In this document: positions 1-64,000 of the stretch, piece by piece
How positions within the stretch are numbered: the first letter of the stretch is position 1
How the letters are laid out: each line of letters opens with the position of its first letter
NCBI GenBank assembly: GCA_020849895.1
Contig: JADZFN010000052.1
Coordinates: 5,797-69,796, forward strand
Origin: Verrucomicrobiia bacterium
GTDB taxonomy: Bacteria > Verrucomicrobiota > Verrucomicrobiia > JABWAM01
Length of the DNA stretch: 64,000 bases
Direction of reading: 5' to 3'
Position numbers and translations under genes: made by a program
Notes under the pieces: model-generated
Databases searched by the model: none
Seen by the model: only the letters and a program-made list of their open reading frames with translations
Told to the model about the DNA's origin: nothing

Positions 1-815
1 CGCAAAAGCTGGAAATCACGGAAGGCCGTCTCGACGTGACCCGATTGAAGGAGGTCTCGCTCGAATATCCTCTGGAGTTTCAACTGGCCCAGGACAACGT
101 GGATTTGGAGAGTCTGAGTCTCGCCAATTTCCGGCTCGATCTGGTGATCCCCGAGCAGAACATTTCCTGGGCGGCGCACGAGATCGAATTTCACCATCTC
201 GGAGGGCGGATCGCCTTCAATCTCGGCAAAGGCGCAGCGAACGACCTAGTGAACACGATCCACATCGAGCAAATCCGCTGGAAAGACCTGCCGCTCGATC
301 AGGCGTGGATGAGTTTCACCTTCACGCCGACGATCCTCAGCGGCGCCTACGGCGGGCGGATCGCCAAGGGATATCTCAACGGGGGGATTTCGTGCGGCTG
401 GTCGAGAGACGATCCGTGGGACTTCTGGGGCGCGGCGGCCAATGTGGACGCGGAAGAGGTTTGCGCGGCACTGGTGGCGAAGCGCTTCGCCATGAACGGG
501 CGGACCGAGCTGAAGTTCGCGATCAAGGGACGCCAGTCCGCCCTCGACGCCGCACTCTCCCTGCGCTCGCTCACGAAAGGGACGATGAACATCGAGGCGA
601 TGGACCTCGCGCTCGACAAGATCGAGAAGAACACCCAAGGCGCAAAACGCGAGGCGCTTCGAACGCTGCTCGGCGCCCTGCGCGATTATCCCTACGACCG
701 CTACACGCTCGAAGCGAACTACCGCAAACCGGACGCGACGCTTGCGCTCCGCGCCGAGGGGCCGCGCGGGAAGCGTTCGCTCGATCTCCGCTGGCACGGC
801 AGCGAAAAACCGTGA
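1..815 (+). CDS. hypothetical protein, 5'-truncated by window edge (C-terminal ~270 aa)
   Basis: Frame is open from position 3 to the GTG at 36 (no upstream stop in window), so the gene starts before the window. No recognisable motifs. Confidence 0.45.
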   Translation, partial: QKLEITEGRLDVTRLKEVSLEYPLEFQLAQDNVDLESLSLANFRLDLVIPEQNISWAAHEIEFHHLGGRIAFNLGKGAANDLVNTIHIEQIRWKDLPLDQAWMSFTFTPTILSGAYGGRIAKGYLNGGISCGWSRDDPWDFWGAAANVDAEEVCAALVAKRFAMNGRTELKFAIKGRQSALDAALSLRSLTKGTMNIEAMDLALDKIEKNTQGAKREALRTLLGALRDYPYDRYTLEANYRKPDATLALRAEGPRGKRSLDLRWHGSEKP

Positions 816-907
816 GGGAGCGACGGAGAGAGGGCGCGCGGAGGACCGGCCGCGCGATCGGGAAACGCCGCCTTCGTTTTCGCGGCCATTGAGGAAATCC
901 GGCCCCG

Positions 908-1726
908 CTACGAACGGCCGCGGGAAGAGGGCGCGGCGGAGGCGTAGGCACTGGCGCGCGCAGCGTAATCGCGGATCCCCTCGGCGATCGCCCGAGCGAG
1001 CTTCTCCTGATGGGCTTCCGTGGTGATGCGTACGCCCTCCTCAGGGTTCGAGAGGAAACCGGCCTCGATGAGCACCGCGGGAATCGGACTCTGGCGGAGA
1101 ACGACGAACCATGCCTCCTTGACGCCTCGGTTGGCCAAGCCGGGAATTTCCTCGAGACGCGCGCCGATGCATCGAGCGAGAGTCAAATTGCTCGGACGCG
1201 CATCGTTGACGGTCGCGTAGCCGGAGGGCGCACGGGAACCCGCCGTCGAACGCCCGCCCCGACGCGGCATCACGTAGATCTCGAACCCATGCGGGCGGCG
1301 ATGAGCGGCGGAAAGTTTCTTGGCCTGCTGCTTCGACGAACTGCGATTGAAATGGATGCTGACGAAGATCCAGTCGCGATACTCGGGGTGCGACGCGATG
1401 GCCGTCCGCTCCTCGAGAGTCAGGAAGGTGTCCGAATTCCGCGTCAAAACCGTGCCGAACCCCGCCTGGCGCAGATGGGAGGCGGTCTTGCGGGCGACGG
1501 CAAGCGTGCCGGTCTTTTCCTTGAAACCACCGGCAGCGATTGCGCCCCAACACTCCTCGCGGGAGCCCTCCGGAGGATTTCCTCCGTGACCGGCGTCGAG
1601 AATCACGCCGCGCACCGGCGCGAGCGGACCGTTGTCCGAGGAGTCCGTGGTGACGCACCCCGACAGCAAAACGAGCAAACTCGATCCCGCAACCGCGGGG
1701 AATGCGCGGAAAAGCGTGTGATGCAT
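908..1726 (-). CDS. N-acetylmuramoyl-L-alanine amidase (AmiC/Amidase_3 family), lipoprotein
   Basis: Amidase_3-like motifs (GVILDAGHGG, EAGFLSNPEE). Internal Met followed by lipobox-like signal (LLVLLSGC). Upstream extension in the track is probably not translated. Confidence 0.7.
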   Translation of the reverse strand: MHHTLFRAFPAVAGSSLLVLLSGCVTTDSSDNGPLAPVRGVILDAGHGGNPPEGSREECWGAIAAGGFKEKTGTLAVARKTASHLRQAGFGTVLTRNSDTFLTLEERTAIASHPEYRDWIFVSIHFNRSSSKQQAKKLSAAHRRPHGFEIYVMPRRGGRSTAGSRAPSGYATVNDARPSNLTLARCIGARLEEIPGLANRGVKEAWFVVLRQSPIPAVLIEAGFLSNPEEGVRITTEAHQEKLARAIAEGIRDYAARASAYASAAPSSRGRS

Positions 1727-2001
1727 AAGGCCCCATACCCACATTCCGCTTGAAAGGCAATGCCGAGAAGCGAAAAAAAACAAGGCGAGTTCCGCTTCCC
1801 AGCATCAGGAAAATCCATGGCGCCGCCAGGCGCAGGCGATGCGCCGCTGGCGGCGGGAATCCCATGGACCTCGACACGTCGCGCAACGGCGAACGGCGGC
1901 GGAGAGGGCCTGTCGGCAGATTCCCTCGTGTCGCACACCCGAATCGTTCGGTTTCCGAAATGCCCTTTGCGCGCCGAAAGGACCTGCGGCATAGTGAAGC
2001 C

Positions 2002-2940
2002 ATGTCCGATCCGAAGCTCGTCGAAAACATCCTTCGCTCCTACCGCGAGCATGGGGGAATCAACCATCTCGACGGCGCCAATCTCCCTTCCCGCGAGGCG
2101 GTGGCCGACATCCTCCGCGATTTGCTTCGCCTCGTCTTTCCCGGCTTCTACGGCCACGCCGCCCTCCCCTCCGATCAGATCGCTGACGGCGTCGCCGAAA
2201 CGCTCTCCTCCGTCTCGCGCAAGCTGGTTCGAGAGATCCGCAAGAGCCTGGAATACCGGCGGCCCGCGCCGGCGACAGACGGCCGGGACCTGAACGTCCC
2301 CATCGAAGCTCGACGGATCGCGGAGGATTTCCTCGCCGATCTTCCCCGTATTCGCGAGCTGTTGGCGTCGGACGTGCAGGCGGCGTACGAAGGCGATCCG
2401 GCCGCGATGAGCCACGACGAAGTCATCGTCGCCTATCCGGGACTCAAGGCGATCGCCGTCCAGCGCATGGCGCATCAACTCTATCAGGCGCGCGTCGCGC
2501 TCATCCCGCGGATGATGACGGAATGGGCGCACTCGCGCACTGGAATCGACATCCATCCGGGCGCCCGGATCGGCAACCGCTTCTTCATTGATCACGGAAC
2601 GGGCGTGGTGATCGGCGAGACCACCGTGATCGGCACCGGGGTGAAGATCTATCAGGGTGTTTCCCTCGGCGCAAAGAGCTTTCAAAAAGACCCCTCCGGA
2701 CGCCTAGTCAAAGGCACCAAACGCCATCCGGACGTCGAGGACGGAGTGACGCTCTACGCGAACGCCACCATCCTCGGTGGCGACACGACGATCGGCGCGC
2801 GCTCGACGATCGCGGCGAACGTCTTTCTCACCCGTTCCGTGCCGCCGGACTCCCTGGTCTTCTACGAGGAGGCGGACCTCCGCATCGTTCCGAAACGACG
2901 CGCGGGCGGCGAAGCCGTTGCGTTCGATTACGCGATCTGA
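2002..2940 (+). CDS. cysE: serine O-acetyltransferase (long form with N-terminal SATase_N domain)
   Basis: Hexapeptide-repeat left-handed beta-helix C-terminus (IHPGARIGNRFFIDHGTGVVIGETTVIGTGVKIYQGVSLG) and SATase N-terminal motifs (ILRSYREHGG). ATG at 2002 chosen over the long upstream extension. Confidence 0.85.
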   Translation: MSDPKLVENILRSYREHGGINHLDGANLPSREAVADILRDLLRLVFPGFYGHAALPSDQIADGVAETLSSVSRKLVREIRKSLEYRRPAPATDGRDLNVPIEARRIAEDFLADLPRIRELLASDVQAAYEGDPAAMSHDEVIVAYPGLKAIAVQRMAHQLYQARVALIPRMMTEWAHSRTGIDIHPGARIGNRFFIDHGTGVVIGETTVIGTGVKIYQGVSLGAKSFQKDPSGRLVKGTKRHPDVEDGVTLYANATILGGDTTIGARSTIAANVFLTRSVPPDSLVFYEEADLRIVPKRRAGGEAVAFDYAI

Positions 2941-2952
2941 CGGCGCCGCCGG

Positions 2953-3621
2953 TCAGAAGCGGTAGCCGAAAGTCAGCTGCGGCCCGGCGGCATCGAGCGA
3001 ACGATTCTTGCGGGCGGGCTCCGAAAGGCCGCCGTTCGAGAAGTGGGTGTAGTTGCCCGCCAAACGCAGGAACCACGATGGACTGATGTCGTAGCGAAAC
3101 CCCAGCCCGATGCCGAAGTTGAAGCAGAAGTCCTGCCCTTGGCCCTGCTGCCCCTTCGAGAGATCGGTATAGCCCCGGGAATCGGCGAAGCCGAACCCGA
3201 CGTTGCCCTCGATGAAGGGGACGATATCCCAACCGGGCTGGACGAAGTTGTAGCGCGGGCCGTACTGCATTCCCACGAAGCGATCTTCGATCCCGCTCTT
3301 GACCGCCATGCCGAACCCACGAAAGACGAACTCGGTGTATCCGCGGAGGATGCCGTCGAGCTCCTTGTCCATCGAGATGTCGTCCAGCTTCAGCGACAAG
3401 GTGAGCTCCGCGGGAACGAGGGTGTATCCCTTGTTGTTCGTGCGGATGTCCGAAACCAAAATACCGGTTCCGGTCTCAAGGGAGAGGTCGTAGTCCTTGG
3501 CGACGTCGGAAGACTTGACCGATCCGAGGCGCGCCTTCCTGACGGCGAGCGCATCGTCCGCCTGAAGGGCGTAAGGGGCCAGAGCCAACGACAGCACGAG
3601 GAAGAAGATGGGAGTTTTCAT
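2953..3621 (-). CDS. outer-membrane beta-barrel, lipid A 3-O-deacylase PagL-like (acyloxyacyl hydrolase)
   Basis: Signal peptide, alternating beta-strand pattern, C-terminal aromatic residue (…FGYRF), and HFSNGG motif resembling the PagL HxSNG catalytic motif. Confidence 0.55.
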   Translation of the reverse strand: MKTPIFFLVLSLALAPYALQADDALAVRKARLGSVKSSDVAKDYDLSLETGTGILVSDIRTNNKGYTLVPAELTLSLKLDDISMDKELDGILRGYTEFVFRGFGMAVKSGIEDRFVGMQYGPRYNFVQPGWDIVPFIEGNVGFGFADSRGYTDLSKGQQGQGQDFCFNFGIGLGFRYDISPSWFLRLAGNYTHFSNGGLSEPARKNRSLDAAGPQLTFGYRF

Positions 3622-3730
3622 CGTCATAATCTTTAAAGCTGAAAGCATTCTTCGGTCTTAATCAAGCGGATTTTTAAATCGCACGCGTTGCGTCTTTTCC
3701 TCCCGCTCCTCTTCCGCTAGTCTGTGGATC

Positions 3731-4339
3731 ATGAAAACCCCATTCGCGGTGGAATGGACCATGCGCCAGGCATGGCGCGCGACCCCTGAGGCGGGTCTCG
3801 AATGCGCGGTGGTGCGGGCGGGATGGACCGCCGACGCGCTCCTCGTGGAAGCCGACTTGGGCGACCGCGCCGCCTTCAACCCTGCCAAGGCCTTCAACGA
3901 GGTCGCCTACACGAAAGGCGACGTATTCGAAATCTTCGTGCGCCCCGAGACGCAGGAGGCCTACTTTGAAATCCACATCACGCCGGAGAATCAGGTCCTT
4001 CAGCTTCGCTTCGCCGATTCCCACGCGATCCGGCAGATCCGCGCCGGCAGAACGGAAGAGGAGAAACTCGGCCCCTACATGGTTTGGGAACCGCGCATCA
4101 CGAGCGAGACCCGCGTGGACGCCGCGGCAAAAATGTGGCACGTCCGGGCGCTCGTGCCAACGGCGATGGTGTCAGAAAAAGGTCCCATGAAACCTGGAGA
4201 CCGATGGCTCTGCTCTTTCTGCCGCTACGACTACACCCAGGGCGCGAAATCCCCCATCCTCTCCTCGACTTCGCCCCACGTCGAGTGCAATTTCCACCGG
4301 CAGCAGGAGTGGCAGCCGATCGTCTTCTCGGGAGTGTGA
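3731..4339 (+). CDS. hypothetical protein, CBM9/DOMON-like fold suspected
   Basis: No clear catalytic motifs. Weak resemblance to DOMON-like type-9 carbohydrate-binding modules. Divergent from the PagL-like gene. Confidence 0.35.
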   Translation: MKTPFAVEWTMRQAWRATPEAGLECAVVRAGWTADALLVEADLGDRAAFNPAKAFNEVAYTKGDVFEIFVRPETQEAYFEIHITPENQVLQLRFADSHAIRQIRAGRTEEEKLGPYMVWEPRITSETRVDAAAKMWHVRALVPTAMVSEKGPMKPGDRWLCSFCRYDYTQGAKSPILSSTSPHVECNFHRQQEWQPIVFSGV

Positions 4340-4411
4340 ACCTCGCCGCACCGCCCTCTGGACGGAGCGCGGCGGCGCGCGCCCGCCCCACGGCGGGACA
4401 CGTCCACAAAG

Positions 4412-4966
4412 TCAGGGCGCCGGAGGAGCGTCCATCGGCTGAACGCGAACCGAACGCGCGTCGAAGAGCTCGCCGATCTTGTCGTCCACAAAGATGTCGA
4501 GGAGACGCCAGCGGTCGCCGGGACGGTAATACGAAAACCTCCAGCGGAGAGGAAAGTTTTCCGACCAGCTCAGGCAAACGATCTGCATAAGGCTCATTCC
4601 GACGCGACGCTGTTCGATGGTCTCGAAGCCGAGGATCGGCCCGTAGGTGGCGATCGCTTCGCGCGTCTGCTTCTTGAGCGCCCTGACGTCGTCTTCGCGC
4701 CCGCGGATCCGGGTGTTCACAAGGATGAGCTCGTACGCCTCGTCCACCTTCTGTTGTTTGAGGAGGTTGAAGAAGGTGGTGATGCCTTTCTGGATGTCCT
4801 CGGGCAACGGCGGAGGAGCGGCAGGCGACGGGACCGCGAGGAGGAGGGCGAAAAGCAGGGAGGTCGCCCCGACGAACGTCGTTCGATGAATGAATCGTGC
4901 GGGGGATTTTTCCGACGCTGCGCGCGAAGGCATCCGATCGGCATTTCGCCAGAGACGCAAGTTCAT
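4412..4966 (-). CDS. hypothetical exported protein
   Basis: N-terminal hydrophobic signal (LLFALLLAVPSPAAP). No recognisable domain. Confidence 0.4.
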   Translation of the reverse strand: MNLRLWRNADRMPSRAASEKSPARFIHRTTFVGATSLLFALLLAVPSPAAPPPLPEDIQKGITTFFNLLKQQKVDEAYELILVNTRIRGREDDVRALKKQTREAIATYGPILGFETIEQRRVGMSLMQIVCLSWSENFPLRWRFSYYRPGDRWRLLDIFVDDKIGELFDARSVRVQPMDAPPAP

Positions 4967-5007
4967 GAAGGTCCAGTGCAGGGTTCGGAGTTCGAGGCTT
5001 TGACCCC

Positions 5008-6108
5008 CTACGCAAGGCCCATCGCCTCAAGGACGGCGCCCTTGGTGGCGCGCACGGTGACGGCCTTCATCTTGTGGTGCGCCACGATGTCGGGATCTTT
5101 GAGGCCGTGACCGGTGACAGTGCAAACGATGATGGGCGACGCGGGGATGAGGCTGGCACGGACTTCCGCGGCGAGAGGACAATCGGGGTGATGATGGCGG
5201 CTCGCGCTCTTCAAAAGTCCGGCGACGGACGCGGCGGAAGCGGGCTCGACGAACACGCCCTCATTCACCGCGAGCCAGAGCTGCGTCTCAAGGATTTCCT
5301 CGTCGGTAACGATGTCTATCAGACCGTTGGATTGCGCAAGCGCGACCTTGGCGGCCTGCCAGCTCGCGGGATTGCCGATGCGGATGGCGGTAGCGACCGT
5401 CTCGGGTTTCTTGACCGGTGCGTCGTAGAAGACGGGGGCGGCGCCCGCAGCCTGGAAACCCATCATGCGCGGAAGGCGGCGCGCTTTGCCCGCCTGCTTG
5501 TATTCGCGGTAGCCTTTCCAATAGGCGGTGATGTTGCCCGCGTTGCCGACGGGGATGAAGTGATAATGAGGCGCCTCGCCGAGGGCGTCCACGATCTCGA
5601 ACGCGGCGGTCTTCTGTCCCTCGATACGGTCGGGGTTGACGGAGTTGACGACGGCGACAGGATGCTCCTCGGCGACACCTCGGACGAGGTCGAGGGCGGC
5701 GTCGAAATTGCCCTTCACGGCGATCACCTGGGCGCCGCTCATCAGGGCTTGGGCGAGTTTGCCCCGGGCAATCTTGCCCTTGGGCAGAAGAACGAAACAG
5801 GCGAGCCCGGCGCGCGCCGCATACGCGGCGGCGGAAGCGGAGGTGTTGCCGGTCGAGGCGCAGATGACGGCCTTGGCGCCGCGCTCGAGAGCCTTCGAAA
5901 TGGCGATCGTCATCCCCCGGTCTTTGAAAGACCCCGTGGGATTGAGCCCTTCGCACTTCAAATACACCTTGGCATCGGGGGCGATCCTCCGGCTCAGGCG
6001 CGGCGCGAAAACGAGTGGAGTGTTCCCCTCGAGCAGGGTGACGACCGGCGTCTTCTCGCCAACCGGAAGGAAAGAGCGATAGGCTTCGAGAATTCCGCGC
6101 CAACTCAT
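5008..6108 (-). CDS. thrC: threonine synthase
   Basis: PLP-fold type II with lysine motif ([13 protein letters not shown]) and overall ThrC-like organisation. ATG at 6108 ([15 protein letters not shown]). Confidence 0.9.
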
Positions 6109-6209
6109 GACGGCGAAGGATAGACCGCGCGATTCTCGGGAACAACTCGTTTCCCGAAGGCTTCTGCAGTCGAAAGAGGTGTGGCCTTTTCGCGCGGAAA
6201 CGCCATGCT

Positions 6210-7361
6210 TTGCGGAGTATGCCGCCTCTGAGGAAGACCCCAAAACGCGCGATCCGCTCTATCGCTGCGGCCCTTCAGCCTTACGTGGTCCGGGGTTGGA
6301 TGGCGGGCGCCGTGACGCTCGTCGCGGACCGGAGCCGCATCCTCAGCCTCGACGCCGTCGGTTGGGCCGATCGCGCAAAACGACGCCGGATGACGCCCGA
6401 CACCCTGTTCTGGATCGCTTCAATCACCAAGCCGATCACCGGCGCAGGCTTCATGATGCTCGTGGACGAGGGCAAGGCGCGCGTCGGCGACCCGGTCGTG
6501 AAATACCTCCCCGAGTTCGCCGACCTCCGCGTCGTCGCGAAGCGTAGCCGCGCGCGCATGGTCCTCGTCAAGCCGAGGCGAAAAGTCGTTCTCCGCGATC
6601 TCCTCACCCATACGAGCGGAATGCCGATGCATTCGCCTCTGGAAAACCCGACGATGGACCGGCTTCCGCTCGACGTGGCGGCGCGGAGCTACGCGATGAC
6701 TCCTCTCGAATTCCATCCGGGCCGCCGCTACGCCTATTCCAACGCCGGCATCAACACCCTCGGCCGCGTCATGGAAGTCGCCGGCGGCAGACCCTACGCC
6801 GAGTTTCTCAAAAGGCGTCTCTTCCATCCGCTCGGGATGAAGGACGCTTCGTTCGTTCCGACCCGGGCGCAGCTTACCCGCCTCGCGACGTCGTACACTC
6901 CGAATCCGGCGAGGACCCGGCTCGTCGCGACGCGAATCCCCTATTTGAAATATCCCCTGGATGACCCTTCGCGACAACCGGTTCCTGGAGGCGGCCTGTT
7001 CGCCACCGCCCGCGACCTGGCGCGCTTCGCGCAGATGGTCCTCCGCGGCGGGACCTTCGGCGGAAAACGCTTCCTCTCGCGAGCCTCAGCCCTCCGGATG
7101 ACGCGCCGCCACACCTCCCGCTCCTTCGAAAACGGCTACGGCCTGGGATGGCATGTCGAAAAAGGCGCCTTCGGACACGCCGGCGCCTTCGGCTCGAAGA
7201 TGTTCCTTTATCCGGAACAGGGGCTGATCATGATTTTTCTCGTTCAACATGACGGCTGGCTCGGCGAAGGCGACACGGCGTTTGACACCTTCCGCAGGAC
7301 GGCGCTCGAAACCTGGGGCGCCCGGACCTCGGCCGCTCGCAAACATTCCAAAACTTCATGA
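6210..7361 (+). CDS. serine hydrolase, beta-lactamase (class C/PBP-like) family
   Basis: SxxK active-site motif (ASITKP) and YxN-like context typical of beta-lactamase-family esterases/peptidases. Confidence 0.7.
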
Positions 7362-7795
7362 AACTGACTGACCTCATCCCGATCCTCCAGATGGCCATCG
7401 GCCCGGTGATCCTCATCTCCGGCGTCGGCCTGCTGCTCCTCTCGATGACGAACCGCCTCGGGCGGGTCATTGACCGCTCCCGGATCCTTTCCGAAGCCCG
7501 CCAGAAAACCGAGGGGCGCGGCCAGGCTCACATCCTCTCGCAGATCGGGATTCTGATCCGCCGCGCGCGCCTCGTGCGCCTCTCGATCGCCCTGGCGACG
7601 CTCAGCCTGCTGACCACGGCGCTGCTCGTCATCGTACTCTTCCTTGCCGCCCTCTTCGAACTCGAGATCGCGCTCACGGTCGCTTTGCTTTTCGTCGCCT
7701 GCATGGGGTTCCTGATCGGCTCGCTCATCGTGTTCCTACGCGACATCAACCTCGCGCTCGAGGCCCTCAAGCTCGATCTCGAAGGGCGGGAGTAG
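7358..7795 (+). CDS. DUF2721 family membrane protein
   Basis: Two long hydrophobic helices. Start overlaps the previous stop (ATGA-type coupling). Confidence 0.5.
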   Translation: MKLTDLIPILQMAIGPVILISGVGLLLLSMTNRLGRVIDRSRILSEARQKTEGRGQAHILSQIGILIRRARLVRLSIALATLSLLTTALLVIVLFLAALFELEIALTVALLFVACMGFLIGSLIVFLRDINLALEALKLDLEGRE

Positions 7796-7800
7796 CTCGC

Positions 7801-8244
7801 ATGCCTCCGCGCGCGCTTGTCCTCGGCTACGGCAACCCCGATCGCAACGACGACGGCGCTGGATGGGCGGCGATCGAGGCGCTGCATGCCGGTCCGCCCC
7901 CGGACACCGAACTCGACACGGCGCACCAACTCGAGGTGGAGATGGCCGAACGCATCGCGAGCTTCGATCGCGTCGTCTTCGTGGACGCCGCGGTCCCCGA
8001 ATTTCCAGAACCGCTCGCCATCTTCGAAATCGCTCCCGGCTGGCGTTCTCACGCGACGGCGCATCACCTCACCCCCGGCGACCTCCTCGCCCTCGCGGAA
8101 ACGCTCTATGGAAAGAAACCGCGCGTGACGCTCGTGACGATCCGCGGACGAGATTTCCACTTCGGCTCGACGCTCTCCCCCGAAACGCGCGCCGCCGTGG
8201 AGGAGGCCGTTCAGCGCATACGCGCCCTGCTCTCCGAGGCATGA
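7801..8244 (+). CDS. hoxW: hydrogenase maturation endopeptidase (HoxW/HycI/HyaD family)
   Basis: N-terminal GYGNPDRNDDGAG signature of [NiFe]-hydrogenase C-terminal processing proteases. About 147 aa. Confidence 0.7.
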   Translation: MPPRALVLGYGNPDRNDDGAGWAAIEALHAGPPPDTELDTAHQLEVEMAERIASFDRVVFVDAAVPEFPEPLAIFEIAPGWRSHATAHHLTPGDLLALAETLYGKKPRVTLVTIRGRDFHFGSTLSPETRAAVEEAVQRIRALLSEA

Positions 8245-8459
8245 CCGGAACAGGGAGTGAGGAGGGATGCGACGCCTCCTTTGCCGGAAGACAATCTCTC
8301 TTGCGAGAGAAGGAAAACAATCCACGGCTGGACTTTGGAAAGACCGTTTGGAGAAGGGATCGAGACCGCGCGGGTTTTTCTCCGGTCCGCGAAACGGCAC
8401 GCAGTTCGGAACGGACACCGTCGCGGCGCGAAACCCCGGGTTGCCGCCGGATCCGCGCT

Positions 8460-8900
8460 TCAGCGGGCGGCTTGCAAGGCGGCGCGTCGGACGAGGCGAC
8501 GTTTATGGAGATGGCAGAGCAGCGCGGCGAGCCAAAGCGCGCCGAGAACGGGTACCGCGCGAAAGGCCTCCACGAGCAGCTCCATCGCGGCGGCATTGGC
8601 CGGTGCACGAAACATCGCCGCGCAGGCGGCGGCGACCCAAACCCCATACACGATCTGCGCGCCGAGGAGGCAGGACTGCCCCTTGGTGTCCTTCGCATTC
8701 AAGATGGCGAAGTGCGTGATCGCGTGCGGCCACATGACGAACGGCACGTAAAAAAGCCCCGGCATCGGCGGTCGCGAGAGCAAGGCAAGCGTCCCGATGC
8801 CCGCCACCCAGATCGCGACGGCGAGGATGCCGTTCACCTTCCGCAGACGGGGTTGAGGCTGCAGACAGCGCTCGGTGTAGGCTTGGAACATGGGCTTCAT
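8460..8900 (-). CDS. hypothetical integral membrane protein
   Basis: 4 predicted TM helices, no motifs. Confidence 0.35.
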   Translation of the reverse strand: MKPMFQAYTERCLQPQPRLRKVNGILAVAIWVAGIGTLALLSRPPMPGLFYVPFVMWPHAITHFAILNAKDTKGQSCLLGAQIVYGVWVAAACAAMFRAPANAAAMELLVEAFRAVPVLGALWLAALLCHLHKRRLVRRAALQAAR

Positions 8901-9055
8901 GATTTCGCAGGCTCAAATTCGATTCAACTTCTCGACTGATCTTAAAACATGATTTTTACTTATAGCTTCTCCTCGAAGCGGCGGCAAACAATTTCCGCCA
9001 CTCGTCCGGGGCGCCGATGGCGAGGCGTTCGCCACCCGTCCCGGCGCAGCGGGAT

Positions 9056-10015
9056 TCACCGCCGGGCCGCGAGTCGGTCCCATGCGGCGGCGACTTCCTC
9101 CACGGTCAGCGCGGCCAGCGGATCGCGCGCCAGAACGAGGTGGCGCTCCTGATCGAAACAGGGGCCATGAAGCGCGGGTTTCGTCGGGCCGAAGAGACCA
9201 AGCGTCGGGCAACGCACGGCGAACGCGAGGTGCATCGGGCCGGAATCGGTGGTGAGCATCCCGCAGGCCTGACGGATGAGGACGGCGCTCTCGCGGATGG
9301 AACAGCCGCCGGGCGCAAAGTGGAGCGCAGGATCGAAACGCGGATGACGTCGGATCAGGAGAGCAGATTCGGCGTCGCCGATGAATGCGGTCGCCAGCCC
9401 CTGCCGCTCGCGAATGCGGCGCGCCATCTCGAAGAAGTTTTCCAAAGGCCACCATTTTTCGGAGCGACTCCCGAAGGCATGCATCGCCACGTAACCGCCG
9501 GTCAGCGACGCCTTCTTCAGCCACGGAAATGCCTCGCGATGGAACATGCCTTCGTCCTCCGCGTCGAGGAAGAGCTCCGTGCGCAGATCGTCCACGGGGA
9601 TGCCGACCGATTCGAGCAGGCGTTTTTTGTGGAGCATGAAGTGTTCGGGCGGATGGGTGCGCAAAATCGTATGGGTCAGGAGGCGCGCCCGCCGGCTTTC
9701 CCCCCAACCGACGCGCATCGGGGCACCCGTCCAGCGCACGAGCGGGACGATGTCCGGATCGTTCGCATGCAGGATGATCGCGAGATCGAACCTGCCGCGC
9801 CGCAGCGCGGCCAGCGTGCGGAGGAGCCCCTTGCCCTTCCCGAAGTACGGCAGGAGGCGGTCGGCATGTGGATTGCCCGAGAAAATTTCCATCCGCCGCA
9901 CATGGGCGAACATGGTGATGCGCGCCTCGGGATGGCGCTTCCGCACTGCGCGGAGAAACGGCGTGGCCATCACGGTGTCTCCGAGGGCGGTCGTGCTGAC
10001 GAGAAGGATGTTCAC
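9056..10015 (-). CDS. glycosyltransferase family 9 (LPS heptosyltransferase-like)
   Basis: GT9 N-terminal pattern (ILLVSTTALGDTVMATPFLRAVR) and C-terminal GT-B motifs (TTDSGPMHLA). Start probably GTG ~10015. Confidence 0.7.
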   Translation of the reverse strand: MNILLVSTTALGDTVMATPFLRAVRKRHPEARITMFAHVRRMEIFSGNPHADRLLPYFGKGKGLLRTLAALRRGRFDLAIILHANDPDIVPLVRWTGAPMRVGWGESRRARLLTHTILRTHPPEHFMLHKKRLLESVGIPVDDLRTELFLDAEDEGMFHREAFPWLKKASLTGGYVAMHAFGSRSEKWWPLENFFEMARRIRERQGLATAFIGDAESALLIRRHPRFDPALHFAPGGCSIRESAVLIRQACGMLTTDSGPMHLAFAVRCPTLGLFGPTKPALHGPCFDQERHLVLARDPLAALTVEEVAAAWDRLAARR

Positions 10016-10038
10016 GCGGGGAATGCCGGCGCCTCGGG

Positions 10039-10713
10039 TTAACGAAAGCGGTAGTGGAGAAACCACTCGATTTTCCCGCGATGACAGGAGACGAGTTCGC
10101 CGGCTGGCGCCTCGGCCAGCCGCGGAAACCCCCGGCCTTCGACGAGCGTCGGGGCGGTGCGCCCGCCCACCACCCGGGGAGCGAGCGTCACGAAAAGCTC
10201 GTCCACTCGTCCCGCGCGGAAGAAGGCGTCGTTGAGCGTCGGACCGCCTTCGCAGAGGACGGTGCGGCAGCGATACTCGGCGCCGAGAAGGTCGAGGAGT
10301 CGCCGGACGTCCACCTCATCGCGCCCGCATTCGAGCGCATGCGCGAGGCGGGCGAAGCGCGCGCGACGCGCGCGCGACGCGCGGCGGGAGTGGATGAGGA
10401 GGAGGGGCGCCACCGGCGCGCGGAAGATCTTCGCTGAAGGCGACACCCCCAGCGATCCGGAGACGATCACGCGGAGCGGATGTTCCCGCTGCCCGCGGCG
10501 AAGGCGCACCGCGCGGAGCCGCGGGTCCGGGATCCCCATCGTGTCGTAATCCAGCGCGGTCGCCGCGCCGACGACGAGGGCGTCGGCGCGCGCGCGCAGC
10601 GCGAACATGCGACGGCGGTCTTCGAGGCTCATGAACTCCGTCGGCTCGCGGGAGGCGGAAGTCGCCTTTCCATCAAAACTCATCGCCATATTCATGAGCA
10701 CGCGGGGACGCAT
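10039..10713 (-). CDS. RibD C-terminal domain (DHFR-like) reductase
   Basis: MSFDGK…NAD(P)-binding Rossmann-like pattern typical of the RibD_C/dihydrofolate-reductase-like family. Confidence 0.55.
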   Translation of the reverse strand: MRPRVLMNMAMSFDGKATSASREPTEFMSLEDRRRMFALRARADALVVGAATALDYDTMGIPDPRLRAVRLRRGQREHPLRVIVSGSLGVSPSAKIFRAPVAPLLLIHSRRASRARRARFARLAHALECGRDEVDVRRLLDLLGAEYRCRTVLCEGGPTLNDAFFRAGRVDELFVTLAPRVVGGRTAPTLVEGRGFPRLAEAPAGELVSCHRGKIEWFLHYRFR

Positions 10714-10853
10714 CGGGACGCCAAGGCTTGCCGAGCGGCCGCCTGCGTTCAAGCCCATCGGCAGAACGCACGAACCTCCTCCCGCATCCGCCGAAGGCGA
10801 CGGCCGACTTTTTTGTCGCGCGCCTCCGGCAGACGGGGCATAAGGGAGGCCGC

Positions 10854-12176
10854 ATGTTCGAGCACCAAAAAAGCGTCAAAAAACCGGCGTCCGTCGAGGG
10901 AGTCGGCCTCCACACCGGCGCGCCGGCGCGCCTCACCTTCCTGCCTGCCCCCGCGAACTCGGGCCTCCGTTTCACGCGCGCCGACCTTCCCGGCAGCCCC
11001 GCCCTTCCCGCCCTGGTCAGCCTGGTCCAGGACACTCAACGCGGCACCACTCTCGGACAGGACGGCGTGAGCGTCCACACCGTCGAACACGTCCTCGCCG
11101 CGCTCGCCGGACGCGGCATTGACAACTGCCTCATCGAACTCACCGGCCCGGAGCCGCCCATCCTCGACGGCAGCGCGCGCGACTTCGCCGTCGCCCTCAA
11201 GGACGCGGGCACGGAAAACCTCAACGCGAAGCCGAACACCTTCGCCCCCGAGGCGCCCGTGTATTACGCGAAAGACGGGACGACGCTCGTCATCCTTCCC
11301 TCGGACCGCCTCCGGATCTCCTGCTCGATCCATTTTCCCGGACAGAAACTCGAAAGCCAGCACTACACGCTCGACATCACCGACGAGACTTTTGAAACCG
11401 AACTCGCCCCCGCGCGCACCTTCTGTTTCTACGAGGAGGTGAAGCCGCTCATGGACGCCGGCCTCATCAAGGGCGGAAGCCTCGAATGCGCCGTCGTCAT
11501 CAAGGACGACGAAATTCTCAGCAAGGAGGCGCTTCGTTTCCGCGACGAATTTGTCCGCCATAAGATGCTCGACATCCTCGGCGACGTGACCCTGCTCGGC
11601 CGCCCGTTGGCGGGCCACATCGTGGCCGTCCGACCCGGACACGCCGCGAACGTCGCTCTCACTCAAAAGCTCTTCAACATCGTCAACAAAAAGCGTGGGG
11701 CGCGCCGCTATCTCGCCGAAGGGGCGACCTACGAGCAGATGGACATCCAGGAACTGCTGGCCACCCTGCCGCACCGCTACCCGTTCATCCTCGTGGACCG
11801 CATCCTCAAAATCGAGGAGACGGAGATCGTCGGCCTGAAGAACGTGACGATCAACGAACCGTTCTTCCAAGGGCATTTTCCCGGGCATCCCATCATGCCG
11901 GGCGTGCTCCAGGTCGAGGCGATGGCCCAAGTCGCCGGCATCCTCATGCTCCGCAAGGGCGACAGCGTCGGCAAGCTCGCCTACTTCATGAGCGCCGACA
12001 AGGTGAAGTTCCGCAAGCCGGTGACTCCCGGCGATACCCTCTTCATCGAGGTGGCCCTGCTCAAGGCGCGCGCGGGCCGCATCGGCCGCGCCCAGGCCCG
12101 TTGCCTCGTGGACAATGAGGTCGTCAGCGAAGCCGAGCTGATGTTCTCCATCATGGACCGCGAAACCACCGAGTGA
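10854..12176 (+). CDS. lpxC/fabZ: bifunctional UDP-3-O-acyl-GlcNAc deacetylase / 3-hydroxyacyl-ACP dehydratase (LpxC-FabZ fusion)
   Basis: N-terminal LpxC motifs (GVGLHTG, HTVEHVLAAL, zinc-site HKMLD) fused to a C-terminal hot-dog FabZ domain (HFPGHPIMPGVL…). ATG at 10854. Confidence 0.9.
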   Translation: MFEHQKSVKKPASVEGVGLHTGAPARLTFLPAPANSGLRFTRADLPGSPALPALVSLVQDTQRGTTLGQDGVSVHTVEHVLAALAGRGIDNCLIELTGPEPPILDGSARDFAVALKDAGTENLNAKPNTFAPEAPVYYAKDGTTLVILPSDRLRISCSIHFPGQKLESQHYTLDITDETFETELAPARTFCFYEEVKPLMDAGLIKGGSLECAVVIKDDEILSKEALRFRDEFVRHKMLDILGDVTLLGRPLAGHIVAVRPGHAANVALTQKLFNIVNKKRGARRYLAEGATYEQMDIQELLATLPHRYPFILVDRILKIEETEIVGLKNVTINEPFFQGHFPGHPIMPGVLQVEAMAQVAGILMLRKGDSVGKLAYFMSADKVKFRKPVTPGDTLFIEVALLKARAGRIGRAQARCLVDNEVVSEAELMFSIMDRETTE

Positions 12177-12231
12177 TCTCGGTCCTTCCGATTCCTCCCG
12201 AACCGCACCCTCTGCGCCCCAACCCCTTCCC

Positions 12232-13002
12232 GTGCTCCATAAGACCGCCATCGTCCACCGCGACGCTGAGGTGCCTGCCGATTGCGAGGTCGGTCCCTGG
12301 TGCGTCATCGGTGCGGGCGTCTCCCTCGGCGCGGGATGCATTCTCCGCTCCCACGTCATCCTCGAAGGGCCCAGTACCTTCGGCAAAAAGAACGAGTTCT
12401 ATCCCTTCTGCAGCCTCGGCCAGCGCTCTCAGGACCTGAAGTACGCCGGCGAACCCACGTTTCTCGAAGTCGGCGACGAGAACACCTTCCGCGAGTTCGT
12501 CACCGTCAACCGCGCGACCGCGAAAGGCGCGAAGACGACGATCGGCCACCGCAACCACTTCCTTGCCTACGCCCACGTGGCGCACGACTGCCTCCTCGGC
12601 GACGGGATCGTGATGTCCAACTGCGGGACGCTCGCCGGCCACGTCGTCGTCGAGAATCACGCCGTCGTCGGCGGTCTCGCCGCCGTGCATCAGTTTTGCC
12701 GCATCGGCACCATGGCGATCCTCGGAGGGTGCTCCAAGGTCGTACAGGACGTTCCCCCTTACATGCTCGCCGATGGCAATCCCGCCGAAGTCCGCACGAT
12801 CAACAAGGTCGGCCTCGACCGCCACGGTGTGGAGGACGAAGCCAAGAAAGCGCTCCAAGCCGCCTTCAAGCTCCTCTATCGCGAAAGCGGCCTGAATATC
12901 GGGGACGCTGTGGTGAGGATCCGCAAGGACCTCCCCGACCTCCCTGAAATCCGGCACCTCTGCGAATTCGTCGAGCGAAGCGAGCGCGGGATCAGCCGAT
13001 GA
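12232..13002 (+). CDS. lpxA: acyl-ACP:UDP-GlcNAc O-acyltransferase
   Basis: Hexapeptide-repeat beta-helix with the LpxA C-terminal helical domain. Immediately downstream of lpxC/fabZ. Confidence 0.9.
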   Translation: MLHKTAIVHRDAEVPADCEVGPWCVIGAGVSLGAGCILRSHVILEGPSTFGKKNEFYPFCSLGQRSQDLKYAGEPTFLEVGDENTFREFVTVNRATAKGAKTTIGHRNHFLAYAHVAHDCLLGDGIVMSNCGTLAGHVVVENHAVVGGLAAVHQFCRIGTMAILGGCSKVVQDVPPYMLADGNPAEVRTINKVGLDRHGVEDEAKKALQAAFKLLYRESGLNIGDAVVRIRKDLPDLPEIRHLCEFVERSERGISR

Positions 13003-13128
13003 AATCCCCACTTCCCTTGAGACCGTGAGGCGCCTCACTCGAGCGAAGCGCGAGGCCGCCGCCTCTCCCAAGGTGATCTCGGCCTCTGGGCGCTCCGCGC
13101 CGCCGGCGGAGCGAAAGCCCTCTCCTCC

Positions 13129-13767
13129 ATGTTCAAACGAATCCGAAACGCGCTGATCGGCAGGCTCGGCGGCCTCTTGGTCGCCGCCCTCGGCGCCACC
13201 CTCCGCTACCGGATCCGTGACACGGCCGCCGTCACGCGACCCTCGCCGCGTAAAGATCCCGTGATCTTCGCCTTCTGGCATCACGACCTCCTGCTGATGC
13301 CCTGTTTCGCACGCCGCTTCCTCACCCGCCGCCCGTGCGTGTGTCTCGTCAGCGCCAGCAAGGACGGCGAGATGATCGCGCACGTCCTGCACCGCTTCGG
13401 GCTCGACGCCGAGCGCGGCTCCAGCTCCCGCAAGGGGCGGGAGGCGTATCGCTCCCTCGCCGAAGCTCTCGAATGCGGAACGGATGTCGCGATCACGCCG
13501 GACGGCCCTCGCGGACCGCGCCATCACGCGCATGCCGGCGCTGCCGGGCTTGCGGTGCTCTCCGGCTGCGCGCTCGTTCCGATCCGCTGGCGCGCCGCGT
13601 GGAAAATCGAGTTGCCGACGTGGGACCGCTTCGTGATCCCGCTTCCGCTCAGCCGCGTCGAGTTCGACGTCGGCCCCGCCCTGCGTTTCGCGCCGGAGAC
13701 CTCCGTCGAAGAGGCGCAGCAACAGATGGAACGCGCGCTGGCTCCGCCCCCGACCCGCACCCCATGA
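13129..13767 (+). CDS. lysophospholipid acyltransferase-like DUF374 family protein
   Basis: FWHHDLL motif (HX4D-like) of the LPLAT/DUF374 family commonly found in lipid A/Kdo gene neighbourhoods. Confidence 0.5.
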   Translation: MFKRIRNALIGRLGGLLVAALGATLRYRIRDTAAVTRPSPRKDPVIFAFWHHDLLLMPCFARRFLTRRPCVCLVSASKDGEMIAHVLHRFGLDAERGSSSRKGREAYRSLAEALECGTDVAITPDGPRGPRHHAHAGAAGLAVLSGCALVPIRWRAAWKIELPTWDRFVIPLPLSRVEFDVGPALRFAPETSVEEAQQQMERALAPPPTRTP

Positions 13768-13807
13768 CGCGCGCGACGCGTTTCCGCAAGGCGCGTCCCC
13801 GATCGGG

Positions 13808-15238
13808 TCAGGCGTCGCGTGCCAGAGTTTGAAGGATCCGGCCGGAGGCGTCCTGAAGCTCGATGACCATCGGCATCTGGCCGGCGGCGTGGGTGGAACA
13901 GGAGAGGCAGGGGTCGTAGCAGCGGATCGCCGCCTCGACGCGGTTGAGCATGCCTTCCTTCAGCGCCTGCGCCTTCACATATTTCCTGGCCACCGAAAGG
14001 ACGGAGCGATTCATCGCGAGATTGTTGTGTCCCGTGGAAACGATGAGGTTGGCCTTCTCGATCCGTCCGTGCTCGTCCACCCAATAATGATGGATCAACG
14101 TGCCGCGCGGGGCTTCGATCACGCCGACTCCTTCCTCGTTCTTGGGCGAGCCACCGGCCACGAGGTCGCGCCCCAGGATCGCGGGGTCTTCGAGCAGCGC
14201 GCGCGCGCGCTCAAGTCCATAGATGATCTCGATGAGGCGCGCCCAGTGGAAGAAGAACGATCCGCGGCGCACGGGGCCGTCGGCGCGCCACGCCTGAAAC
14301 TCCTTCTGCGCCTCGGGCGTCGCGATCCGCGAGGCGACGTTGAGGCGCGCCAGCGGCCCGACGCGATACATCCCCTGAGGATAGCCCAGCGCCTTGATGA
14401 AGGGGAACTTGAGATAGGACCACGGCTCCGTTGTTTCCGCGATCACCTCGAGGTAGTTCGCAGGAGGGACGTTGTCCTTGATCGGACGCCCTTCAGGATC
14501 GGTAAAGCGCATCGCGCCGTCATAAAGCTCGAGGGCGCCGTCGGATTGGACGAGCCCCTCGTAGTTGGAGTCGAAGCTGGCGAAGCTCTCGACCTCCTCA
14601 CGGTGGGTCGCGTGATACTTTTTGATCAGGTCGAGCGCGAGGCGGGCGGATTCGAAAGCCTCGGAAAAACCGTCGAGCAGCGCCTTGCGCTCGCCCTCGG
14701 CAAGGGCTTTGTTCACGCCTCCGGGGACGTTGAAGTCGGGATGGATTTTTCGCCCGCCGACGGCGCGGATGATCTCCTGTCCGAACTTGCGGAGTCGGAT
14801 GCCGCGGCGCGCGAGCTCAGGATGCTGCTGGATAAGGCCGACGACGTTGCGGGTGGCGGGGTCGCTGTCGTAACCGAGGAGGAGATCGGGCGCGCTGAGA
14901 TGGAAGAAGCTCAGGGCATGGGACTGGACGACCTGCCCCATGTGCATCAACTCGCGAAGCATCTTCGCCGTGGGAGGGATCCGGACGCCGAGGATGGCGT
15001 CGCACGTCTTGGCGCTGGCGAGGAGATGGCTGACGGGACAGATCCCGCAGATCCGCGCGGTGATCTGGGACATCTCGGCGAAGTAACGGCCTTCGCAAAA
15101 CTTTTCGAAGCCGCGGAACTCGACGACGTGAAAGCGCGTGTCGGCGACCTCGCCGGTCTCGTCGAGGTGAATCGTGATCTTGGCGTGGCCCTCGATGCGG
15201 GTCACAGGGTTGATGGTGAGCGTGCGGGCGGCACTCAT
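13808..15238 (-). CDS. hoxH: [NiFe] hydrogenase large subunit, group 3 (HoxH/HydL-like)
   Basis: N-terminal L1 motif [10 protein letters not shown] and C-terminal L2 motif DPCLSCSTH, followed by a ~23-aa extension (target of maturation protease). Confidence 0.9.
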
Positions 15239-15288
15239 GGGGAGAAGCGGGGAGGATCGAAGGGGGGAATGGGGGTTCAGAAGGGGCG

Positions 15289-15828
15289 TCAATCGTAGCG
15301 GACGTTTGTTTCGTTCCACAGAGGCTTGCGGCCGGCGAGGAGTTCGGTGAGGGCGTACCAAATCGCGTCGGCATCCGGAGGACAACCGGGGATGTAGGCG
15401 TCCACCTTCACGAACTCCTGGATGGGGCGCACCTTGGGGCAAAGGGGCGGCACGATCTCGGTGGGGATTTCACCGGCCTGGGTGCTCTCGGTTTCGATGT
15501 AACCGCGTGCGAGGACTTCGCCGAGGTCCTTCTGGTTGCGCAGGGCGGGCACGTTGCCGGTGATCGCGCAGTCGCCGAGGGCAACGAGGACCTTGCACTG
15601 TTTTCGGAGCGTCTTGAGGACGTGCGCGTTCTCCTCGTTACAGACGGCGCCCTCGACAATCCCGACGTCCACGGGCGGGATATCCTTGAGGTCGCTGATC
15701 GGGCTGGCGGTCAACTCGACGAGCTTGAAGAGCTCCACGAGGCGTTCGTCGAGATCGAGAAAGGACATGTGACAGCCGGAACATCCGCCCAGCCACACCG
15801 TCGCCACTTTCACTTTGAGTTTTTCGCT
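15289..15828 (-). CDS. hoxY: [NiFe] hydrogenase small subunit, group 3 (HoxY/HydS-like)
   Basis: WLGGCSGCHMS…GDCA…GCPP cysteine pattern of a single proximal [4Fe-4S] cluster. ~180 aa. The ATG shares one nucleotide with the stop of the upstream gene. Confidence 0.85.
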   Translation of the reverse strand, partial: SEKLKVKVATVWLGGCSGCHMSFLDLDERLVELFKLVELTASPISDLKDIPPVDVGIVEGAVCNEENAHVLKTLRKQCKVLVALGDCAITGNVPALRNQKDLGEVLARGYIETESTQAGEIPTEIVPPLCPKVRPIQEFVKVDAYIPGCPPDADAIWYALTELLAGRKPLWNETNVRYD

Positions 15829-17630
15829 CATGCGTAAATGCTTTCTAGGATATCGGCGTCGTCCCGGGCCTGGCCGCGCGGAGTCAGCGCGGGGCGCAGC
15901 GGGAGCTTTCGCCCTTCGAAATTCGTGATCGTGCCGCTCCGTTCGCTCCAGGCAAGCGCGGGCAACACCACGTCGGCCAGCTCGACGAGGCGGGAGAAGT
16001 AGGCCGTCTGCAGGACCACGAACTCCATGGCCTTGAGGCAACCGGCGACCTCGCGCTCGCGCAGGATGCGGGCGCCGCCGGCGGGTTCGTCCGCGGCACA
16101 GACATGGACGGCGCGCAGGGGGGCGCTCGCGAACCACCGGGAGAGGTCGTCCACGGCTTCGACGCCCGCCGCCGAAAGTGCGAGGGCGTTGGTCGTGGCG
16201 GGCAAGCCGATCACGGACGGCCCGCAGTCGGCGTCGAATGTCTTCAGGAGCTTCTCCATGGCGGCGACGCCGAGGGAGGTCATCGCGTTCGGCCCATAAA
16301 TCAACACCGGCTTGCGGCGTCCTTTGAGGACGTCGGCCACCCGCTTCCAGAAGGCGCGTTCGAGGCCGACCATGCGCGACGAAATATCGGCATAGGCATC
16401 GAGGTCGCTGGAGCGCACGTTCAGCATCACCAGCTTTGCGCCGCGCTTGCGGACGGCGACACGGATGCGGGCGGCGACGACGCCCTGGAGGCGAGCGGGA
16501 TCGGCGCCAAGCAGGACGAACGCATCGGCTTCCTGGAGGAGCGGAAAAACGTCGCGGGCAGCGCCAGGGTCGCCGCACATCGCGGCCTCATTCTCGGCCA
16601 CATACATCCCGACGCTGCTGACGGAGGGACGGATCTTCGCGAGCGTCTCCGCCGCCTCGTTCGTGAGGCGGCCGGAGACGAGCAGCCCCTTTTCTCCAGA
16701 CTTCAACCCTCGGGTGGCCGCGCGAATCGCCGCAAGAGCCTCGTCCCAAGCGACGGGCGCGAGCGCGCCGTTCCGTCGGACCATGGGTTCGGTGAGGCGC
16801 TCTCGCTTGACGGCCCAGGTTTCGTAGCGGCCGCGGACGCAGAGGTGGCCTCGGTTTACGGGCGAGTCGCCATCGCCGAAAACGTCTACGATGCGGTCGT
16901 CCATCGTGTACACGACGAGACCGCAGCCGACGGGGCATTCCGCGCAGGTCGTGCGCACCTGGGCGCACCTCTTGAGCGCCCCGTGAAAGGCGGCGTTCTT
17001 GTCGAAGAGGGCGCCGGTGGGACAGGCGGAGACGCAGGCGCCGCAATGGGTACAGGTGGTCGAAGCGCCGAAGGTGGAGTTGAGGTCCACGATCACCTGA
17101 CTCTTGACGCCGCGGTTGCCGAGATCGAGCGTGTGGGCGCCTTCGATCTCGTCGCAGGTGCGGATGCAGCGGGCGCAGAGGATGCAGCGGTTGTGGTCGA
17201 GCCCGAGATATTTCCCGGTGAGATCCACAGGAAGCGCGGGATAAAGATAGGGGAAGCGGATGCCATCAATGCCGAACTTGTAACCGCTCATCTGAAGCTC
17301 GCAGTCACCCTTGTTCATCGGGCAGATGGGGCAGATGTGGTTGCGTTCGCTGAAGAGGAGCTCCAGCGTGAGCTTGCGCAGGCGGTCGAGACGCTCGTTT
17401 TTGGTGACGACTACACTGCCGTCGGCGGCGGGCGTGGCGCAGGAAGGAACCGGCTTGGCGATGCCGCCGACCTCGACGATACACATGCGACAGCCGCCCC
17501 ACGGGGAGAGCTCCTTCATGTGGCACAGCGTCGGGATCTCGATGCCACTGGCGGTGGCGACTTCGAGAATGGTCTGCCCGGCGGCGCCGGCGCAGATCTT
17601 TCCGTCAATGGTGAGGGTGAGCGTCTTCAT
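15828..17630 (-). CDS. hoxU: NuoG-like iron-sulfur subunit (HoxU/HydA-like) with truncated molybdopterin-oxidoreductase domain
   Basis: N-terminal [2Fe-2S] (CHMKE…CRMC), His-ligated [4Fe-4S] (HICPICP…C), 2x[4Fe-4S] (CILCARCIRTC, CTHCGACVSACP). These are followed by a Molybdop_Fe4S4-like CAECPVGC motif and a ~330-aa NuoG-type C-terminal domain. No H-cluster motifs. Confidence 0.8.
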   Translation of the reverse strand: MKTLTLTIDGKICAGAAGQTILEVATASGIEIPTLCHMKELSPWGGCRMCIVEVGGIAKPVPSCATPAADGSVVVTKNERLDRLRKLTLELLFSERNHICPICPMNKGDCELQMSGYKFGIDGIRFPYLYPALPVDLTGKYLGLDHNRCILCARCIRTCDEIEGAHTLDLGNRGVKSQVIVDLNSTFGASTTCTHCGACVSACPTGALFDKNAAFHGALKRCAQVRTTCAECPVGCGLVVYTMDDRIVDVFGDGDSPVNRGHLCVRGRYETWAVKRERLTEPMVRRNGALAPVAWDEALAAIRAATRGLKSGEKGLLVSGRLTNEAAETLAKIRPSVSSVGMYVAENEAAMCGDPGAARDVFPLLQEADAFVLLGADPARLQGVVAARIRVAVRKRGAKLVMLNVRSSDLDAYADISSRMVGLERAFWKRVADVLKGRRKPVLIYGPNAMTSLGVAAMEKLLKTFDADCGPSVIGLPATTNALALSAAGVEAVDDLSRWFASAPLRAVHVCAADEPAGGARILREREVAGCLKAMEFVVLQTAYFSRLVELADVVLPALAWSERSGTITNFEGRKLPLRPALTPRGQARDDADILESIYA

Positions 17631-19441
17631 GCGGGCACCGGGATTCCCGGAGAGGTTTTTTTCACGGCGTCGAACTTGCATACGTCGAAGCAGGCGCCGC
17701 AGTGGATGCATTTCTCCTGATGGATGATGAACTTCTTTTGGTCGCCGAGGCGCTCGATGGTCTGCACGGGGCAGGCGCGGGCGCAGAGCGAGCACCCCTT
17801 GCAGAGGGGCACATCAATTTCGAAGTGCACCAGCTCGCGGCAGGCGCACGCCGGGCAGCGCTTCTCGCGGATATGGGCCTCGTACTCGTCGCGGAAATAC
17901 TTGAGGGTGGTGAGCACGGGGTTGGGCGCCGTCTGGCCGAGGCCGCAGAGGCTGGCGGACTTCACCATGTCGGCAAGCTCCTCGAGCTTCGCGATGTCCT
18001 CGGGCTCGCCCTCGCCGCGACAGATCCGTTCGAGGATGAGGAGCATCTGGCGGGTGCCGACGCGACAAGGAGGACATTTTCCGCACGATTCGTCGCAACA
18101 GAACTCCATGAAAAATCGGGCGAAATCCACCATGCAGGAGTCCTCGTCCACAACGACCATCCCGCCCGAACCCATGATCGAGCCGAGCTTCTGAAGCGTC
18201 TCGTATTCGACGGGGGTATCGAGAAACTGCTCCGGAATGACGCCACCGGAGGGGCCGCCGGTCTGGATGGCCTTGAGCTTTTTCCCGTTGGGGATGCCGC
18301 CGCCGACCTCGTAAATCATCTGGCGCAGCGTGGTGCCGAAGGGGAGCTCGGCAACCCCCGTGTTGTTGATCTTGCCGGCGAGACAGAAGACCTTGGTGCC
18401 CTTGGTGTTTTCCGTGCCGATCGAGGCGAACCATTCCGCCCCTTTAAGAAGGATCGGACGGATGGTGGCCCAGGTCTCGACGTTATTGATGTTGGTGGGC
18501 TTTTCCCACAGCCCGCGTTGGGCGGGGAACGGGGGGCGCGGAGAAGGCTGACCGCGGCGCCCTTCGACGCTGCGCATAAGGGCGGTCTCCTCGCCACAGA
18601 CAAAGGCGCCGGCGCCGATGCGGACCTCGAGATCGAAGTCGAATCCGGTCTCGAACAGGTTCTTGCCGAGCAGGCCGAGCCGGTAGGCCTGTTCGATGGC
18701 GATATGGAGGCGCTTGACGGCGAGGCCGTACTCGGCGCGGATGTAGACATACCCTTGGTGGGCGCCCATCGCGTAGGCGCCGATGGCCATCCCTTCGATG
18801 ACGCTGTGCGGATCGCCTTCGAGAACGGAACGGTTCATGAAGGCACCGGGGTCGCCCTCGTCGGCGTTGCAGACGACATACTTGGGATGGAGGGGCGCCT
18901 TGCGCATTAACCCCCATTTTCGCCCCGTCGGAAACCCCGCGCCGCCGCGCCCGCGCAGACCGCTCTCTTCGATCTCCGCGATCACTTCCTCCGGCGTCAT
19001 CTGGGTGAGCGCCTTGCCGAGGGCGAGGTAGCCGTCGCGGGCAATGTATTCCTCGATCTTCTCGGGATTGATCACGCCGCAGTTGTCGCGGACGATGCGA
19101 AGCTGGCGGTTGAAGAACGTGAAATCGGCCTGCGTCTTGACGAGATGTTGGGTTTCAGGATCGGTGGGCAGGAGCTTCTCGTAGCGGCGGCCCTTGAGGA
19201 AATGCTCTTCGACAAGCTGGGGGATCTCCGCGGTCTTGACGTTCTTGTAGAAGGTGCCGTCGGGATGGATCATCGAGACGGGACCGAGATCGCAGCGGCC
19301 CATGCAGCCGGTCTCGACGACGTCCAGCTCCTCCGAAAGGCCGCGCTTCGCCAGTTCAGCGAGGAGGGCGTCGCGAGTCTGGAAGCTGCCGGCGCTGGCG
19401 CAGCCGGTGCCGGTGCAAACGAGGATGTGGGTGCGTTTCAT
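17627..19441 (-). CDS. hoxF: NAD(H)-binding flavoprotein subunit (NuoF-like; HoxF/HydB-like) with N-terminal Trx-like [2Fe-2S] and C-terminal 2x[4Fe-4S] domains
   Basis: N-terminal VCTGTGC…GCMGRCDLGP (thioredoxin-like Fd). NuoF core (GRGGAGFPTGRKWG; C-x2-C-x2-C-x40-C 4Fe-4S motif CDESCGKCPPC). C-terminal CKGCSLCARACP and CIHCGACFDVC ferredoxin motifs. Confidence 0.85.
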   Translation of the reverse strand: MKRTHILVCTGTGCASAGSFQTRDALLAELAKRGLSEELDVVETGCMGRCDLGPVSMIHPDGTFYKNVKTAEIPQLVEEHFLKGRRYEKLLPTDPETQHLVKTQADFTFFNRQLRIVRDNCGVINPEKIEEYIARDGYLALGKALTQMTPEEVIAEIEESGLRGRGGAGFPTGRKWGLMRKAPLHPKYVVCNADEGDPGAFMNRSVLEGDPHSVIEGMAIGAYAMGAHQGYVYIRAEYGLAVKRLHIAIEQAYRLGLLGKNLFETGFDFDLEVRIGAGAFVCGEETALMRSVEGRRGQPSPRPPFPAQRGLWEKPTNINNVETWATIRPILLKGAEWFASIGTENTKGTKVFCLAGKINNTGVAELPFGTTLRQMIYEVGGGIPNGKKLKAIQTGGPSGGVIPEQFLDTPVEYETLQKLGSIMGSGGMVVVDEDSCMVDFARFFMEFCCDESCGKCPPCRVGTRQMLLILERICRGEGEPEDIAKLEELADMVKSASLCGLGQTAPNPVLTTLKYFRDEYEAHIREKRCPACACRELVHFEIDVPLCKGCSLCARACPVQTIERLGDQKKFIIHQEKCIHCGACFDVCKFDAVKKTSPGIPVPA

Positions 19442-19803
19442 TTCTTGGCTTTGCCCACGGCGAGGCCTTCGACGACCTTGCCCTTTTCGAGGTGTTCGGT
19501 GACGATCTTGCGGGCGTCGGCGGCGTTCACCTTGGCGTAGGTCACCTGTTCGCCGCCGGCCTCTTCGATGCGGATGATCGGCTCGACGTCCACGAGGCCG
19601 ATCTCACCGGTGATGGCGACTTCCACGTCGTCGAGGCCGCGCTTGTCAATTTCGTCAAGCATCGTCGTCATGACGTCGCGGGCGCCCGCGGCGATGCCGG
19701 AGGTGCCCATGCTGAAGACCACGCGGTATTTCTTGTGGCCTTCGCGCAGGGCGACCTGCCGCTGGGCCTTTTCCTTGAGTTTCTTGAGTTCGTCGAGGTT
19801 CAT
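19438..19803 (-). CDS. thioredoxin-like ferredoxin-fold protein lacking all cluster-ligating cysteines
   Basis: Aligns to HydD-type Trx-like [2Fe-2S] ferredoxins (YRVVFSMGTSG… vs Y+V.VC.GTGC) but contains zero Cys. 4-nt ATGA-type overlaps on both sides. Confidence 0.55.
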   Translation of the reverse strand: MNLDELKKLKEKAQRQVALREGHKKYRVVFSMGTSGIAAGARDVMTTMLDEIDKRGLDDVEVAITGEIGLVDVEPIIRIEEAGGEQVTYAKVNAADARKIVTEHLEKGKVVEGLAVGKAKK

Positions 19804-20279
19804 GCGGGAGACGGGAGGTTGAGGTCGGTTTGGGAGTCGAAAGCGAAGGTCTCCTCCGCGGCGCGGCAGGCGACGCGCAGGCGGGCGCCCGGGGCGGCGA
19901 GGGCGAGGGCGCGAACCGTGGCGGCAAGATCGCCGAGGGGCGGACGGTCCACATGGGAGAGGCGCATGCGGGCGGCGACCACGGTGCCGTGCCCGGGGAG
20001 GGATGCGGCGCGGAAGCGGCCTTCGCAGGCCTCGGCGGCTTGACGGAGGAAAGCGAGTCCGAGGCCGACGGCCCTGCGCCGGCCGGTCTTGGTGCTCCCG
20101 CGTCCGGAGAGCGCGCGGACGAAGGCTGCGCGGCCCATGCCGCGGCCGTTGTCGCGCACAAGCAGCGCGAAACGGTCGCGCGCCCGGTCTTCGCTCACGC
20201 GAATGGAGATCGAGGTGGCGCCTGCGGCAAGGGAGTTCATGCCGAGATCCAGGATATGGAGTGAAAGTTCCTCATGCAT
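19800..20279 (-). CDS. histidine-kinase-like ATPase (HATPase_c) domain protein
   Basis: G1 box DNGRGM and G2 box GLGLAF of the GHKL ATPase fold. No DHp/receiver domains. Embedded between hoxE-like and Fd-like genes. Confidence 0.6.
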   Translation of the reverse strand: MHEELSLHILDLGMNSLAAGATSISIRVSEDRARDRFALLVRDNGRGMGRAAFVRALSGRGSTKTGRRRAVGLGLAFLRQAAEACEGRFRAASLPGHGTVVAARMRLSHVDRPPLGDLAATVRALALAAPGARLRVACRAAEETFAFDSQTDLNLPSPA

Positions 20280-20781
20280 ACTTCTTGAGATCCTTCTGAC
20301 AAAATCTCGGAATTTTGTCGGGGGCGAGTTTGCCGTAGACATCCTCACCCACCGTGATGGCCGGCGCGAGCGCGCAGGCGCCGATGCAGCGCGCAGTGTG
20401 CAGGCTGAAGAGGCCGTCCTTGGTGGTCTGCCCCTCCTTGATGCCGAGCTGTTGCCCGAGGCGCTCAACCACGGTCGGCGCGCCGCGCACGTGGCAGGTG
20501 GTGCCGGTGCAGACCATGATCTGGTATTTCCCCCTCGGAACGATGGAGAAGAAATTGTAGAACGTGGTCACCCCGTGGACGTGCGAGGGCGACAGCTTCA
20601 TCGCGGACGCGATGTAGCGGAGCACGTCGGGCGCGAGGTAGCCGAAGGTGTGCTGCGCGGCGTGGAGGATCTGGATCAGGGCCGTCGGCTCGTGGCGGTA
20701 ATGCGCGATCGTCTGGTCGAGCTGCGCGAAGCGTTGGTCGCCGCTGGGGTGATGAGGGAGGTTGGGGGCGGTTGAATTCAT
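20272..20781 (-). CDS. hoxE: NuoE-like [2Fe-2S] subunit (HoxE/HydC-like)
   Basis: Thioredoxin-like NuoE fold with CTGTTCHVRG…CIGACALAP cysteine pattern. ATG at 20781. Confidence 0.8.
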   Translation of the reverse strand: MNSTAPNLPHHPSGDQRFAQLDQTIAHYRHEPTALIQILHAAQHTFGYLAPDVLRYIASAMKLSPSHVHGVTTFYNFFSIVPRGKYQIMVCTGTTCHVRGAPTVVERLGQQLGIKEGQTTKDGLFSLHTARCIGACALAPAITVGEDVYGKLAPDKIPRFCQKDLKKYA

Positions 20782-21101
20782 AAGAGTTCCCAGAGCTTGC
20801 CGGCGGCTTCGAAGGTGGTGAGCGGCGTGCTCAACAAGACAACCTCCTCCTCCGCGGCCTTGGCGACGACCGCCGGATCGGGTTGGCGCCCGCAGGTGAT
20901 CAATACGCCGGCAACATCTTTCATCGCCGCCACGGAGACGACGTTCCGATGGGTCTGAAGAGTCACCCAAAGCGCGCCGGGTCGGGCGTGCGCGAGGACG
21001 TCGCTGAGGAGGTCGGAGATGTAGCACCCGCGCACCTCGACCTCGGGCGAGCCTGAGATCACACGGGCGTCGAGCCGGGAAAGGGTGTCGGCGAGTTTCA
21101 T
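20778..21101 (-). CDS. DRTGG domain protein
   Basis: Small (~107 aa) protein with DRTGG-like core (VLITCGRQPD). 4-nt overlaps with flanking genes. Confidence 0.5.
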   Translation of the reverse strand: MKLADTLSRLDARVISGSPEVEVRGCYISDLLSDVLAHARPGALWVTLQTHRNVVSVAAMKDVAGVLITCGRQPDPAVVAKAAEEEVVLLSTPLTTFEAAGKLWELL

Positions 21102-22051
21102 GGCGCGCGGGCAGGCTGGAGGAGCACCTCGGCGTGCAGGCGGGTGCCGTTGGCAAGGTCGGATTTGATGTCCAGTTGATCGGTGGACCGGCGGATGTTG
21201 GGGAGACCCATGCCGGCGCCGAAGCCGAGCTTCCGCGCCAACGGACCGGCGGTGGACCAGCCTTCCCGCATGGCAAGATCGAGATCCTCGATGCCCGGCC
21301 CCTGATCCACAGCCTCGATCGTGACGCGGTCCGCGCCGACGGTGGCCGTGAGGCGGCCGCCGAGGGAATGGATGATCATGTTGGTCTCGGCCTCGTAGGC
21401 GATAATCGTGGCGCGGCGGCGAATGCTGGGCTCCACGCCCCGGGCGCGAAGGATCTGGCGGAGGCGCTGGGAAAGCTTGCCGGCGCTGTCGAAGTCTCCC
21501 GCGCGCACCTCAGCGTTAAGGATGAAACGGCGGTGGGGCTCGTCCGGAACCGCGGCGGCGGTGCGCTCGGCCTCCTTGCGCACGGCTTCCTCAGCGCGGC
21601 GTTCGAGATGGTGCATGAGGGCGCCGGTGATGTCGCCGCGGGTGATGATTCCGACGAGACGGTCGCCGACATCCAGGACAGGGAAACGCCCGAAGTCGAA
21701 GCGGTCGAACTCGGCGACGGCGCGGACGAGGGAGTAGTGGTCGCGCATGACGACCGGATGGCGGGTCATCCGCGCCTCGGCGGGATCGTTGATGTGGCCT
21801 TGGTCCAAGGCGTGGACGATGTCCTCGATGCTGACGAGGCCGAGAAGCGCGCTGTCCCGGGTGATGGGGACGCCCGAGATGCGGTGCTCCTTCATGAGGA
21901 GCTGGATGCTGCGGAGGGAATCGCGGGGGCTGGCGGTGCGAAGCCTGCAGGTCATCGCGTCGCGGACGCGGAGCTCGTAGACGAGCGCCTGAGCGAGGGA
22001 GACGCCGGCCGCGTCGCGGCGGGGCGTCAGGTTCTCGGTGCGCGGGTTCAT
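21098..22051 (-). CDS. CBS-pair + HATPase_c (anti-sigma-factor/serine-kinase-like) regulatory protein
   Basis: Two CBS modules (ISGVPIT…, GRFPVLDVGDRLVGIIT) followed by a GHKL ATPase with EAVDQGPGI and GFGAGMGL boxes. First gene of the hydrogenase operon. Confidence 0.65.
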   Translation of the reverse strand: MNPRTENLTPRRDAAGVSLAQALVYELRVRDAMTCRLRTASPRDSLRSIQLLMKEHRISGVPITRDSALLGLVSIEDIVHALDQGHINDPAEARMTRHPVVMRDHYSLVRAVAEFDRFDFGRFPVLDVGDRLVGIITRGDITGALMHHLERRAEEAVRKEAERTAAAVPDEPHRRFILNAEVRAGDFDSAGKLSQRLRQILRARGVEPSIRRRATIIAYEAETNMIIHSLGGRLTATVGADRVTIEAVDQGPGIEDLDLAMREGWSTAGPLARKLGFGAGMGLPNIRRSTDQLDIKSDLANGTRLHAEVLLQPARAP

Positions 22052-22122
22052 GGGGAGGAAAAAACAAAGGCTCGACGCACGGCGCGGGCAGCGAAGGGCT
22101 GGCGCGCGATCGGGCGTTTCAT
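22048..22122 (-). CDS. candidate 24-codon upstream ORF/leader peptide (MKRPIARQPFAARAVRRAFVFSSP)
   Basis: Strong SD (AAAAGAGGAGA) 7 nt upstream of ATG. Its TGA overlaps the ATG of the CBS-HATPase gene (ATGA), which itself lacks any SD. Confidence 0.3.
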   Translation of the reverse strand: MKRPIARQPFAARAVRRAFVFSSP

Positions 22123-22249
22123 GCGAAAGTCTCCTCTTTTAAGCTAATCATTCTTTTTTTGAAGATTAGACAATCTGAACAATGATGCAAGCATAATCCG
22201 GCGCGTCGAAAATCTCGCGCGAACGCCCCGAAAAAGACGCGGCGGACAG

Positions 22250-23038
22250 CTAGGAGCTGGCGCTGGTGTAGAAACGCAGGCCGAAGCGAAACCAGACTCG
22301 CGCGAGGGCGAGAAACGCGAGGGTGAGAAGGAAAATCCATGTCGCGCCGGACCCGATGACTCCCCGGGCGAGGACCTGGGCGGGAAAGTTCGCCACCACG
22401 AGCATTGGCAGCACCCAGGTGAAAAGGACCTTCGCCGCACCGCGAAAGGCCTCGCGCGGCATCCGCGCGATGTTGAAGAGGTTGTAGTATCCGTAGACCA
22501 ACCCTTGCGCGCGGACGATCCAGAAGGCGAGCGTGACGATCATGAGCATCAGCGCGTAGTGGAGGAAGACGCCGTTGAGGACCATGAGGGCGTAAAGCCC
22601 GAGCTGCCACGGCGCCGGACGCAACCCGAGCTTCCAGGCGGCCCAGGCGACGAACGCGACGCCGATTGCGCAGTTGACCACCGAACCGGGATCGTATTTC
22701 CGGATCGAGACGAGAAACTGCGGACTCGCCGGCTGGAGCAGGGCGAAATCCAGCTTCCCCGTCCGCACGTTCTCGGGAAACTCGATGAGGTTGACGAGAA
22801 ACGCGACTTGGAAGATCTGCTGCACGAGGTGGCTTGTCCCGACCAGCATGACCATCTCGTATTTCGTCCAGCCAGCCACCTCCGTCACGTGCGCGAAGAT
22901 CACCTCCACGAGGGCGAGTTGAAGTCCGAGCCATGCGATCTCGACGACGATCCAGAGGAGAAAGTTCGCCTTGAACATCATCTCCCGCGCCAGCGAGTAG
23001 CGGAAGAGGGCGAAGGCGAGGCGGAGGTAGCGGCGCAT
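22250..23038 (-). CDS. ABC-2 family transporter permease
   Basis: 6 TM helices with ABC-2/DUF990-like organisation. Paralogous to the next gene. Confidence 0.6.
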   Translation of the reverse strand: MRRYLRLAFALFRYSLAREMMFKANFLLWIVVEIAWLGLQLALVEVIFAHVTEVAGWTKYEMVMLVGTSHLVQQIFQVAFLVNLIEFPENVRTGKLDFALLQPASPQFLVSIRKYDPGSVVNCAIGVAFVAWAAWKLGLRPAPWQLGLYALMVLNGVFLHYALMLMIVTLAFWIVRAQGLVYGYYNLFNIARMPREAFRGAAKVLFTWVLPMLVVANFPAQVLARGVIGSGATWIFLLTLAFLALARVWFRFGLRFYTSASS

Positions 23039-23050
23039 GAGATCGCAAGG

Positions 23051-23899
23051 TCAGCCGCCGACGGCGGTGTAGCGCCGGATGCCGCGTGCCCAGACCCATC
23101 GGGCGAGGAGCCAGACGCCGAGGCACCACGCCGCTTGCATCGCGAAGCCGCGTGCGACCTCGTCGGGGGAGAAGCGCCCGAGAAAAATCCCGAGCGGGAA
23201 CCAATATTCGTAGGGAAACGGGGTGAGCATGATCAGGCGATAGGCCCAGGGCGGGAACAGATCGAGCGGGAAGACGTGTCCGCCAGCGAGAAATTCGAAC
23301 GAGTAGATGATGAAGATCGGCGCGGAAACTTCGAGCACCCAGAACGCGAGCAGCGCCGAGGTGAACGCGATGAGGAACTGGAGCGTCGCGGAGAGCAGGA
23401 CGGCGACGAGGCAGAGCCACGCCACGCCCCAGGATTCCGGCATCGTGAAGTACGCCCGCAGATACCAGATCGCGGCGAGGACCGGCACAAGCGTGGTCGC
23501 CGCGTAGATCGCGCGGTATGACCAGAAGAGGCTGAAGCGGTAGGCGAGATAGTCCACCGGCTTCATCAGGAACTGGTTGATCAGGCCGTCGCGGATCTCG
23601 GCGGCGATCTGGTAGTCGTCCTCCGTTGGCGACGCCAGCAGATCGAGCAGCATCAACCCGAGGAAATAGGAGATCATCGCATTGAAGCTGTAGCCTCCGA
23701 TTTCGCCGCCGCCGCCCTTCGCCGCCGCCCCCCAGAAGAAAAAGGCGCCCATGAGCGGGATGAAGCTGAAGCCGACGCGGAGCAGGAAGTTCCAGCGATA
23801 GACGAGCGTATTCTGGAATCCGATCGCCATGACGCGCAGGTACTTCGCGAGGCGCAGGGGCGCGGAACGGGAGAGCGACACGGGCGTATTGTGCCTCAA
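23051..23899 (-). CDS. ABC-2 family transporter permease
   Basis: 6 TM helices with ABC-2/DUF990-like organisation. No ATPase gene adjacent. Confidence 0.6.
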   Translation of the reverse strand: MRHNTPVSLSRSAPLRLAKYLRVMAIGFQNTLVYRWNFLLRVGFSFIPLMGAFFFWGAAAKGGGGEIGGYSFNAMISYFLGLMLLDLLASPTEDDYQIAAEIRDGLINQFLMKPVDYLAYRFSLFWSYRAIYAATTLVPVLAAIWYLRAYFTMPESWGVAWLCLVAVLLSATLQFLIAFTSALLAFWVLEVSAPIFIIYSFEFLAGGHVFPLDLFPPWAYRLIMLTPFPYEYWFPLGIFLGRFSPDEVARGFAMQAAWCLGVWLLARWVWARGIRRYTAVGG

Positions 23900-24087
23900 C
23901 CGCGCTCGGCGCGCAAAGCCCGGCCTGCGCGGGAAAAGGACGGCGCCTCAAGCTCGGGCGGCCGCGCAAGACCGCTCCCGGTTTCGCGGGCGGAAAAGGC
24001 GAAGGCGCCGACAGCGCCCCTGCCGCGCGACAGGCCCCGGAACTTGCTTTCCTTTCAGCTTGTCGGCGGAGGCGGCATCGGGTTCCC

Positions 24088-25425
24088 TTGACGACCATGG
24101 AATGGATCGAGCCTCGCGGCCCCCGCTGGTTCAACCTCCGCGTGCTCGCGTGGGGTTTTTACGACTGCGGGCTGACCATCTTTTCGACGCTGGTGATCAG
24201 CCGCTATTTCGGCCCATGGATTATCCAGCAGCTCGGGGGGTCCGTGTTTTCCTTCAACGTCACGCTGAGCGCCTCGATGCTCGTCAGCGGTTTTCTGCAG
24301 ATCCTCCTGGCGCCGATCAGCGACGAGCTTGGGCGGCGGCGGATTTTCGTGGTGTTCTTCACCTGCGTCTGCGCCGGTGCCTGCGCGCTGTTGCGGTGCG
24401 TCAACACTTCGCTCGTCGCGGGCCTCGCGCTCTTCGCGCTGGCCAACGTCGGCGCGCAGACTGCGTTCGTCTTCTACAACGCGATGCTCAGCGACGTTTC
24501 GGACGCACGCCACCGCGCGCGGATCTCCGGCATCGGCGTCGCCCTCGGTTATGTCGGCGCCGTGCTCGGCCTGGCCCTCTCGGAACGGGTGGTGAACGCG
24601 GCGCCGGAGGTCCATATCTACCGTCCCATCTTTCCGGTCGCCGCGCTCCTCGTCTTCGTCTTCGCGCTGCCGCTGTTCCTCTTCGTGAAGGAAAAGCCGG
24701 GCCTCGTCCGCTTCAATCTTGGGCAGAGCCTGAGGAGCAGCCTCGGCGTCTTCGTCACCACGCTCCGCCGCGTGGGCAGCCACCGCGAAATGATGCTCTT
24801 CTTCCTCGCCTGCCTGCTGTGTCTCGACGCGGTCGAGACCGTGAAGGCCAACCTCGCGCTCTACTGCCAGACGCTGGTCGGCCTCGACCCGGCGCGCGGA
24901 TTCGATTTTCCTCTCGCGTGGAAGGGGAACGTCCTCTTCCGCCTCACGCTCTCGGAGATCAACCTCTTCATCGTCGTTTCCACGGTGTTCGCCATCTTCG
25001 GCGCTCCGCTCGTCGGCCACATCTCCGACAAGACGAGCCACTATCGCGCGATGCTCTGGGTGCTCGCGCTCTGGATGGTCGCGCTCGTCCTGGCAATGTT
25101 CAGCGTCCAGCGTCGCCTCTTCTGGGTCACCGGCCCTCTCTTCGGCCTCTGTTTCGGAGGGATGTGGACGGTCATGCGCGCCCACCTGCTGGAAATCTGT
25201 CATCCGGAGGAACGCGGACAGATGTTCGCAATCTTCGGTTTTGTCGGAAGGTGCGCCGCCGTCATCGGCCCGCTCGCCTGGGGACTCACCTTCACGCAAT
25301 TCGAGCCGGTCTTCGGCGAGCGCAAGGCGTATCGGCTCGCCATCGGCGCAATCCTTCTCTTAATGGCGATCGGTTTCTGGATCATGCTGTATGCCCGACC
25401 GCGCGAGGCCCGGTGGCGGCGCTGA
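24088..25425 (+). CDS. MFS transporter
   Basis: 12 predicted TM helices with MFS-like loop motif (DELGRRRIFVV). Confidence 0.65.
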   Translation: MTTMEWIEPRGPRWFNLRVLAWGFYDCGLTIFSTLVISRYFGPWIIQQLGGSVFSFNVTLSASMLVSGFLQILLAPISDELGRRRIFVVFFTCVCAGACALLRCVNTSLVAGLALFALANVGAQTAFVFYNAMLSDVSDARHRARISGIGVALGYVGAVLGLALSERVVNAAPEVHIYRPIFPVAALLVFVFALPLFLFVKEKPGLVRFNLGQSLRSSLGVFVTTLRRVGSHREMMLFFLACLLCLDAVETVKANLALYCQTLVGLDPARGFDFPLAWKGNVLFRLTLSEINLFIVVSTVFAIFGAPLVGHISDKTSHYRAMLWVLALWMVALVLAMFSVQRRLFWVTGPLFGLCFGGMWTVMRAHLLEICHPEERGQMFAIFGFVGRCAAVIGPLAWGLTFTQFEPVFGERKAYRLAIGAILLLMAIGFWIMLYARPREARWRR

Positions 25426-25637
25426 TCCCGGGGGGGCTCCCCGGACGCCATGACGGCGTCGGACCCCCTTCCGGGTCGCGGCGTCTCCGCGAAAAACGAA
25501 GCCGCGTGGAGATGGCGCGACGCGCCCGGGTCTGCATCGGGCGCCCTTCGCCTTCCCTGCGGACGCTCGGCCGTCATTGGCCTCGGCGGTTTTGGCTTGC
25601 CGAAACGAGGTTCTCGACCTAAACGCCTTCCTGTCGC

Positions 25638-26045
25638 ATGAGCCTTTTTCGAAAACCCTCCGGTCGGGTGCTTGTGGTGGACGACGAACCGTTGATCCTC
25701 GAGATGACTTCGGTGTTTCTCAAAAACGCCGGGTTCGAAGCCGTAACGGCCGCTTCCTCCGCCGAAGCCCTCCGACGCCTTGCCGAAAAACCCGTGGACG
25801 CCGTGCTCCTCGATATCCGGATGCCGGACGAGGGCGGTTTGCAGGCCCTGCCCAAGTTTCGCGCGGCCCAGCCGGACGTCCCCGTGATCATGCTGACCGG
25901 GGTCGGCTACGAGGAGAACCTGATGCGGGAAGCCCTCGAGGCCGGCGCCAACGGTTTTGTGAGCAAGGATACCGAAATGGAAAACATCGTGCTGGCCATC
26001 AAGCGCGTGGTGAAACAAACGCACGGAGAGGGCGAAACGACATGA
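25638..26045 (+). CDS. single-domain response regulator (CheY-like receiver)
   Basis: VLVVDDEP…LLDIRMPDEGG…MLTG…FVSK receiver signature (Asp, Thr, Lys present). Its stop overlaps the purS start (ATGA). Confidence 0.75.
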   Translation: MSLFRKPSGRVLVVDDEPLILEMTSVFLKNAGFEAVTAASSAEALRRLAEKPVDAVLLDIRMPDEGGLQALPKFRAAQPDVPVIMLTGVGYEENLMREALEAGANGFVSKDTEMENIVLAIKRVVKQTHGEGETT

Positions 26046-26284
26046 AGGCGCGGGTGACCGTGATGCCAAAGAAGACTGTGCTCGATCCGCAGGGAAAGAC
26101 GGTGGCGAAGGCCATCCGCCACCTCGGCATGGAGCGCGTGACCGAAGCGCGCGTCGGAAAGGTCATCGAACTCGAGATCGAAGGCGGTGAGACGAACGAA
26201 GCGCGTCGAAAACTCGAGGAGATCTGCCGCGACCTCCTCTCCAATCCCGTGATCGAAGACTACCGTCTGGAGATCGAAAAGTGA
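26042..26284 (+). CDS. purS: phosphoribosylformylglycinamidine synthase subunit PurS
   Basis: 80-aa PurS fold (MKARVTVMPKKTVLDPQGKTVAKAIRHLG…) immediately upstream of purQ. Confidence 0.8.
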   Translation: MKARVTVMPKKTVLDPQGKTVAKAIRHLGMERVTEARVGKVIELEIEGGETNEARRKLEEICRDLLSNPVIEDYRLEIEK

Positions 26285-26340
26285 CGGACTGCCCCTTTGC
26301 CGCCCGGGCGCTCGTCGGCCCGGGGACGGGGGACTGAACC

Positions 26341-27057
26341 ATGCGTTTCGGCGTCGTCCAGTTCCCCGGTTCCAATTGCGATCAAGACTGCCTCCATGCC
26401 GCGGGCGCGGTGATGGGGCAAGACGCATTTTACCTCTGGCACAAGGAAACGAACCTCTGCGGTGCCGATTGCGTGATTGTCCCCGGTGGGTTTTCATACG
26501 GGGATTACCTGCGGGGCGGTGCGATCGCACGCTTCGCGCCGATCATGGCTTCGGTGAAGCGTTTTGCGGCCGACGGAGGGCTGGTCCTGGGTATCTGCAA
26601 CGGATTCCAGATCCTGCTCGAAGCGGGGCTCCTTCCCGGCGCGATGCTGCGCAATGCCTCGCTCCGCTTCCAGTGCCAGATGACGCGCCTGCGCGTCGAG
26701 CGCGGCGGGGAGGGGCCGTTCGCCTCCACGGCGCGCACGGGTGAAATCCTCCGCATCCCGATCGCCCACGGCGAAGGCAACTATCACGCCGACGCCGCGA
26801 CGCTCGCGGAGCTCGATCGCCATGGGCAAGTCCTCTTCCGCTACTGCGACGAACGCGGCCACACGACTCCCGAAGCAAACCCGAACGGCTCGATCGGAAA
26901 CATCGCCGGGATCACCAACCGCGCGGGCAACGTCCTCGGGATGATGCCGCATCCCGAACGCGCCGCCGAAGCCGTCCTCGGATCCCAGGACGGCCGCGTG
27001 ATTTTCGATTCCATCCTCCGATGGATCCGCTCCCGCCACATTTCCTCCGCGGCATGA
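26341..27057 (+). CDS. purQ: phosphoribosylformylglycinamidine synthase I (glutaminase subunit)
   Basis: Class I glutamine amidotransferase triad context (GICNGFQ, HPE). Confidence 0.9.
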
Positions 27058-27629
27058 AGGCCTGGTTCGCGGCGGTTTTCCTCGCCGCCTGCGTCCCCGG
27101 CTGGTCGGCCGGAGACGCCCTCGCCCGAAAATCCGCGGCGATCTGGGAGGAGGCTGCGCGCAAGAAGCTCGCTGAAGAGACTTCCAACGAGGGGGGAGGC
27201 GACCTGCAAATCGGGGAATCCACGCTTCACCTCACGAGCCTGAAACTCCGCCTCGGTCCGCTCAAAACCCCGGGCGATCTGCATGGCGGACAGGAAATGT
27301 CCGAGCTGGTCGGCCGGGGCAAAGGCGGGAGCCGGATCGCCATCGGCAGCGTGTCCATCACCGCGGCCACCACTCCCGAACACGTCGCGGGGCAGACCTT
27401 CGAAATCGCGCGGACCAACACCACCGAAATCGTGATGCCGGACGGCGCGAAATGGCGCTTTCAGGACGGCGGCGTCACCTTCCTCCAGACCGGCGTCTCG
27501 AACGTCCACCTGCTGATCGAAGGGCGCGCCGTTCCGCTGAACCGTCCGAAAGCCGCTCCGGTCCGCGTGAGCGGCGAGGTGCGGGCGGGCGTCGAACTCC
27601 TTCCCGCGCGCGCATCGTCCAGCCCCTGA
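27054..27629 (+). CDS. hypothetical exported protein
   Basis: Signal peptide ([20 protein letters not shown]). ATG overlaps the purQ stop (ATGA). No domains recognised. Confidence 0.4.
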
Positions 27630-27652
27630 GCGCGAGGCGGTCCTGCGCCCCT

Positions 27653-28819
27653 ATGGATCCGGTCCGACGGTTTCGCGGCACCACCTTCTTTCTGGGATGC
27701 GGATTCGCCGCCAAGTATCTGCGGGGCGGCGGAAACTTTTCCGTTCCGCTCCAATGGATGCTCGGCCTGCGCCGCCTCGGACTCGACGCGATCTGGCTGG
27801 AGGCGATGTCCTCGACCGGCAACGCCTGCGAAGACGCCGCGCGCATGGAGAACTTCGAAGCCCAATTGGCGGGGCACGGGCTTTCGGGGTGTTACGCCCT
27901 CCTCCTCGGACCCCGCGGAAGCCAGGCTCAGGAGCTGGAGCGCATGGAAACGCGAGGCATGAGCCTGACGGAACTCCGCCGCCGCCTCGCGGGGCCAACC
28001 GTCCTGCTGAATCTCTGCAACTCGTTTCGCCCTCCACTCGTCGAACTTTTCGAGCGGCGGATCCTCTGCGATCTTGATCCCGCGGAAATTGCCCACTGGA
28101 TGGAGCGCATCGAGGTGGGTCAGTCGTCGCACCATGAATTCTGGACGATCGGATTGAACCGTCACGAGGCGGATTGCCGCATGCGCCCCGCGAAAGTGAA
28201 TTGGCGCACCTTTCCGCCGCTGGTGGACACCCGCCTCTACCAGCCTTTTCCCCTGCCCTCGCGCGCGCGTTTCACTACGGTCACGCAATGGTACTGGAAC
28301 CAGAGCATCGAGATAGATGGCGAATATCCCGACCTCTCAAAGAAAGCCTCCTTCGAGGCCTTCGCCGACCTGCCGTCGCGCGTTCCCGACCTCGACCTCG
28401 AACTCGCCGTGAACCTCAATCCCGGCGATCCCGAAATCGAACGCCTGCGCCGCCTCGGCTGGCGACTCGCCGTTCCCCATCGCGTGGCCGCCACGCCCTC
28501 CGCCTACCGCGATTACCTCGCCGGATCGCTTGCCGAATTCGGCTTTTGCAAACGCATCGAAAGCCTCATGCGCTCCGGATGGGTGAGCGATCGCTCGGCC
28601 GCCTACCTCGCCACAGGGCGACCGGTCGTCGCGTTAGACACGGGAGCAGCGAAACATTTTCCGTCCGACTGCGGGATCCTCTGGGTGGACAACGTCGAGG
28701 AAGCCGTCGACGCGACGCGACGGGTGGCGCACGAAGCCCCGCTTCTCGCGCGCAAAGCCCGGCAGACCGCCGAACGATTTTTTGATGCCGCCGGCGTTCT
28801 CGATCGGATGCTGACCTGA
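27653..28819 (+). CDS. hypothetical protein, weak GT-B glycosyltransferase-like C-terminus
   Basis: C-terminal GRPVVALDTGAAKHF…EEAV…ARKARQTAERFFD resembles the GT1/GT4 C-terminal half. N-terminus unrecognised. Confidence 0.35.
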   Translation: MDPVRRFRGTTFFLGCGFAAKYLRGGGNFSVPLQWMLGLRRLGLDAIWLEAMSSTGNACEDAARMENFEAQLAGHGLSGCYALLLGPRGSQAQELERMETRGMSLTELRRRLAGPTVLLNLCNSFRPPLVELFERRILCDLDPAEIAHWMERIEVGQSSHHEFWTIGLNRHEADCRMRPAKVNWRTFPPLVDTRLYQPFPLPSRARFTTVTQWYWNQSIEIDGEYPDLSKKASFEAFADLPSRVPDLDLELAVNLNPGDPEIERLRRLGWRLAVPHRVAATPSAYRDYLAGSLAEFGFCKRIESLMRSGWVSDRSAAYLATGRPVVALDTGAAKHFPSDCGILWVDNVEEAVDATRRVAHEAPLLARKARQTAERFFDAAGVLDRMLT

Positions 28820-29104
28820 ACATCAGGGAACCGCCCTGCACCGATCCGTCTCGGGGACCCCGTCGCATCCCGAGCACGCAGAAAACAAGGAGGCGTTACC
28901 CCATTTTCAGAACTCCTAGATTCAAAGCTGGCTGGGACGCACACCAAACAATCGGGATCCCAGAAGCCCCCAGAAATTGAGAGTGTCAGATTGTCGTATT
29001 TAATCAAGAAAATAAAATAAGTGTGATTTTATGTCGCAGTCTTTCGTAAAAAAAACCAACTCGCTGCGACGTTTTCCAAGCTTTTAAAGGCAATTCTGCA
29101 AGAA

Positions 29105-29133
29105 TTGTGAATTGGCATGGAGATTGCTATATT
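29105..29133 (+). promoter_or_regulatory. candidate dnaK promoter: overlapping sigma54-like (TGGCAT-N5-TTGCT) and sigma70-like (TTGTGA-N17-TATATT) readings
   Basis: The -24/-12 GG…GC spacing matches the RpoN consensus exactly, with one mismatch in the -24 box. The same DNA also reads as a sigma70-like -35/-10 pair with a 17-bp spacer. Lies 30-60 nt upstream of dnaK ATG. Confidence 0.35.
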
Positions 29134-29163
29134 AGTCCTTCACTTTTCAAATAAGGACTCTCT

Positions 29164-31098
<1,935 letters not shown>

Positions 31099-31120
31099 CG
31101 ATTTTCAGACTTTCGCCAGA

Positions 31121-31147
31121 GGCGCGCCGCCGACGCGGCGGCGCGTC
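31121..31147 (+). terminator. GC-rich hairpin after dnaK (10-bp stem, 3-nt loop, no U-tract)
   Basis: CGCGCCGCCG-ACG-CGGCGGCGCG, 22 nt after the dnaK stop. Confidence 0.3.
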
Positions 31148-31291
31148 CGGGCGGATCGCAAACCCAAGGACACGGAGGAGAACGCAACGCAACCCAACCC
31201 AGCCATCGCCCGCCGCGGGGGGACCGCCCCTCCGTGTCCGCGAACCTTTCCCCGCGAAGCGGCGGCGGCCGGAACCCAGAAACAACCACGA

Positions 31292-33234
<1,943 letters not shown>

Positions 33235-33264
33235 GCCGCGCTTCCCTCCCTTAACCCTCAACCC

Positions 33265-33305
33265 AAAGGGGCGTCCCGGGCAACCGGGGCGCCCCTTTTG
33301 CTTTG
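33265..33305 (+). terminator. intrinsic terminator after groEL
   Basis: AAAGGGGCG…CGCCCCTTTTGCTTT: a 9-bp GC stem with inner sub-stem followed by a U-tract. Confidence 0.6.
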
Positions 33306-33487
33306 GGGCGGAAAGGCCCTTCGCACGCCGAAGGCTTTTCACATCGTCCCGGCAACTTTCAAGGAATCTTCCGGAGGAAGGCGGCCGCCTTTCGGCGGAG
33401 AAGCGGACCGCTCCGCCCGCAGCGCCGAAGCCAAGGCAAGCTTCTCAAAAAACCCGAAGGCTTCCCTCGCAGAGAGGACCCTCCATC

Positions 33488-34876
33488 CTATTTCAGCGCG
33501 TGAAGAGGCAATCCGAGCCACGACTCGGCGGCTTCATGAAACGCTTCGGAAAAAGAGGGATGGGCGTGGATCACCTGGGCGATCTCGGCAACCTTGAGCT
33601 TGTGGCGCACCGCGAGCGCGGCCTCCTGGATCAGTTCCGTCGCGTGCGGACCGACAAAGGTCGCCCCGATTACACAGCCGTCCTCCGTCGCCACGAGACG
33701 GGCCCAGCCTTCGGTCTCGCCGCAGGCGCGCCCCAGCCCGCTCGCGAGATAAGGAAAGGAGGCGACACGGGTGCCTTCCTCGGCGCGCTCGGCCGTTACG
33801 CCGACCGACGCCGCTTCGGGATGCGTGTAGACACCGTACGGCACGACGGAACGGTCGTCTTCCGAGGAGAATCCGGTGGCGCCATCGGCGGCCACCAAGC
33901 CCATCCGCTGCGCGAGATGCGCGAACTGCCGTTTCTCAGCCACGTCGCCGACCGCATAGATGTGGGGCACGTTTGTGCGGCACGCCGCGTCCACGGGGAT
34001 GATCCCGTCGGCCACGCGAACGCCCGCCTCTTCCAAGCCGAGGCCTTCCGTATTCGGCGTCCGCCCTAGGGCGACGATTACGCGCGCGGCCTCGACCACC
34101 GGCCCGTGATCGAGAAGGCACGTGACCGCGAATTCGGAGCAGGAAACTTCCGCCACCATTCGCTCCGTAAGCACGGTGACTCCCCGACGCGCGAGGCTAC
34201 GCGTCACGGCCTGAGAGACGTCCCGTTCCCACCCCGCCAGCAGTCTCGGCATGCACTCGACGATCGTCGTGGGAATTCCAAGCTCCGAAAAAATCGTGGC
34301 GAACTCGCAGCCGATCACACCGCCTCCGACGATGAGCACGCTCGGAGGCAGGTCGGTCGCAACGGCGGCCTCCTCGCTGGTCTGGACGCGCGGGTCGCTC
34401 CACGGAAAGAGGCCGGGGCGCACGGGGCGCGCGCCGGTGGCGAGGATCAGGGATTTGGCCTCGAGGCGGACGACGCCCTCCACCGTAGCCACCTCAAGGG
34501 CGAAAGGTCCCACCAGCTTTCCGCGTCCAAGGAAAAGCTCCACGCGGCGGGCTTTCACGAGGCTTTCGACGCCCTTACGGAGGACTCCGACGGTCCGGGC
34601 GACGCGCGCCATGAAGGCGGGACCGTAGGGCGCCAGCGGAGGGCCGGAAAGCCCGAACTCCGTAGCGCGGGTGCTTTGCCATCGGAGATGGCTGGCGGCG
34701 AGCATGGCTTTCGTCGGGATGCAACCGGTGTTCAGACAGGTCCCGCCGAGGGCGGCGGCCTCAACAAGGGCGACGCGGGCGCCGCGTTGGGCGCCGCGCA
34801 GCGCAGCGGCGTATCCTCCCGGACCGCCTCCGAGGACGACGATATCGAAGGGACGGGGCGAATTTACCGAAGTCAT
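33488..34876 (-). CDS. lpd: dihydrolipoyl dehydrogenase
   Basis: FAD-binding GGGPGG, redox-active disulfide GTCLNTGCIPTK, and HAHPSFSE dimerisation motif. ATG at 34876. Confidence 0.85.
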   Translation of the reverse strand: MTSVNSPRPFDIVVLGGGPGGYAAALRGAQRGARVALVEAAALGGTCLNTGCIPTKAMLAASHLRWQSTRATEFGLSGPPLAPYGPAFMARVARTVGVLRKGVESLVKARRVELFLGRGKLVGPFALEVATVEGVVRLEAKSLILATGARPVRPGLFPWSDPRVQTSEEAAVATDLPPSVLIVGGGVIGCEFATIFSELGIPTTIVECMPRLLAGWERDVSQAVTRSLARRGVTVLTERMVAEVSCSEFAVTCLLDHGPVVEAARVIVALGRTPNTEGLGLEEAGVRVADGIIPVDAACRTNVPHIYAVGDVAEKRQFAHLAQRMGLVAADGATGFSSEDDRSVVPYGVYTHPEAASVGVTAERAEEGTRVASFPYLASGLGRACGETEGWARLVATEDGCVIGATFVGPHATELIQEAALAVRHKLKVAEIAQVIHAHPSFSEAFHEAAESWLGLPLHALK

Positions 34877-35274
34877 GCCAGGAGGTCCGTAGGACGGGAT
34901 ACTGCGGAGAGCCTCCGGCGCTGTCAACGACTCGCCCTTGGGACGGACGGGCGCGAGAGAAAAATGTGTCTCGTCTTTCCCGGCGGGAGTGGATCCGAAG
35001 CCACCGGCATCGGGCCGCCTCGGGTTCGGAATTGGAGAACGCGCGTCCTCTGCTCCCGTCTCGCATCTCTTCTCCTCCCTCCCTCTTCCCGCTTCGAGCT
35101 TCGTGCTTCGTGCTTCTTCGAAGTGGCGGACTGTCGTCCTCGGCGACCTCGGATCAATCCCCGCCGGAGCGCTTGAGTCGCCTCTTCTCCCAACATTCTC
35201 GTTCCCCTGCCCCTTCGCGCCTGCTGCCGCGTTTGGCGTTGAAAAGGTCGCGGGCGTCGGGTAGAGCCATCGCG

Positions 35275-36585
35275 ATGTCTTCTTCTGCACGTCCGCAGCC
35301 TTCGGTGGACAACGTGATCGCCGTGATCATGGGCGGCGGCCAGGGGACGCGGCTCGCGCCGCTCACCCGTCTGCGCGCGAAACCCGCGGTGCCGCTGGGG
35401 GCGAAGTTTCGCCTCGTGGACATCCCGATCAGCAACTGCATCAATTCGGACATCCGTCGGATCTATCTCCTGACGCAGTTCAACAGCGCCTCGCTGCACC
35501 GCCACATCCTCCAGGCCTATCGCTTCGACCGTTTCTCCCGGGGTTTCATCGAAATCTGCGCGGCGCAGCAGACGCTCGATAACCTGGGCTGGTATCAAGG
35601 GACGGCGGACGCCGTGCGGCGCAACCTGCGTTACATCGCCGACATGCGGCCCGAATATGTGGTGATCCTCTCGGGCGATCAACTCTATCGGATGGATTAC
35701 CGCCTCCTCCTGCAGCAGCACGTGGAGACGGAAGCGGAGATCACGGTGGCGGCGATTCCCGTGCCAACGGACGCCGCGGGCGGCCTGGGCATCCTCCAGA
35801 CCGACGATCACGGGCGCATCATTCGCTTCGTGGAAAAACCGAAGGATGCGGCGACACGGGAATCGCTGCGCATGCCTTCCGCGCTGCGACGGCGCCTCCG
35901 ACCGGAGAAGAGGACCGGCGACTGTCTCGCCTCGATGGGAATCTACGTATTCAACGCCGACGTGCTCACGGAGACGCTCGCCAACGACCGCGTGGACTTC
36001 GGCAAGGACATTCTCCCCTCCTCGATCGCGTCGCGGCGGGTCTTCGCTTACCTCTTTCAAGGCTACTGGGAGGACATCGGGACGATCCGGGCGTTCTTCG
36101 AGGCGAACCTCCTGATCACCAAGCCGAACCCGCCGTTTAACTTCTTCGATCTTCAGTCGCCCATCTACACCCGCGCGCGCCATCTGCCCGCCTCGCTGGT
36201 GAGCGGCGGAAGCTTCAAGGAAACCGTGATCGCCGAAGGCTGCCTCATCGGCGCGGGGGTGCGGATCGAGCGGACTCTCGTGGGGATCCGTTCGCTGATC
36301 GGCGAGGCGTGCGACCTGAAAGAGTGCGTCCTGATGGGCAACGACCATTTCGAAGACGCGCCTGCCTCGCACGAGGGAAATTCGAACGAAACCCCTCCTC
36401 TCGGCATCGGCGCGCGATGCGTGATCCGCCGGACGATCGTGGATAAAAACGTCCACATCGGGGCGGATTGCGCGATCTCTCCCGAAGGCAAGCCCGACCG
36501 GGTGGACGAAGAACTCTACTGCATCCGCGACGGAATCGTCGTCATCCCGAAAGGGACGATCATCCCCGCCGGAACGAAGATCTGA
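35275..36585 (+). CDS. glgC: glucose-1-phosphate adenylyltransferase
   Basis: N-terminal nucleotidyltransferase motif (GGQGTRLAPLT…KPAVP) plus C-terminal left-handed beta-helix. Confidence 0.85.
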   Translation: MSSSARPQPSVDNVIAVIMGGGQGTRLAPLTRLRAKPAVPLGAKFRLVDIPISNCINSDIRRIYLLTQFNSASLHRHILQAYRFDRFSRGFIEICAAQQTLDNLGWYQGTADAVRRNLRYIADMRPEYVVILSGDQLYRMDYRLLLQQHVETEAEITVAAIPVPTDAAGGLGILQTDDHGRIIRFVEKPKDAATRESLRMPSALRRRLRPEKRTGDCLASMGIYVFNADVLTETLANDRVDFGKDILPSSIASRRVFAYLFQGYWEDIGTIRAFFEANLLITKPNPPFNFFDLQSPIYTRARHLPASLVSGGSFKETVIAEGCLIGAGVRIERTLVGIRSLIGEACDLKECVLMGNDHFEDAPASHEGNSNETPPLGIGARCVIRRTIVDKNVHIGADCAISPEGKPDRVDEELYCIRDGIVVIPKGTIIPAGTKI

Positions 36586-36599
36586 AAATCCGAAAGACC

Positions 36600-37127
36600 A
36601 TGGCCTCCAAAATCATTTCGTTTCACTACCAATTGACCGTGGGCGACGGCAAGACACTCGACTCCTCCGAAGGACGCGAACCGATGACCTTCATGTCGGG
36701 CGTGCGTCAGATCATCCCAGGATTAGAGGTCCAGCTCGTCGCGATGAAGCCGGGTGAACGCAAACGGATCGAGCTCAAGGCCGCCGACGCCTATGGCGCG
36801 CGCGATTTGCGAAAAATCGTCAAGGTCCCCCGCGCCCAGCTCGCAGCGGACGGTAAGGTCGCAGTCGGCGACCGTTTTCGCGCGTCGGAAAATCCTCACG
36901 CGCCACCGTTCGTCGTGACGAACGTCACCGAGACGCACGCGACGCTCGACGCGAACCATCCGCTCGCCGGTGTGGATCTGAATTTCAACGTGGAGATCAC
37001 CGCGATCCGCGACGCGACTCACGAAGAACTCGCCCATGGACATGCACACGAGCAAAGCGGCCATGCGCACGGCCACGGCGATCATCAGGGATGCGGCTCC
37101 GGCGGCTGCGGGTGTCACGGGCACTGA
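36600..37127 (+). CDS. slyD: FKBP-type peptidyl-prolyl isomerase SlyD with His/Cys-rich metal-binding tail
   Basis: FKBP domain with IF insert and C-terminal HGHAHEQSGHAHGHGDHQGCGSGGCGCHGH tail. Confidence 0.8.
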   Translation: MASKIISFHYQLTVGDGKTLDSSEGREPMTFMSGVRQIIPGLEVQLVAMKPGERKRIELKAADAYGARDLRKIVKVPRAQLAADGKVAVGDRFRASENPHAPPFVVTNVTETHATLDANHPLAGVDLNFNVEITAIRDATHEELAHGHAHEQSGHAHGHGDHQGCGSGGCGCHGH

Positions 37128-37310
37128 CCGCAATCGGACGGGGACCGCGGTGATCGGTTTCCCCCGCGCCTGAGGAAGCGGTTCGGCTCCGCCGAATGTT
37201 TTCGGGGATGGGCCGCTTCGGTTTACGACCTCCCTGTCCTCCGTCCGTTCCTCCGCGCCGCGCAAAATCCTCTGGCTGCGCCATGCGGTAGCGCGTAAGC
37301 TCCGCGTCCC

Positions 37311-38381
37311 ATGGCAAACGCTCTCGGATTCGGCATTCTTGGTGCGGGGATGATCGCCCCGTTTCACGCGAAATCAGTCAAAGCTTCCCAAGGCGGAAGG
37401 CTCGTCGCCTTCTGCGACATGGCGAAAGACCGTGTCGAGAAAATCTCCGCAGAATACGACGTGAAGGCTTACACCTTGCTCGACGACATGCTTAAGGATC
37501 CCGAAGTCCATGTGGTCAACGTCTGTCTCCCGAACCACCTCCACCACGCGGCAGTGATCAAGTGCGCCGCTGCGGGGCGGCACGTGCTCACCGAGAAACC
37601 GCCGGCGATGACGCTGCGCGAAACCGACGACATGATCGCCGCCTGCCGACGGGCGAACGTGAAGTTCGGTTGCACGGTCCAGTGCCGAGTGCGCGAAGCG
37701 ATCCAGGCGATCCGCACGGCGATCGCCCAAGGCCGCTTCGGCAAGCTCCTTCACGCCGACGCTTACATGAAGTGGTTTCGCTCCGTCGAGTATTACCACA
37801 GCGAAGCCTGGCGCAGCTCCCGAAAATCGGGCGCGGGAGTCACCGTCCAACACGCCTTCCACTACGTGGACCTGCTCCAATACCTGATGGGGCCCGCGAA
37901 GCGGGTGCAGGCGCGGATGGACAACCTCGCCCATCCGGACGTGCGGCTCGAAGACACCCTCCTCGCCTTCGTGGACTTCCAAAACGGCGCGCAAGGGGTC
38001 GTTCAAGCCTCCACAGCCCTCTGGCCCGGCACCGACATCCGCATCGAAGTAAACGGCGTGGACGGCACCGCGATCGTCGTCGGCGAGAGGATGACCACCT
38101 GGAAGTTTCGTGAAGATCGGCCCGAAGACGAGGCGATCCGCCGCCTCGGCGATGCGGCGCAGGCGACGGGCGCCTCCAGCCCGACGGCGCTCGGGTTTGC
38201 CGACCACGGGGTGGTCGTCCAGGACATGATTGACGCGGTGAACACGAACCGCGAAGTGGTCATCCCCGTTTCCTCCGTCCGTCCGACCCTCGAGATGGTG
38301 CTTGCGATGTATCAGTCGGCGGCAAAGCGCCAGCCCGTGGACCTGCCGGTCATAGACGACGATTCGATCTGGGAGATGTGA
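37311..38381 (+). CDS. Gfo/Idh/MocA family NAD(P)-dependent oxidoreductase
   Basis: N-terminal Rossmann motif (GFGILGAGMIA) and EKP motif. Confidence 0.75.
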   Translation: MANALGFGILGAGMIAPFHAKSVKASQGGRLVAFCDMAKDRVEKISAEYDVKAYTLLDDMLKDPEVHVVNVCLPNHLHHAAVIKCAAAGRHVLTEKPPAMTLRETDDMIAACRRANVKFGCTVQCRVREAIQAIRTAIAQGRFGKLLHADAYMKWFRSVEYYHSEAWRSSRKSGAGVTVQHAFHYVDLLQYLMGPAKRVQARMDNLAHPDVRLEDTLLAFVDFQNGAQGVVQASTALWPGTDIRIEVNGVDGTAIVVGERMTTWKFREDRPEDEAIRRLGDAAQATGASSPTALGFADHGVVVQDMIDAVNTNREVVIPVSSVRPTLEMVLAMYQSAAKRQPVDLPVIDDDSIWEM

Positions 38382-38400
38382 TGTCCGGGCCGCGGGGCGA

Positions 38401-40635
38401 TTAGAGCTTCTGGGCGATCTTCTCGATCTGGAAGGCTTCGATGGTGTCGCCGGGCTCGAAGTCGTTGAAGTTCTCGACGCGGATGCCGCATTCGAGGCCG
38501 GTGCGCACCTCGTTCACGTCGTCCTGGAAACGGCGCAGGCTGCCGATGCCGCCCTCGAACAGGACGTTGCGCCGGCGGACGACGCGCACGCGGGCGCGGC
38601 GTTCGATGCGCCCGTGGCTGACGAGGCAGCCGGCGATGACGCCGCCCTTGGAGACTTCGAAGACCTGCTTGACCTCGGCCTGGCCGAGCGAAACGAGCCG
38701 CGTCTCGGGGTCGAGGAGACCGGCCATGATCTCCTGAAGTTTGTCCATGATCTCGTAAATGATGCGAAAAAGCTGGATCTGCACGCCTTCGCGCTTGGCG
38801 GCCTCGGCGGCGGCGGGGTCCACCTTGACCTGGAAACCGATGATGAGCGCCTTCGAGGCGCCCGCGAGCAGCACGTCCGACTCGGTGATCGGGCCGACGG
38901 CGGCGTGGATCACATCCACCTTCACCTTCGCCTGAGGCAGCTTGACGACGGACTGGGCGATCGCCTCGGCGGAGCCCTGGACGTCGGCCTTGAGGATGAC
39001 CTTGAGAAGCTTGCGGTTGTCAGCGGTGTTCGTGAGAAGGTCTTCGAGCGTGAGGCGGCGAGGGCCTTCGAGCTTCGAGGCGCGGAGCTGCTCGTGCTGG
39101 GCTTCGCTGTGCGCGCGGGCGACGATGTCGGATTCGACGACGCGAAAGGCGGCGCCCGCCTCGGGAACGCCGGAAAGCCCGACGATTTTCGCGGGCTGGG
39201 CGGGTTCGACAAGCTTGATCGCCTTGCCGTGGTCGTCCATGAGCGCCCTCACGCGGGCCCAATGCGGCCCGACGATCAGGGCGTCGCCGACGCGGAGGGC
39301 GCCGCGGCGGACGAGGACGGTGGCGGTGGCACCTCGGCCGGGCTCCATCTGAGCCTCGATCACGACGCCTTCGGCGGCGCCGGTCTTCTCCGCCTTGAGC
39401 TCCATGATCTCGGCCTGGAGGAGGATCATCTCGAGCAGGTCGCTGACGCCGGTCTTCTTCGTGGCGGAAACGGGTACGGTGATCGTCTTGCCTCCCCAAT
39501 CCTCGGAGGCGAGGTCCTTCTCCTGAAGCTGTTTTTTAACGCGATCGAGCATCCGCTGGGAGGCCTCGAGGTCCATCTTCGTGATCGCGACGATGATGGG
39601 GGCGGCGGCGGCGCGCGCATGATTGAGGGCCTCGATGGTTTGAGGCATGAGCCCTTCGTTGCCGGCGACGACAAGCACGACGATGTCGGTGATGTTGGCG
39701 CCGCGGACGCGCATCGCGGTGAAGGCCTCGTGGCCGGGCGTATCAATGAAGGTGATGCGGCGCGGCGGAGCGTCCTTGTCGGCCTTGGGATCCGGCGGAA
39801 GCGTCACGACGTAAGCGCCAATGTGCTGGGTAATCCCGCCCGCTTCGTCGGCCACGACGTTGGCCTTGCGGATCGCATCGAGAAGGGAGGTCTTGCCGTG
39901 GTCCACGTGCCCCATGATCGTAACGACGGGAGGGCGTCCGGCGAGGATCTTGTCCTTGCGCTTCAGCTCGGCGTTTTTTTCGGAGGTCTTGACCGGCAGA
40001 ACGGGCTTGGGTGTTTCGAGGGCGCGCTCGCGTTCGAGTCGAAAGCCGTGCTTTTCGCAAACCTTTCGCGCCATCTCAAAATCGAGAGGCTGATTGATGG
40101 TGACGAGGATCTTCAGCGCCATCAGATCGCTGATGAGATTGAAGGGACGAAGGCTCATCCCCATCGCGAGGTCGCGCACCGTCAGCGGAGTTTTGAAGGC
40201 GATGATGCGACTTTCGGCGGATTTGGCGGGCTTTGACGACGCCGCCGGGGCGTCCTCCTTCGCCTTCGGCGCTTCCGCAGGCACCGGGGAGGGCGCGGGA
40301 GGAGGCGCTGGGAGAGGAAGCGGCGCTTGCGGTTCGTCGACTTCCGCTTTTTCCGGAGGCGCGAGAGCTTGGAGCGGCGCCTCGGGCTTCAATGGCTTCG
40401 CCTTTTCGGCGGCTGTTTCCGACGGCTTTTCGGCATGCGGCTTAGCCGGTTTGGCCGGAGGTTTGTGCGCTTTCTCGGAGGGCTTCGCCGCGGAATTTTT
40501 TTTCTTTTCGGATGAAAGCTTGTGGGCGGCCGGTTTGACAGCCGGTTTGGCCGGCGGCTTGGACGCAGAGGCTTTCGCATCCTTTGGTTTCGCCGCGGCA
40601 GACTTGGCGTCGGAAACTTTCTTGGGCGAGGACAT
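38401..40635 (-). CDS. infB: translation initiation factor IF-2
   Basis: Low-complexity Ala/Pro/Lys N-terminus, GTPase G-domain ([18 protein letters not shown]) and IF2 C-terminal domains. Confidence 0.95.
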
Positions 40636-40644
40636 AATGGGCGG

Positions 40645-41988
40645 TTAGGCCGACGGAGCCTCGTCCTTCTTTTCAGCCTCGGAAGGCTCGGACACGGATT
40701 CAGCGGGGGCCGCTGCTCCGAAGGTTTCCGCCGCCGGCGCCGCTGGGGCGAGCCGAAGGGCGATCTGATGGATGGCGCGCCCCTGATCGGCGGTGATCCC
40801 TTCGACCGCCGCGAGATCGGAGGGTTGCGCCTCTTGAATGGCCTCGACACTGTTGAGACCGCATGCCACGAGCGCGGCGGCGATTTTTTCGGGCACATCG
40901 AGCCGTCGGGCGAGTTCGACCGTGGCGGCACGCATCTGTTCCGCAAACGCCACGTCGGTGGATTCATCGCGCTCGATGGCGACATGCCACCCGACGAGTT
41001 TGGAAGTGAGCCGGGCATTCTGGCCGCGCTTGCCGACGGCGGCAGCGAGGTCTTCGGCGGCGAGTCGGACGACGACGCGGCGGCCGGATTCGTCCAGATC
41101 AATCTTCTTGATCTTGGCAGGCTTCAAGGCCTCGGCAACGAAATCGCGGATGTTGGCGTACCAACGGATGATGTCCACCTTCTCGCCACTGAGCTCGCGG
41201 ACGATGTTTTTCACGCGCGAGCCTTTCATGCCAACGCAGGCGCCGACGGGGTCCACCTTGTCGTCATTGGAATGAACGGCCATCTTGGTGCGGAAACCGG
41301 CCTCGCGAGCGAGTCCCTTGATCTCGACGGTCTTGTCGGCGATCTCGCTGACTTCAAGCTCGAACAGGCGGCGAACGAACTCGGGACTCCCTCGCGAAAG
41401 GATGATCTCGGGGCCGTGGCCCTGATTCTCGACGGCGAGGACGTAGGCGCGGAGGCGCTCGTTGATCTGGTAGTCCTCGGTGCTCACGCGTTCCCGGCTG
41501 GGGAGGCGGGCCTCGAACCGCCCGAGGTCCACGAATACATCGCTCTTGTCGAAGCGGCGGACGGTTCCGCTGACGATGTCGCCGACGCGGTCCTTGAACT
41601 CGACGAAGATGCGCTCTTTCTCGGCGGAGCGCTGACGCTGGAGGATGGACTGGCGCGCAGTCTGGGTGGCGATACGGCCGAAGTCTCTCACGACCAGCGG
41701 ATACTCGATCTCGTCACCCGCTCGGGCGTCGGGCTTCAGCCGCCGAGCGCGGAGCACGGGAATTTCACCCTGTGGATCCTTGACGGCCTCGACGACGATG
41801 AGCTTTGCGGAGGCGCGAATCTCCCCGCTCTTCGGGTCAATGCTCACGGAGATCCCCCGAGTGGGTTGTTCCCGGCCCTTCAAGGCGGCCGCGATAATCC
41901 CCTCCTCGAGAGCCTTGATCATGGTGGCTCGATCAATGCCCTTTTCCCTTTCGTAATAATCCAAAAGTGTGATGAGTTCGCCGTTCAT
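40645..41988 (-). CDS. nusA: transcription termination/antitermination factor NusA
   Basis: NusA N-terminal, S1 and 2xKH domains with acidic C-terminal repeats. ATG at 41988 (MNGELITLLDYYEREKGI). Confidence 0.9.
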   Translation of the reverse strand: MNGELITLLDYYEREKGIDRATMIKALEEGIIAAALKGREQPTRGISVSIDPKSGEIRASAKLIVVEAVKDPQGEIPVLRARRLKPDARAGDEIEYPLVVRDFGRIATQTARQSILQRQRSAEKERIFVEFKDRVGDIVSGTVRRFDKSDVFVDLGRFEARLPSRERVSTEDYQINERLRAYVLAVENQGHGPEIILSRGSPEFVRRLFELEVSEIADKTVEIKGLAREAGFRTKMAVHSNDDKVDPVGACVGMKGSRVKNIVRELSGEKVDIIRWYANIRDFVAEALKPAKIKKIDLDESGRRVVVRLAAEDLAAAVGKRGQNARLTSKLVGWHVAIERDESTDVAFAEQMRAATVELARRLDVPEKIAAALVACGLNSVEAIQEAQPSDLAAVEGITADQGRAIHQIALRLAPAAPAAETFGAAAPAESVSEPSEAEKKDEAPSA

Positions 41989-42000
41989 GGTTTTGCTCCC

Positions 42001-42030
42001 GAAACAAAAAAGCGGGCTTGTGACCCGCTT
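42001..42030 (-). terminator. intrinsic terminator immediately upstream of the nusA RBS (minus strand)
   Basis: Minus-strand reading AAGCGGG-UCACAAG-CCCGCUU followed by UUUUGUUUC. Ends 12 nt before the nusA ATG. Confidence 0.5.
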
Positions 42031-42359
42031 TCGCATCGGGCTGCCGCCATCTTGTGGGTTAATCATCCTAGCTGGAAGCGGGCCGGTCTGTCAACGCCCG
42101 CCGCATGCCTAAAAATCGGACGGGCGGGCGGCCCATTTGTCGGCCGCTGTTCGGAAACAACGAACATGAAGAGCCGGACGACCCGCGGGAACGCGGACCC
42201 TCCATTCTTCGATCTTCGGACTTCCCCTCCCTCCCTTCGAACTCTCAACTCCCAGCATCAAACTTCGAACTTTTCATCGGGAAAGCCGCCATCCTCGGCG
42301 GCCCCGAATCCGCCTCCGCTGAGAGCGTCCGAGCTACATCTCCCCCCCAACACTTTGGC

Positions 42360-43505
42360 TTACGCTCCGAACGCGCGGTATACCTCCCGTTCCAACCAGT
42401 CGAGGTCGGCGTCGGTATGCGAGGCGCTGAGGCTGATGCGAAGGCGCGCTTTCCCCCGGGAGACGGCCGGGTAGCGGACCGCCGGCGTCCATCCGCCCCG
42501 CGCCAGAAGCTCTTCCGCAAGCGCAACCGCCTTTCGTTCGTCACCCACTGCCACCGTCACGATCGGCGCCGACGCTTCCCGCCCGAGCGCTGTCGAAACT
42601 CGTGCGAGGGTTTCTCGCAAGCGCCGCCGCGGCGCGGGATCTTCCTCCAGCACCCGGAGCGCCGCCGTGGCGGCGCGGCAGACGGCGGGCGGCAGACCTG
42701 TCGAAAAGATCAGGCTGCGCGCCCGGTTCACCAGGTAATCGCGGAGTTCATGCGCCCCCGCGACGAACCCGCCGACCGACCCCAGCGCCTTGGACAGCGT
42801 GCCCATCGCCACATCCACATCGTCTTCCACTCCAAAATGCTCGGCGCCACCTCGACCGGTCGCGCCGAGCACGCCGGTTGCGTGCGCCTCGTCCACCATG
42901 AACCACGCGCCGTAACGGTGTTTGAGCTCCGCGAGGCGATCGAGCGGGGCGAGGTCTCCGTCCATCGAGAAAACCGATTCGGTGAGGAGGAGGGTCCGGC
43001 CCCCTTTCGCGGCGCACGCCGCCAACAGCTCCCCACAGCGGGCAACGTTGTTGTGGGGAAACACCCTCATCGTCGCGCCGGAAAGCCGCGCCGCGTCCAC
43101 GAGGCAGGCGTGGCAGAGCTTGTCCATCACGATGGAATCCCCTCGGCCGACCAGCGCAGGAATCGTTCCGATCGCGGCGGAGTAACCACTCGAAAAGACG
43201 AGCGCAGCCTCCGTTCTCTTGAAGCGCGCGAGCGCGCCTTCGAGCTCCGCGTAAGCGGGATGATTGCCTCCAAGCAGCCGCGACGCGCTCGCGCCCGAAG
43301 GCGCGGCTTCCCTCGCCGCCGCGAGCGTCCGGGGATGGAACGCCAATCCGAGGTAGTCGTTCGACGCGAAGTTCAGCACTTCGCGCCCTCCGATCCGGAG
43401 GACGCGTCCGCAGGAGGGCGCGACCTCCCGCAGCCGCCGGAGCAACCCCTCCGCATCGAGTTCCGCGAGCGATGCCGTGCAAAACTGTTTCAACGGCGGA
43501 TTCAT
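42360..43505 (-). CDS. bioF: 8-amino-7-oxononanoate synthase-like class II aminotransferase (BioF/Kbl/SPT family)
   Basis: NFASNDYLGL substrate-loop motif, PLP lysine context (GTLSKALGSVGG), ~382 aa. Confidence 0.6.
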   Translation of the reverse strand: MNPPLKQFCTASLAELDAEGLLRRLREVAPSCGRVLRIGGREVLNFASNDYLGLAFHPRTLAAAREAAPSGASASRLLGGNHPAYAELEGALARFKRTEAALVFSSGYSAAIGTIPALVGRGDSIVMDKLCHACLVDAARLSGATMRVFPHNNVARCGELLAACAAKGGRTLLLTESVFSMDGDLAPLDRLAELKHRYGAWFMVDEAHATGVLGATGRGGAEHFGVEDDVDVAMGTLSKALGSVGGFVAGAHELRDYLVNRARSLIFSTGLPPAVCRAATAALRVLEEDPAPRRRLRETLARVSTALGREASAPIVTVAVGDERKAVALAEELLARGGWTPAVRYPAVSRGKARLRISLSASHTDADLDWLEREVYRAFGA

Positions 43506-43567
43506 GTCCGCTTGCGGCGCTGATCCTTCTCGCAAATCTCGACGCGCACGCGAGGCAGTCCCCGCGG

Positions 43568-44146
43568 CTACTTCGCCGGTGCTCGTTCGGGCATCGAAAC
43601 GATCACGGCCCAGGAGTCCACCACGCAACGGAGACCTGCAACTTCACACGCGTGGCGGATCGCGTTCATGAGCGTGACCTTGCGAAGGTCGAGCGTCACC
43701 TTCACCGGAAGTCCGGGAGTGATGAGGTTGATGAAGTTCACGTATTTCTCAGGGGCCTTGCCCTCCTTCTTCGGATTGGCTTTCTCCTTGAAATACTCGC
43801 TGACCGTTTGCCAATCGGCGCCGTCGAACTTCACCTCGTCGAGGACAATATCCTCGAGGCGCTTGCGCGTCACGCCGATCTGCGAGGGGTTTCTCGAACG
43901 CGCCTGAGCGATCATCTGGAGGAAGGTCTGGCTCGGCTTGTGGTCCGGATGCTTCAACAGATACGCCTTGAAGAGCGGCGCCGCCTGGTCGTACTGGCCC
44001 GACCAGAAAAGCCCGCGCGCCTGCTGAAAATCGTGGTTGTCATCCGCGTCGTCTGCCGCACGGACGGCACCCGAGGCAAGCAGGAGGCCGGCCATCGCAA
44101 AGGCGACGCTCCGCCAGAGGCGATTCACCTGCCTACGACGCCTCAT
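43568..44146 (-). CDS. hypothetical exported protein
   Basis: Arg-rich n-region plus hydrophobic signal. Its start overlaps the leuA stop by 4 nt. Confidence 0.4.
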   Translation of the reverse strand: MRRRRQVNRLWRSVAFAMAGLLLASGAVRAADDADDNHDFQQARGLFWSGQYDQAAPLFKAYLLKHPDHKPSQTFLQMIAQARSRNPSQIGVTRKRLEDIVLDEVKFDGADWQTVSEYFKEKANPKKEGKAPEKYVNFINLITPGLPVKVTLDLRKVTLMNAIRHACEVAGLRCVVDSWAVIVSMPERAPAK

Positions 44147-45711
44147 GATCCTGACGCCGCGCGCGCGATTCGCTTCGAGCAGGCGAACGTTCGATTCACC
44201 GCGTTCAGATAGGCGCGGGCGCTGGCTTCGATGATATCCGTCGAAGCCCCTTTGCCCGTCAAGATCAGCCCTTTGCCGAAGTCGGCCTTGATGGTCACCT
44301 CGCCGATGGCGTCCTTGCCGGCCGAAACGGCCCGCAACTGATAGTCCAACAGCTTTCCACGGCGATCCGTGATCCGATCAATCGTCTTCAGCGCTGCGTC
44401 CACAGGTCCGTCTCCGGTCCCCGCATCCTCATAAGACGAAGGCGCGCCACTCGTCCCGGCGCGTTTCTTCAGACGGACCGTGGCCGTCGGGACGAGCCCG
44501 GTTCCCGCAGTGACAGAGAGATAGTCCAGCGACCAGACCTCGGACGCCTCGAACGCTCGCTCGTCCACGAGCGTGCCCAGATCGTCGTCATAGACGAATT
44601 TCTTTTTGTCGCCGAGCGCCTTGAAACGCGCGAACACGGCGTTCAGATCGCGGTCGGTCAGGCGATACCCCAGATGCTTCAAGCGCAACGCCAAGGCGTG
44701 GCGCCCGCTGTGCTTCGTCAGAGGCAGCTCGGTGACGCCCCAGCCGATTTCCTCGGGGTTCATGATCTCGTAAGTCTCCCGCTTTTTCAGGATGCCGTCC
44801 TGATGGATCCCCGCGCTGTGGGCGAAGGCGTTCTCCCCCACGATAGCCTTGTTGCGCTGCACCACGAAGCCGCACATCCGCGACACGAGCCGCGACGTGC
44901 GCATGATCTCGCGCACGTTCACGCCCATCTCCACGGAGGTGAAGGCGTCCCTCCGGGTGCGCAGCGCCATGATCACCTCCTCGAGCGCGGCGTTGCCTGC
45001 GCGCTCGCCGATGCCGTTGATGGTCCCCTCCACCTGGCGGACGCCGTTCTGGACCGCGCTCAGAGAGTTCGCCACCGCCATCCCCAAGTCATCGTGGCAG
45101 TGCGCGCTGAAGACCACATCGCGCGCGCCGCGCGCGTTCGCGATCACGTGGGCGAACATCGCCCCGTATTCCTTCGGCGTGGCGTAGCCCACTGTATCCG
45201 GGATGTTGATGGTCGTCGCCCCCGCCGAAATGGCCGCCTCGACGATCTGCGTCAGAAAATCCAGTTCGGTTCGCGAGCCGTCCTCCGGCGAAAACTGGAC
45301 GTTCCTGCAATATTTCCGGGCGAGCTTCACGCCTTCCACCGCCAACCGCAGGATCTCGTCCCGCGCCTTGCCAAACTTGAACTGGCGATGAATCTTCGAG
45401 GTGCCCAGGAAAACGTGGATCCGCCCCCGTTTGCCGGCGGGCTTGATGGCCCGGGCGGCGGCCTCGATGTCCTTCGGCACGCAACGCGCCAGCCCGGTGA
45501 TGATCGGGCCGCGCACCTCGCGAGCGATGGCGCTCACCGCCTCGAAGTCTCCCTGGCTGATCACGGGAAAGCCGGCTTCGATCACGTCCACGCCGAGGCG
45601 GGCGAGTTGGCGGGCCACCTCCATCTTTTCGCGCAGGTTCATGGAGGCGCCCGGACACTGCTCGCCGTCGCGCAGGGTCGTGTCGTAAATCAGCAATCGT
45701 TCTGAGTTCAT
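44143..45711 (-). CDS. leuA: 2-isopropylmalate synthase (long form with LeuA dimerisation/regulatory domain)
   Basis: DTTLRDGEQ, HCHDDLGMAVANS, and C-terminal LeuA_dimer domain. ATG at 45711. Confidence 0.9.
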   Translation of the reverse strand: MNSERLLIYDTTLRDGEQCPGASMNLREKMEVARQLARLGVDVIEAGFPVISQGDFEAVSAIAREVRGPIITGLARCVPKDIEAAARAIKPAGKRGRIHVFLGTSKIHRQFKFGKARDEILRLAVEGVKLARKYCRNVQFSPEDGSRTELDFLTQIVEAAISAGATTINIPDTVGYATPKEYGAMFAHVIANARGARDVVFSAHCHDDLGMAVANSLSAVQNGVRQVEGTINGIGERAGNAALEEVIMALRTRRDAFTSVEMGVNVREIMRTSRLVSRMCGFVVQRNKAIVGENAFAHSAGIHQDGILKKRETYEIMNPEEIGWGVTELPLTKHSGRHALALRLKHLGYRLTDRDLNAVFARFKALGDKKKFVYDDDLGTLVDERAFEASEVWSLDYLSVTAGTGLVPTATVRLKKRAGTSGAPSSYEDAGTGDGPVDAALKTIDRITDRRGKLLDYQLRAVSAGKDAIGEVTIKADFGKGLILTGKGASTDIIEASARAYLNAVNRTFACSKRIARAASGS

Positions 45712-45773
45712 GAATGAGTTTCGTGAGGCTGAAAGGTTGGGAGATGGTCGCTCCGGCGTCTGCGGGTTTCCAG

Positions 45774-45800
45774 CCAACAAAAAACCCACGGGCCGGTGGG
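45774..45800 (-). terminator. candidate leu attenuator terminator (minus strand)
   Basis: Minus-strand CCCAC-CGGCCC-GUGGG followed by UUUUUUGUUGG. The overlapping alternative hairpin GGCCG-CCCAC-CGGCC could act as antiterminator. Confidence 0.45.
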
Positions 45801-45835
45801 CGGCCAGTGGGTCGGTTCCCCGCTTCGCGTGATCT

Positions 45836-45901
45836 TCAGGCGCGCGACGCGGTCACCCTCCGGCCCGCCAAGGCCAGAAGAAGCGCGCTAGGAAGTCGCA
45901 T
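45836..45901 (-). CDS. candidate leucine leader peptide (MRLPSALLLALAGRRVTASRA)
   Basis: 21 codons with 5 Leu, including a CTT-CTT-CTG run. Lies ~125 nt upstream of leuA and just upstream of the terminator/antiterminator pair. No obvious SD. Confidence 0.3.
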   Translation of the reverse strand: MRLPSALLLALAGRRVTASRA

Positions 45902-46007
45902 CGCAGGGGTTCGGCTCATGGAAAAACCTCTATCCTTTCCCCCGCACGTTGTCAATCCGCGGGATTTTCCGTTGTGCCGCGCGGCGAGGCAGCTAGAATC
46001 CGCGCCC

Positions 46008-46361
46008 GTGTCGGACCAAATTTTCATTGATGGATTGCAGGTGATGACTCATCTCGGCGTCACCTCCGGGGAGCGCGCCTCTCCGCAGATGATCGAAGTC
46101 TCGATCGTCATGGACTGGGACCTGGCGCCGAGCGCACGCACCGAGCGCCTCGCGATGACTCTTGATTACGCCGAGGTGCGGGAACGCGTGATCCGCTGCG
46201 CCCAGGAGCGGTCTCGCGTCCTCGTCGAGACCCTGGCCGAAAACATCGCCCACGAGCTGATCACCGTCTATCGGATGCGTCGCGTTCAGGTCGAGGTGCG
46301 CAAATTCGTCTTCGAACACACTCGCAGCGTCGGAGTGCGCATCGTCCGCGAGTGGCAGTAG
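46008..46361 (+). CDS. folB: dihydroneopterin aldolase
   Basis: Aligns with FolB from its N-terminus (IFIDGLQVMTHLGV…). GTG start at 46008. ~118 aa. Confidence 0.65.
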   Translation: MSDQIFIDGLQVMTHLGVTSGERASPQMIEVSIVMDWDLAPSARTERLAMTLDYAEVRERVIRCAQERSRVLVETLAENIAHELITVYRMRRVQVEVRKFVFEHTRSVGVRIVREWQ

Positions 46362-46433
46362 CCTTTCTTTAGCCTTTTCTTTCGGCTTGTCATCGCGCGG
46401 CGTCCCCACAAGATTCATTCCGCACTCCGACCG

Positions 46434-47198
46434 ATGAACTCGTTCCTGCGCCTCGTTCCTTTCGCCTTGGCGTTCGCGCTGGCCCCCGGATATGTGGAGG
46501 CTGGCGTCGTCTTCACCAAAACCGGTCAAGCGATCCTCGGCGTCCTCGTGGAGAACGAAAGCAGCGTGTCGCTTCAGGTTCCCCATGGCGCGGTCGAATA
46601 CCGCAAGGAAACGCTCCTGTGGTACAGCACCGCACCCGAAGTGGACTCGCTCTTCGCCGCCGCGCGGAAAGCCCGCGCGGAAACCAATGCGGTTGCCGCC
46701 GCCGCCCTCTACGAACTCAGCGTCGCCCAAGAACCCGCCACCAAGGAAGCCGCTTACGCGGAATTGGAGACTTTTCGCGCCGCAGTCGCCGATCAGGCGG
46801 CCGCCACTGCGGCGACCCATGCACCCGCCGCGGCTTCGCTCGTCACCCCCGAAGACAAGATCGCCCAAGGGAAGCGCATGATGGAAGGCGGCAGCAACGT
46901 CCTCGCGAGCACCACGATTGACGTCGGTCTCGCCGCCCAGGCCCACGCCACCGCCCAAAAGAACATCGCCGAAGGCGCCCGTCTCATGGCTGAAGGCCAG
47001 AAGGAACTCGCCGACCAACAGGCGAAAATCGCCGCCGCGACCGCCCAGCAGCAAGAGACCAAGGCCGCCGTGGCTCAAGCCGCCGAGACCGGTTGGACCC
47101 GCGAGGAGAGGCTCGTCAACGGCGCGGTTGCGGTTTTTCTGACTCTCGTCGTTCTCGCTTCCCTCCACGGAATCATCCAGCGCGAACCCAAGATCTGA
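46434..47198 (+). CDS. hypothetical exported Ala-rich coiled-coil protein with C-terminal TM anchor
   Basis: Signal peptide, Ala/Gln-rich heptad-like region, C-terminal hydrophobic helix. Confidence 0.4.
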   Translation: MNSFLRLVPFALAFALAPGYVEAGVVFTKTGQAILGVLVENESSVSLQVPHGAVEYRKETLLWYSTAPEVDSLFAAARKARAETNAVAAAALYELSVAQEPATKEAAYAELETFRAAVADQAAATAATHAPAAASLVTPEDKIAQGKRMMEGGSNVLASTTIDVGLAAQAHATAQKNIAEGARLMAEGQKELADQQAKIAAATAQQQETKAAVAQAAETGWTREERLVNGAVAVFLTLVVLASLHGIIQREPKI

Positions 47199-47214
47199 AG
47201 CTTCCTTTCTTCTC

Positions 47215-47922
47215 ATGCCTCCTCCCACCCAATTCGGCGGCCGCCGTCCGGACCTCCTCCCCAACGAACAAGAGGTTTCTTACGAGAACACGTTGGAATG
47301 GCTTGACCGCCGCAAGAATTGGTTGATCGGACTTTTCGGCGCCGCTCTGCTCGCCATCGTCGGCGTCGTGACGTGGCGCATCCAGACAGCCAAGGGGGAA
47401 GCCGCGGCCGCTGCCGCGTACGCCAACGCGCGATCCATCGAGTCACTCCAGAATCTCGTTCAGCATCACGCCGGCACCCGGGTTGCCGTCTTCGCCGCGA
47501 TGGCGCTCGCCGACCTCTTCTTCCAGCAGGGCGAATGGGACAAGGCGGCGGCGCTCTATCAGGAGGTGCTGCGCGATCACGTCGCCTCCCCTCTTGCCCC
47601 CGCTGCTGCGCTCGGCTTGGGCGCGGTCGAGGAAGCACGAGGAAACAAGGAGGAAGCGTTGCGCTGGTATCGCGGGGTCGCCTCCAACGCCGGCACCTAC
47701 GCAGCGCCTCAGGCCGCCTGCGCCGTCGCTTCGCTCCTCGAACGCGGCGGTCAACTCCTCGAAGCGCGCCAGGCCTACGAGGACGTTGCTGCGCGTTTTC
47801 CCGCTTCCGCCTCGCGCGTCGAAGCCCTGAGCCGTTTGGAACGCCTCAAGGTCCTCCTCCGAAAATCTGCGCCTCCGACGAGCCCCTCTCCTTCATCGCC
47901 GACGGTCCCATCCAAGAAGTGA
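47215..47922 (+). CDS. YfgM-like membrane-anchored tetratricopeptide-repeat protein
   Basis: N-terminal TM helix followed by TPR-like helices. Ser/Pro-rich tail. Confidence 0.45.
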
Positions 47923-48017
47923 TCCGTCTTTCGCACGTCTTCCGCTGAGAAAACGTCTCGCACCGGAACCCGTTCCTTCCGTCGCTCGCATCCTCCAGGC
48001 CGTCGGAAAATTCAGCG

Positions 48018-48100
48018 TGCCCGGGGCAGGAATCGAACCTGCACGGCCTTGCGGCCAGGGGATTTTAAGTCCCCTGCGTCTGCCTTTTCGCCACCCGGGC
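48018..48100 (-). tRNA. tRNA-Leu (anticodon UAA)
   Basis: Cloverleaf folded by hand: acceptor GCCCGGG/CCCGGGC, 3-bp D-stem, anticodon stem GGGGA/UCCCC with loop CUUAAAA, 15-nt class-II variable arm (GGCC-GCAA-GGCC), T-arm GCAGG-UUCGAUU-CCUGC. CCA not encoded. Confidence 0.8.
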
Positions 48101-48159
48101 GCGGAAAGACTTTGTTCCCGGTCCGCGGCGGCAACAAGCCGGAAAGAGCGAGGTCCTCC

Positions 48160-48933
48160 TTACGCCATCGCAGTGGCGTAGCGTTCGGCGACAAAGTTCC
48201 AGTTCACCAGGGAACGGAACGCGGCGACATAATCCGCACGGCGATTTTGGTATTTGAGGTAATAGGCGTGTTCCCAGACATCGAGGCCGAGAAGCGGAAC
48301 ATTGCCGCGGGAGATGGAGCTGTCCTGATTGGGTGTGCTCTCGATGAGAAGATTCTTCTGCAGATCGAGGCTCAACCATACCCAACCGCTTCCGAAAAGA
48401 GAGGCCGCCGCCTTGTCGAAGGCTTCGAAGAAGGGATTCAGGCCTCCGAAACTCTTCTCCAAGGCTCGGGCGAGGTCCCCGGAGGGAAGCTGCCCTTTCG
48501 CAGGCGTCAGCATCGTCCAGAAGAGCGAATGGTTGAAATGCCCGCCGCCGTGGTTGCGGACGGCGGCGCGGACATCCTCGGGGACCGCCTCGAGATGGCG
48601 AAGGAGTTCTTCCACGGTCTTCGACTGCAGCTCGGGATGCGCGGCCACCGCCTTGTTGAGGTTGGCGACGTAGGCGGCGTGATGCTTGTCGTGATGGATC
48701 CGCATGGTCCGCGCATCAAAGGCCGGTTCCAGCGCCTCAGCGGGGTATGGGAGCGGCGGGAGAGAGAAAGGGCCCTTCGGCGCCTCGGAGGCTTTCGGTT
48801 CCGGCGCGGAGGGCTTCTTCGGACCCGCAAGCGCCGGCAATGGCAAGGCGCCAGCAGCGGCGGCGGCGCCCACGAGGAGCGCCGTCTTGAGCGTTTGACG
48901 ACGGGTAAAGACCGCAGGGGAGTGGAGATTCAT
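48160..48933 (-). CDS. sodA: Fe/Mn superoxide dismutase with twin-arginine signal peptide
   Basis: SOD motifs (HHDKHH, DVWEHAYY). N-terminal TRRQTLKTALLVGAAAAAG Tat-type signal. Confidence 0.85.
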   Translation of the reverse strand: MNLHSPAVFTRRQTLKTALLVGAAAAAGALPLPALAGPKKPSAPEPKASEAPKGPFSLPPLPYPAEALEPAFDARTMRIHHDKHHAAYVANLNKAVAAHPELQSKTVEELLRHLEAVPEDVRAAVRNHGGGHFNHSLFWTMLTPAKGQLPSGDLARALEKSFGGLNPFFEAFDKAAASLFGSGWVWLSLDLQKNLLIESTPNQDSSISRGNVPLLGLDVWEHAYYLKYQNRRADYVAAFRSLVNWNFVAERYATAMA

Positions 48934-49103
48934 GGATGGAGCATAAACTCATCCAGCCGTTTCGCAACGCATCCGAATCCCGCATGTCTCCTCCGCGAGA
49001 CGCCTTCTCGCAAATCGTTCAGAACGCAAACGGAGGGGCGGAGCGAACCGCGAAATTGCGGGATTGCGCCGGCGAGAAGCCTCGCGGCTATGATGGAGAA
49101 ACT

Positions 49104-50282
49104 ATGGCGCGCTTCTCCGCCTTGATCTGGCTCGCCGCCTTCGCGGCGCCGGCACTCGCCGCGCGCGGCCCGGTCCGCGATTCGGCAACCGCGCGCCCTA
49201 ATATGGTCGTTGTCGCGCCCAACCAAGACTATGCGAACACCGTCGCCCTCGAAGTCGAGCGCGCCGCCGAACGCTTTTATCGCGCTTTCGGGCTTTCCCT
49301 CGTCGAATTGCCCCCCGGACCGACGATCATCATCCAGGTCGGTGAGTCGAGCGCGCGCAAAGACGGCGAAGGAACCCTGACGACGCAGGAATCCGGCGGC
49401 GCGCGCAAAATCCATCTCCTCTGGGGCGAACCACCCTTGAACCGCGACGCCTTGGCGCGCGGCGTCGGACGCGCGCTCGCGCTGCGCCATGCGATCGCAG
49501 ACGGCGCGCCTCGCACTACGGAAGGTGCGCTCGCTTGGGTCCTCGACGGCGCGGCGATGTTCGCGACAGCTCCCGAAACCGTGGAAACCGAAGGCGCACG
49601 CGCGGCGCTTCTCGCCCGTCTCGCGCCGCGGCTGTCGCTCGAAGGGGCCTTGGGCCTCCTGGAGGGACAAGCGCTCGACACAGCCGCGCGACGCGGGTTG
49701 GCTGGAGCGCTCCTCGCCGACGCGAGCGCGGGCCCCGGCGCGCGGCGGCGTCTCCTCGCGTCGTTGGCGGCGTTCGCTGTGGACCCCGCAGCGTCCCTCG
49801 CGGAAGTGACGGGGCGCAGCGACGCGGCGGAGTGGTGGTCGGAATGGTGGCGCGCGCAGTCGGTCCGCCTCCCGCCGCAGCGACTCGGAGGGAAGCTCAC
49901 CCTCCTCTGGATTCTCGCTCGCGAAAAAAACACTGACGCCAATGTCGCCGGCGAGCAGGATCTCGCTCCGGTCGCCAGCCCGTGGTTCGAGCCCTGGTTC
50001 GTCGCTCCGCCTTCGATCGAGGCGGATGCCCTTGCCGCGATCCGCGTTGCGATCGCGCGGCGGCGCGCCGAGGCCATGGAGTGGTTCCGCGCAGTCGCAG
50101 GCGAAGAATACGCGTCGCGCGAAGAATGGCTGGCTGAAGGCCTCCGGAGGGCGGCTTCGGATTCCATCGCTTCCGGAAGCGGACCCGCCCTCCAATGGTT
50201 TCATGGCTTGAGGGCGCCTCCGCGAGCGCCGGCGACCCGCGCGCCTTCCCGAAAAACCGAACGCCGCCTGAATCAAGATTAA
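49104..50282 (+). CDS. hypothetical exported protein
   Basis: Signal peptide (MARFSALIWLAAFAAPALAA). Ala/Arg-rich. Start chosen to leave a divergent promoter region with sod. Confidence 0.35.
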   Translation: MARFSALIWLAAFAAPALAARGPVRDSATARPNMVVVAPNQDYANTVALEVERAAERFYRAFGLSLVELPPGPTIIIQVGESSARKDGEGTLTTQESGGARKIHLLWGEPPLNRDALARGVGRALALRHAIADGAPRTTEGALAWVLDGAAMFATAPETVETEGARAALLARLAPRLSLEGALGLLEGQALDTAARRGLAGALLADASAGPGARRRLLASLAAFAVDPAASLAEVTGRSDAAEWWSEWWRAQSVRLPPQRLGGKLTLLWILAREKNTDANVAGEQDLAPVASPWFEPWFVAPPSIEADALAAIRVAIARRRAEAMEWFRAVAGEEYASREEWLAEGLRRAASDSIASGSGPALQWFHGLRAPPRAPATRAPSRKTERRLNQD

Positions 50283-50327
50283 ATTGTCTTTTACTTTCAT
50301 CGTGATGCCATTATAAAGGCAAACGCT

Positions 50328-50402
50328 GCGCGCTTAGCTCAGGGGTAGAGCGCCTGCTTCACACGCAGGAGGTCGCAGGTTCGAAACCTGCAGCGCGCAC
50401 CA
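50328..50402 (+). tRNA. tRNA-Val (anticodon CAC), CCA encoded
   Basis: Cloverleaf: acceptor GCGCGCU/AGCGCGC, D-arm GCUC-AGGGGUA-GAGC, anticodon arm CCUGC-UUCACAC-GCAGG, T-arm GCAGG-UUCGAAA-CCUGC, A73, CCA. Confidence 0.85.
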
Positions 50403-50419
50403 TGATTTCCCCGACGACC

Positions 50420-51310
50420 ATGAACCTCACCACCCTGAAAATCTTCCGCGACCTCGTCGAGACGCGCAGCTTCTCGAAGGCGGCCGCGCTCAACTCGGTC
50501 ACCCAGTCCGCGGTCAGCCAGCAGGTCGCCAATCTCGAGCGCCGCCTCAAGTGCCTCCTCGTCGAGCGGGGGCACCGCGATTTCGGGCTCACTCCCGAGG
50601 GGCGGCGCTTTTACGACGGTTGCAAGACGCTCACCGGCCAGTTCGAGAAGATGATGGCGGAGCTTCAGGAGATGAGCCAGCGCGTGAGCGGCGCGGTTCG
50701 CATCTCGACCATCTACAGCATCGGGCTCCACGAACTTCCGCCCTACATCAAGCAATACCTGCGCCAGTATCCGCTCGTGAACGTTCATGTGGAATACCGG
50801 CGTTCCATGCAGGTGTATGAGGACGTGCTCCAGAACGTCGCGGATCTAGGGCTGGTCGCCTTCCCCGAACGTCGTGCGCACCTGGAGACGCGACCGTTCC
50901 GCCGCGACCGCCTCGTGGTGATCTGCCACCCCGACCATCCGCTCGGCGCTTCTTCCTCGATCCCCATCCGCCGCATCGTGGGACACAAGCTCGTCGGCTT
51001 CGATCCCGACGTCCCGACGCGCAAAGCCCTCGACGCCATCTTCCGCCGCCACCAGATCAAGATGCAGCAGGTGATGGACTTCGACAACGTGGAGACCCTC
51101 AAGCGCGCGGTGGAAATCGACATGGGGATCTCCCTCGTGCCGCTTTCGACAGTGACTCAGGAGGTGAAAAACCACACGCTCCGCGTAGTGGAATTCACCG
51201 ACGAACAAATCTTCCGCCCCTTGGGGCTTCTCGCCCGGCGCGGACGCGTCTTCTCGCCGGCGATCAAGGCGTTCCTGAGGACCCTCGAGGAAGAGCCTCG
51301 CACGAACTGA
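50420..51310 (+). CDS. LysR-family transcriptional regulator
   Basis: N-terminal wHTH (LKIFRDLVETRSFSKAAALNSVTQSAVSQQV) plus LysR substrate-binding domain. The first in-frame ATG at 50402 overlaps the tRNA CCA end by one nucleotide, so 50420 is preferred. Confidence 0.8.
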   Translation: MNLTTLKIFRDLVETRSFSKAAALNSVTQSAVSQQVANLERRLKCLLVERGHRDFGLTPEGRRFYDGCKTLTGQFEKMMAELQEMSQRVSGAVRISTIYSIGLHELPPYIKQYLRQYPLVNVHVEYRRSMQVYEDVLQNVADLGLVAFPERRAHLETRPFRRDRLVVICHPDHPLGASSSIPIRRIVGHKLVGFDPDVPTRKALDAIFRRHQIKMQQVMDFDNVETLKRAVEIDMGISLVPLSTVTQEVKNHTLRVVEFTDEQIFRPLGLLARRGRVFSPAIKAFLRTLEEEPRTN

Positions 51311-51313
51311 CGT

Positions 51314-52804
51314 TCAACGCGCCGCGGGCACGAGCTCGACGTCGTTCATGCGGAGGGTGGTCCCCACCGCCTGGTTGAGCTGCGCCACGGCGATGCTGTA
51401 GTCCGCCAACGCGCGGATTTCCCGGGAACGGGCTTCGGCCAGTTTGTTCTGCAGCTCCAGCACCACGAAACTGGTGGTCGTGCCGGCGCGGAGCTTGGAC
51501 GTCTCCGCCGACAGTGCCTCTTCCGCCGCCCGCCGGGCCACGCGCGTCGCCCTGATGCGTTTGTAGCTCGCCGTGACGCCATCGAGCGCGTTGTTCACGT
51601 CCACGACCACCGCCTGCTCCGCTTGTTTCAATTGCAGGATGGTCTGCTGTTTGCGGAGGCGCGAGGCTTCGAGTCGCCCCGCCGCCGCCTGATCGGGGAG
51701 TGGGACGCGGACGATCAATCCGACGGCCCAGCGCTCGTTCTTCGTGTCAATGGACTCCATGAATTTCGGATCCACCCCGTTGAATCCAGCGGTCGCCTTG
51801 AGGTCCACCTGGGGCCACCGCTGCTGCTGGTCGTAGACCAACTGGATGTTCTGGCGCTCCACCGCGAGCTTCGCCGCGCGGTAATCGGGACGCAGGTCGA
51901 GGGCGTCCGTCAGGTATTGAGCGCGTGTCTTCGCCGAGGGCGGCGCGTCCCCCGGCCGATCGGTCGGCGCAAGGGCACGCTCCTGGAGGTCGGAGATGTT
52001 CGGCGAGATGAGCGCGCGAAGGATCGTCATGCGCTGGCTTACGTCCTGGTCGGCGAGGATCACGCTTTCTTCGCGGCCGGCGACGCCCGATTCCGCCTGC
52101 GTGATTTCCAAGGGCGCCATCACCCCGATCCGCACGCGCTTGCGGTTGTCTTCAAGCAGTTTTGCCGCCAACTCCAGCGCCTGGATCTGGACGGTCCGGT
52201 TCTCGATGGCGTAGACGAGGTTGAAATAGGCGTCGTGGACCCGGGTGAGCACGTCCATCACGCGTTGGGCGAAGTCCGCATCGGAGATGCTCTTCGACAT
52301 CCGCGCGATGCGGAGGGTCGCCATCTGGCTGTCGGGCCCAAAGCCGCGCAGGAGCGGTTGGACAAGGTCCAAGCCCCAATACGTCGTGTATTGCTCGCGG
52401 AACGTGTTGAAGGTGTTTCGCGCGTCGGTGGTGCGAAGCCCGAAGTTGTAGGTGGTCCCCAAGGGGACTTTCCCCTGCACACCGCCCGCCCAACTGTCGG
52501 TCCGCGACTTCGTGGCGAGACGGCCGCCGGCGGCCACCGAGGACTGCGCGTCAAGAGGCGTGGTGTTCTCCTCGTAGTTCGGCGTGAAGAACAAAGTCGG
52601 GTCAAAATCGCCTCGCGCAGTGCGCACGGCCTCCTCGTCAATGAGCGGATTGAGGCGTTGGATCGAAATCTCGAGATTCTCTTCGAGCGCGCGCCGCACG
52701 CAATCCTTGACGGAAAGCGGGAGCGGGAACGCCTCCGTGGCGTTTCCCGCCGGCGCGAAGCACGCCATGGTGACGCCGAGCACAAGGGAAGCAAGAAAGC
52801 GCAT
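51314..52804 (-). CDS. TolC-like outer-membrane efflux protein
   Basis: Signal peptide, two-repeat OEP architecture, C-terminal region typical of outer-membrane factor proteins. Confidence 0.75.
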   Translation of the reverse strand: MRFLASLVLGVTMACFAPAGNATEAFPLPLSVKDCVRRALEENLEISIQRLNPLIDEEAVRTARGDFDPTLFFTPNYEENTTPLDAQSSVAAGGRLATKSRTDSWAGGVQGKVPLGTTYNFGLRTTDARNTFNTFREQYTTYWGLDLVQPLLRGFGPDSQMATLRIARMSKSISDADFAQRVMDVLTRVHDAYFNLVYAIENRTVQIQALELAAKLLEDNRKRVRIGVMAPLEITQAESGVAGREESVILADQDVSQRMTILRALISPNISDLQERALAPTDRPGDAPPSAKTRAQYLTDALDLRPDYRAAKLAVERQNIQLVYDQQQRWPQVDLKATAGFNGVDPKFMESIDTKNERWAVGLIVRVPLPDQAAAGRLEASRLRKQQTILQLKQAEQAVVVDVNNALDGVTASYKRIRATRVARRAAEEALSAETSKLRAGTTTSFVVLELQNKLAEARSREIRALADYSIAVAQLNQAVGTTLRMNDVELVPAAR

Positions 52805-52928
52805 GGAAATCGTGAAGGCGGCGGGCGGCGGAAGCAAGCCCTGGCGGACGGCGCAACTGCCGCGGTCTCAAGGACTTGCGCCGCACGCGCGGCGCGACGC
52901 AACAAAATGGCCGAACCGTCGGGCCGTG

Positions 52929-54140
52929 TCAACGCGGGCGTTCGCTGCGCAGGTCTTCGGGGAGCAACAGCTTCCAGATGGGCACCCGCCGCAGGATGAT
53001 GCCGGCTTCCACCGTCGAGCCGAGCACGAGGCGCGCCGGAGTCTCCTCGACGTGCACCACCACGAGATAGGAGCCTTCCTTCACGGGCTCGCCTGTCTGC
53101 CGGGGGTACGCCTCCAAGGCCACTTCCTTAACGGTCCCGTGGATGTAGCCGAATCGCGTGAATTCGAACACGTTGGAACGCATCTTCACGTGCTGACCGA
53201 TGCGGATGCGATGCACCTGATTCTCGCCAACGAAGAGTTTGACGCGCATCGGTTCCCCTCCCGAAACGTGGGCGAGGTCGTCGCCCCGGACCACACGTTC
53301 GCCCGGACGCCGTTTGATCACGAGCGTGACCACCCCGTCCATCGGGGCGCGAATCTCGCGGCGTTCGATCTGCTCCTCGCACACCTTCAGGTCCACGCTG
53401 AGGCGATCGAGGCGGGCGGCGGCGGCGTTGAGGTCGGCCAGGGCTTCCTTGCGCGCCGTTTCCTCAAGCCCACGATCGAGCAGGGCCACGTTCTCCTTTG
53501 CCTTGGCGAGTTCGGACTGGGCCATGTCGGAGGCCAACTTGCGCGCTTCATACTCGCTCTGGCTGGTGAGCTTTTCCCCGAGGAGTTGGGTGTAGCGGCG
53601 GAGCTCCGCCTCAGCGTGCATCGCCTTTTGTTGCGCTTCGGCCAGATCGCTGCGCGAGTGCCAGAACTCCTTCTGGAGCGGAAGCTTGTTCACTTTCTCG
53701 AGTTGGACCTTTTTCAGATCGAGCGCCGCCTGGGCCTCTTTGATCTCCGCCTCGATCTGGCTCTTCCAGTTTTGCTGCTGCTGAGCATCGAGGAGCAGGA
53801 TGAGGTCGCCCTTCGCCACGCGCGTGCCTTCATACGCCTTGACCTCCTGAAGGATGCCGTCTTCGGGGGCGTAAAGGAAACGCTCCTCCTCGGCCATAAC
53901 GATCCCGCCGGCGTTCACTTTTTCGTCCACGGGCACGAACGCAATCAGCCCAACGAGAACGAGGCCGAACCCGAGGACTGCGGTGAGAATCCAGATCCGG
54001 ATGATCCGCAGGCTTTGTTGGAGCTTCTCCACGTCAGGCCGCGCGCGTCCGGGCGTCCGGCTCGACGATGCGCGGTTGATAGAGCCGGCTGTAAAGCCCC
54101 TTGCGATCGAGCAGTTCCCTGTGGGTCCCGATCTCGACAA
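52929..54140 (-). CDS. HlyD-family membrane fusion/periplasmic adaptor protein
   Basis: N-terminal TM helix, long coiled-coil, C-terminal beta-barrel/lipoyl-like segments. True start probably a GTG near 54030 rather than the track start, which would overlap the ABC gene by ~100 nt. Confidence 0.7.
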   Translation of the reverse strand: MSRSGPTGNCSIARGFTAGSINRASSSRTPGRARPDVEKLQQSLRIIRIWILTAVLGFGLVLVGLIAFVPVDEKVNAGGIVMAEEERFLYAPEDGILQEVKAYEGTRVAKGDLILLLDAQQQQNWKSQIEAEIKEAQAALDLKKVQLEKVNKLPLQKEFWHSRSDLAEAQQKAMHAEAELRRYTQLLGEKLTSQSEYEARKLASDMAQSELAKAKENVALLDRGLEETARKEALADLNAAAARLDRLSVDLKVCEEQIERREIRAPMDGVVTLVIKRRPGERVVRGDDLAHVSGGEPMRVKLFVGENQVHRIRIGQHVKMRSNVFEFTRFGYIHGTVKEVALEAYPRQTGEPVKEGSYLVVVHVEETPARLVLGSTVEAGIILRRVPIWKLLLPEDLRSERPR

Positions 54141-55971
54141 TGCGCCCCCGTTGGAGCACTACGATGCGGTGAGCCTTCTGGATGGTGCTCAGTCGGTGGG
54201 CGACGAGAAAGACCGTCTTGCCCTGCATCAAGACATCCAGCGAACGCTGGATCGCCTGTTCGCTCTGCGTGTCGAGCGCGCTCGTCGCCTCGTCGAAGAT
54301 GAGGATCTTCGGGCTTTTGAGGATCGCACGCGCGATCGCGATGCGCTGGCGCTGCCCGCCCGAGAGCATCACGCCCGCCTGTCCGACCCGGCTGCGGAAG
54401 CCGTCGGCCGCCTGCTCGATGAACTCCAACGCGTTGGCCAGGCGCGCCGCCTCGCGCACTTCCGCGGCGGTCGCTTCCGGCTTCCCGTAGCGGATGTTCT
54501 CCTCGATGGTGCCCGAGAAAAGGAAGTTGTCCTGCAGCACCACGCTGATCTGACGGCGGTAGCAATCGTAATCCAGTTTCCGGAGGTCCACGCCGTCAAT
54601 GCGGAGGCAGCCCTCGCTCACGTCGCGGAAACGCGTGAGCAGGCTCATCAAGGTGGACTTCCCGCTGCCACTTGGACCGACCAGCGCGATCACCTCGCCG
54701 GGCCGCACGTCGAGGCTGAAATCCTCGATCGCCGGCGCGCCCCCATAGGTGAATCGGACCCGGTCGAACTCCACGCCCCCCTTGAGCGTGAGCTCGACGG
54801 GGTTCGGGTCCTGGATGATCTCGGGCCGGGTGTCGAGCAGCGTCAGGATCCGCTCGAAACCTGTGCGCGCGTTGATCGTCACCTGGATCAGTGCCGAAAA
54901 ATTCTGGATCGGTCCGAACAACCCCCACAGATACGCCGTGAACGCCACGAACGCTCCGATGCTCATGTCCTGCCGCGTCACCGCAAGCCCTCCGAACACC
55001 AGAATGCCGGCGTAGAGCGTGTTGCAGAGCAGCGCGAGCCAGGCCCACATCCGTCGCCCCATCACCTGCAGGTCCATCTCCGGGTAGAAGTTGTCCTTGA
55101 TCGCCAGAACAAATCTCCGCCGTTCGTGGTCTTCCTGGCCGAACGACTTCACCACCTTGATCCCGCTGAACGTCTCGCCCAGCGAACCCGCGAGCGCCGA
55201 CTGCCGCTCCTTGACGTCGTGGGACATCCGGTAAATTCGCGAACGGAACGCCTGAGTGATCGCGAAATAGATCGGCAACGTCGCCAGGCAAAGGAGCGTG
55301 AGCTTCCAGTTCAGGAAGGACATCACCGTGACGGCGAAGCAGAGGCCGATGGCGCTGTTCGCGATCGTCGAAAATGCCGTGGTGATGAACTGCTGAATGG
55401 ACGCCACGTCGTGGATCAGGCGGTTCACCAGACTCGCCGTGCGTTCCCGCTCGTAAAACGCCATGTGCAGGAGCTGCAGGTGATGAAACAGCGTCTTGCG
55501 GATGTCGAACACCGTCCGTTGCCCCGAGTAATAGAGCAGGTAGTCGTGCCCGTAACCCGTCGCGTTTTGGACCAGCGTGGCGAACAGGAACACCACCGCC
55601 ACGCCGATCACCAGCGTGCCGTTCCGCGACGGCAGCGCCTCGTCAATCAGAAACTTCGTGATGAGCGGGATGCTCTGGTTGATGCAGACCGTGAGGATGT
55701 TGCCCAGCGCGGCAATCGCCAGGAGCTTGCGATACGGCCGGACGAACTTCCAGAAGCGCCGGAAGGCCTCCCGGGTCGGGTAAAGATCGGCGATCACGGC
55801 GGCATGCCGCTCGCGTCCTCCCCAATGCCCCGAGCCGAAGCGTTTCCTGTTGCTTCCGGTTTCCCCCAAAGATTGGGAAGATTTCACTTCGCTGGTTTTA
55901 ACCTCCGGGCCGGATCGCGGCCCAAAGCGGGAATCTCGCTCCACCCCTCTCCATATGCAATATAAATCCAA
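54034..55971 (-). CDS. ABC exporter, fused permease + ATPase (HlyB/MsbA-like, no C39 peptidase domain)
   Basis: 6 TM helices followed by Walker A GPSGSGKST, LSGGQRQRIAIARA signature, Walker B ILIFDEATSALD. Track start is a TTG and the real start is uncertain. Confidence 0.8.
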   Translation of the reverse strand: MDLYCIWRGVERDSRFGPRSGPEVKTSEVKSSQSLGETGSNRKRFGSGHWGGRERHAAVIADLYPTREAFRRFWKFVRPYRKLLAIAALGNILTVCINQSIPLITKFLIDEALPSRNGTLVIGVAVVFLFATLVQNATGYGHDYLLYYSGQRTVFDIRKTLFHHLQLLHMAFYERERTASLVNRLIHDVASIQQFITTAFSTIANSAIGLCFAVTVMSFLNWKLTLLCLATLPIYFAITQAFRSRIYRMSHDVKERQSALAGSLGETFSGIKVVKSFGQEDHERRRFVLAIKDNFYPEMDLQVMGRRMWAWLALLCNTLYAGILVFGGLAVTRQDMSIGAFVAFTAYLWGLFGPIQNFSALIQVTINARTGFERILTLLDTRPEIIQDPNPVELTLKGGVEFDRVRFTYGGAPAIEDFSLDVRPGEVIALVGPSGSGKSTLMSLLTRFRDVSEGCLRIDGVDLRKLDYDCYRRQISVVLQDNFLFSGTIEENIRYGKPEATAAEVREAARLANALEFIEQAADGFRSRVGQAGVMLSGGQRQRIAIARAILKSPKILIFDEATSALDTQSEQAIQRSLDVLMQGKTVFLVAHRLSTIQKAHRIVVLQRGRIVEIGTHRELLDRKGLYSRLYQPRIVEPDARTRAA

Positions 55972-56015
55972 TCCATAGGCGCTCGTGGGGAGGCGTCAAT
56001 GAAATCCGAATTTGA

Positions 56016-57122
<1,107 letters not shown>

Positions 57123-57204
57123 AAACCGACGGCGTCGTTCGCCCGTCGCGCCTCCCAGCCCGAAGGGCGGCGGCAAACCCCTCGCCTCCCAACCCGGCGA
57201 TTTC

Positions 57205-58428
57205 ATGGCCAAACTCAACGTGCAGGACCTCGATGTCGCGAGCCGCCGCGTGCTCGTCCGCGTGGACTTCAACGTGCCCCTCGACGCGGAAGGAAAGATC
57301 ACCGACGACTCGCGGATCCGCGCGTCGCTCCCGACCTTGGACTGGCTGTTGGAGCGCGGCGCGCGCGTCGTCCTTTGCAGCCACCTCGGCCGCCCGAAAG
57401 GAAGGCCCGATTCGGCGATGAGTCTGCGCCCTGCGGCCCAGCGCCTCTCCGATCTGCTCTCGCGTCCGGTCGCTTTCCTCGACGATTGCGTGGGGGAAAA
57501 GGTGGAGCAGACCGTGAAGATCATGAAGGACGGCGATTGCCTCCTCCTCGAGAACGTCCGCTTTCACGCGGAGGAGGAGAAGAACGATCCTGCGTTCGCG
57601 AAGCGCCTGGCCGCGTGCGCCGAGCTTTACGTGAACGACGCCTTCGGCTCGGCCCATCGCGCGCACGCCTCGACCGAGGGCGTGACCCGCTTCATCGCAA
57701 AATCCGCCGCCGGCTTCCTGCTGCAGAAGGAACTCCGCTTCCTCGGAGACGAGCTTGCGAATCCCGCCCGCCCGTTCCTCGCCATCCTCGGCGGCGCCAA
57801 GGTGAGCGACAAGATCGCCGTGATCGAGGCGCTCCTCGACAAGGCGGACGCGCTGCTCATCGGCGGCGCGATGGCCTACACCTTCCTCCGCGTGCAGGGC
57901 ATCCCGACGGGCGCCTCGCTCGTCGAGGAGGACCGCCTCGAGACGAGCCGCCGCGCGCTTGACCTCGCCGCGCAGAAGAATAAACGCGTTTTTCTTCCCT
58001 TGGACCATGTGGTCGCCCGACGGGTGGAAACCGACAAGCTCGATAAAAAAGGGCGAAAAATCGTGGAGTTTCAGGAAGTGCACATCACCGATTGCGCCTC
58101 GATTGGCGAGGGCCTCTGCGGCGTAGACCTCGGCCCGAACACCGTCGCGGCCTACGCGAAGGCCGTTGCCACGGCGAAGACCGTGCTCTGGAACGGGCCG
58201 ATGGGGATCTTTGAAGACAAGGCGTTCGCGAAAGGCACTTTCGAGATCGCCCGAGCCGTCGCTGCAAGCGGTGCGCGTTCCATCGTCGGTGGCGGCGACT
58301 CGGTCAAGGCCATCCACAAGAGCGGTCTCGCCGACAAGATCACCTTCCTCAGCACCGGCGGCGGCGCCTCCCTCGAATTCCTCGAAGGGAAGACGCTCCC
58401 AGGGATCGCCGCTCTCGCCGAGAAATAG
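57205..58428 (+). CDS. pgk: phosphoglycerate kinase
   Basis: Pgk signature (RVDFNVP) and hinge/ATP-site motifs. Confidence 0.95.
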   Translation: MAKLNVQDLDVASRRVLVRVDFNVPLDAEGKITDDSRIRASLPTLDWLLERGARVVLCSHLGRPKGRPDSAMSLRPAAQRLSDLLSRPVAFLDDCVGEKVEQTVKIMKDGDCLLLENVRFHAEEEKNDPAFAKRLAACAELYVNDAFGSAHRAHASTEGVTRFIAKSAAGFLLQKELRFLGDELANPARPFLAILGGAKVSDKIAVIEALLDKADALLIGGAMAYTFLRVQGIPTGASLVEEDRLETSRRALDLAAQKNKRVFLPLDHVVARRVETDKLDKKGRKIVEFQEVHITDCASIGEGLCGVDLGPNTVAAYAKAVATAKTVLWNGPMGIFEDKAFAKGTFEIARAVAASGARSIVGGGDSVKAIHKSGLADKITFLSTGGGASLEFLEGKTLPGIAALAEK

Positions 58429-58526
58429 AGAAGGACGACAAAATCAGCATTCCTTCACGCCCCTGCATTCGCGCCAACAAACTCAGCCCCCAAACCGCGA
58501 CGACGTCAAGCCTCTGAACCCATTTT

Positions 58527-59288
58527 ATGAAAATCCGTCGTCCCATCATCGCCGGCAACTGGAAAATGCATCGCACCCTCAGCGAGGCGGAAAACCTCGT
58601 AAAGGGGCTTCTGATCGAGCTGACGGACCTTTCCGATACCGACGTGGTCCTCTGTCCGCCGTTCACCTCGCTGGCGAAAGTGGCCGATCTTGTGGCCAAG
58701 ACTCCGGTGCGCGTCGGCGCGCAAGATATGTACTGGGAGAAGGAGGGCGCCTTCACGGGCGAAATTTCGGCGACCATGCTTCGCGACGTGTTCTGTCGCT
58801 ACGTGATCCTCGGGCACAGCGAACGCCGCCAGTATTTCGGCGAGACGAACGCCCTTGTGAACCGCAAGGCGAAGGCGGCTCTCGCGGCCAGCCTCCGCCC
58901 CATCGTCTGCGTCGGCGAGACGCTCGACCAGCGTGAGAAACAGGATTTCAAGGGCATCCTCCGGACCCAGCTTCGGGAAAGCCTCGAAGGAATCTCCGTC
59001 GAAGAAATCGAAGAGGCGATCGTCGCTTACGAACCCGTCTGGGCGATCGGCACCGGCCGCAACGCGACTCCCGCGCAGGCGCAGGAAGTCCACGCCCTCC
59101 TCCGTGCGACATTGACCGACATGACCGGCGCCAAAACCGCCGCGAAAATCCGCATCCAATACGGCGGAAGCGTGAAGCCCGCCAATGCCGCCGAACTCCT
59201 CGCTCAACCCGACATTGACGGCGCCCTCGTCGGAGGCGCCAGTCTCGACGCCCGCGCCTTCGCGGCCATCGTCAAAGCGGCGACCTGA
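58527..59288 (+). CDS. tpiA: triosephosphate isomerase
   Basis: TIM motifs (IAGNWKM, AYEPVWAIGTG). Confidence 0.95.
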   Translation: MKIRRPIIAGNWKMHRTLSEAENLVKGLLIELTDLSDTDVVLCPPFTSLAKVADLVAKTPVRVGAQDMYWEKEGAFTGEISATMLRDVFCRYVILGHSERRQYFGETNALVNRKAKAALAASLRPIVCVGETLDQREKQDFKGILRTQLRESLEGISVEEIEEAIVAYEPVWAIGTGRNATPAQAQEVHALLRATLTDMTGAKTAAKIRIQYGGSVKPANAAELLAQPDIDGALVGGASLDARAFAAIVKAAT

Positions 59289-59421
59289 TCCCGTCCTCGC
59301 TTGCGCAGGGAGCGCGACAGACGGATCGGCCGCCGGGAAACGACGAAGCATGAGAGGACGGGCATCCCGCGGAGACGCGGGCATTCCAATTCCGCTTCTG
59401 GCCTCTCGCTTCTCCCAACAT

Positions 59422-59478
59422 TCTTAGAGGGTGTTTGAAAATGGCCTGCCCTCTGTTGAATTTTCAAACACCCTCTTA
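59422..59478. repeat. 20-bp near-perfect AT-rich inverted repeat (CTTAGAGGGTGTTTGAAAAT – 17-nt spacer – ATTTTCAAACACCCTCTTAG)
   Basis: Read directly from the sequence. ~19/20 complementary positions. AT-rich, in contrast to the GC-rich surroundings. Lies between tpiA and secG. Confidence 0.55.
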
Positions 59479-59613
59479 GCCCCTGTCATGCGCAAGCCCT
59501 ATGGGTCCGCACTTGCATCTTCCTCGGGAGCCGGGTAGAAAGCCCTCCCTCGCCGGCCTGACGCATGGCCGTCTCGCATCGGCGGGCGACTTCATGCCTT
59601 CCCGCAGATCCCT

Positions 59614-60000
59614 ATGACCTTCACCGGCGTCCTCATCGGCTTCCTACTCACGATCCATGTGATCGTCAGCGTGCTTCTCGTGCTCATCATCCTCATGCAG
59701 CGACCCAAAAGCGAAGGGTTGGGTACGGCCTTCGGAGGCGGCGTCACCGATTCCCTCTTCGGTTCCAGCGCGGGCAACGTCCTCACGAAGATCACCACGT
59801 GGCTTGGAATCATCTTCTTTCTGACCACCATCTCGCTCGCGCTCCTCTACAGCCGCGTTTCGGCGGGCAAAAAAAGCGACCTCGGCGCCCGCCTCGGCGC
59901 CGCCTCCGCGGCGGCCACCAATGCCGACGTGCATGCCGCCGTCACCAATCTCCCTTCCGCAACGGCGGCGCCGGTCTCCACGAACGCGCCGGCAAAATAA
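59614..60000 (+). CDS. secG: preprotein translocase subunit SecG
   Basis: Two TM helices with GGGxxxxFG-type loop (LGTAFGGGVTDSLFGSSAGN). Conserved position after tpiA. Confidence 0.8.
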   Translation: MTFTGVLIGFLLTIHVIVSVLLVLIILMQRPKSEGLGTAFGGGVTDSLFGSSAGNVLTKITTWLGIIFFLTTISLALLYSRVSAGKKSDLGARLGAASAAATNADVHAAVTNLPSATAAPVSTNAPAK

Positions 60001-60212
60001 TTCGCCTGAGAAAAAAGAGGGCGGCTCAGCCTCTCGCGCCCCTCTCGACGGCGGGGGTCCGTCTGACGCGGCGCGCGTCGAACCTCGCGCTTTTGAAGCG
60101 TCCGAATTTCGCCTTTCACGTGAAAGATTGAATTCGGGCGATTGGATCAAAGGCTGTTTCGAGAAAAATTCGGACTGAAAGGATCCCCGCAACCGATCGC
60201 CCCGCGTCCGCG

Positions 60213-62234
<2,022 letters not shown>

Positions 62235-62480
62235 GGAGTTCCTCTTTCGTGGCCGGCGCGCAGGCGGGCCAGCCTGTGGGTGAAAGGTCATCGGAATACT
62301 GACTTCTAGCACAAGAAAGTGATCGCCTCAACGATAACTCCCGGTGAGCTCCTGCAAAATCGCATGGGAACCGATACCGGGCCGACACGACGCCTGCTTT
62401 GCAAATCCGCCTTGAGCCTTTCCTCCGCAGAGGAGGAACGAAGGGCCGTAGCAAAGTGGCCGACAAAGAGACGCCGCCCG

Positions 62481-63695
62481 CTAGGAAGGGGTCTGCGTCA
62501 CCTCGTAAGCGGGCTCAGCCACCGGACGGGAAGCGCCGGACTTGGCGGGATCGGGATACTCGAAGACGCGTCCCTGAAAGTTGCGAAAAACGATCCGTTC
62601 GGCGTCGCGGTAGATGACGTATTCGGGGTTGATCGGCACTTTCCCGCCGCCGCCAGGAGCGTCCACCACAAACTGGGGGACCGCGTAGCCGCTCGTGAAA
62701 CCGCGCAGTCCTTCGATAATCTCGATGCCGCGCGTCACCGGTGCGCGCAGATGGCGCGAGCCGCGGATGAGGTCGCATTGGTAGAGGTAGTAAGGGCGCA
62801 CCCGGCAGAGCAGCAGCTTGTGCACAAGCTCGCGCATCACCTCGACCGAATCATTCACGCCGGCGAGGAGCACGCTCTGATTGCCGAGCGGGATGCCGGC
62901 GTCGCTCAACCGTCCGAGCGCCTCGCGCACCTCGACCGTCAGCTCGCGCGGATGATTGACATGGACGCTCATCCAGATCGGATGATGCTTGCGGAGCACC
63001 GCACAGAGCGCGGGCGTCACGCGTTGCGGCAGGAAGATGGGAATCCTCGATCCGATGCGGAGGAATTCGAGGTGGGGAATTGCGCGGAGCGCGCCGAGGA
63101 GGCGGTCGAGCTTGTCGTCGCCGAGGAGCAGCGGATCGCCTCCCGAGAGAAGCACGTCGCGCACCTCGGGGTGCTCGCGGAGGTAGGCGAGCGCGTGATC
63201 GAGGTCGGGATGAAAATCGTAACCGCCCGCGCCGCTGACGAGACGGCTCCGCGTACAGTAGCGGCAGTAGGAGGCGCAGCGGTCGGTCACCATGAGCAGC
63301 ACGCGGTCAGGATAGCGATGCACCAGGCCCGGCACGGGCGAGGAGGATTCCTCGCCGACGGGATCGCCCATCTCGACACCGTCCGTATGGCTCTCGTCAA
63401 TGACCGGGAGGACTTGACGGCGGATGGGGCATGCGGGGTCCTCCTTGTCCACGAGGGAAAAGAAGTGGGGCGTGATCCCCAGCGAAAGCTTTTGGGCGGA
63501 AAAGAGGATGCCTGCGCGCTCGGCGGGAGTCAGGCGGATCCGAGGCTCGAGGTCGGCGAGGGAAACGAAGCGGTGCTGAAGCTGCCAGTGCCAGTCGTTC
63601 CACTGCGCATCCGTGATTTCGGGCCAGTCGGTCCGAGGCGCGGGACGGAAACGTGCGAGGCCGCGCGCCGGTCCCCCAGGGTCGTCGGGATTCAT
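62481..63695 (-). CDS. kamA: lysine 2,3-aminomutase-like radical SAM protein (KamA/EpmB family)
   Basis: CASYCRYCTR CxxxCxxC radical-SAM motif with KamA-family flanks (VTDRCASYCRYC…LLSGGDPL). Confidence 0.8.
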   Translation of the reverse strand: MNPDDPGGPARGLARFRPAPRTDWPEITDAQWNDWHWQLQHRFVSLADLEPRIRLTPAERAGILFSAQKLSLGITPHFFSLVDKEDPACPIRRQVLPVIDESHTDGVEMGDPVGEESSSPVPGLVHRYPDRVLLMVTDRCASYCRYCTRSRLVSGAGGYDFHPDLDHALAYLREHPEVRDVLLSGGDPLLLGDDKLDRLLGALRAIPHLEFLRIGSRIPIFLPQRVTPALCAVLRKHHPIWMSVHVNHPRELTVEVREALGRLSDAGIPLGNQSVLLAGVNDSVEVMRELVHKLLLCRVRPYYLYQCDLIRGSRHLRAPVTRGIEIIEGLRGFTSGYAVPQFVVDAPGGGGKVPINPEYVIYRDAERIVFRNFQGRVFEYPDPAKSGASRPVAEPAYEVTQTPS

Positions 63696-64000
63696 GAAAT
63701 TTGCGCAAAAACTATGATGCAGCCTGACGCGATGTCAAATGCGGCGCCCGACGAGCCGCGATTGTTTTGACTTGGCGGCGGCGGGGGACTTTGCTTCCGC
63801 CAGCCGGCGACCCTGCCGAAGCCTCTCTCGTGAGAAAACCTAACGCCCAGCGGCGCACGCTGCAGGCGCTCCAACTCCAATGGGGCTGGATCACACCGGG
63901 GACCTGCGCCTCGCACCGCGGCGGGCAGTGGGAAGCCCACCGCGATTTCCTCGCGCGCCCGACTCGTCCGGAAAGCCGCCATCTCCTGTTGGTCCACTGC
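63692..64000 (-). CDS. hypothetical protein, 5' end beyond window (partial)
   Basis: Open frame runs off the window end. Its 3' end overlaps the kamA start by 4 nt. No motifs recognised and it could be a GC-frame artefact. Confidence 0.2.
   Translation of the reverse strand, partial: AVDQQEMAAFRTSRAREEIAVGFPLPAAVRGAGPRCDPAPLELERLQRAPLGVRFSHERGFGRVAGWRKQSPPPPPSQNNRGSSGAAFDIASGCIIVFAQIS

Follow-up and report, generated by a model that had tools for sequence, protein, structure and literature searches.

A Verrucomicrobial operon that probably encodes an electron-bifurcating hydrogenase of the NiFe-HydABCSL type

Among [NiFe] hydrogenases, the NiFe-HydABCSL enzyme of Acetomicrobium mobile is the one that has been purified and structurally solved and is known to split the electrons of H2 between NAD+ and ferredoxin. 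It is a NiFe-Bfu, or Type 3 Bfu, enzyme (PDB 7T2R/7T30; Feng et al. 2022, PMC8880783). A 2022 census counted no more than six NiFe-Bfu enzymes, all from Synergistetes and Euryarchaeota. Cyanobacterial HoxEFUYH (group 3d) is built from homologous subunits, with HoxE corresponding to HydC, HoxF to HydB, HoxU to the HydA N-terminus, HoxY to HydS and HoxH to HydL; a 2026 preprint (10.64898/2026.06.25.734504) reports both bifurcation and confurcation by this enzyme, with NAD(H) and ferredoxin as its partners. Hydrogenophilus thermoluteolus HoxFUYH (PDB 5XF9) is non-bifurcating, its HoxF lacking C1 and B2-B5 and its HoxU being short (PMC8880783). The [FeFe] HydABC enzymes (PDB 7Q4V, 8A6T, 7P5H) carry a catalytic H-cluster in HydA.

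We analysed a 64-kb stretch of DNA (the window) that contains nine co-directional minus-strand genes at positions 13808-22051 (Table 1). All nine genes listed by an earlier, sequence-only reading are present in the order it gave, with the domain content it described (Pfam, NCBIfam). Six junctions are 4-nt ATGA overlaps, which couple the genes translationally; the 1-nt overlaps also proposed do not occur, the HydC/GHKL ATPase junction being an 8-nt overlap and the HydS/HydL junction a 50-nt spacer. Third-position GC is 0.79-0.85 in the four reading frames that passed the filter (HydL, HydA, HydB and the CBS-kinase), typical for the real genes of the window. Position 22122, previously taken as the operon boundary, lies 71 nt ahead of where the first gene starts (22051) and is the ATG of a mini-ORF that is read in another frame than the CBS gene and whose TGA overlaps the first gene's ATG. 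A Shine-Dalgarno-like motif, AAGAGGAG, and an AT-rich stretch precede this mini-ORF, which has no conserved counterpart ahead of the orthologous gene in the six loci checked (L002, L003, L005, L007, L008 and L015).

Table 1. Features of the operon and its leader, in order of transcription
Feature	Coordinates	Strand	Length	Remarks
5' leader and mini-ORF	22048..22122	-	24 codons	MKRPIARQPFAARAVRRAFVFSSP; sequence reading; status uncertain
CBS-pair and GHKL (SpoIIAB/RsbW-like) kinase-type ATPase	21098..22051	-	317 aa	Putative nucleotide-sensing regulator
DRTGG-domain protein	20778..21101	-	107 aa	Pfam DRTGG, E 2.3e-9; 4-nt overlaps on both sides
HydC (NuoE/HoxE-like)	20272..20781	-	169 aa	C1 [2Fe-2S] cluster; Pfam 2Fe-2S_thioredx, E 2e-50
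Stand-alone GHKL ATPase	19800..20279	-	159 aa	Pfam HATPase_c, E 3.3e-10
HydD (Cys-less thioredoxin-like ferredoxin)	19438..19803	-	121 aa	Zero Cys
HydB (NuoF-like, BfuB)	17627..19441	-	604 aa	FMN and NAD(H) sites; clusters B1-B5
HydA (NuoG-like, BfuA)	15828..17630	-	600 aa	Clusters A1-A5; truncated molybdopterin-oxidoreductase-like domain
HydS ([NiFe] small subunit)	15289..15831	-	180 aa	Pfam Oxidored_q6; single proximal [4Fe-4S] cluster
HydL ([NiFe] large subunit)	13808..15238	-	476 aa	Pfam NiFeSe_Hases

Gene content, gene order, homology and the conservation of all cofactor ligands are directly visible in this locus, which probably encodes a cytoplasmic heteropentameric NiFe-HydABCSL (NiFe-Bfu, Type 3) hydrogenase together with four accessory or regulatory proteins. 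The NiFe-HydABCSL architecture had been proposed from the sequence, and database comparison bears it out: chains of the A. mobile enzyme (7T2R) are the best solved relatives of HydL, HydS, HydA and HydB, four of the five subunits, and genes 3-9 match the A. mobile operon order hydC-hisK-hydD-hydB-hydA-hydS-hydL (PMC8880783, PMC9304861). All A. mobile cluster ligands are kept, including a Cys at the fifth B2 position, a residue that no more than 205 of 1558 Bfu sequences have there (PMC9304861 supplement), and both enzymes combine a one-cluster HydS with a HydA that carries A1-A5 and no H-cluster. The two systems nevertheless differ in several respects. Identity is only 43-62%, HydA is about 90 residues shorter (600 versus 692 aa), two additional genes (CBS-GHKL kinase and DRTGG) lie upstream, HydD lacks Cys, and the protease gene hydP of the A. 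mobile operon is absent from the window operon. The hosts differ as well, A. mobile being a moderately thermophilic Synergistete. The window derives from a high-GC Verrucomicrobiae MAG, as indicated by an NCBI protein of such a MAG that is sequence-identical to HydL, in agreement with the Verrucomicrobia-type origin first thought probable. This source genome is described as a soil- or peat-type Verrucomicrobiae.

The presumed bifurcating core is formed by HydC and HydB. The top PDB matches of HydC are HydC/NfnC chains of bifurcating enzymes, namely 8A6T_C of an [FeFe] HydABC (148 bits) and 7T2R_C (124 bits), and the C1 ligands are present (Cys 91, 96, 132 and 136). HydB matches 7T2R_B best (E 1e-260, 62% identity, 870 bits), with 7Q4V_B of [FeFe] HydABC nearly as similar (850 bits). 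The window and [FeFe] enzymes thus have in common the BfuBC core and, presumably, its bifurcation chemistry; they differ in the site of catalysis, which in the window enzyme lies in a separate HydSL module.

Domain analysis of HydB revealed an N-terminal 2Fe-2S_thioredx domain (residues 3-79), Complex1_51K, SLBB and NADH_4Fe-4S domains, and a C-terminal Fer4 dicluster (542-595), presumed to be the ferredoxin-reducing site. Ligands are in place for B5 (C9/14/46/50), B1 (C453/456/459/499) and B3/B4 (C547-557 and C578-588), and the penta-coordinate B2 site (C436/C474/H523/C529/C534) matches the published C438/C476/H525/C531/C536 (PMC9304861). The Bfu-type NADH and FMN motifs DEGDPGAFM and GAGAFVCGEE include the Bfu signature residues A202 and M204 and the Phe of the second motif, alongside F182 (PMC9304861). 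Both the N-terminal and the C-terminal domain had been noted and were together regarded as a hallmark of bifurcation, but the N-terminal [2Fe-2S] domain is non-discriminating because cyanobacterial HoxF keeps it too. Discrimination relies on the B2 site and on the C-terminal B3/B4 domain.

HydA contains Fer2_4, NADH-G_4Fe-4S_3, Fer4_Nqo3, Molybdop_Fe4S4 and Molybdopterin (278-598) domains; neither a Molydop_binding nor an Fe-hydrogenase domain was found by Pfam, nor H-cluster motifs by motif search, consistent with its description as a long HoxU counterpart with a NuoG-type truncated molybdopterin domain. Its best match, 7T2R_A (E 6e-108), is 43% identical across 417 aligned residues of the N-terminal part and scores 365 bits against 212 for the next match; HydA retains the ligands of A1 (C36/47/50/64), A2 (H98/C100/103/110), A3/A4 (C149-159 and C193-203) and A5 (C229/232/236/264). 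HydL matches 7T2R_D (E 3e-177, 59% identity, 593 bits) ahead of the group-3d chain 5XF9_D (456 bits); it carries a ten-residue motif and DPCLSCSTH, beyond which extends a 26-residue C-terminal extension. HydS likewise matches 7T2R_E (E 2.4e-57, 54% identity, 197 bits) ahead of 5XF9 (158 bits), and its Cys 17, 20, 88 and 150 align with those of the A. mobile chain. H. thermoluteolus HoxFUYH, the second-best solved relative of both subunits, similarly has a NiFe module with a one-cluster small subunit, while its chain 5XF9_B matches HydA at residues 5-216 only.

The hydrogenase and diaphorase modules, thought to be fused, are in fact encoded by separate genes, which together with the hydS-hydL spacer would be compatible with two independent neighbouring enzymes, an NADH:ferredoxin oxidoreductase resembling HydABC and, beside it, a HydSL hydrogenase. 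This is highly improbable. The hydA and hydS genes share an ATGA overlap, and HydS, at 180 aa, has no room for medial or distal clusters and, having the proximal cluster only, therefore needs a partner to relay electrons. Moreover, the five A. mobile subunits were purified together and their structure determined as that of a single complex (PMC8880783), and the A-S-L gene order is invariant across about 45 long-HydA loci.

Assignment to a five-subunit complex leaves the question of whether it bifurcates. The locus could instead encode an ordinary bidirectional hydrogenase of the Hox-like group 3d that is linked to NAD(H) and does not bifurcate; its additional HydB clusters and extended HydA would then be evolutionary baggage or just an electron reservoir. 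The large subunit is indeed annotated in sources as 'NAD-reducing hydrogenase large subunit', and cyanobacterial HoxH is 56-59% identical to HydL, A. mobile HydL being no closer (59%). In the neighbor-joining (NJ) tree of HydL, Verrucomicrobial sequences form a clade (100/100) whose members all have a long HydA; this clade groups with the classical Hox clade (85/100) and not with A. mobile, placing the window in a different sub-clade from the latter. However, the classical short-HoxU clade is itself monophyletic (85/100) and excludes the window, so that HydL does not nest within it. The classical loci fetched also show the short HoxU (about 230-240 aa) and the HoxF without a C-terminal domain first cited as their mark. 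In cyanobacteria, HoxU (about 235 aa) has no molybdopterin-like domain and HoxF (about 515-525 aa) has neither a B3/B4 domain nor B2 ligands; this HoxF keeps the B5 cluster and the DEGDPGAFM and GAGAFVCGEE motifs, and the cyanobacterial loci lack GHKL, HydD, CBS and DRTGG genes. In the Verrucomicrobial clade, B2-B5 and C1 ligands and the Bfu-specific FMN/NADH residues are retained throughout (the B3/B4 domain being replaced in L003, L005 and L008), which is unexpected for unused sites, and the closest matches of both HydB and HydA belong to the enzyme whose bifurcation is proven. In addition, the reported bifurcation by HoxEFUYH (10.64898/2026.06.25.734504) weakens the assumed contrast between bifurcating Bfu-type and non-bifurcating 3d enzymes. 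We therefore consider a non-bifurcating enzyme quite unlikely.

Proteins at least 70% identical to HydL fall into more than 120 clusters, an argument for purifying selection. The Verrucomicrobial operon is a new and apparently widespread example of an enzyme type that is already known. The nine-gene arrangement is kept in L002, L007 and L015; L003, L005 and L008 have an equal gene set with HydB fused to GltD, and in L006 hydB is frameshifted. HydB-GltD fusions in long-HydA loci also occur in Dehalococcoidia, Planctomycetota and Bacillota. They share HydC, HydA, HydS, HydL and the B1, B2 and B5 sites with the window, and the Verrucomicrobial ones its four accessory genes too, but their HydB (about 1020 aa) has GltD/NfnB-like Fer4_20 and Pyr_redox_2 domains in place of the C-terminal 2x[4Fe-4S] domain.

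This module swap indicates that partner choice is plastic in the lineage, and an NfnAB-like pair adjoins the L002 locus on its downstream side. Both observations suit a bifurcating enzyme of equal build that uses other partners, such as NADP(H) instead of NAD(H), or, in the place of ferredoxin, flavodoxin or a different low-potential carrier. Such a substitution is nonetheless improbable for the window enzyme, whose HydB combines an A. mobile-type NADH motif with the ferredoxin-type domain and not a GltD-like module; the enzymes from A. mobile and Synechocystis both use NAD specifically (PMC8880783; preprint 10.64898/2026.06.25.734504). Further neighbours include a gene for ADP-forming acetyl-CoA synthetase, immediately upstream of the L007 locus and probably also of that in L015 (judged from matching upstream sequence), and HypF and HypD downstream in L007. 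The neighbours in these relatives fit a ferredoxin-linked fermentative metabolism. Within the 64-kb window, no ferredoxin, PFOR or Rnf genes are visible, and no maturation protease or hyp genes occur there or in the operon.

Homology to the A. mobile enzyme predicts that the five subunits encoded in the window form a complex and bifurcate electrons, and it also suggests their specificity for NAD and ferredoxin and the direction in which the reaction runs in the cell. H2 would be split at the Ni-Fe site of HydL, and electrons would travel by way of the one [4Fe-4S] cluster in HydS and the HydA clusters A3-A2-A1 to B1 and the FMN, both in HydB. Acting with C1 of HydC, B5 and the penta-coordinate B2, the FMN would be the site of bifurcation, with NAD+ receiving a hydride and low-potential electrons flowing via C1-B2-B3/B4 to ferredoxin. 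The reaction would be reversible, and a fermenting cell may run it as confurcating H2 production from NADH and reduced ferredoxin.

By their domain annotation, the four accessory proteins probably act post-translationally to tune enzyme assembly or activity according to nucleotide or energy status. The CBS-GHKL protein, identical to a CBS-domain protein of a Verrucomicrobiae MAG in NCBI, matches Pfam CBS (E 3.1e-19), HATPase_c_2 and HATPase_c and the NCBIfam spIIAB-like model (218-306), with N, G1 and G2 boxes in its sequence. It aligns with profile positions 69-124 of the CBS-pyrophosphatase model NF011443, and the DRTGG protein encoded downstream with positions 143-240. The pair thus resembles a split CBS-DRTGG adenine-nucleotide-sensing insert of CBS-pyrophosphatases, apparently joined to a SpoIIAB-type kinase output. 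The position of the CBS-GHKL gene and the presence of the stand-alone GHKL ATPase gene are conserved in Verrucomicrobial and Anaerolineae loci; the latter protein has no DHp or His-phosphoacceptor domain, and hisK occupies the equivalent operon position in A. mobile (PMC8880783, PMC9304861). HydD, correctly recognized from the outset as a Cys-less thioredoxin-like ferredoxin, has no Pfam match, but phmmer aligns it with the N-terminal domains of NfnB 9N5U_B (E 3e-8) and 7T2R_B (E 5e-7), identifying it by sequence similarity as a homologue or paralogue of the HydB (NfnB) N-terminal domain. Its cluster-ligand positions are substituted in all Verrucomicrobial orthologues, while three Cys are kept in other lineages.

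Nine ORFs lie in a row on the minus strand between positions 13808 and 22051, and Pfam and NCBIfam searches confirmed for each of them the domain content that the sequence-only reading had claimed (see table). Third-position GC, given for the four of the nine frames that passed the filter (HydL, HydA, HydB and the CBS-kinase), is 0.79-0.85, as is usual for genuine genes of the window. Subunits A, B, C, S and L are encoded together in the order C-(GHKL)-(HydD)-B-A-S-L, with HydSL directly downstream of HydA and ATGA coupling between genes. Several details of the earlier description require correction: the junctions comprise six 4-nt ATGA overlaps, one 8-nt overlap (HydC/GHKL) and one 50-nt spacer (HydS/HydL), with no 1-nt overlap; the hydrogenase and NADH modules, described as fused, are separate genes; and the upper edge placed at 22122 is the ATG of an out-of-frame mini-ORF, the first gene starting at 22051.

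Coordinates of the hydrogenase operon genes and of other features in the window
Feature	Position	Strand	Product
Gene 1, CBS-GHKL kinase	21098-22051	-	317 aa; CBS pair + HATPase_c_2/HATPase_c
Gene 2, DRTGG	20778-21101	-	107 aa; DRTGG
Gene 3, HydC (NuoE/HoxE-like)	20272-20781	-	169 aa; 2Fe-2S_thioredx
Gene 4, GHKL ATPase	19800-20279	-	159 aa; bare HATPase_c
Gene 5, HydD (Trx-like)	19438-19803	-	121 aa; no Pfam match, no cysteine
Gene 6, HydB (NuoF-like)	17627-19441	-	604 aa; N-terminal 2Fe-2S_thioredx, Complex1_51K, SLBB, NADH_4Fe-4S, C-terminal Fer4 dicluster 542-595
Gene 7, HydA (NuoG-like)	15828-17630	-	600 aa; Fer2_4, NADH-G_4Fe-4S_3, Fer4_Nqo3, Molybdop_Fe4S4, truncated Molybdopterin
Gene 8, HydS (small subunit)	15289-15831	-	180 aa; Oxidored_q6
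Gene 9, HydL (large subunit)	13808-15238	-	476 aa; NiFeSe_Hases
LpxC-FabZ	10728-12176	+	LpxC and FabA/FabZ-like dehydratase domain in one ORF
LpxA	12232-13002		LpxA
DUF374	13129-13767		DUF374 protein
tRNA	48018-48100	-	tRNA
tRNA	50328-50399	+	tRNA
SOD	48160-48948	-	Fe/Mn superoxide dismutase

In the NiFe-HydABCSL purified from Acetomicrobium mobile (PDB 7T2R and 7T30), ferredoxin reduction by H2 requires NAD+ (Feng et al.; PMC8880783), and the operon of this enzyme carries HydD, HisK and HydP beside the five subunits, whose genes are Anamo_1675-1678 and 1681 (PMC8880783; PMC9304861). We searched each structural subunit of the window against all PDB sequences, and chains of the A. mobile structure 7T2R ranked first for HydL (7T2R_D, E 3e-177, 593 bits, followed by the group-3d chain 5XF9_D with 456 and the Mvh-type chain 5ODC_F with 413), HydB (7T2R_B, E 1e-260, 870 bits, followed by the [FeFe] HydB 7Q4V_B with 850), HydA (7T2R_A, E 6e-108, 365 bits, followed by a formate dehydrogenase alpha subunit with 212) and HydS (7T2R_E, 197 bits, followed by 5XF9_C with 158). 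HydC matched 8A6T_C (148 bits) and 7T2R_C (124 bits), and its top matches are all HydC/NfnC chains of bifurcating enzymes. Pairwise identity to the A. mobile proteins reaches 59% for HydL, 62% for HydB, 54% for HydS and 43% for HydA (over the N-terminal 417 aligned residues), and window genes 3-9 follow the same order, hydC-hisK-hydD-hydB-hydA-hydS-hydL (PMC8880783, PMC9304861). The architecture had been likened earlier to that of the characterised bifurcating NiFe-HydABCSL, and this shared homology and synteny bears the comparison out. Relative to A. mobile, the window operon encodes a shorter HydA and a HydD devoid of cysteine, includes two extra regulatory genes and has no in-operon protease; these differences do not touch the catalytic and bifurcation core. 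The enzyme type (NiFe-Bfu, Type 3 of the Bfu enzymes) is already known and structurally solved, and the window locus is a further member of it, not a new variant.

Ligand conservation extends this correspondence to individual residues. Published criteria for Bfu enzymes comprise complete B1-B5 clusters in BfuB, C1 in BfuC, a His-containing B2 site and particular residues of the NADH/FMN domain (PMC9304861), and alignment of the window HydB revealed every one of these features. The B5 ligands are C9/14/46/50 and the B1 ligands C453/456/459/499, while those of B3/B4 occupy C547-557 and C578-588. At B2, C436/C474/H523/C529/C534 correspond to A. mobile C438/C476/H525/C531/C536; the A. mobile B2 site is formed by C438, C531, C536 and H525, and position 476, the counterpart of C474, is variable among Bfu (Schut et al. 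2022; PMC9304861). The fifth B2 ligand is Cys in both enzymes, a state present in just 205 of 1558 Bfu sequences (PMC9304861 supplement). HydB also carries the motifs GGAGFPTG, DEGDPGAFMNRS and GAGAFVCGEE. Residues specific to the Bfu NADH/FMN domain include A. mobile F182, A202 and M204 and the Phe of GAGAFVCGEE (PMC9304861); cyanobacterial HoxF shares them, so they do not discriminate alone.

The remaining subunits are equally complete in their ligands. HydC provides Cys 91/96/132/136 for the C1 [2Fe-2S] cluster, and HydA the ligands of A1 (C36/47/50/64), A2 (H98/C100/103/110) and A5 (C229/232/236/264), with A3/A4 as two CxxCxxCxxxC motifs; A3 is the cluster that receives electrons from HydS in this enzyme type. 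HydS retains only the proximal-cluster cysteines (C17/C20/C88/C150, aligned to 7T2R_E), and HydL contains both CxxC Ni-Fe binding motifs, including DPCLSCSTH. Pfam and motif searches upheld the view of the 600-aa HydA as a protein with a truncated molybdopterin domain and no H-cluster: it has no PF02906-type domain and no TSCCP, MPCxxK or ExMACxxGC motif, in contrast to [FeFe] HydABC, whose HydA carries the H-cluster domain. A reading of HydA as a formate-dehydrogenase-like catalytic subunit was rejected, as the protein has no Molydop_binding domain, gives a weak and truncated PF00384 match and finds its best match in the non-catalytic 7T2R_A.

Comparison with classical group 3d hydrogenases separates the window locus at two subunits. 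Classical HoxU measures 230-240 aa, whereas the window HydA reaches 600 aa with a molybdopterin-like domain, and classical HoxF measures 510-560 aa, whereas the 604-aa window HydB includes a Fer4 dicluster (542-595). The classical loci that we fetched do combine a short HoxU with a HoxF lacking the C-terminal ferredoxin domain, as had been stated earlier. Two HydB domains had been proposed as hallmarks of bifurcation; the C-terminal ferredoxin domain is indeed discriminating, but the N-terminal Trx-like [2Fe-2S] domain is not, since cyanobacterial HoxF keeps the B5 cysteines. In cyanobacterial loci (L021, L031, L032, L038 and others), HoxF retains these cysteines together with the Bfu-type NADH/FMN motifs and is missing the B2 ligands and B3/B4, while the short-HoxU lineages of FCPU426, Elusimicrobia, Omnitrophica, Caldilinea and Nitrososphaeria possess the full B2 Cys/His set and no B3/B4; the loci listed for these B2-keeping lineages are L027, L045, L058, L041, L066, L043 and L059. 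The discriminating features are the B2 site and the C-terminal (B3/B4) domain. HoxEFUYH purified from Synechocystis has no such C-terminal domain, yet it is reported both to bifurcate and to confurcate, using NAD(H) and ferredoxin (June 2026 preprint 10.64898/2026.06.25.734504). Bifurcation may therefore be general to the HoxE/HydC-containing enzymes of this radiation, and in that case the prediction for the window locus would be safer and less of a surprise.

Searching GTDB species genomes gave 80 loci, among which annotation with the window's nine proteins distinguished four architectures. The first, a long HydA with a HydB bearing the ferredoxin-type C-terminal domain, occurs in Verrucomicrobiota (L002, L004, L007, L009, L015), UBP4 (L010) and Planctomycetota (L013, L014, L016). 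The second pairs a long HydA with a HydB of ~1020 aa and is found in Verrucomicrobiota (L003, L005, L008), Dehalococcoidia, some Planctomycetota and a Bacillota MAG; its HydB (L003:4480-7551, L005:4498-7569, L008:3172-6435, L012:4197-7391 and others) has the C-terminal 2x[4Fe-4S] domain swapped for a GltD/NfnB-like Fer4_20 + Pyr_redox_2 module, which suggests that this long-HydA NiFe enzyme is a variant linked to NAD(P)H. The third, with two HydB/HydC pairs and accessory genes, is that of Anaerolineae. Both pairs lie upstream of a long HydA-HydS-HydL in L022, L025, L037, L062, L065, L070, L071 and L078; one HydB is of Bfu type with B3/B4, and the other is complex-I-like (DESEPGTFKDR, GAGAYICGEE) with B2 ligands kept. 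The fourth is the classical HoxEFUYH of Cyanobacteria and others (HoxU ~235 aa, HoxF ~515-560 aa). One NiFe core is thus combined with several diaphorase modules (ferredoxin-domain HydB, GltD-fused HydB, doubled HydB/HydC and classical Hox), a spectrum useful for tracing the kinship of bifurcating and Hox-type hydrogenases.

The neighbor-joining HydL tree, for which paralogous large subunits of the fetched loci served as the root, recovered a Verrucomicrobial clade (100/100) and its union with UBP4 (88/100). The large subunit did not nest inside canonical group 3d, as the classical short-HoxU clade was monophyletic (85/100) and excluded the window, whose own clade was sister to it. This classical clade grouped with the long-HydA lineages of Verrucomicrobiota, UBP4 and Planctomycetota at 85/100, and A. 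mobile branched elsewhere among long-HydA forms. With 59% identity to A. mobile versus 56-59% to HoxH, HydL alone is no closer to A. mobile; the predicted assignment to NiFe-Bfu rests on HydA, HydB, operon structure and ligands. L003 (DATJOW010000167.1), labelled Candidatus Acidoferrum (Acidobacteriota), placed its HydL deep in the Verrucomicrobial clade beside L005/L006 and has an identical operon structure, which points to mis-binning or recent transfer. In L006, a Verrucomicrobiae MAG, hydB (4478-6331) is frameshifted and split over several frames, reflecting either an assembly error or a pseudogene.

The enzyme appears to be widespread. HydL and CBS-kinase proteins identical to those of the window are deposited as Verrucomicrobiae MAG proteins on a 77-kb contig. 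In more than 120 protein clusters (90% identity clusters) the identity to HydL is 70% or higher, and every such cluster that carries an NCBI name belongs to Verrucomicrobiae or Verrucomicrobiota. The locus occurs in at least 10 GTDB species representatives, and several of the relatives fetched derive from peat/soil metagenome projects, judged from record names. A clade of Verrucomicrobiota thus conserves a NiFe-Bfu in which all diagnostic ligands are present. To our knowledge, NiFe-HydABCSL has been purified only from one thermophilic Synergistete. A 2022 census, from which metagenomic data were excluded, counted six NiFe-Bfu in Synergistetes and Euryarchaeota (PMC9304861 supplement). The literature searched yielded no description of a Verrucomicrobial NiFe-Bfu or of the accessory module (DRTGG with hydrogenase), and relative to that literature the presence and abundance of the enzyme in Verrucomicrobiota are new. 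Public annotations name these proteins 'NAD-reducing hydrogenase' or 'Ni/Fe hydrogenase subunit alpha'. Surveys of H2 cycling probably count them as ordinary group 3d and miss the ferredoxin coupling, and many 'group 3d / NAD-reducing' annotations in soil/peat MAGs probably denote ferredoxin-coupled bifurcating enzymes. The window locus is a well-supported candidate for biochemical confirmation.

By homology with the A. mobile enzyme (PMC8880783, PMC9304861), H2 would be split at the Ni-Fe site of HydL, and electrons would pass from S1 in HydS through A3, A2 and A1 in HydA to B1 and the FMN of HydB. Bifurcation is expected at the FMN together with C1, B5 and B2: a hydride would be delivered to NAD+, and low-potential electrons would travel through C1, B2 and B3/B4 to ferredoxin under conformational gating. 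In the reverse, confurcating direction, NADH and reduced ferredoxin would be disposed of as H2 in fermentation. We infer in the same way that the window subunits form an active complex, as well as its partner specificity and direction. The surroundings of related operons fit a fermentative, ferredoxin-linked metabolism: an ADP-forming acetyl-CoA synthetase lies directly upstream in L007 (837-3047) and probably also in L015, where matching upstream sequence, in place of a Pfam match, points to it; an NfnA/NfnB-like pair follows HydL in L002 (12124-14443); and adenylate kinase, HypF and HypD lie downstream in L007 (12241-17543). None of these genes adjoins the operon in the window.

Four accessory genes occupy the same positions across Verrucomicrobial loci and recur with an additional gene in Anaerolineae, where DRTGG, GHKL and HydD are found and the CBS-kinase is seen wherever the contig reaches far enough upstream. 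Among the matches listed, CBS-kinase homologues are all close relatives, and the named ones are Verrucomicrobiae. As read from sequence, the N, G1 and G2 ATP-binding boxes are present in each of the two GHKL domains; the CBS-linked one is SpoIIAB-like (NCBIfam), and the stand-alone ATPase has no His-phosphoacceptor domain. The CBS-pyrophosphatase model NF011443 is matched at positions 69-124 by the CBS protein and 143-240 by the DRTGG protein, and the two look like a split form of the nucleotide-sensing insert of CBS-pyrophosphatase.

HydD is paralogous to the N-terminal domain of HydB, and its sequence matches NfnB and HydB chains over their N-terminal domains; in the solved enzyme, the HydB N-terminal domain packs against the HydC C-terminal domain (PMC8880783). 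All Verrucomicrobial orthologues have lost the cysteines, and with them the cluster ligands. Brevefilum-type Anaerolineae lost them independently, and a further Chloroflexota locus also has none (together L022, L025, L062, L078). Orthologues from other lineages still have three Cys where the cluster ligands lie, and GMGTxGIAAGAR is kept throughout (L002-L078). As a working hypothesis, the accessory genes may encode a kinase module that senses nucleotides and targets the enzyme or its assembly. A more specific version, which we regard as improbable, is a post-translational control circuit. Here the split CBS and DRTGG proteins would act as sensors of adenine nucleotides or energy charge that drive the SpoIIAB-type GHKL kinase, and the cluster-less HydD, paralogous to the HydC-docking HydB domain, would serve as a phosphorylatable decoy or adaptor gating C1, the mobile "switch" of the bifurcation site. 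Such a circuit, if true, would be the first described regulation acting directly on a Bfu enzyme. The conserved kinase-like genes themselves offer a workable starting point for studying the regulation of such enzymes.

The operon is discrete, with convergent lipid-A genes (LpxC-FabZ, LpxA, DUF374) below and ABC-2 permease genes above a 198-nt spacer; the DUF374 gene converges with hydL. A horizontally acquired island was rejected, as the operon GC of 0.64-0.67 is like that of the flanks and the neighbours are housekeeping genes. Over 13400-22500, a scan gave no promoter-like site, and terminator-like sites numbered 9 where 6.8 were expected. The leader (22048-22122, minus strand, and 22129-22195) holds the out-of-frame 24-codon mini-ORF MKRPIARQPFAARAVRRAFVFSSP, its TGA overlapping the CBS-kinase ATG; before it come a stretch unusually rich in AT and AAGAGGAG, a strong Shine-Dalgarno-like motif. 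This mini-ORF (22122-22048) was rejected as a conserved tenth gene, since none of six relatives has it ahead of the orthologous gene. Across the whole window Rfam detected two tRNAs only, with no riboswitch or leader RNA in the operon 5' region.

No PFOR, Rnf or ferredoxin genes were found in the window, and ~45 scanned window ORFs included no hyp maturation gene or hydrogenase C-terminal endopeptidase. HydL nevertheless ends in 26 residues after DPCLSCSTH, a tail such as maturation proteases cleave off, and these maturation functions must be encoded elsewhere in the genome. Besides ordinary housekeeping genes, the window also contains a superoxide dismutase gene, which suggests that the host tolerates oxygen despite its O2-sensitive hydrogenase.
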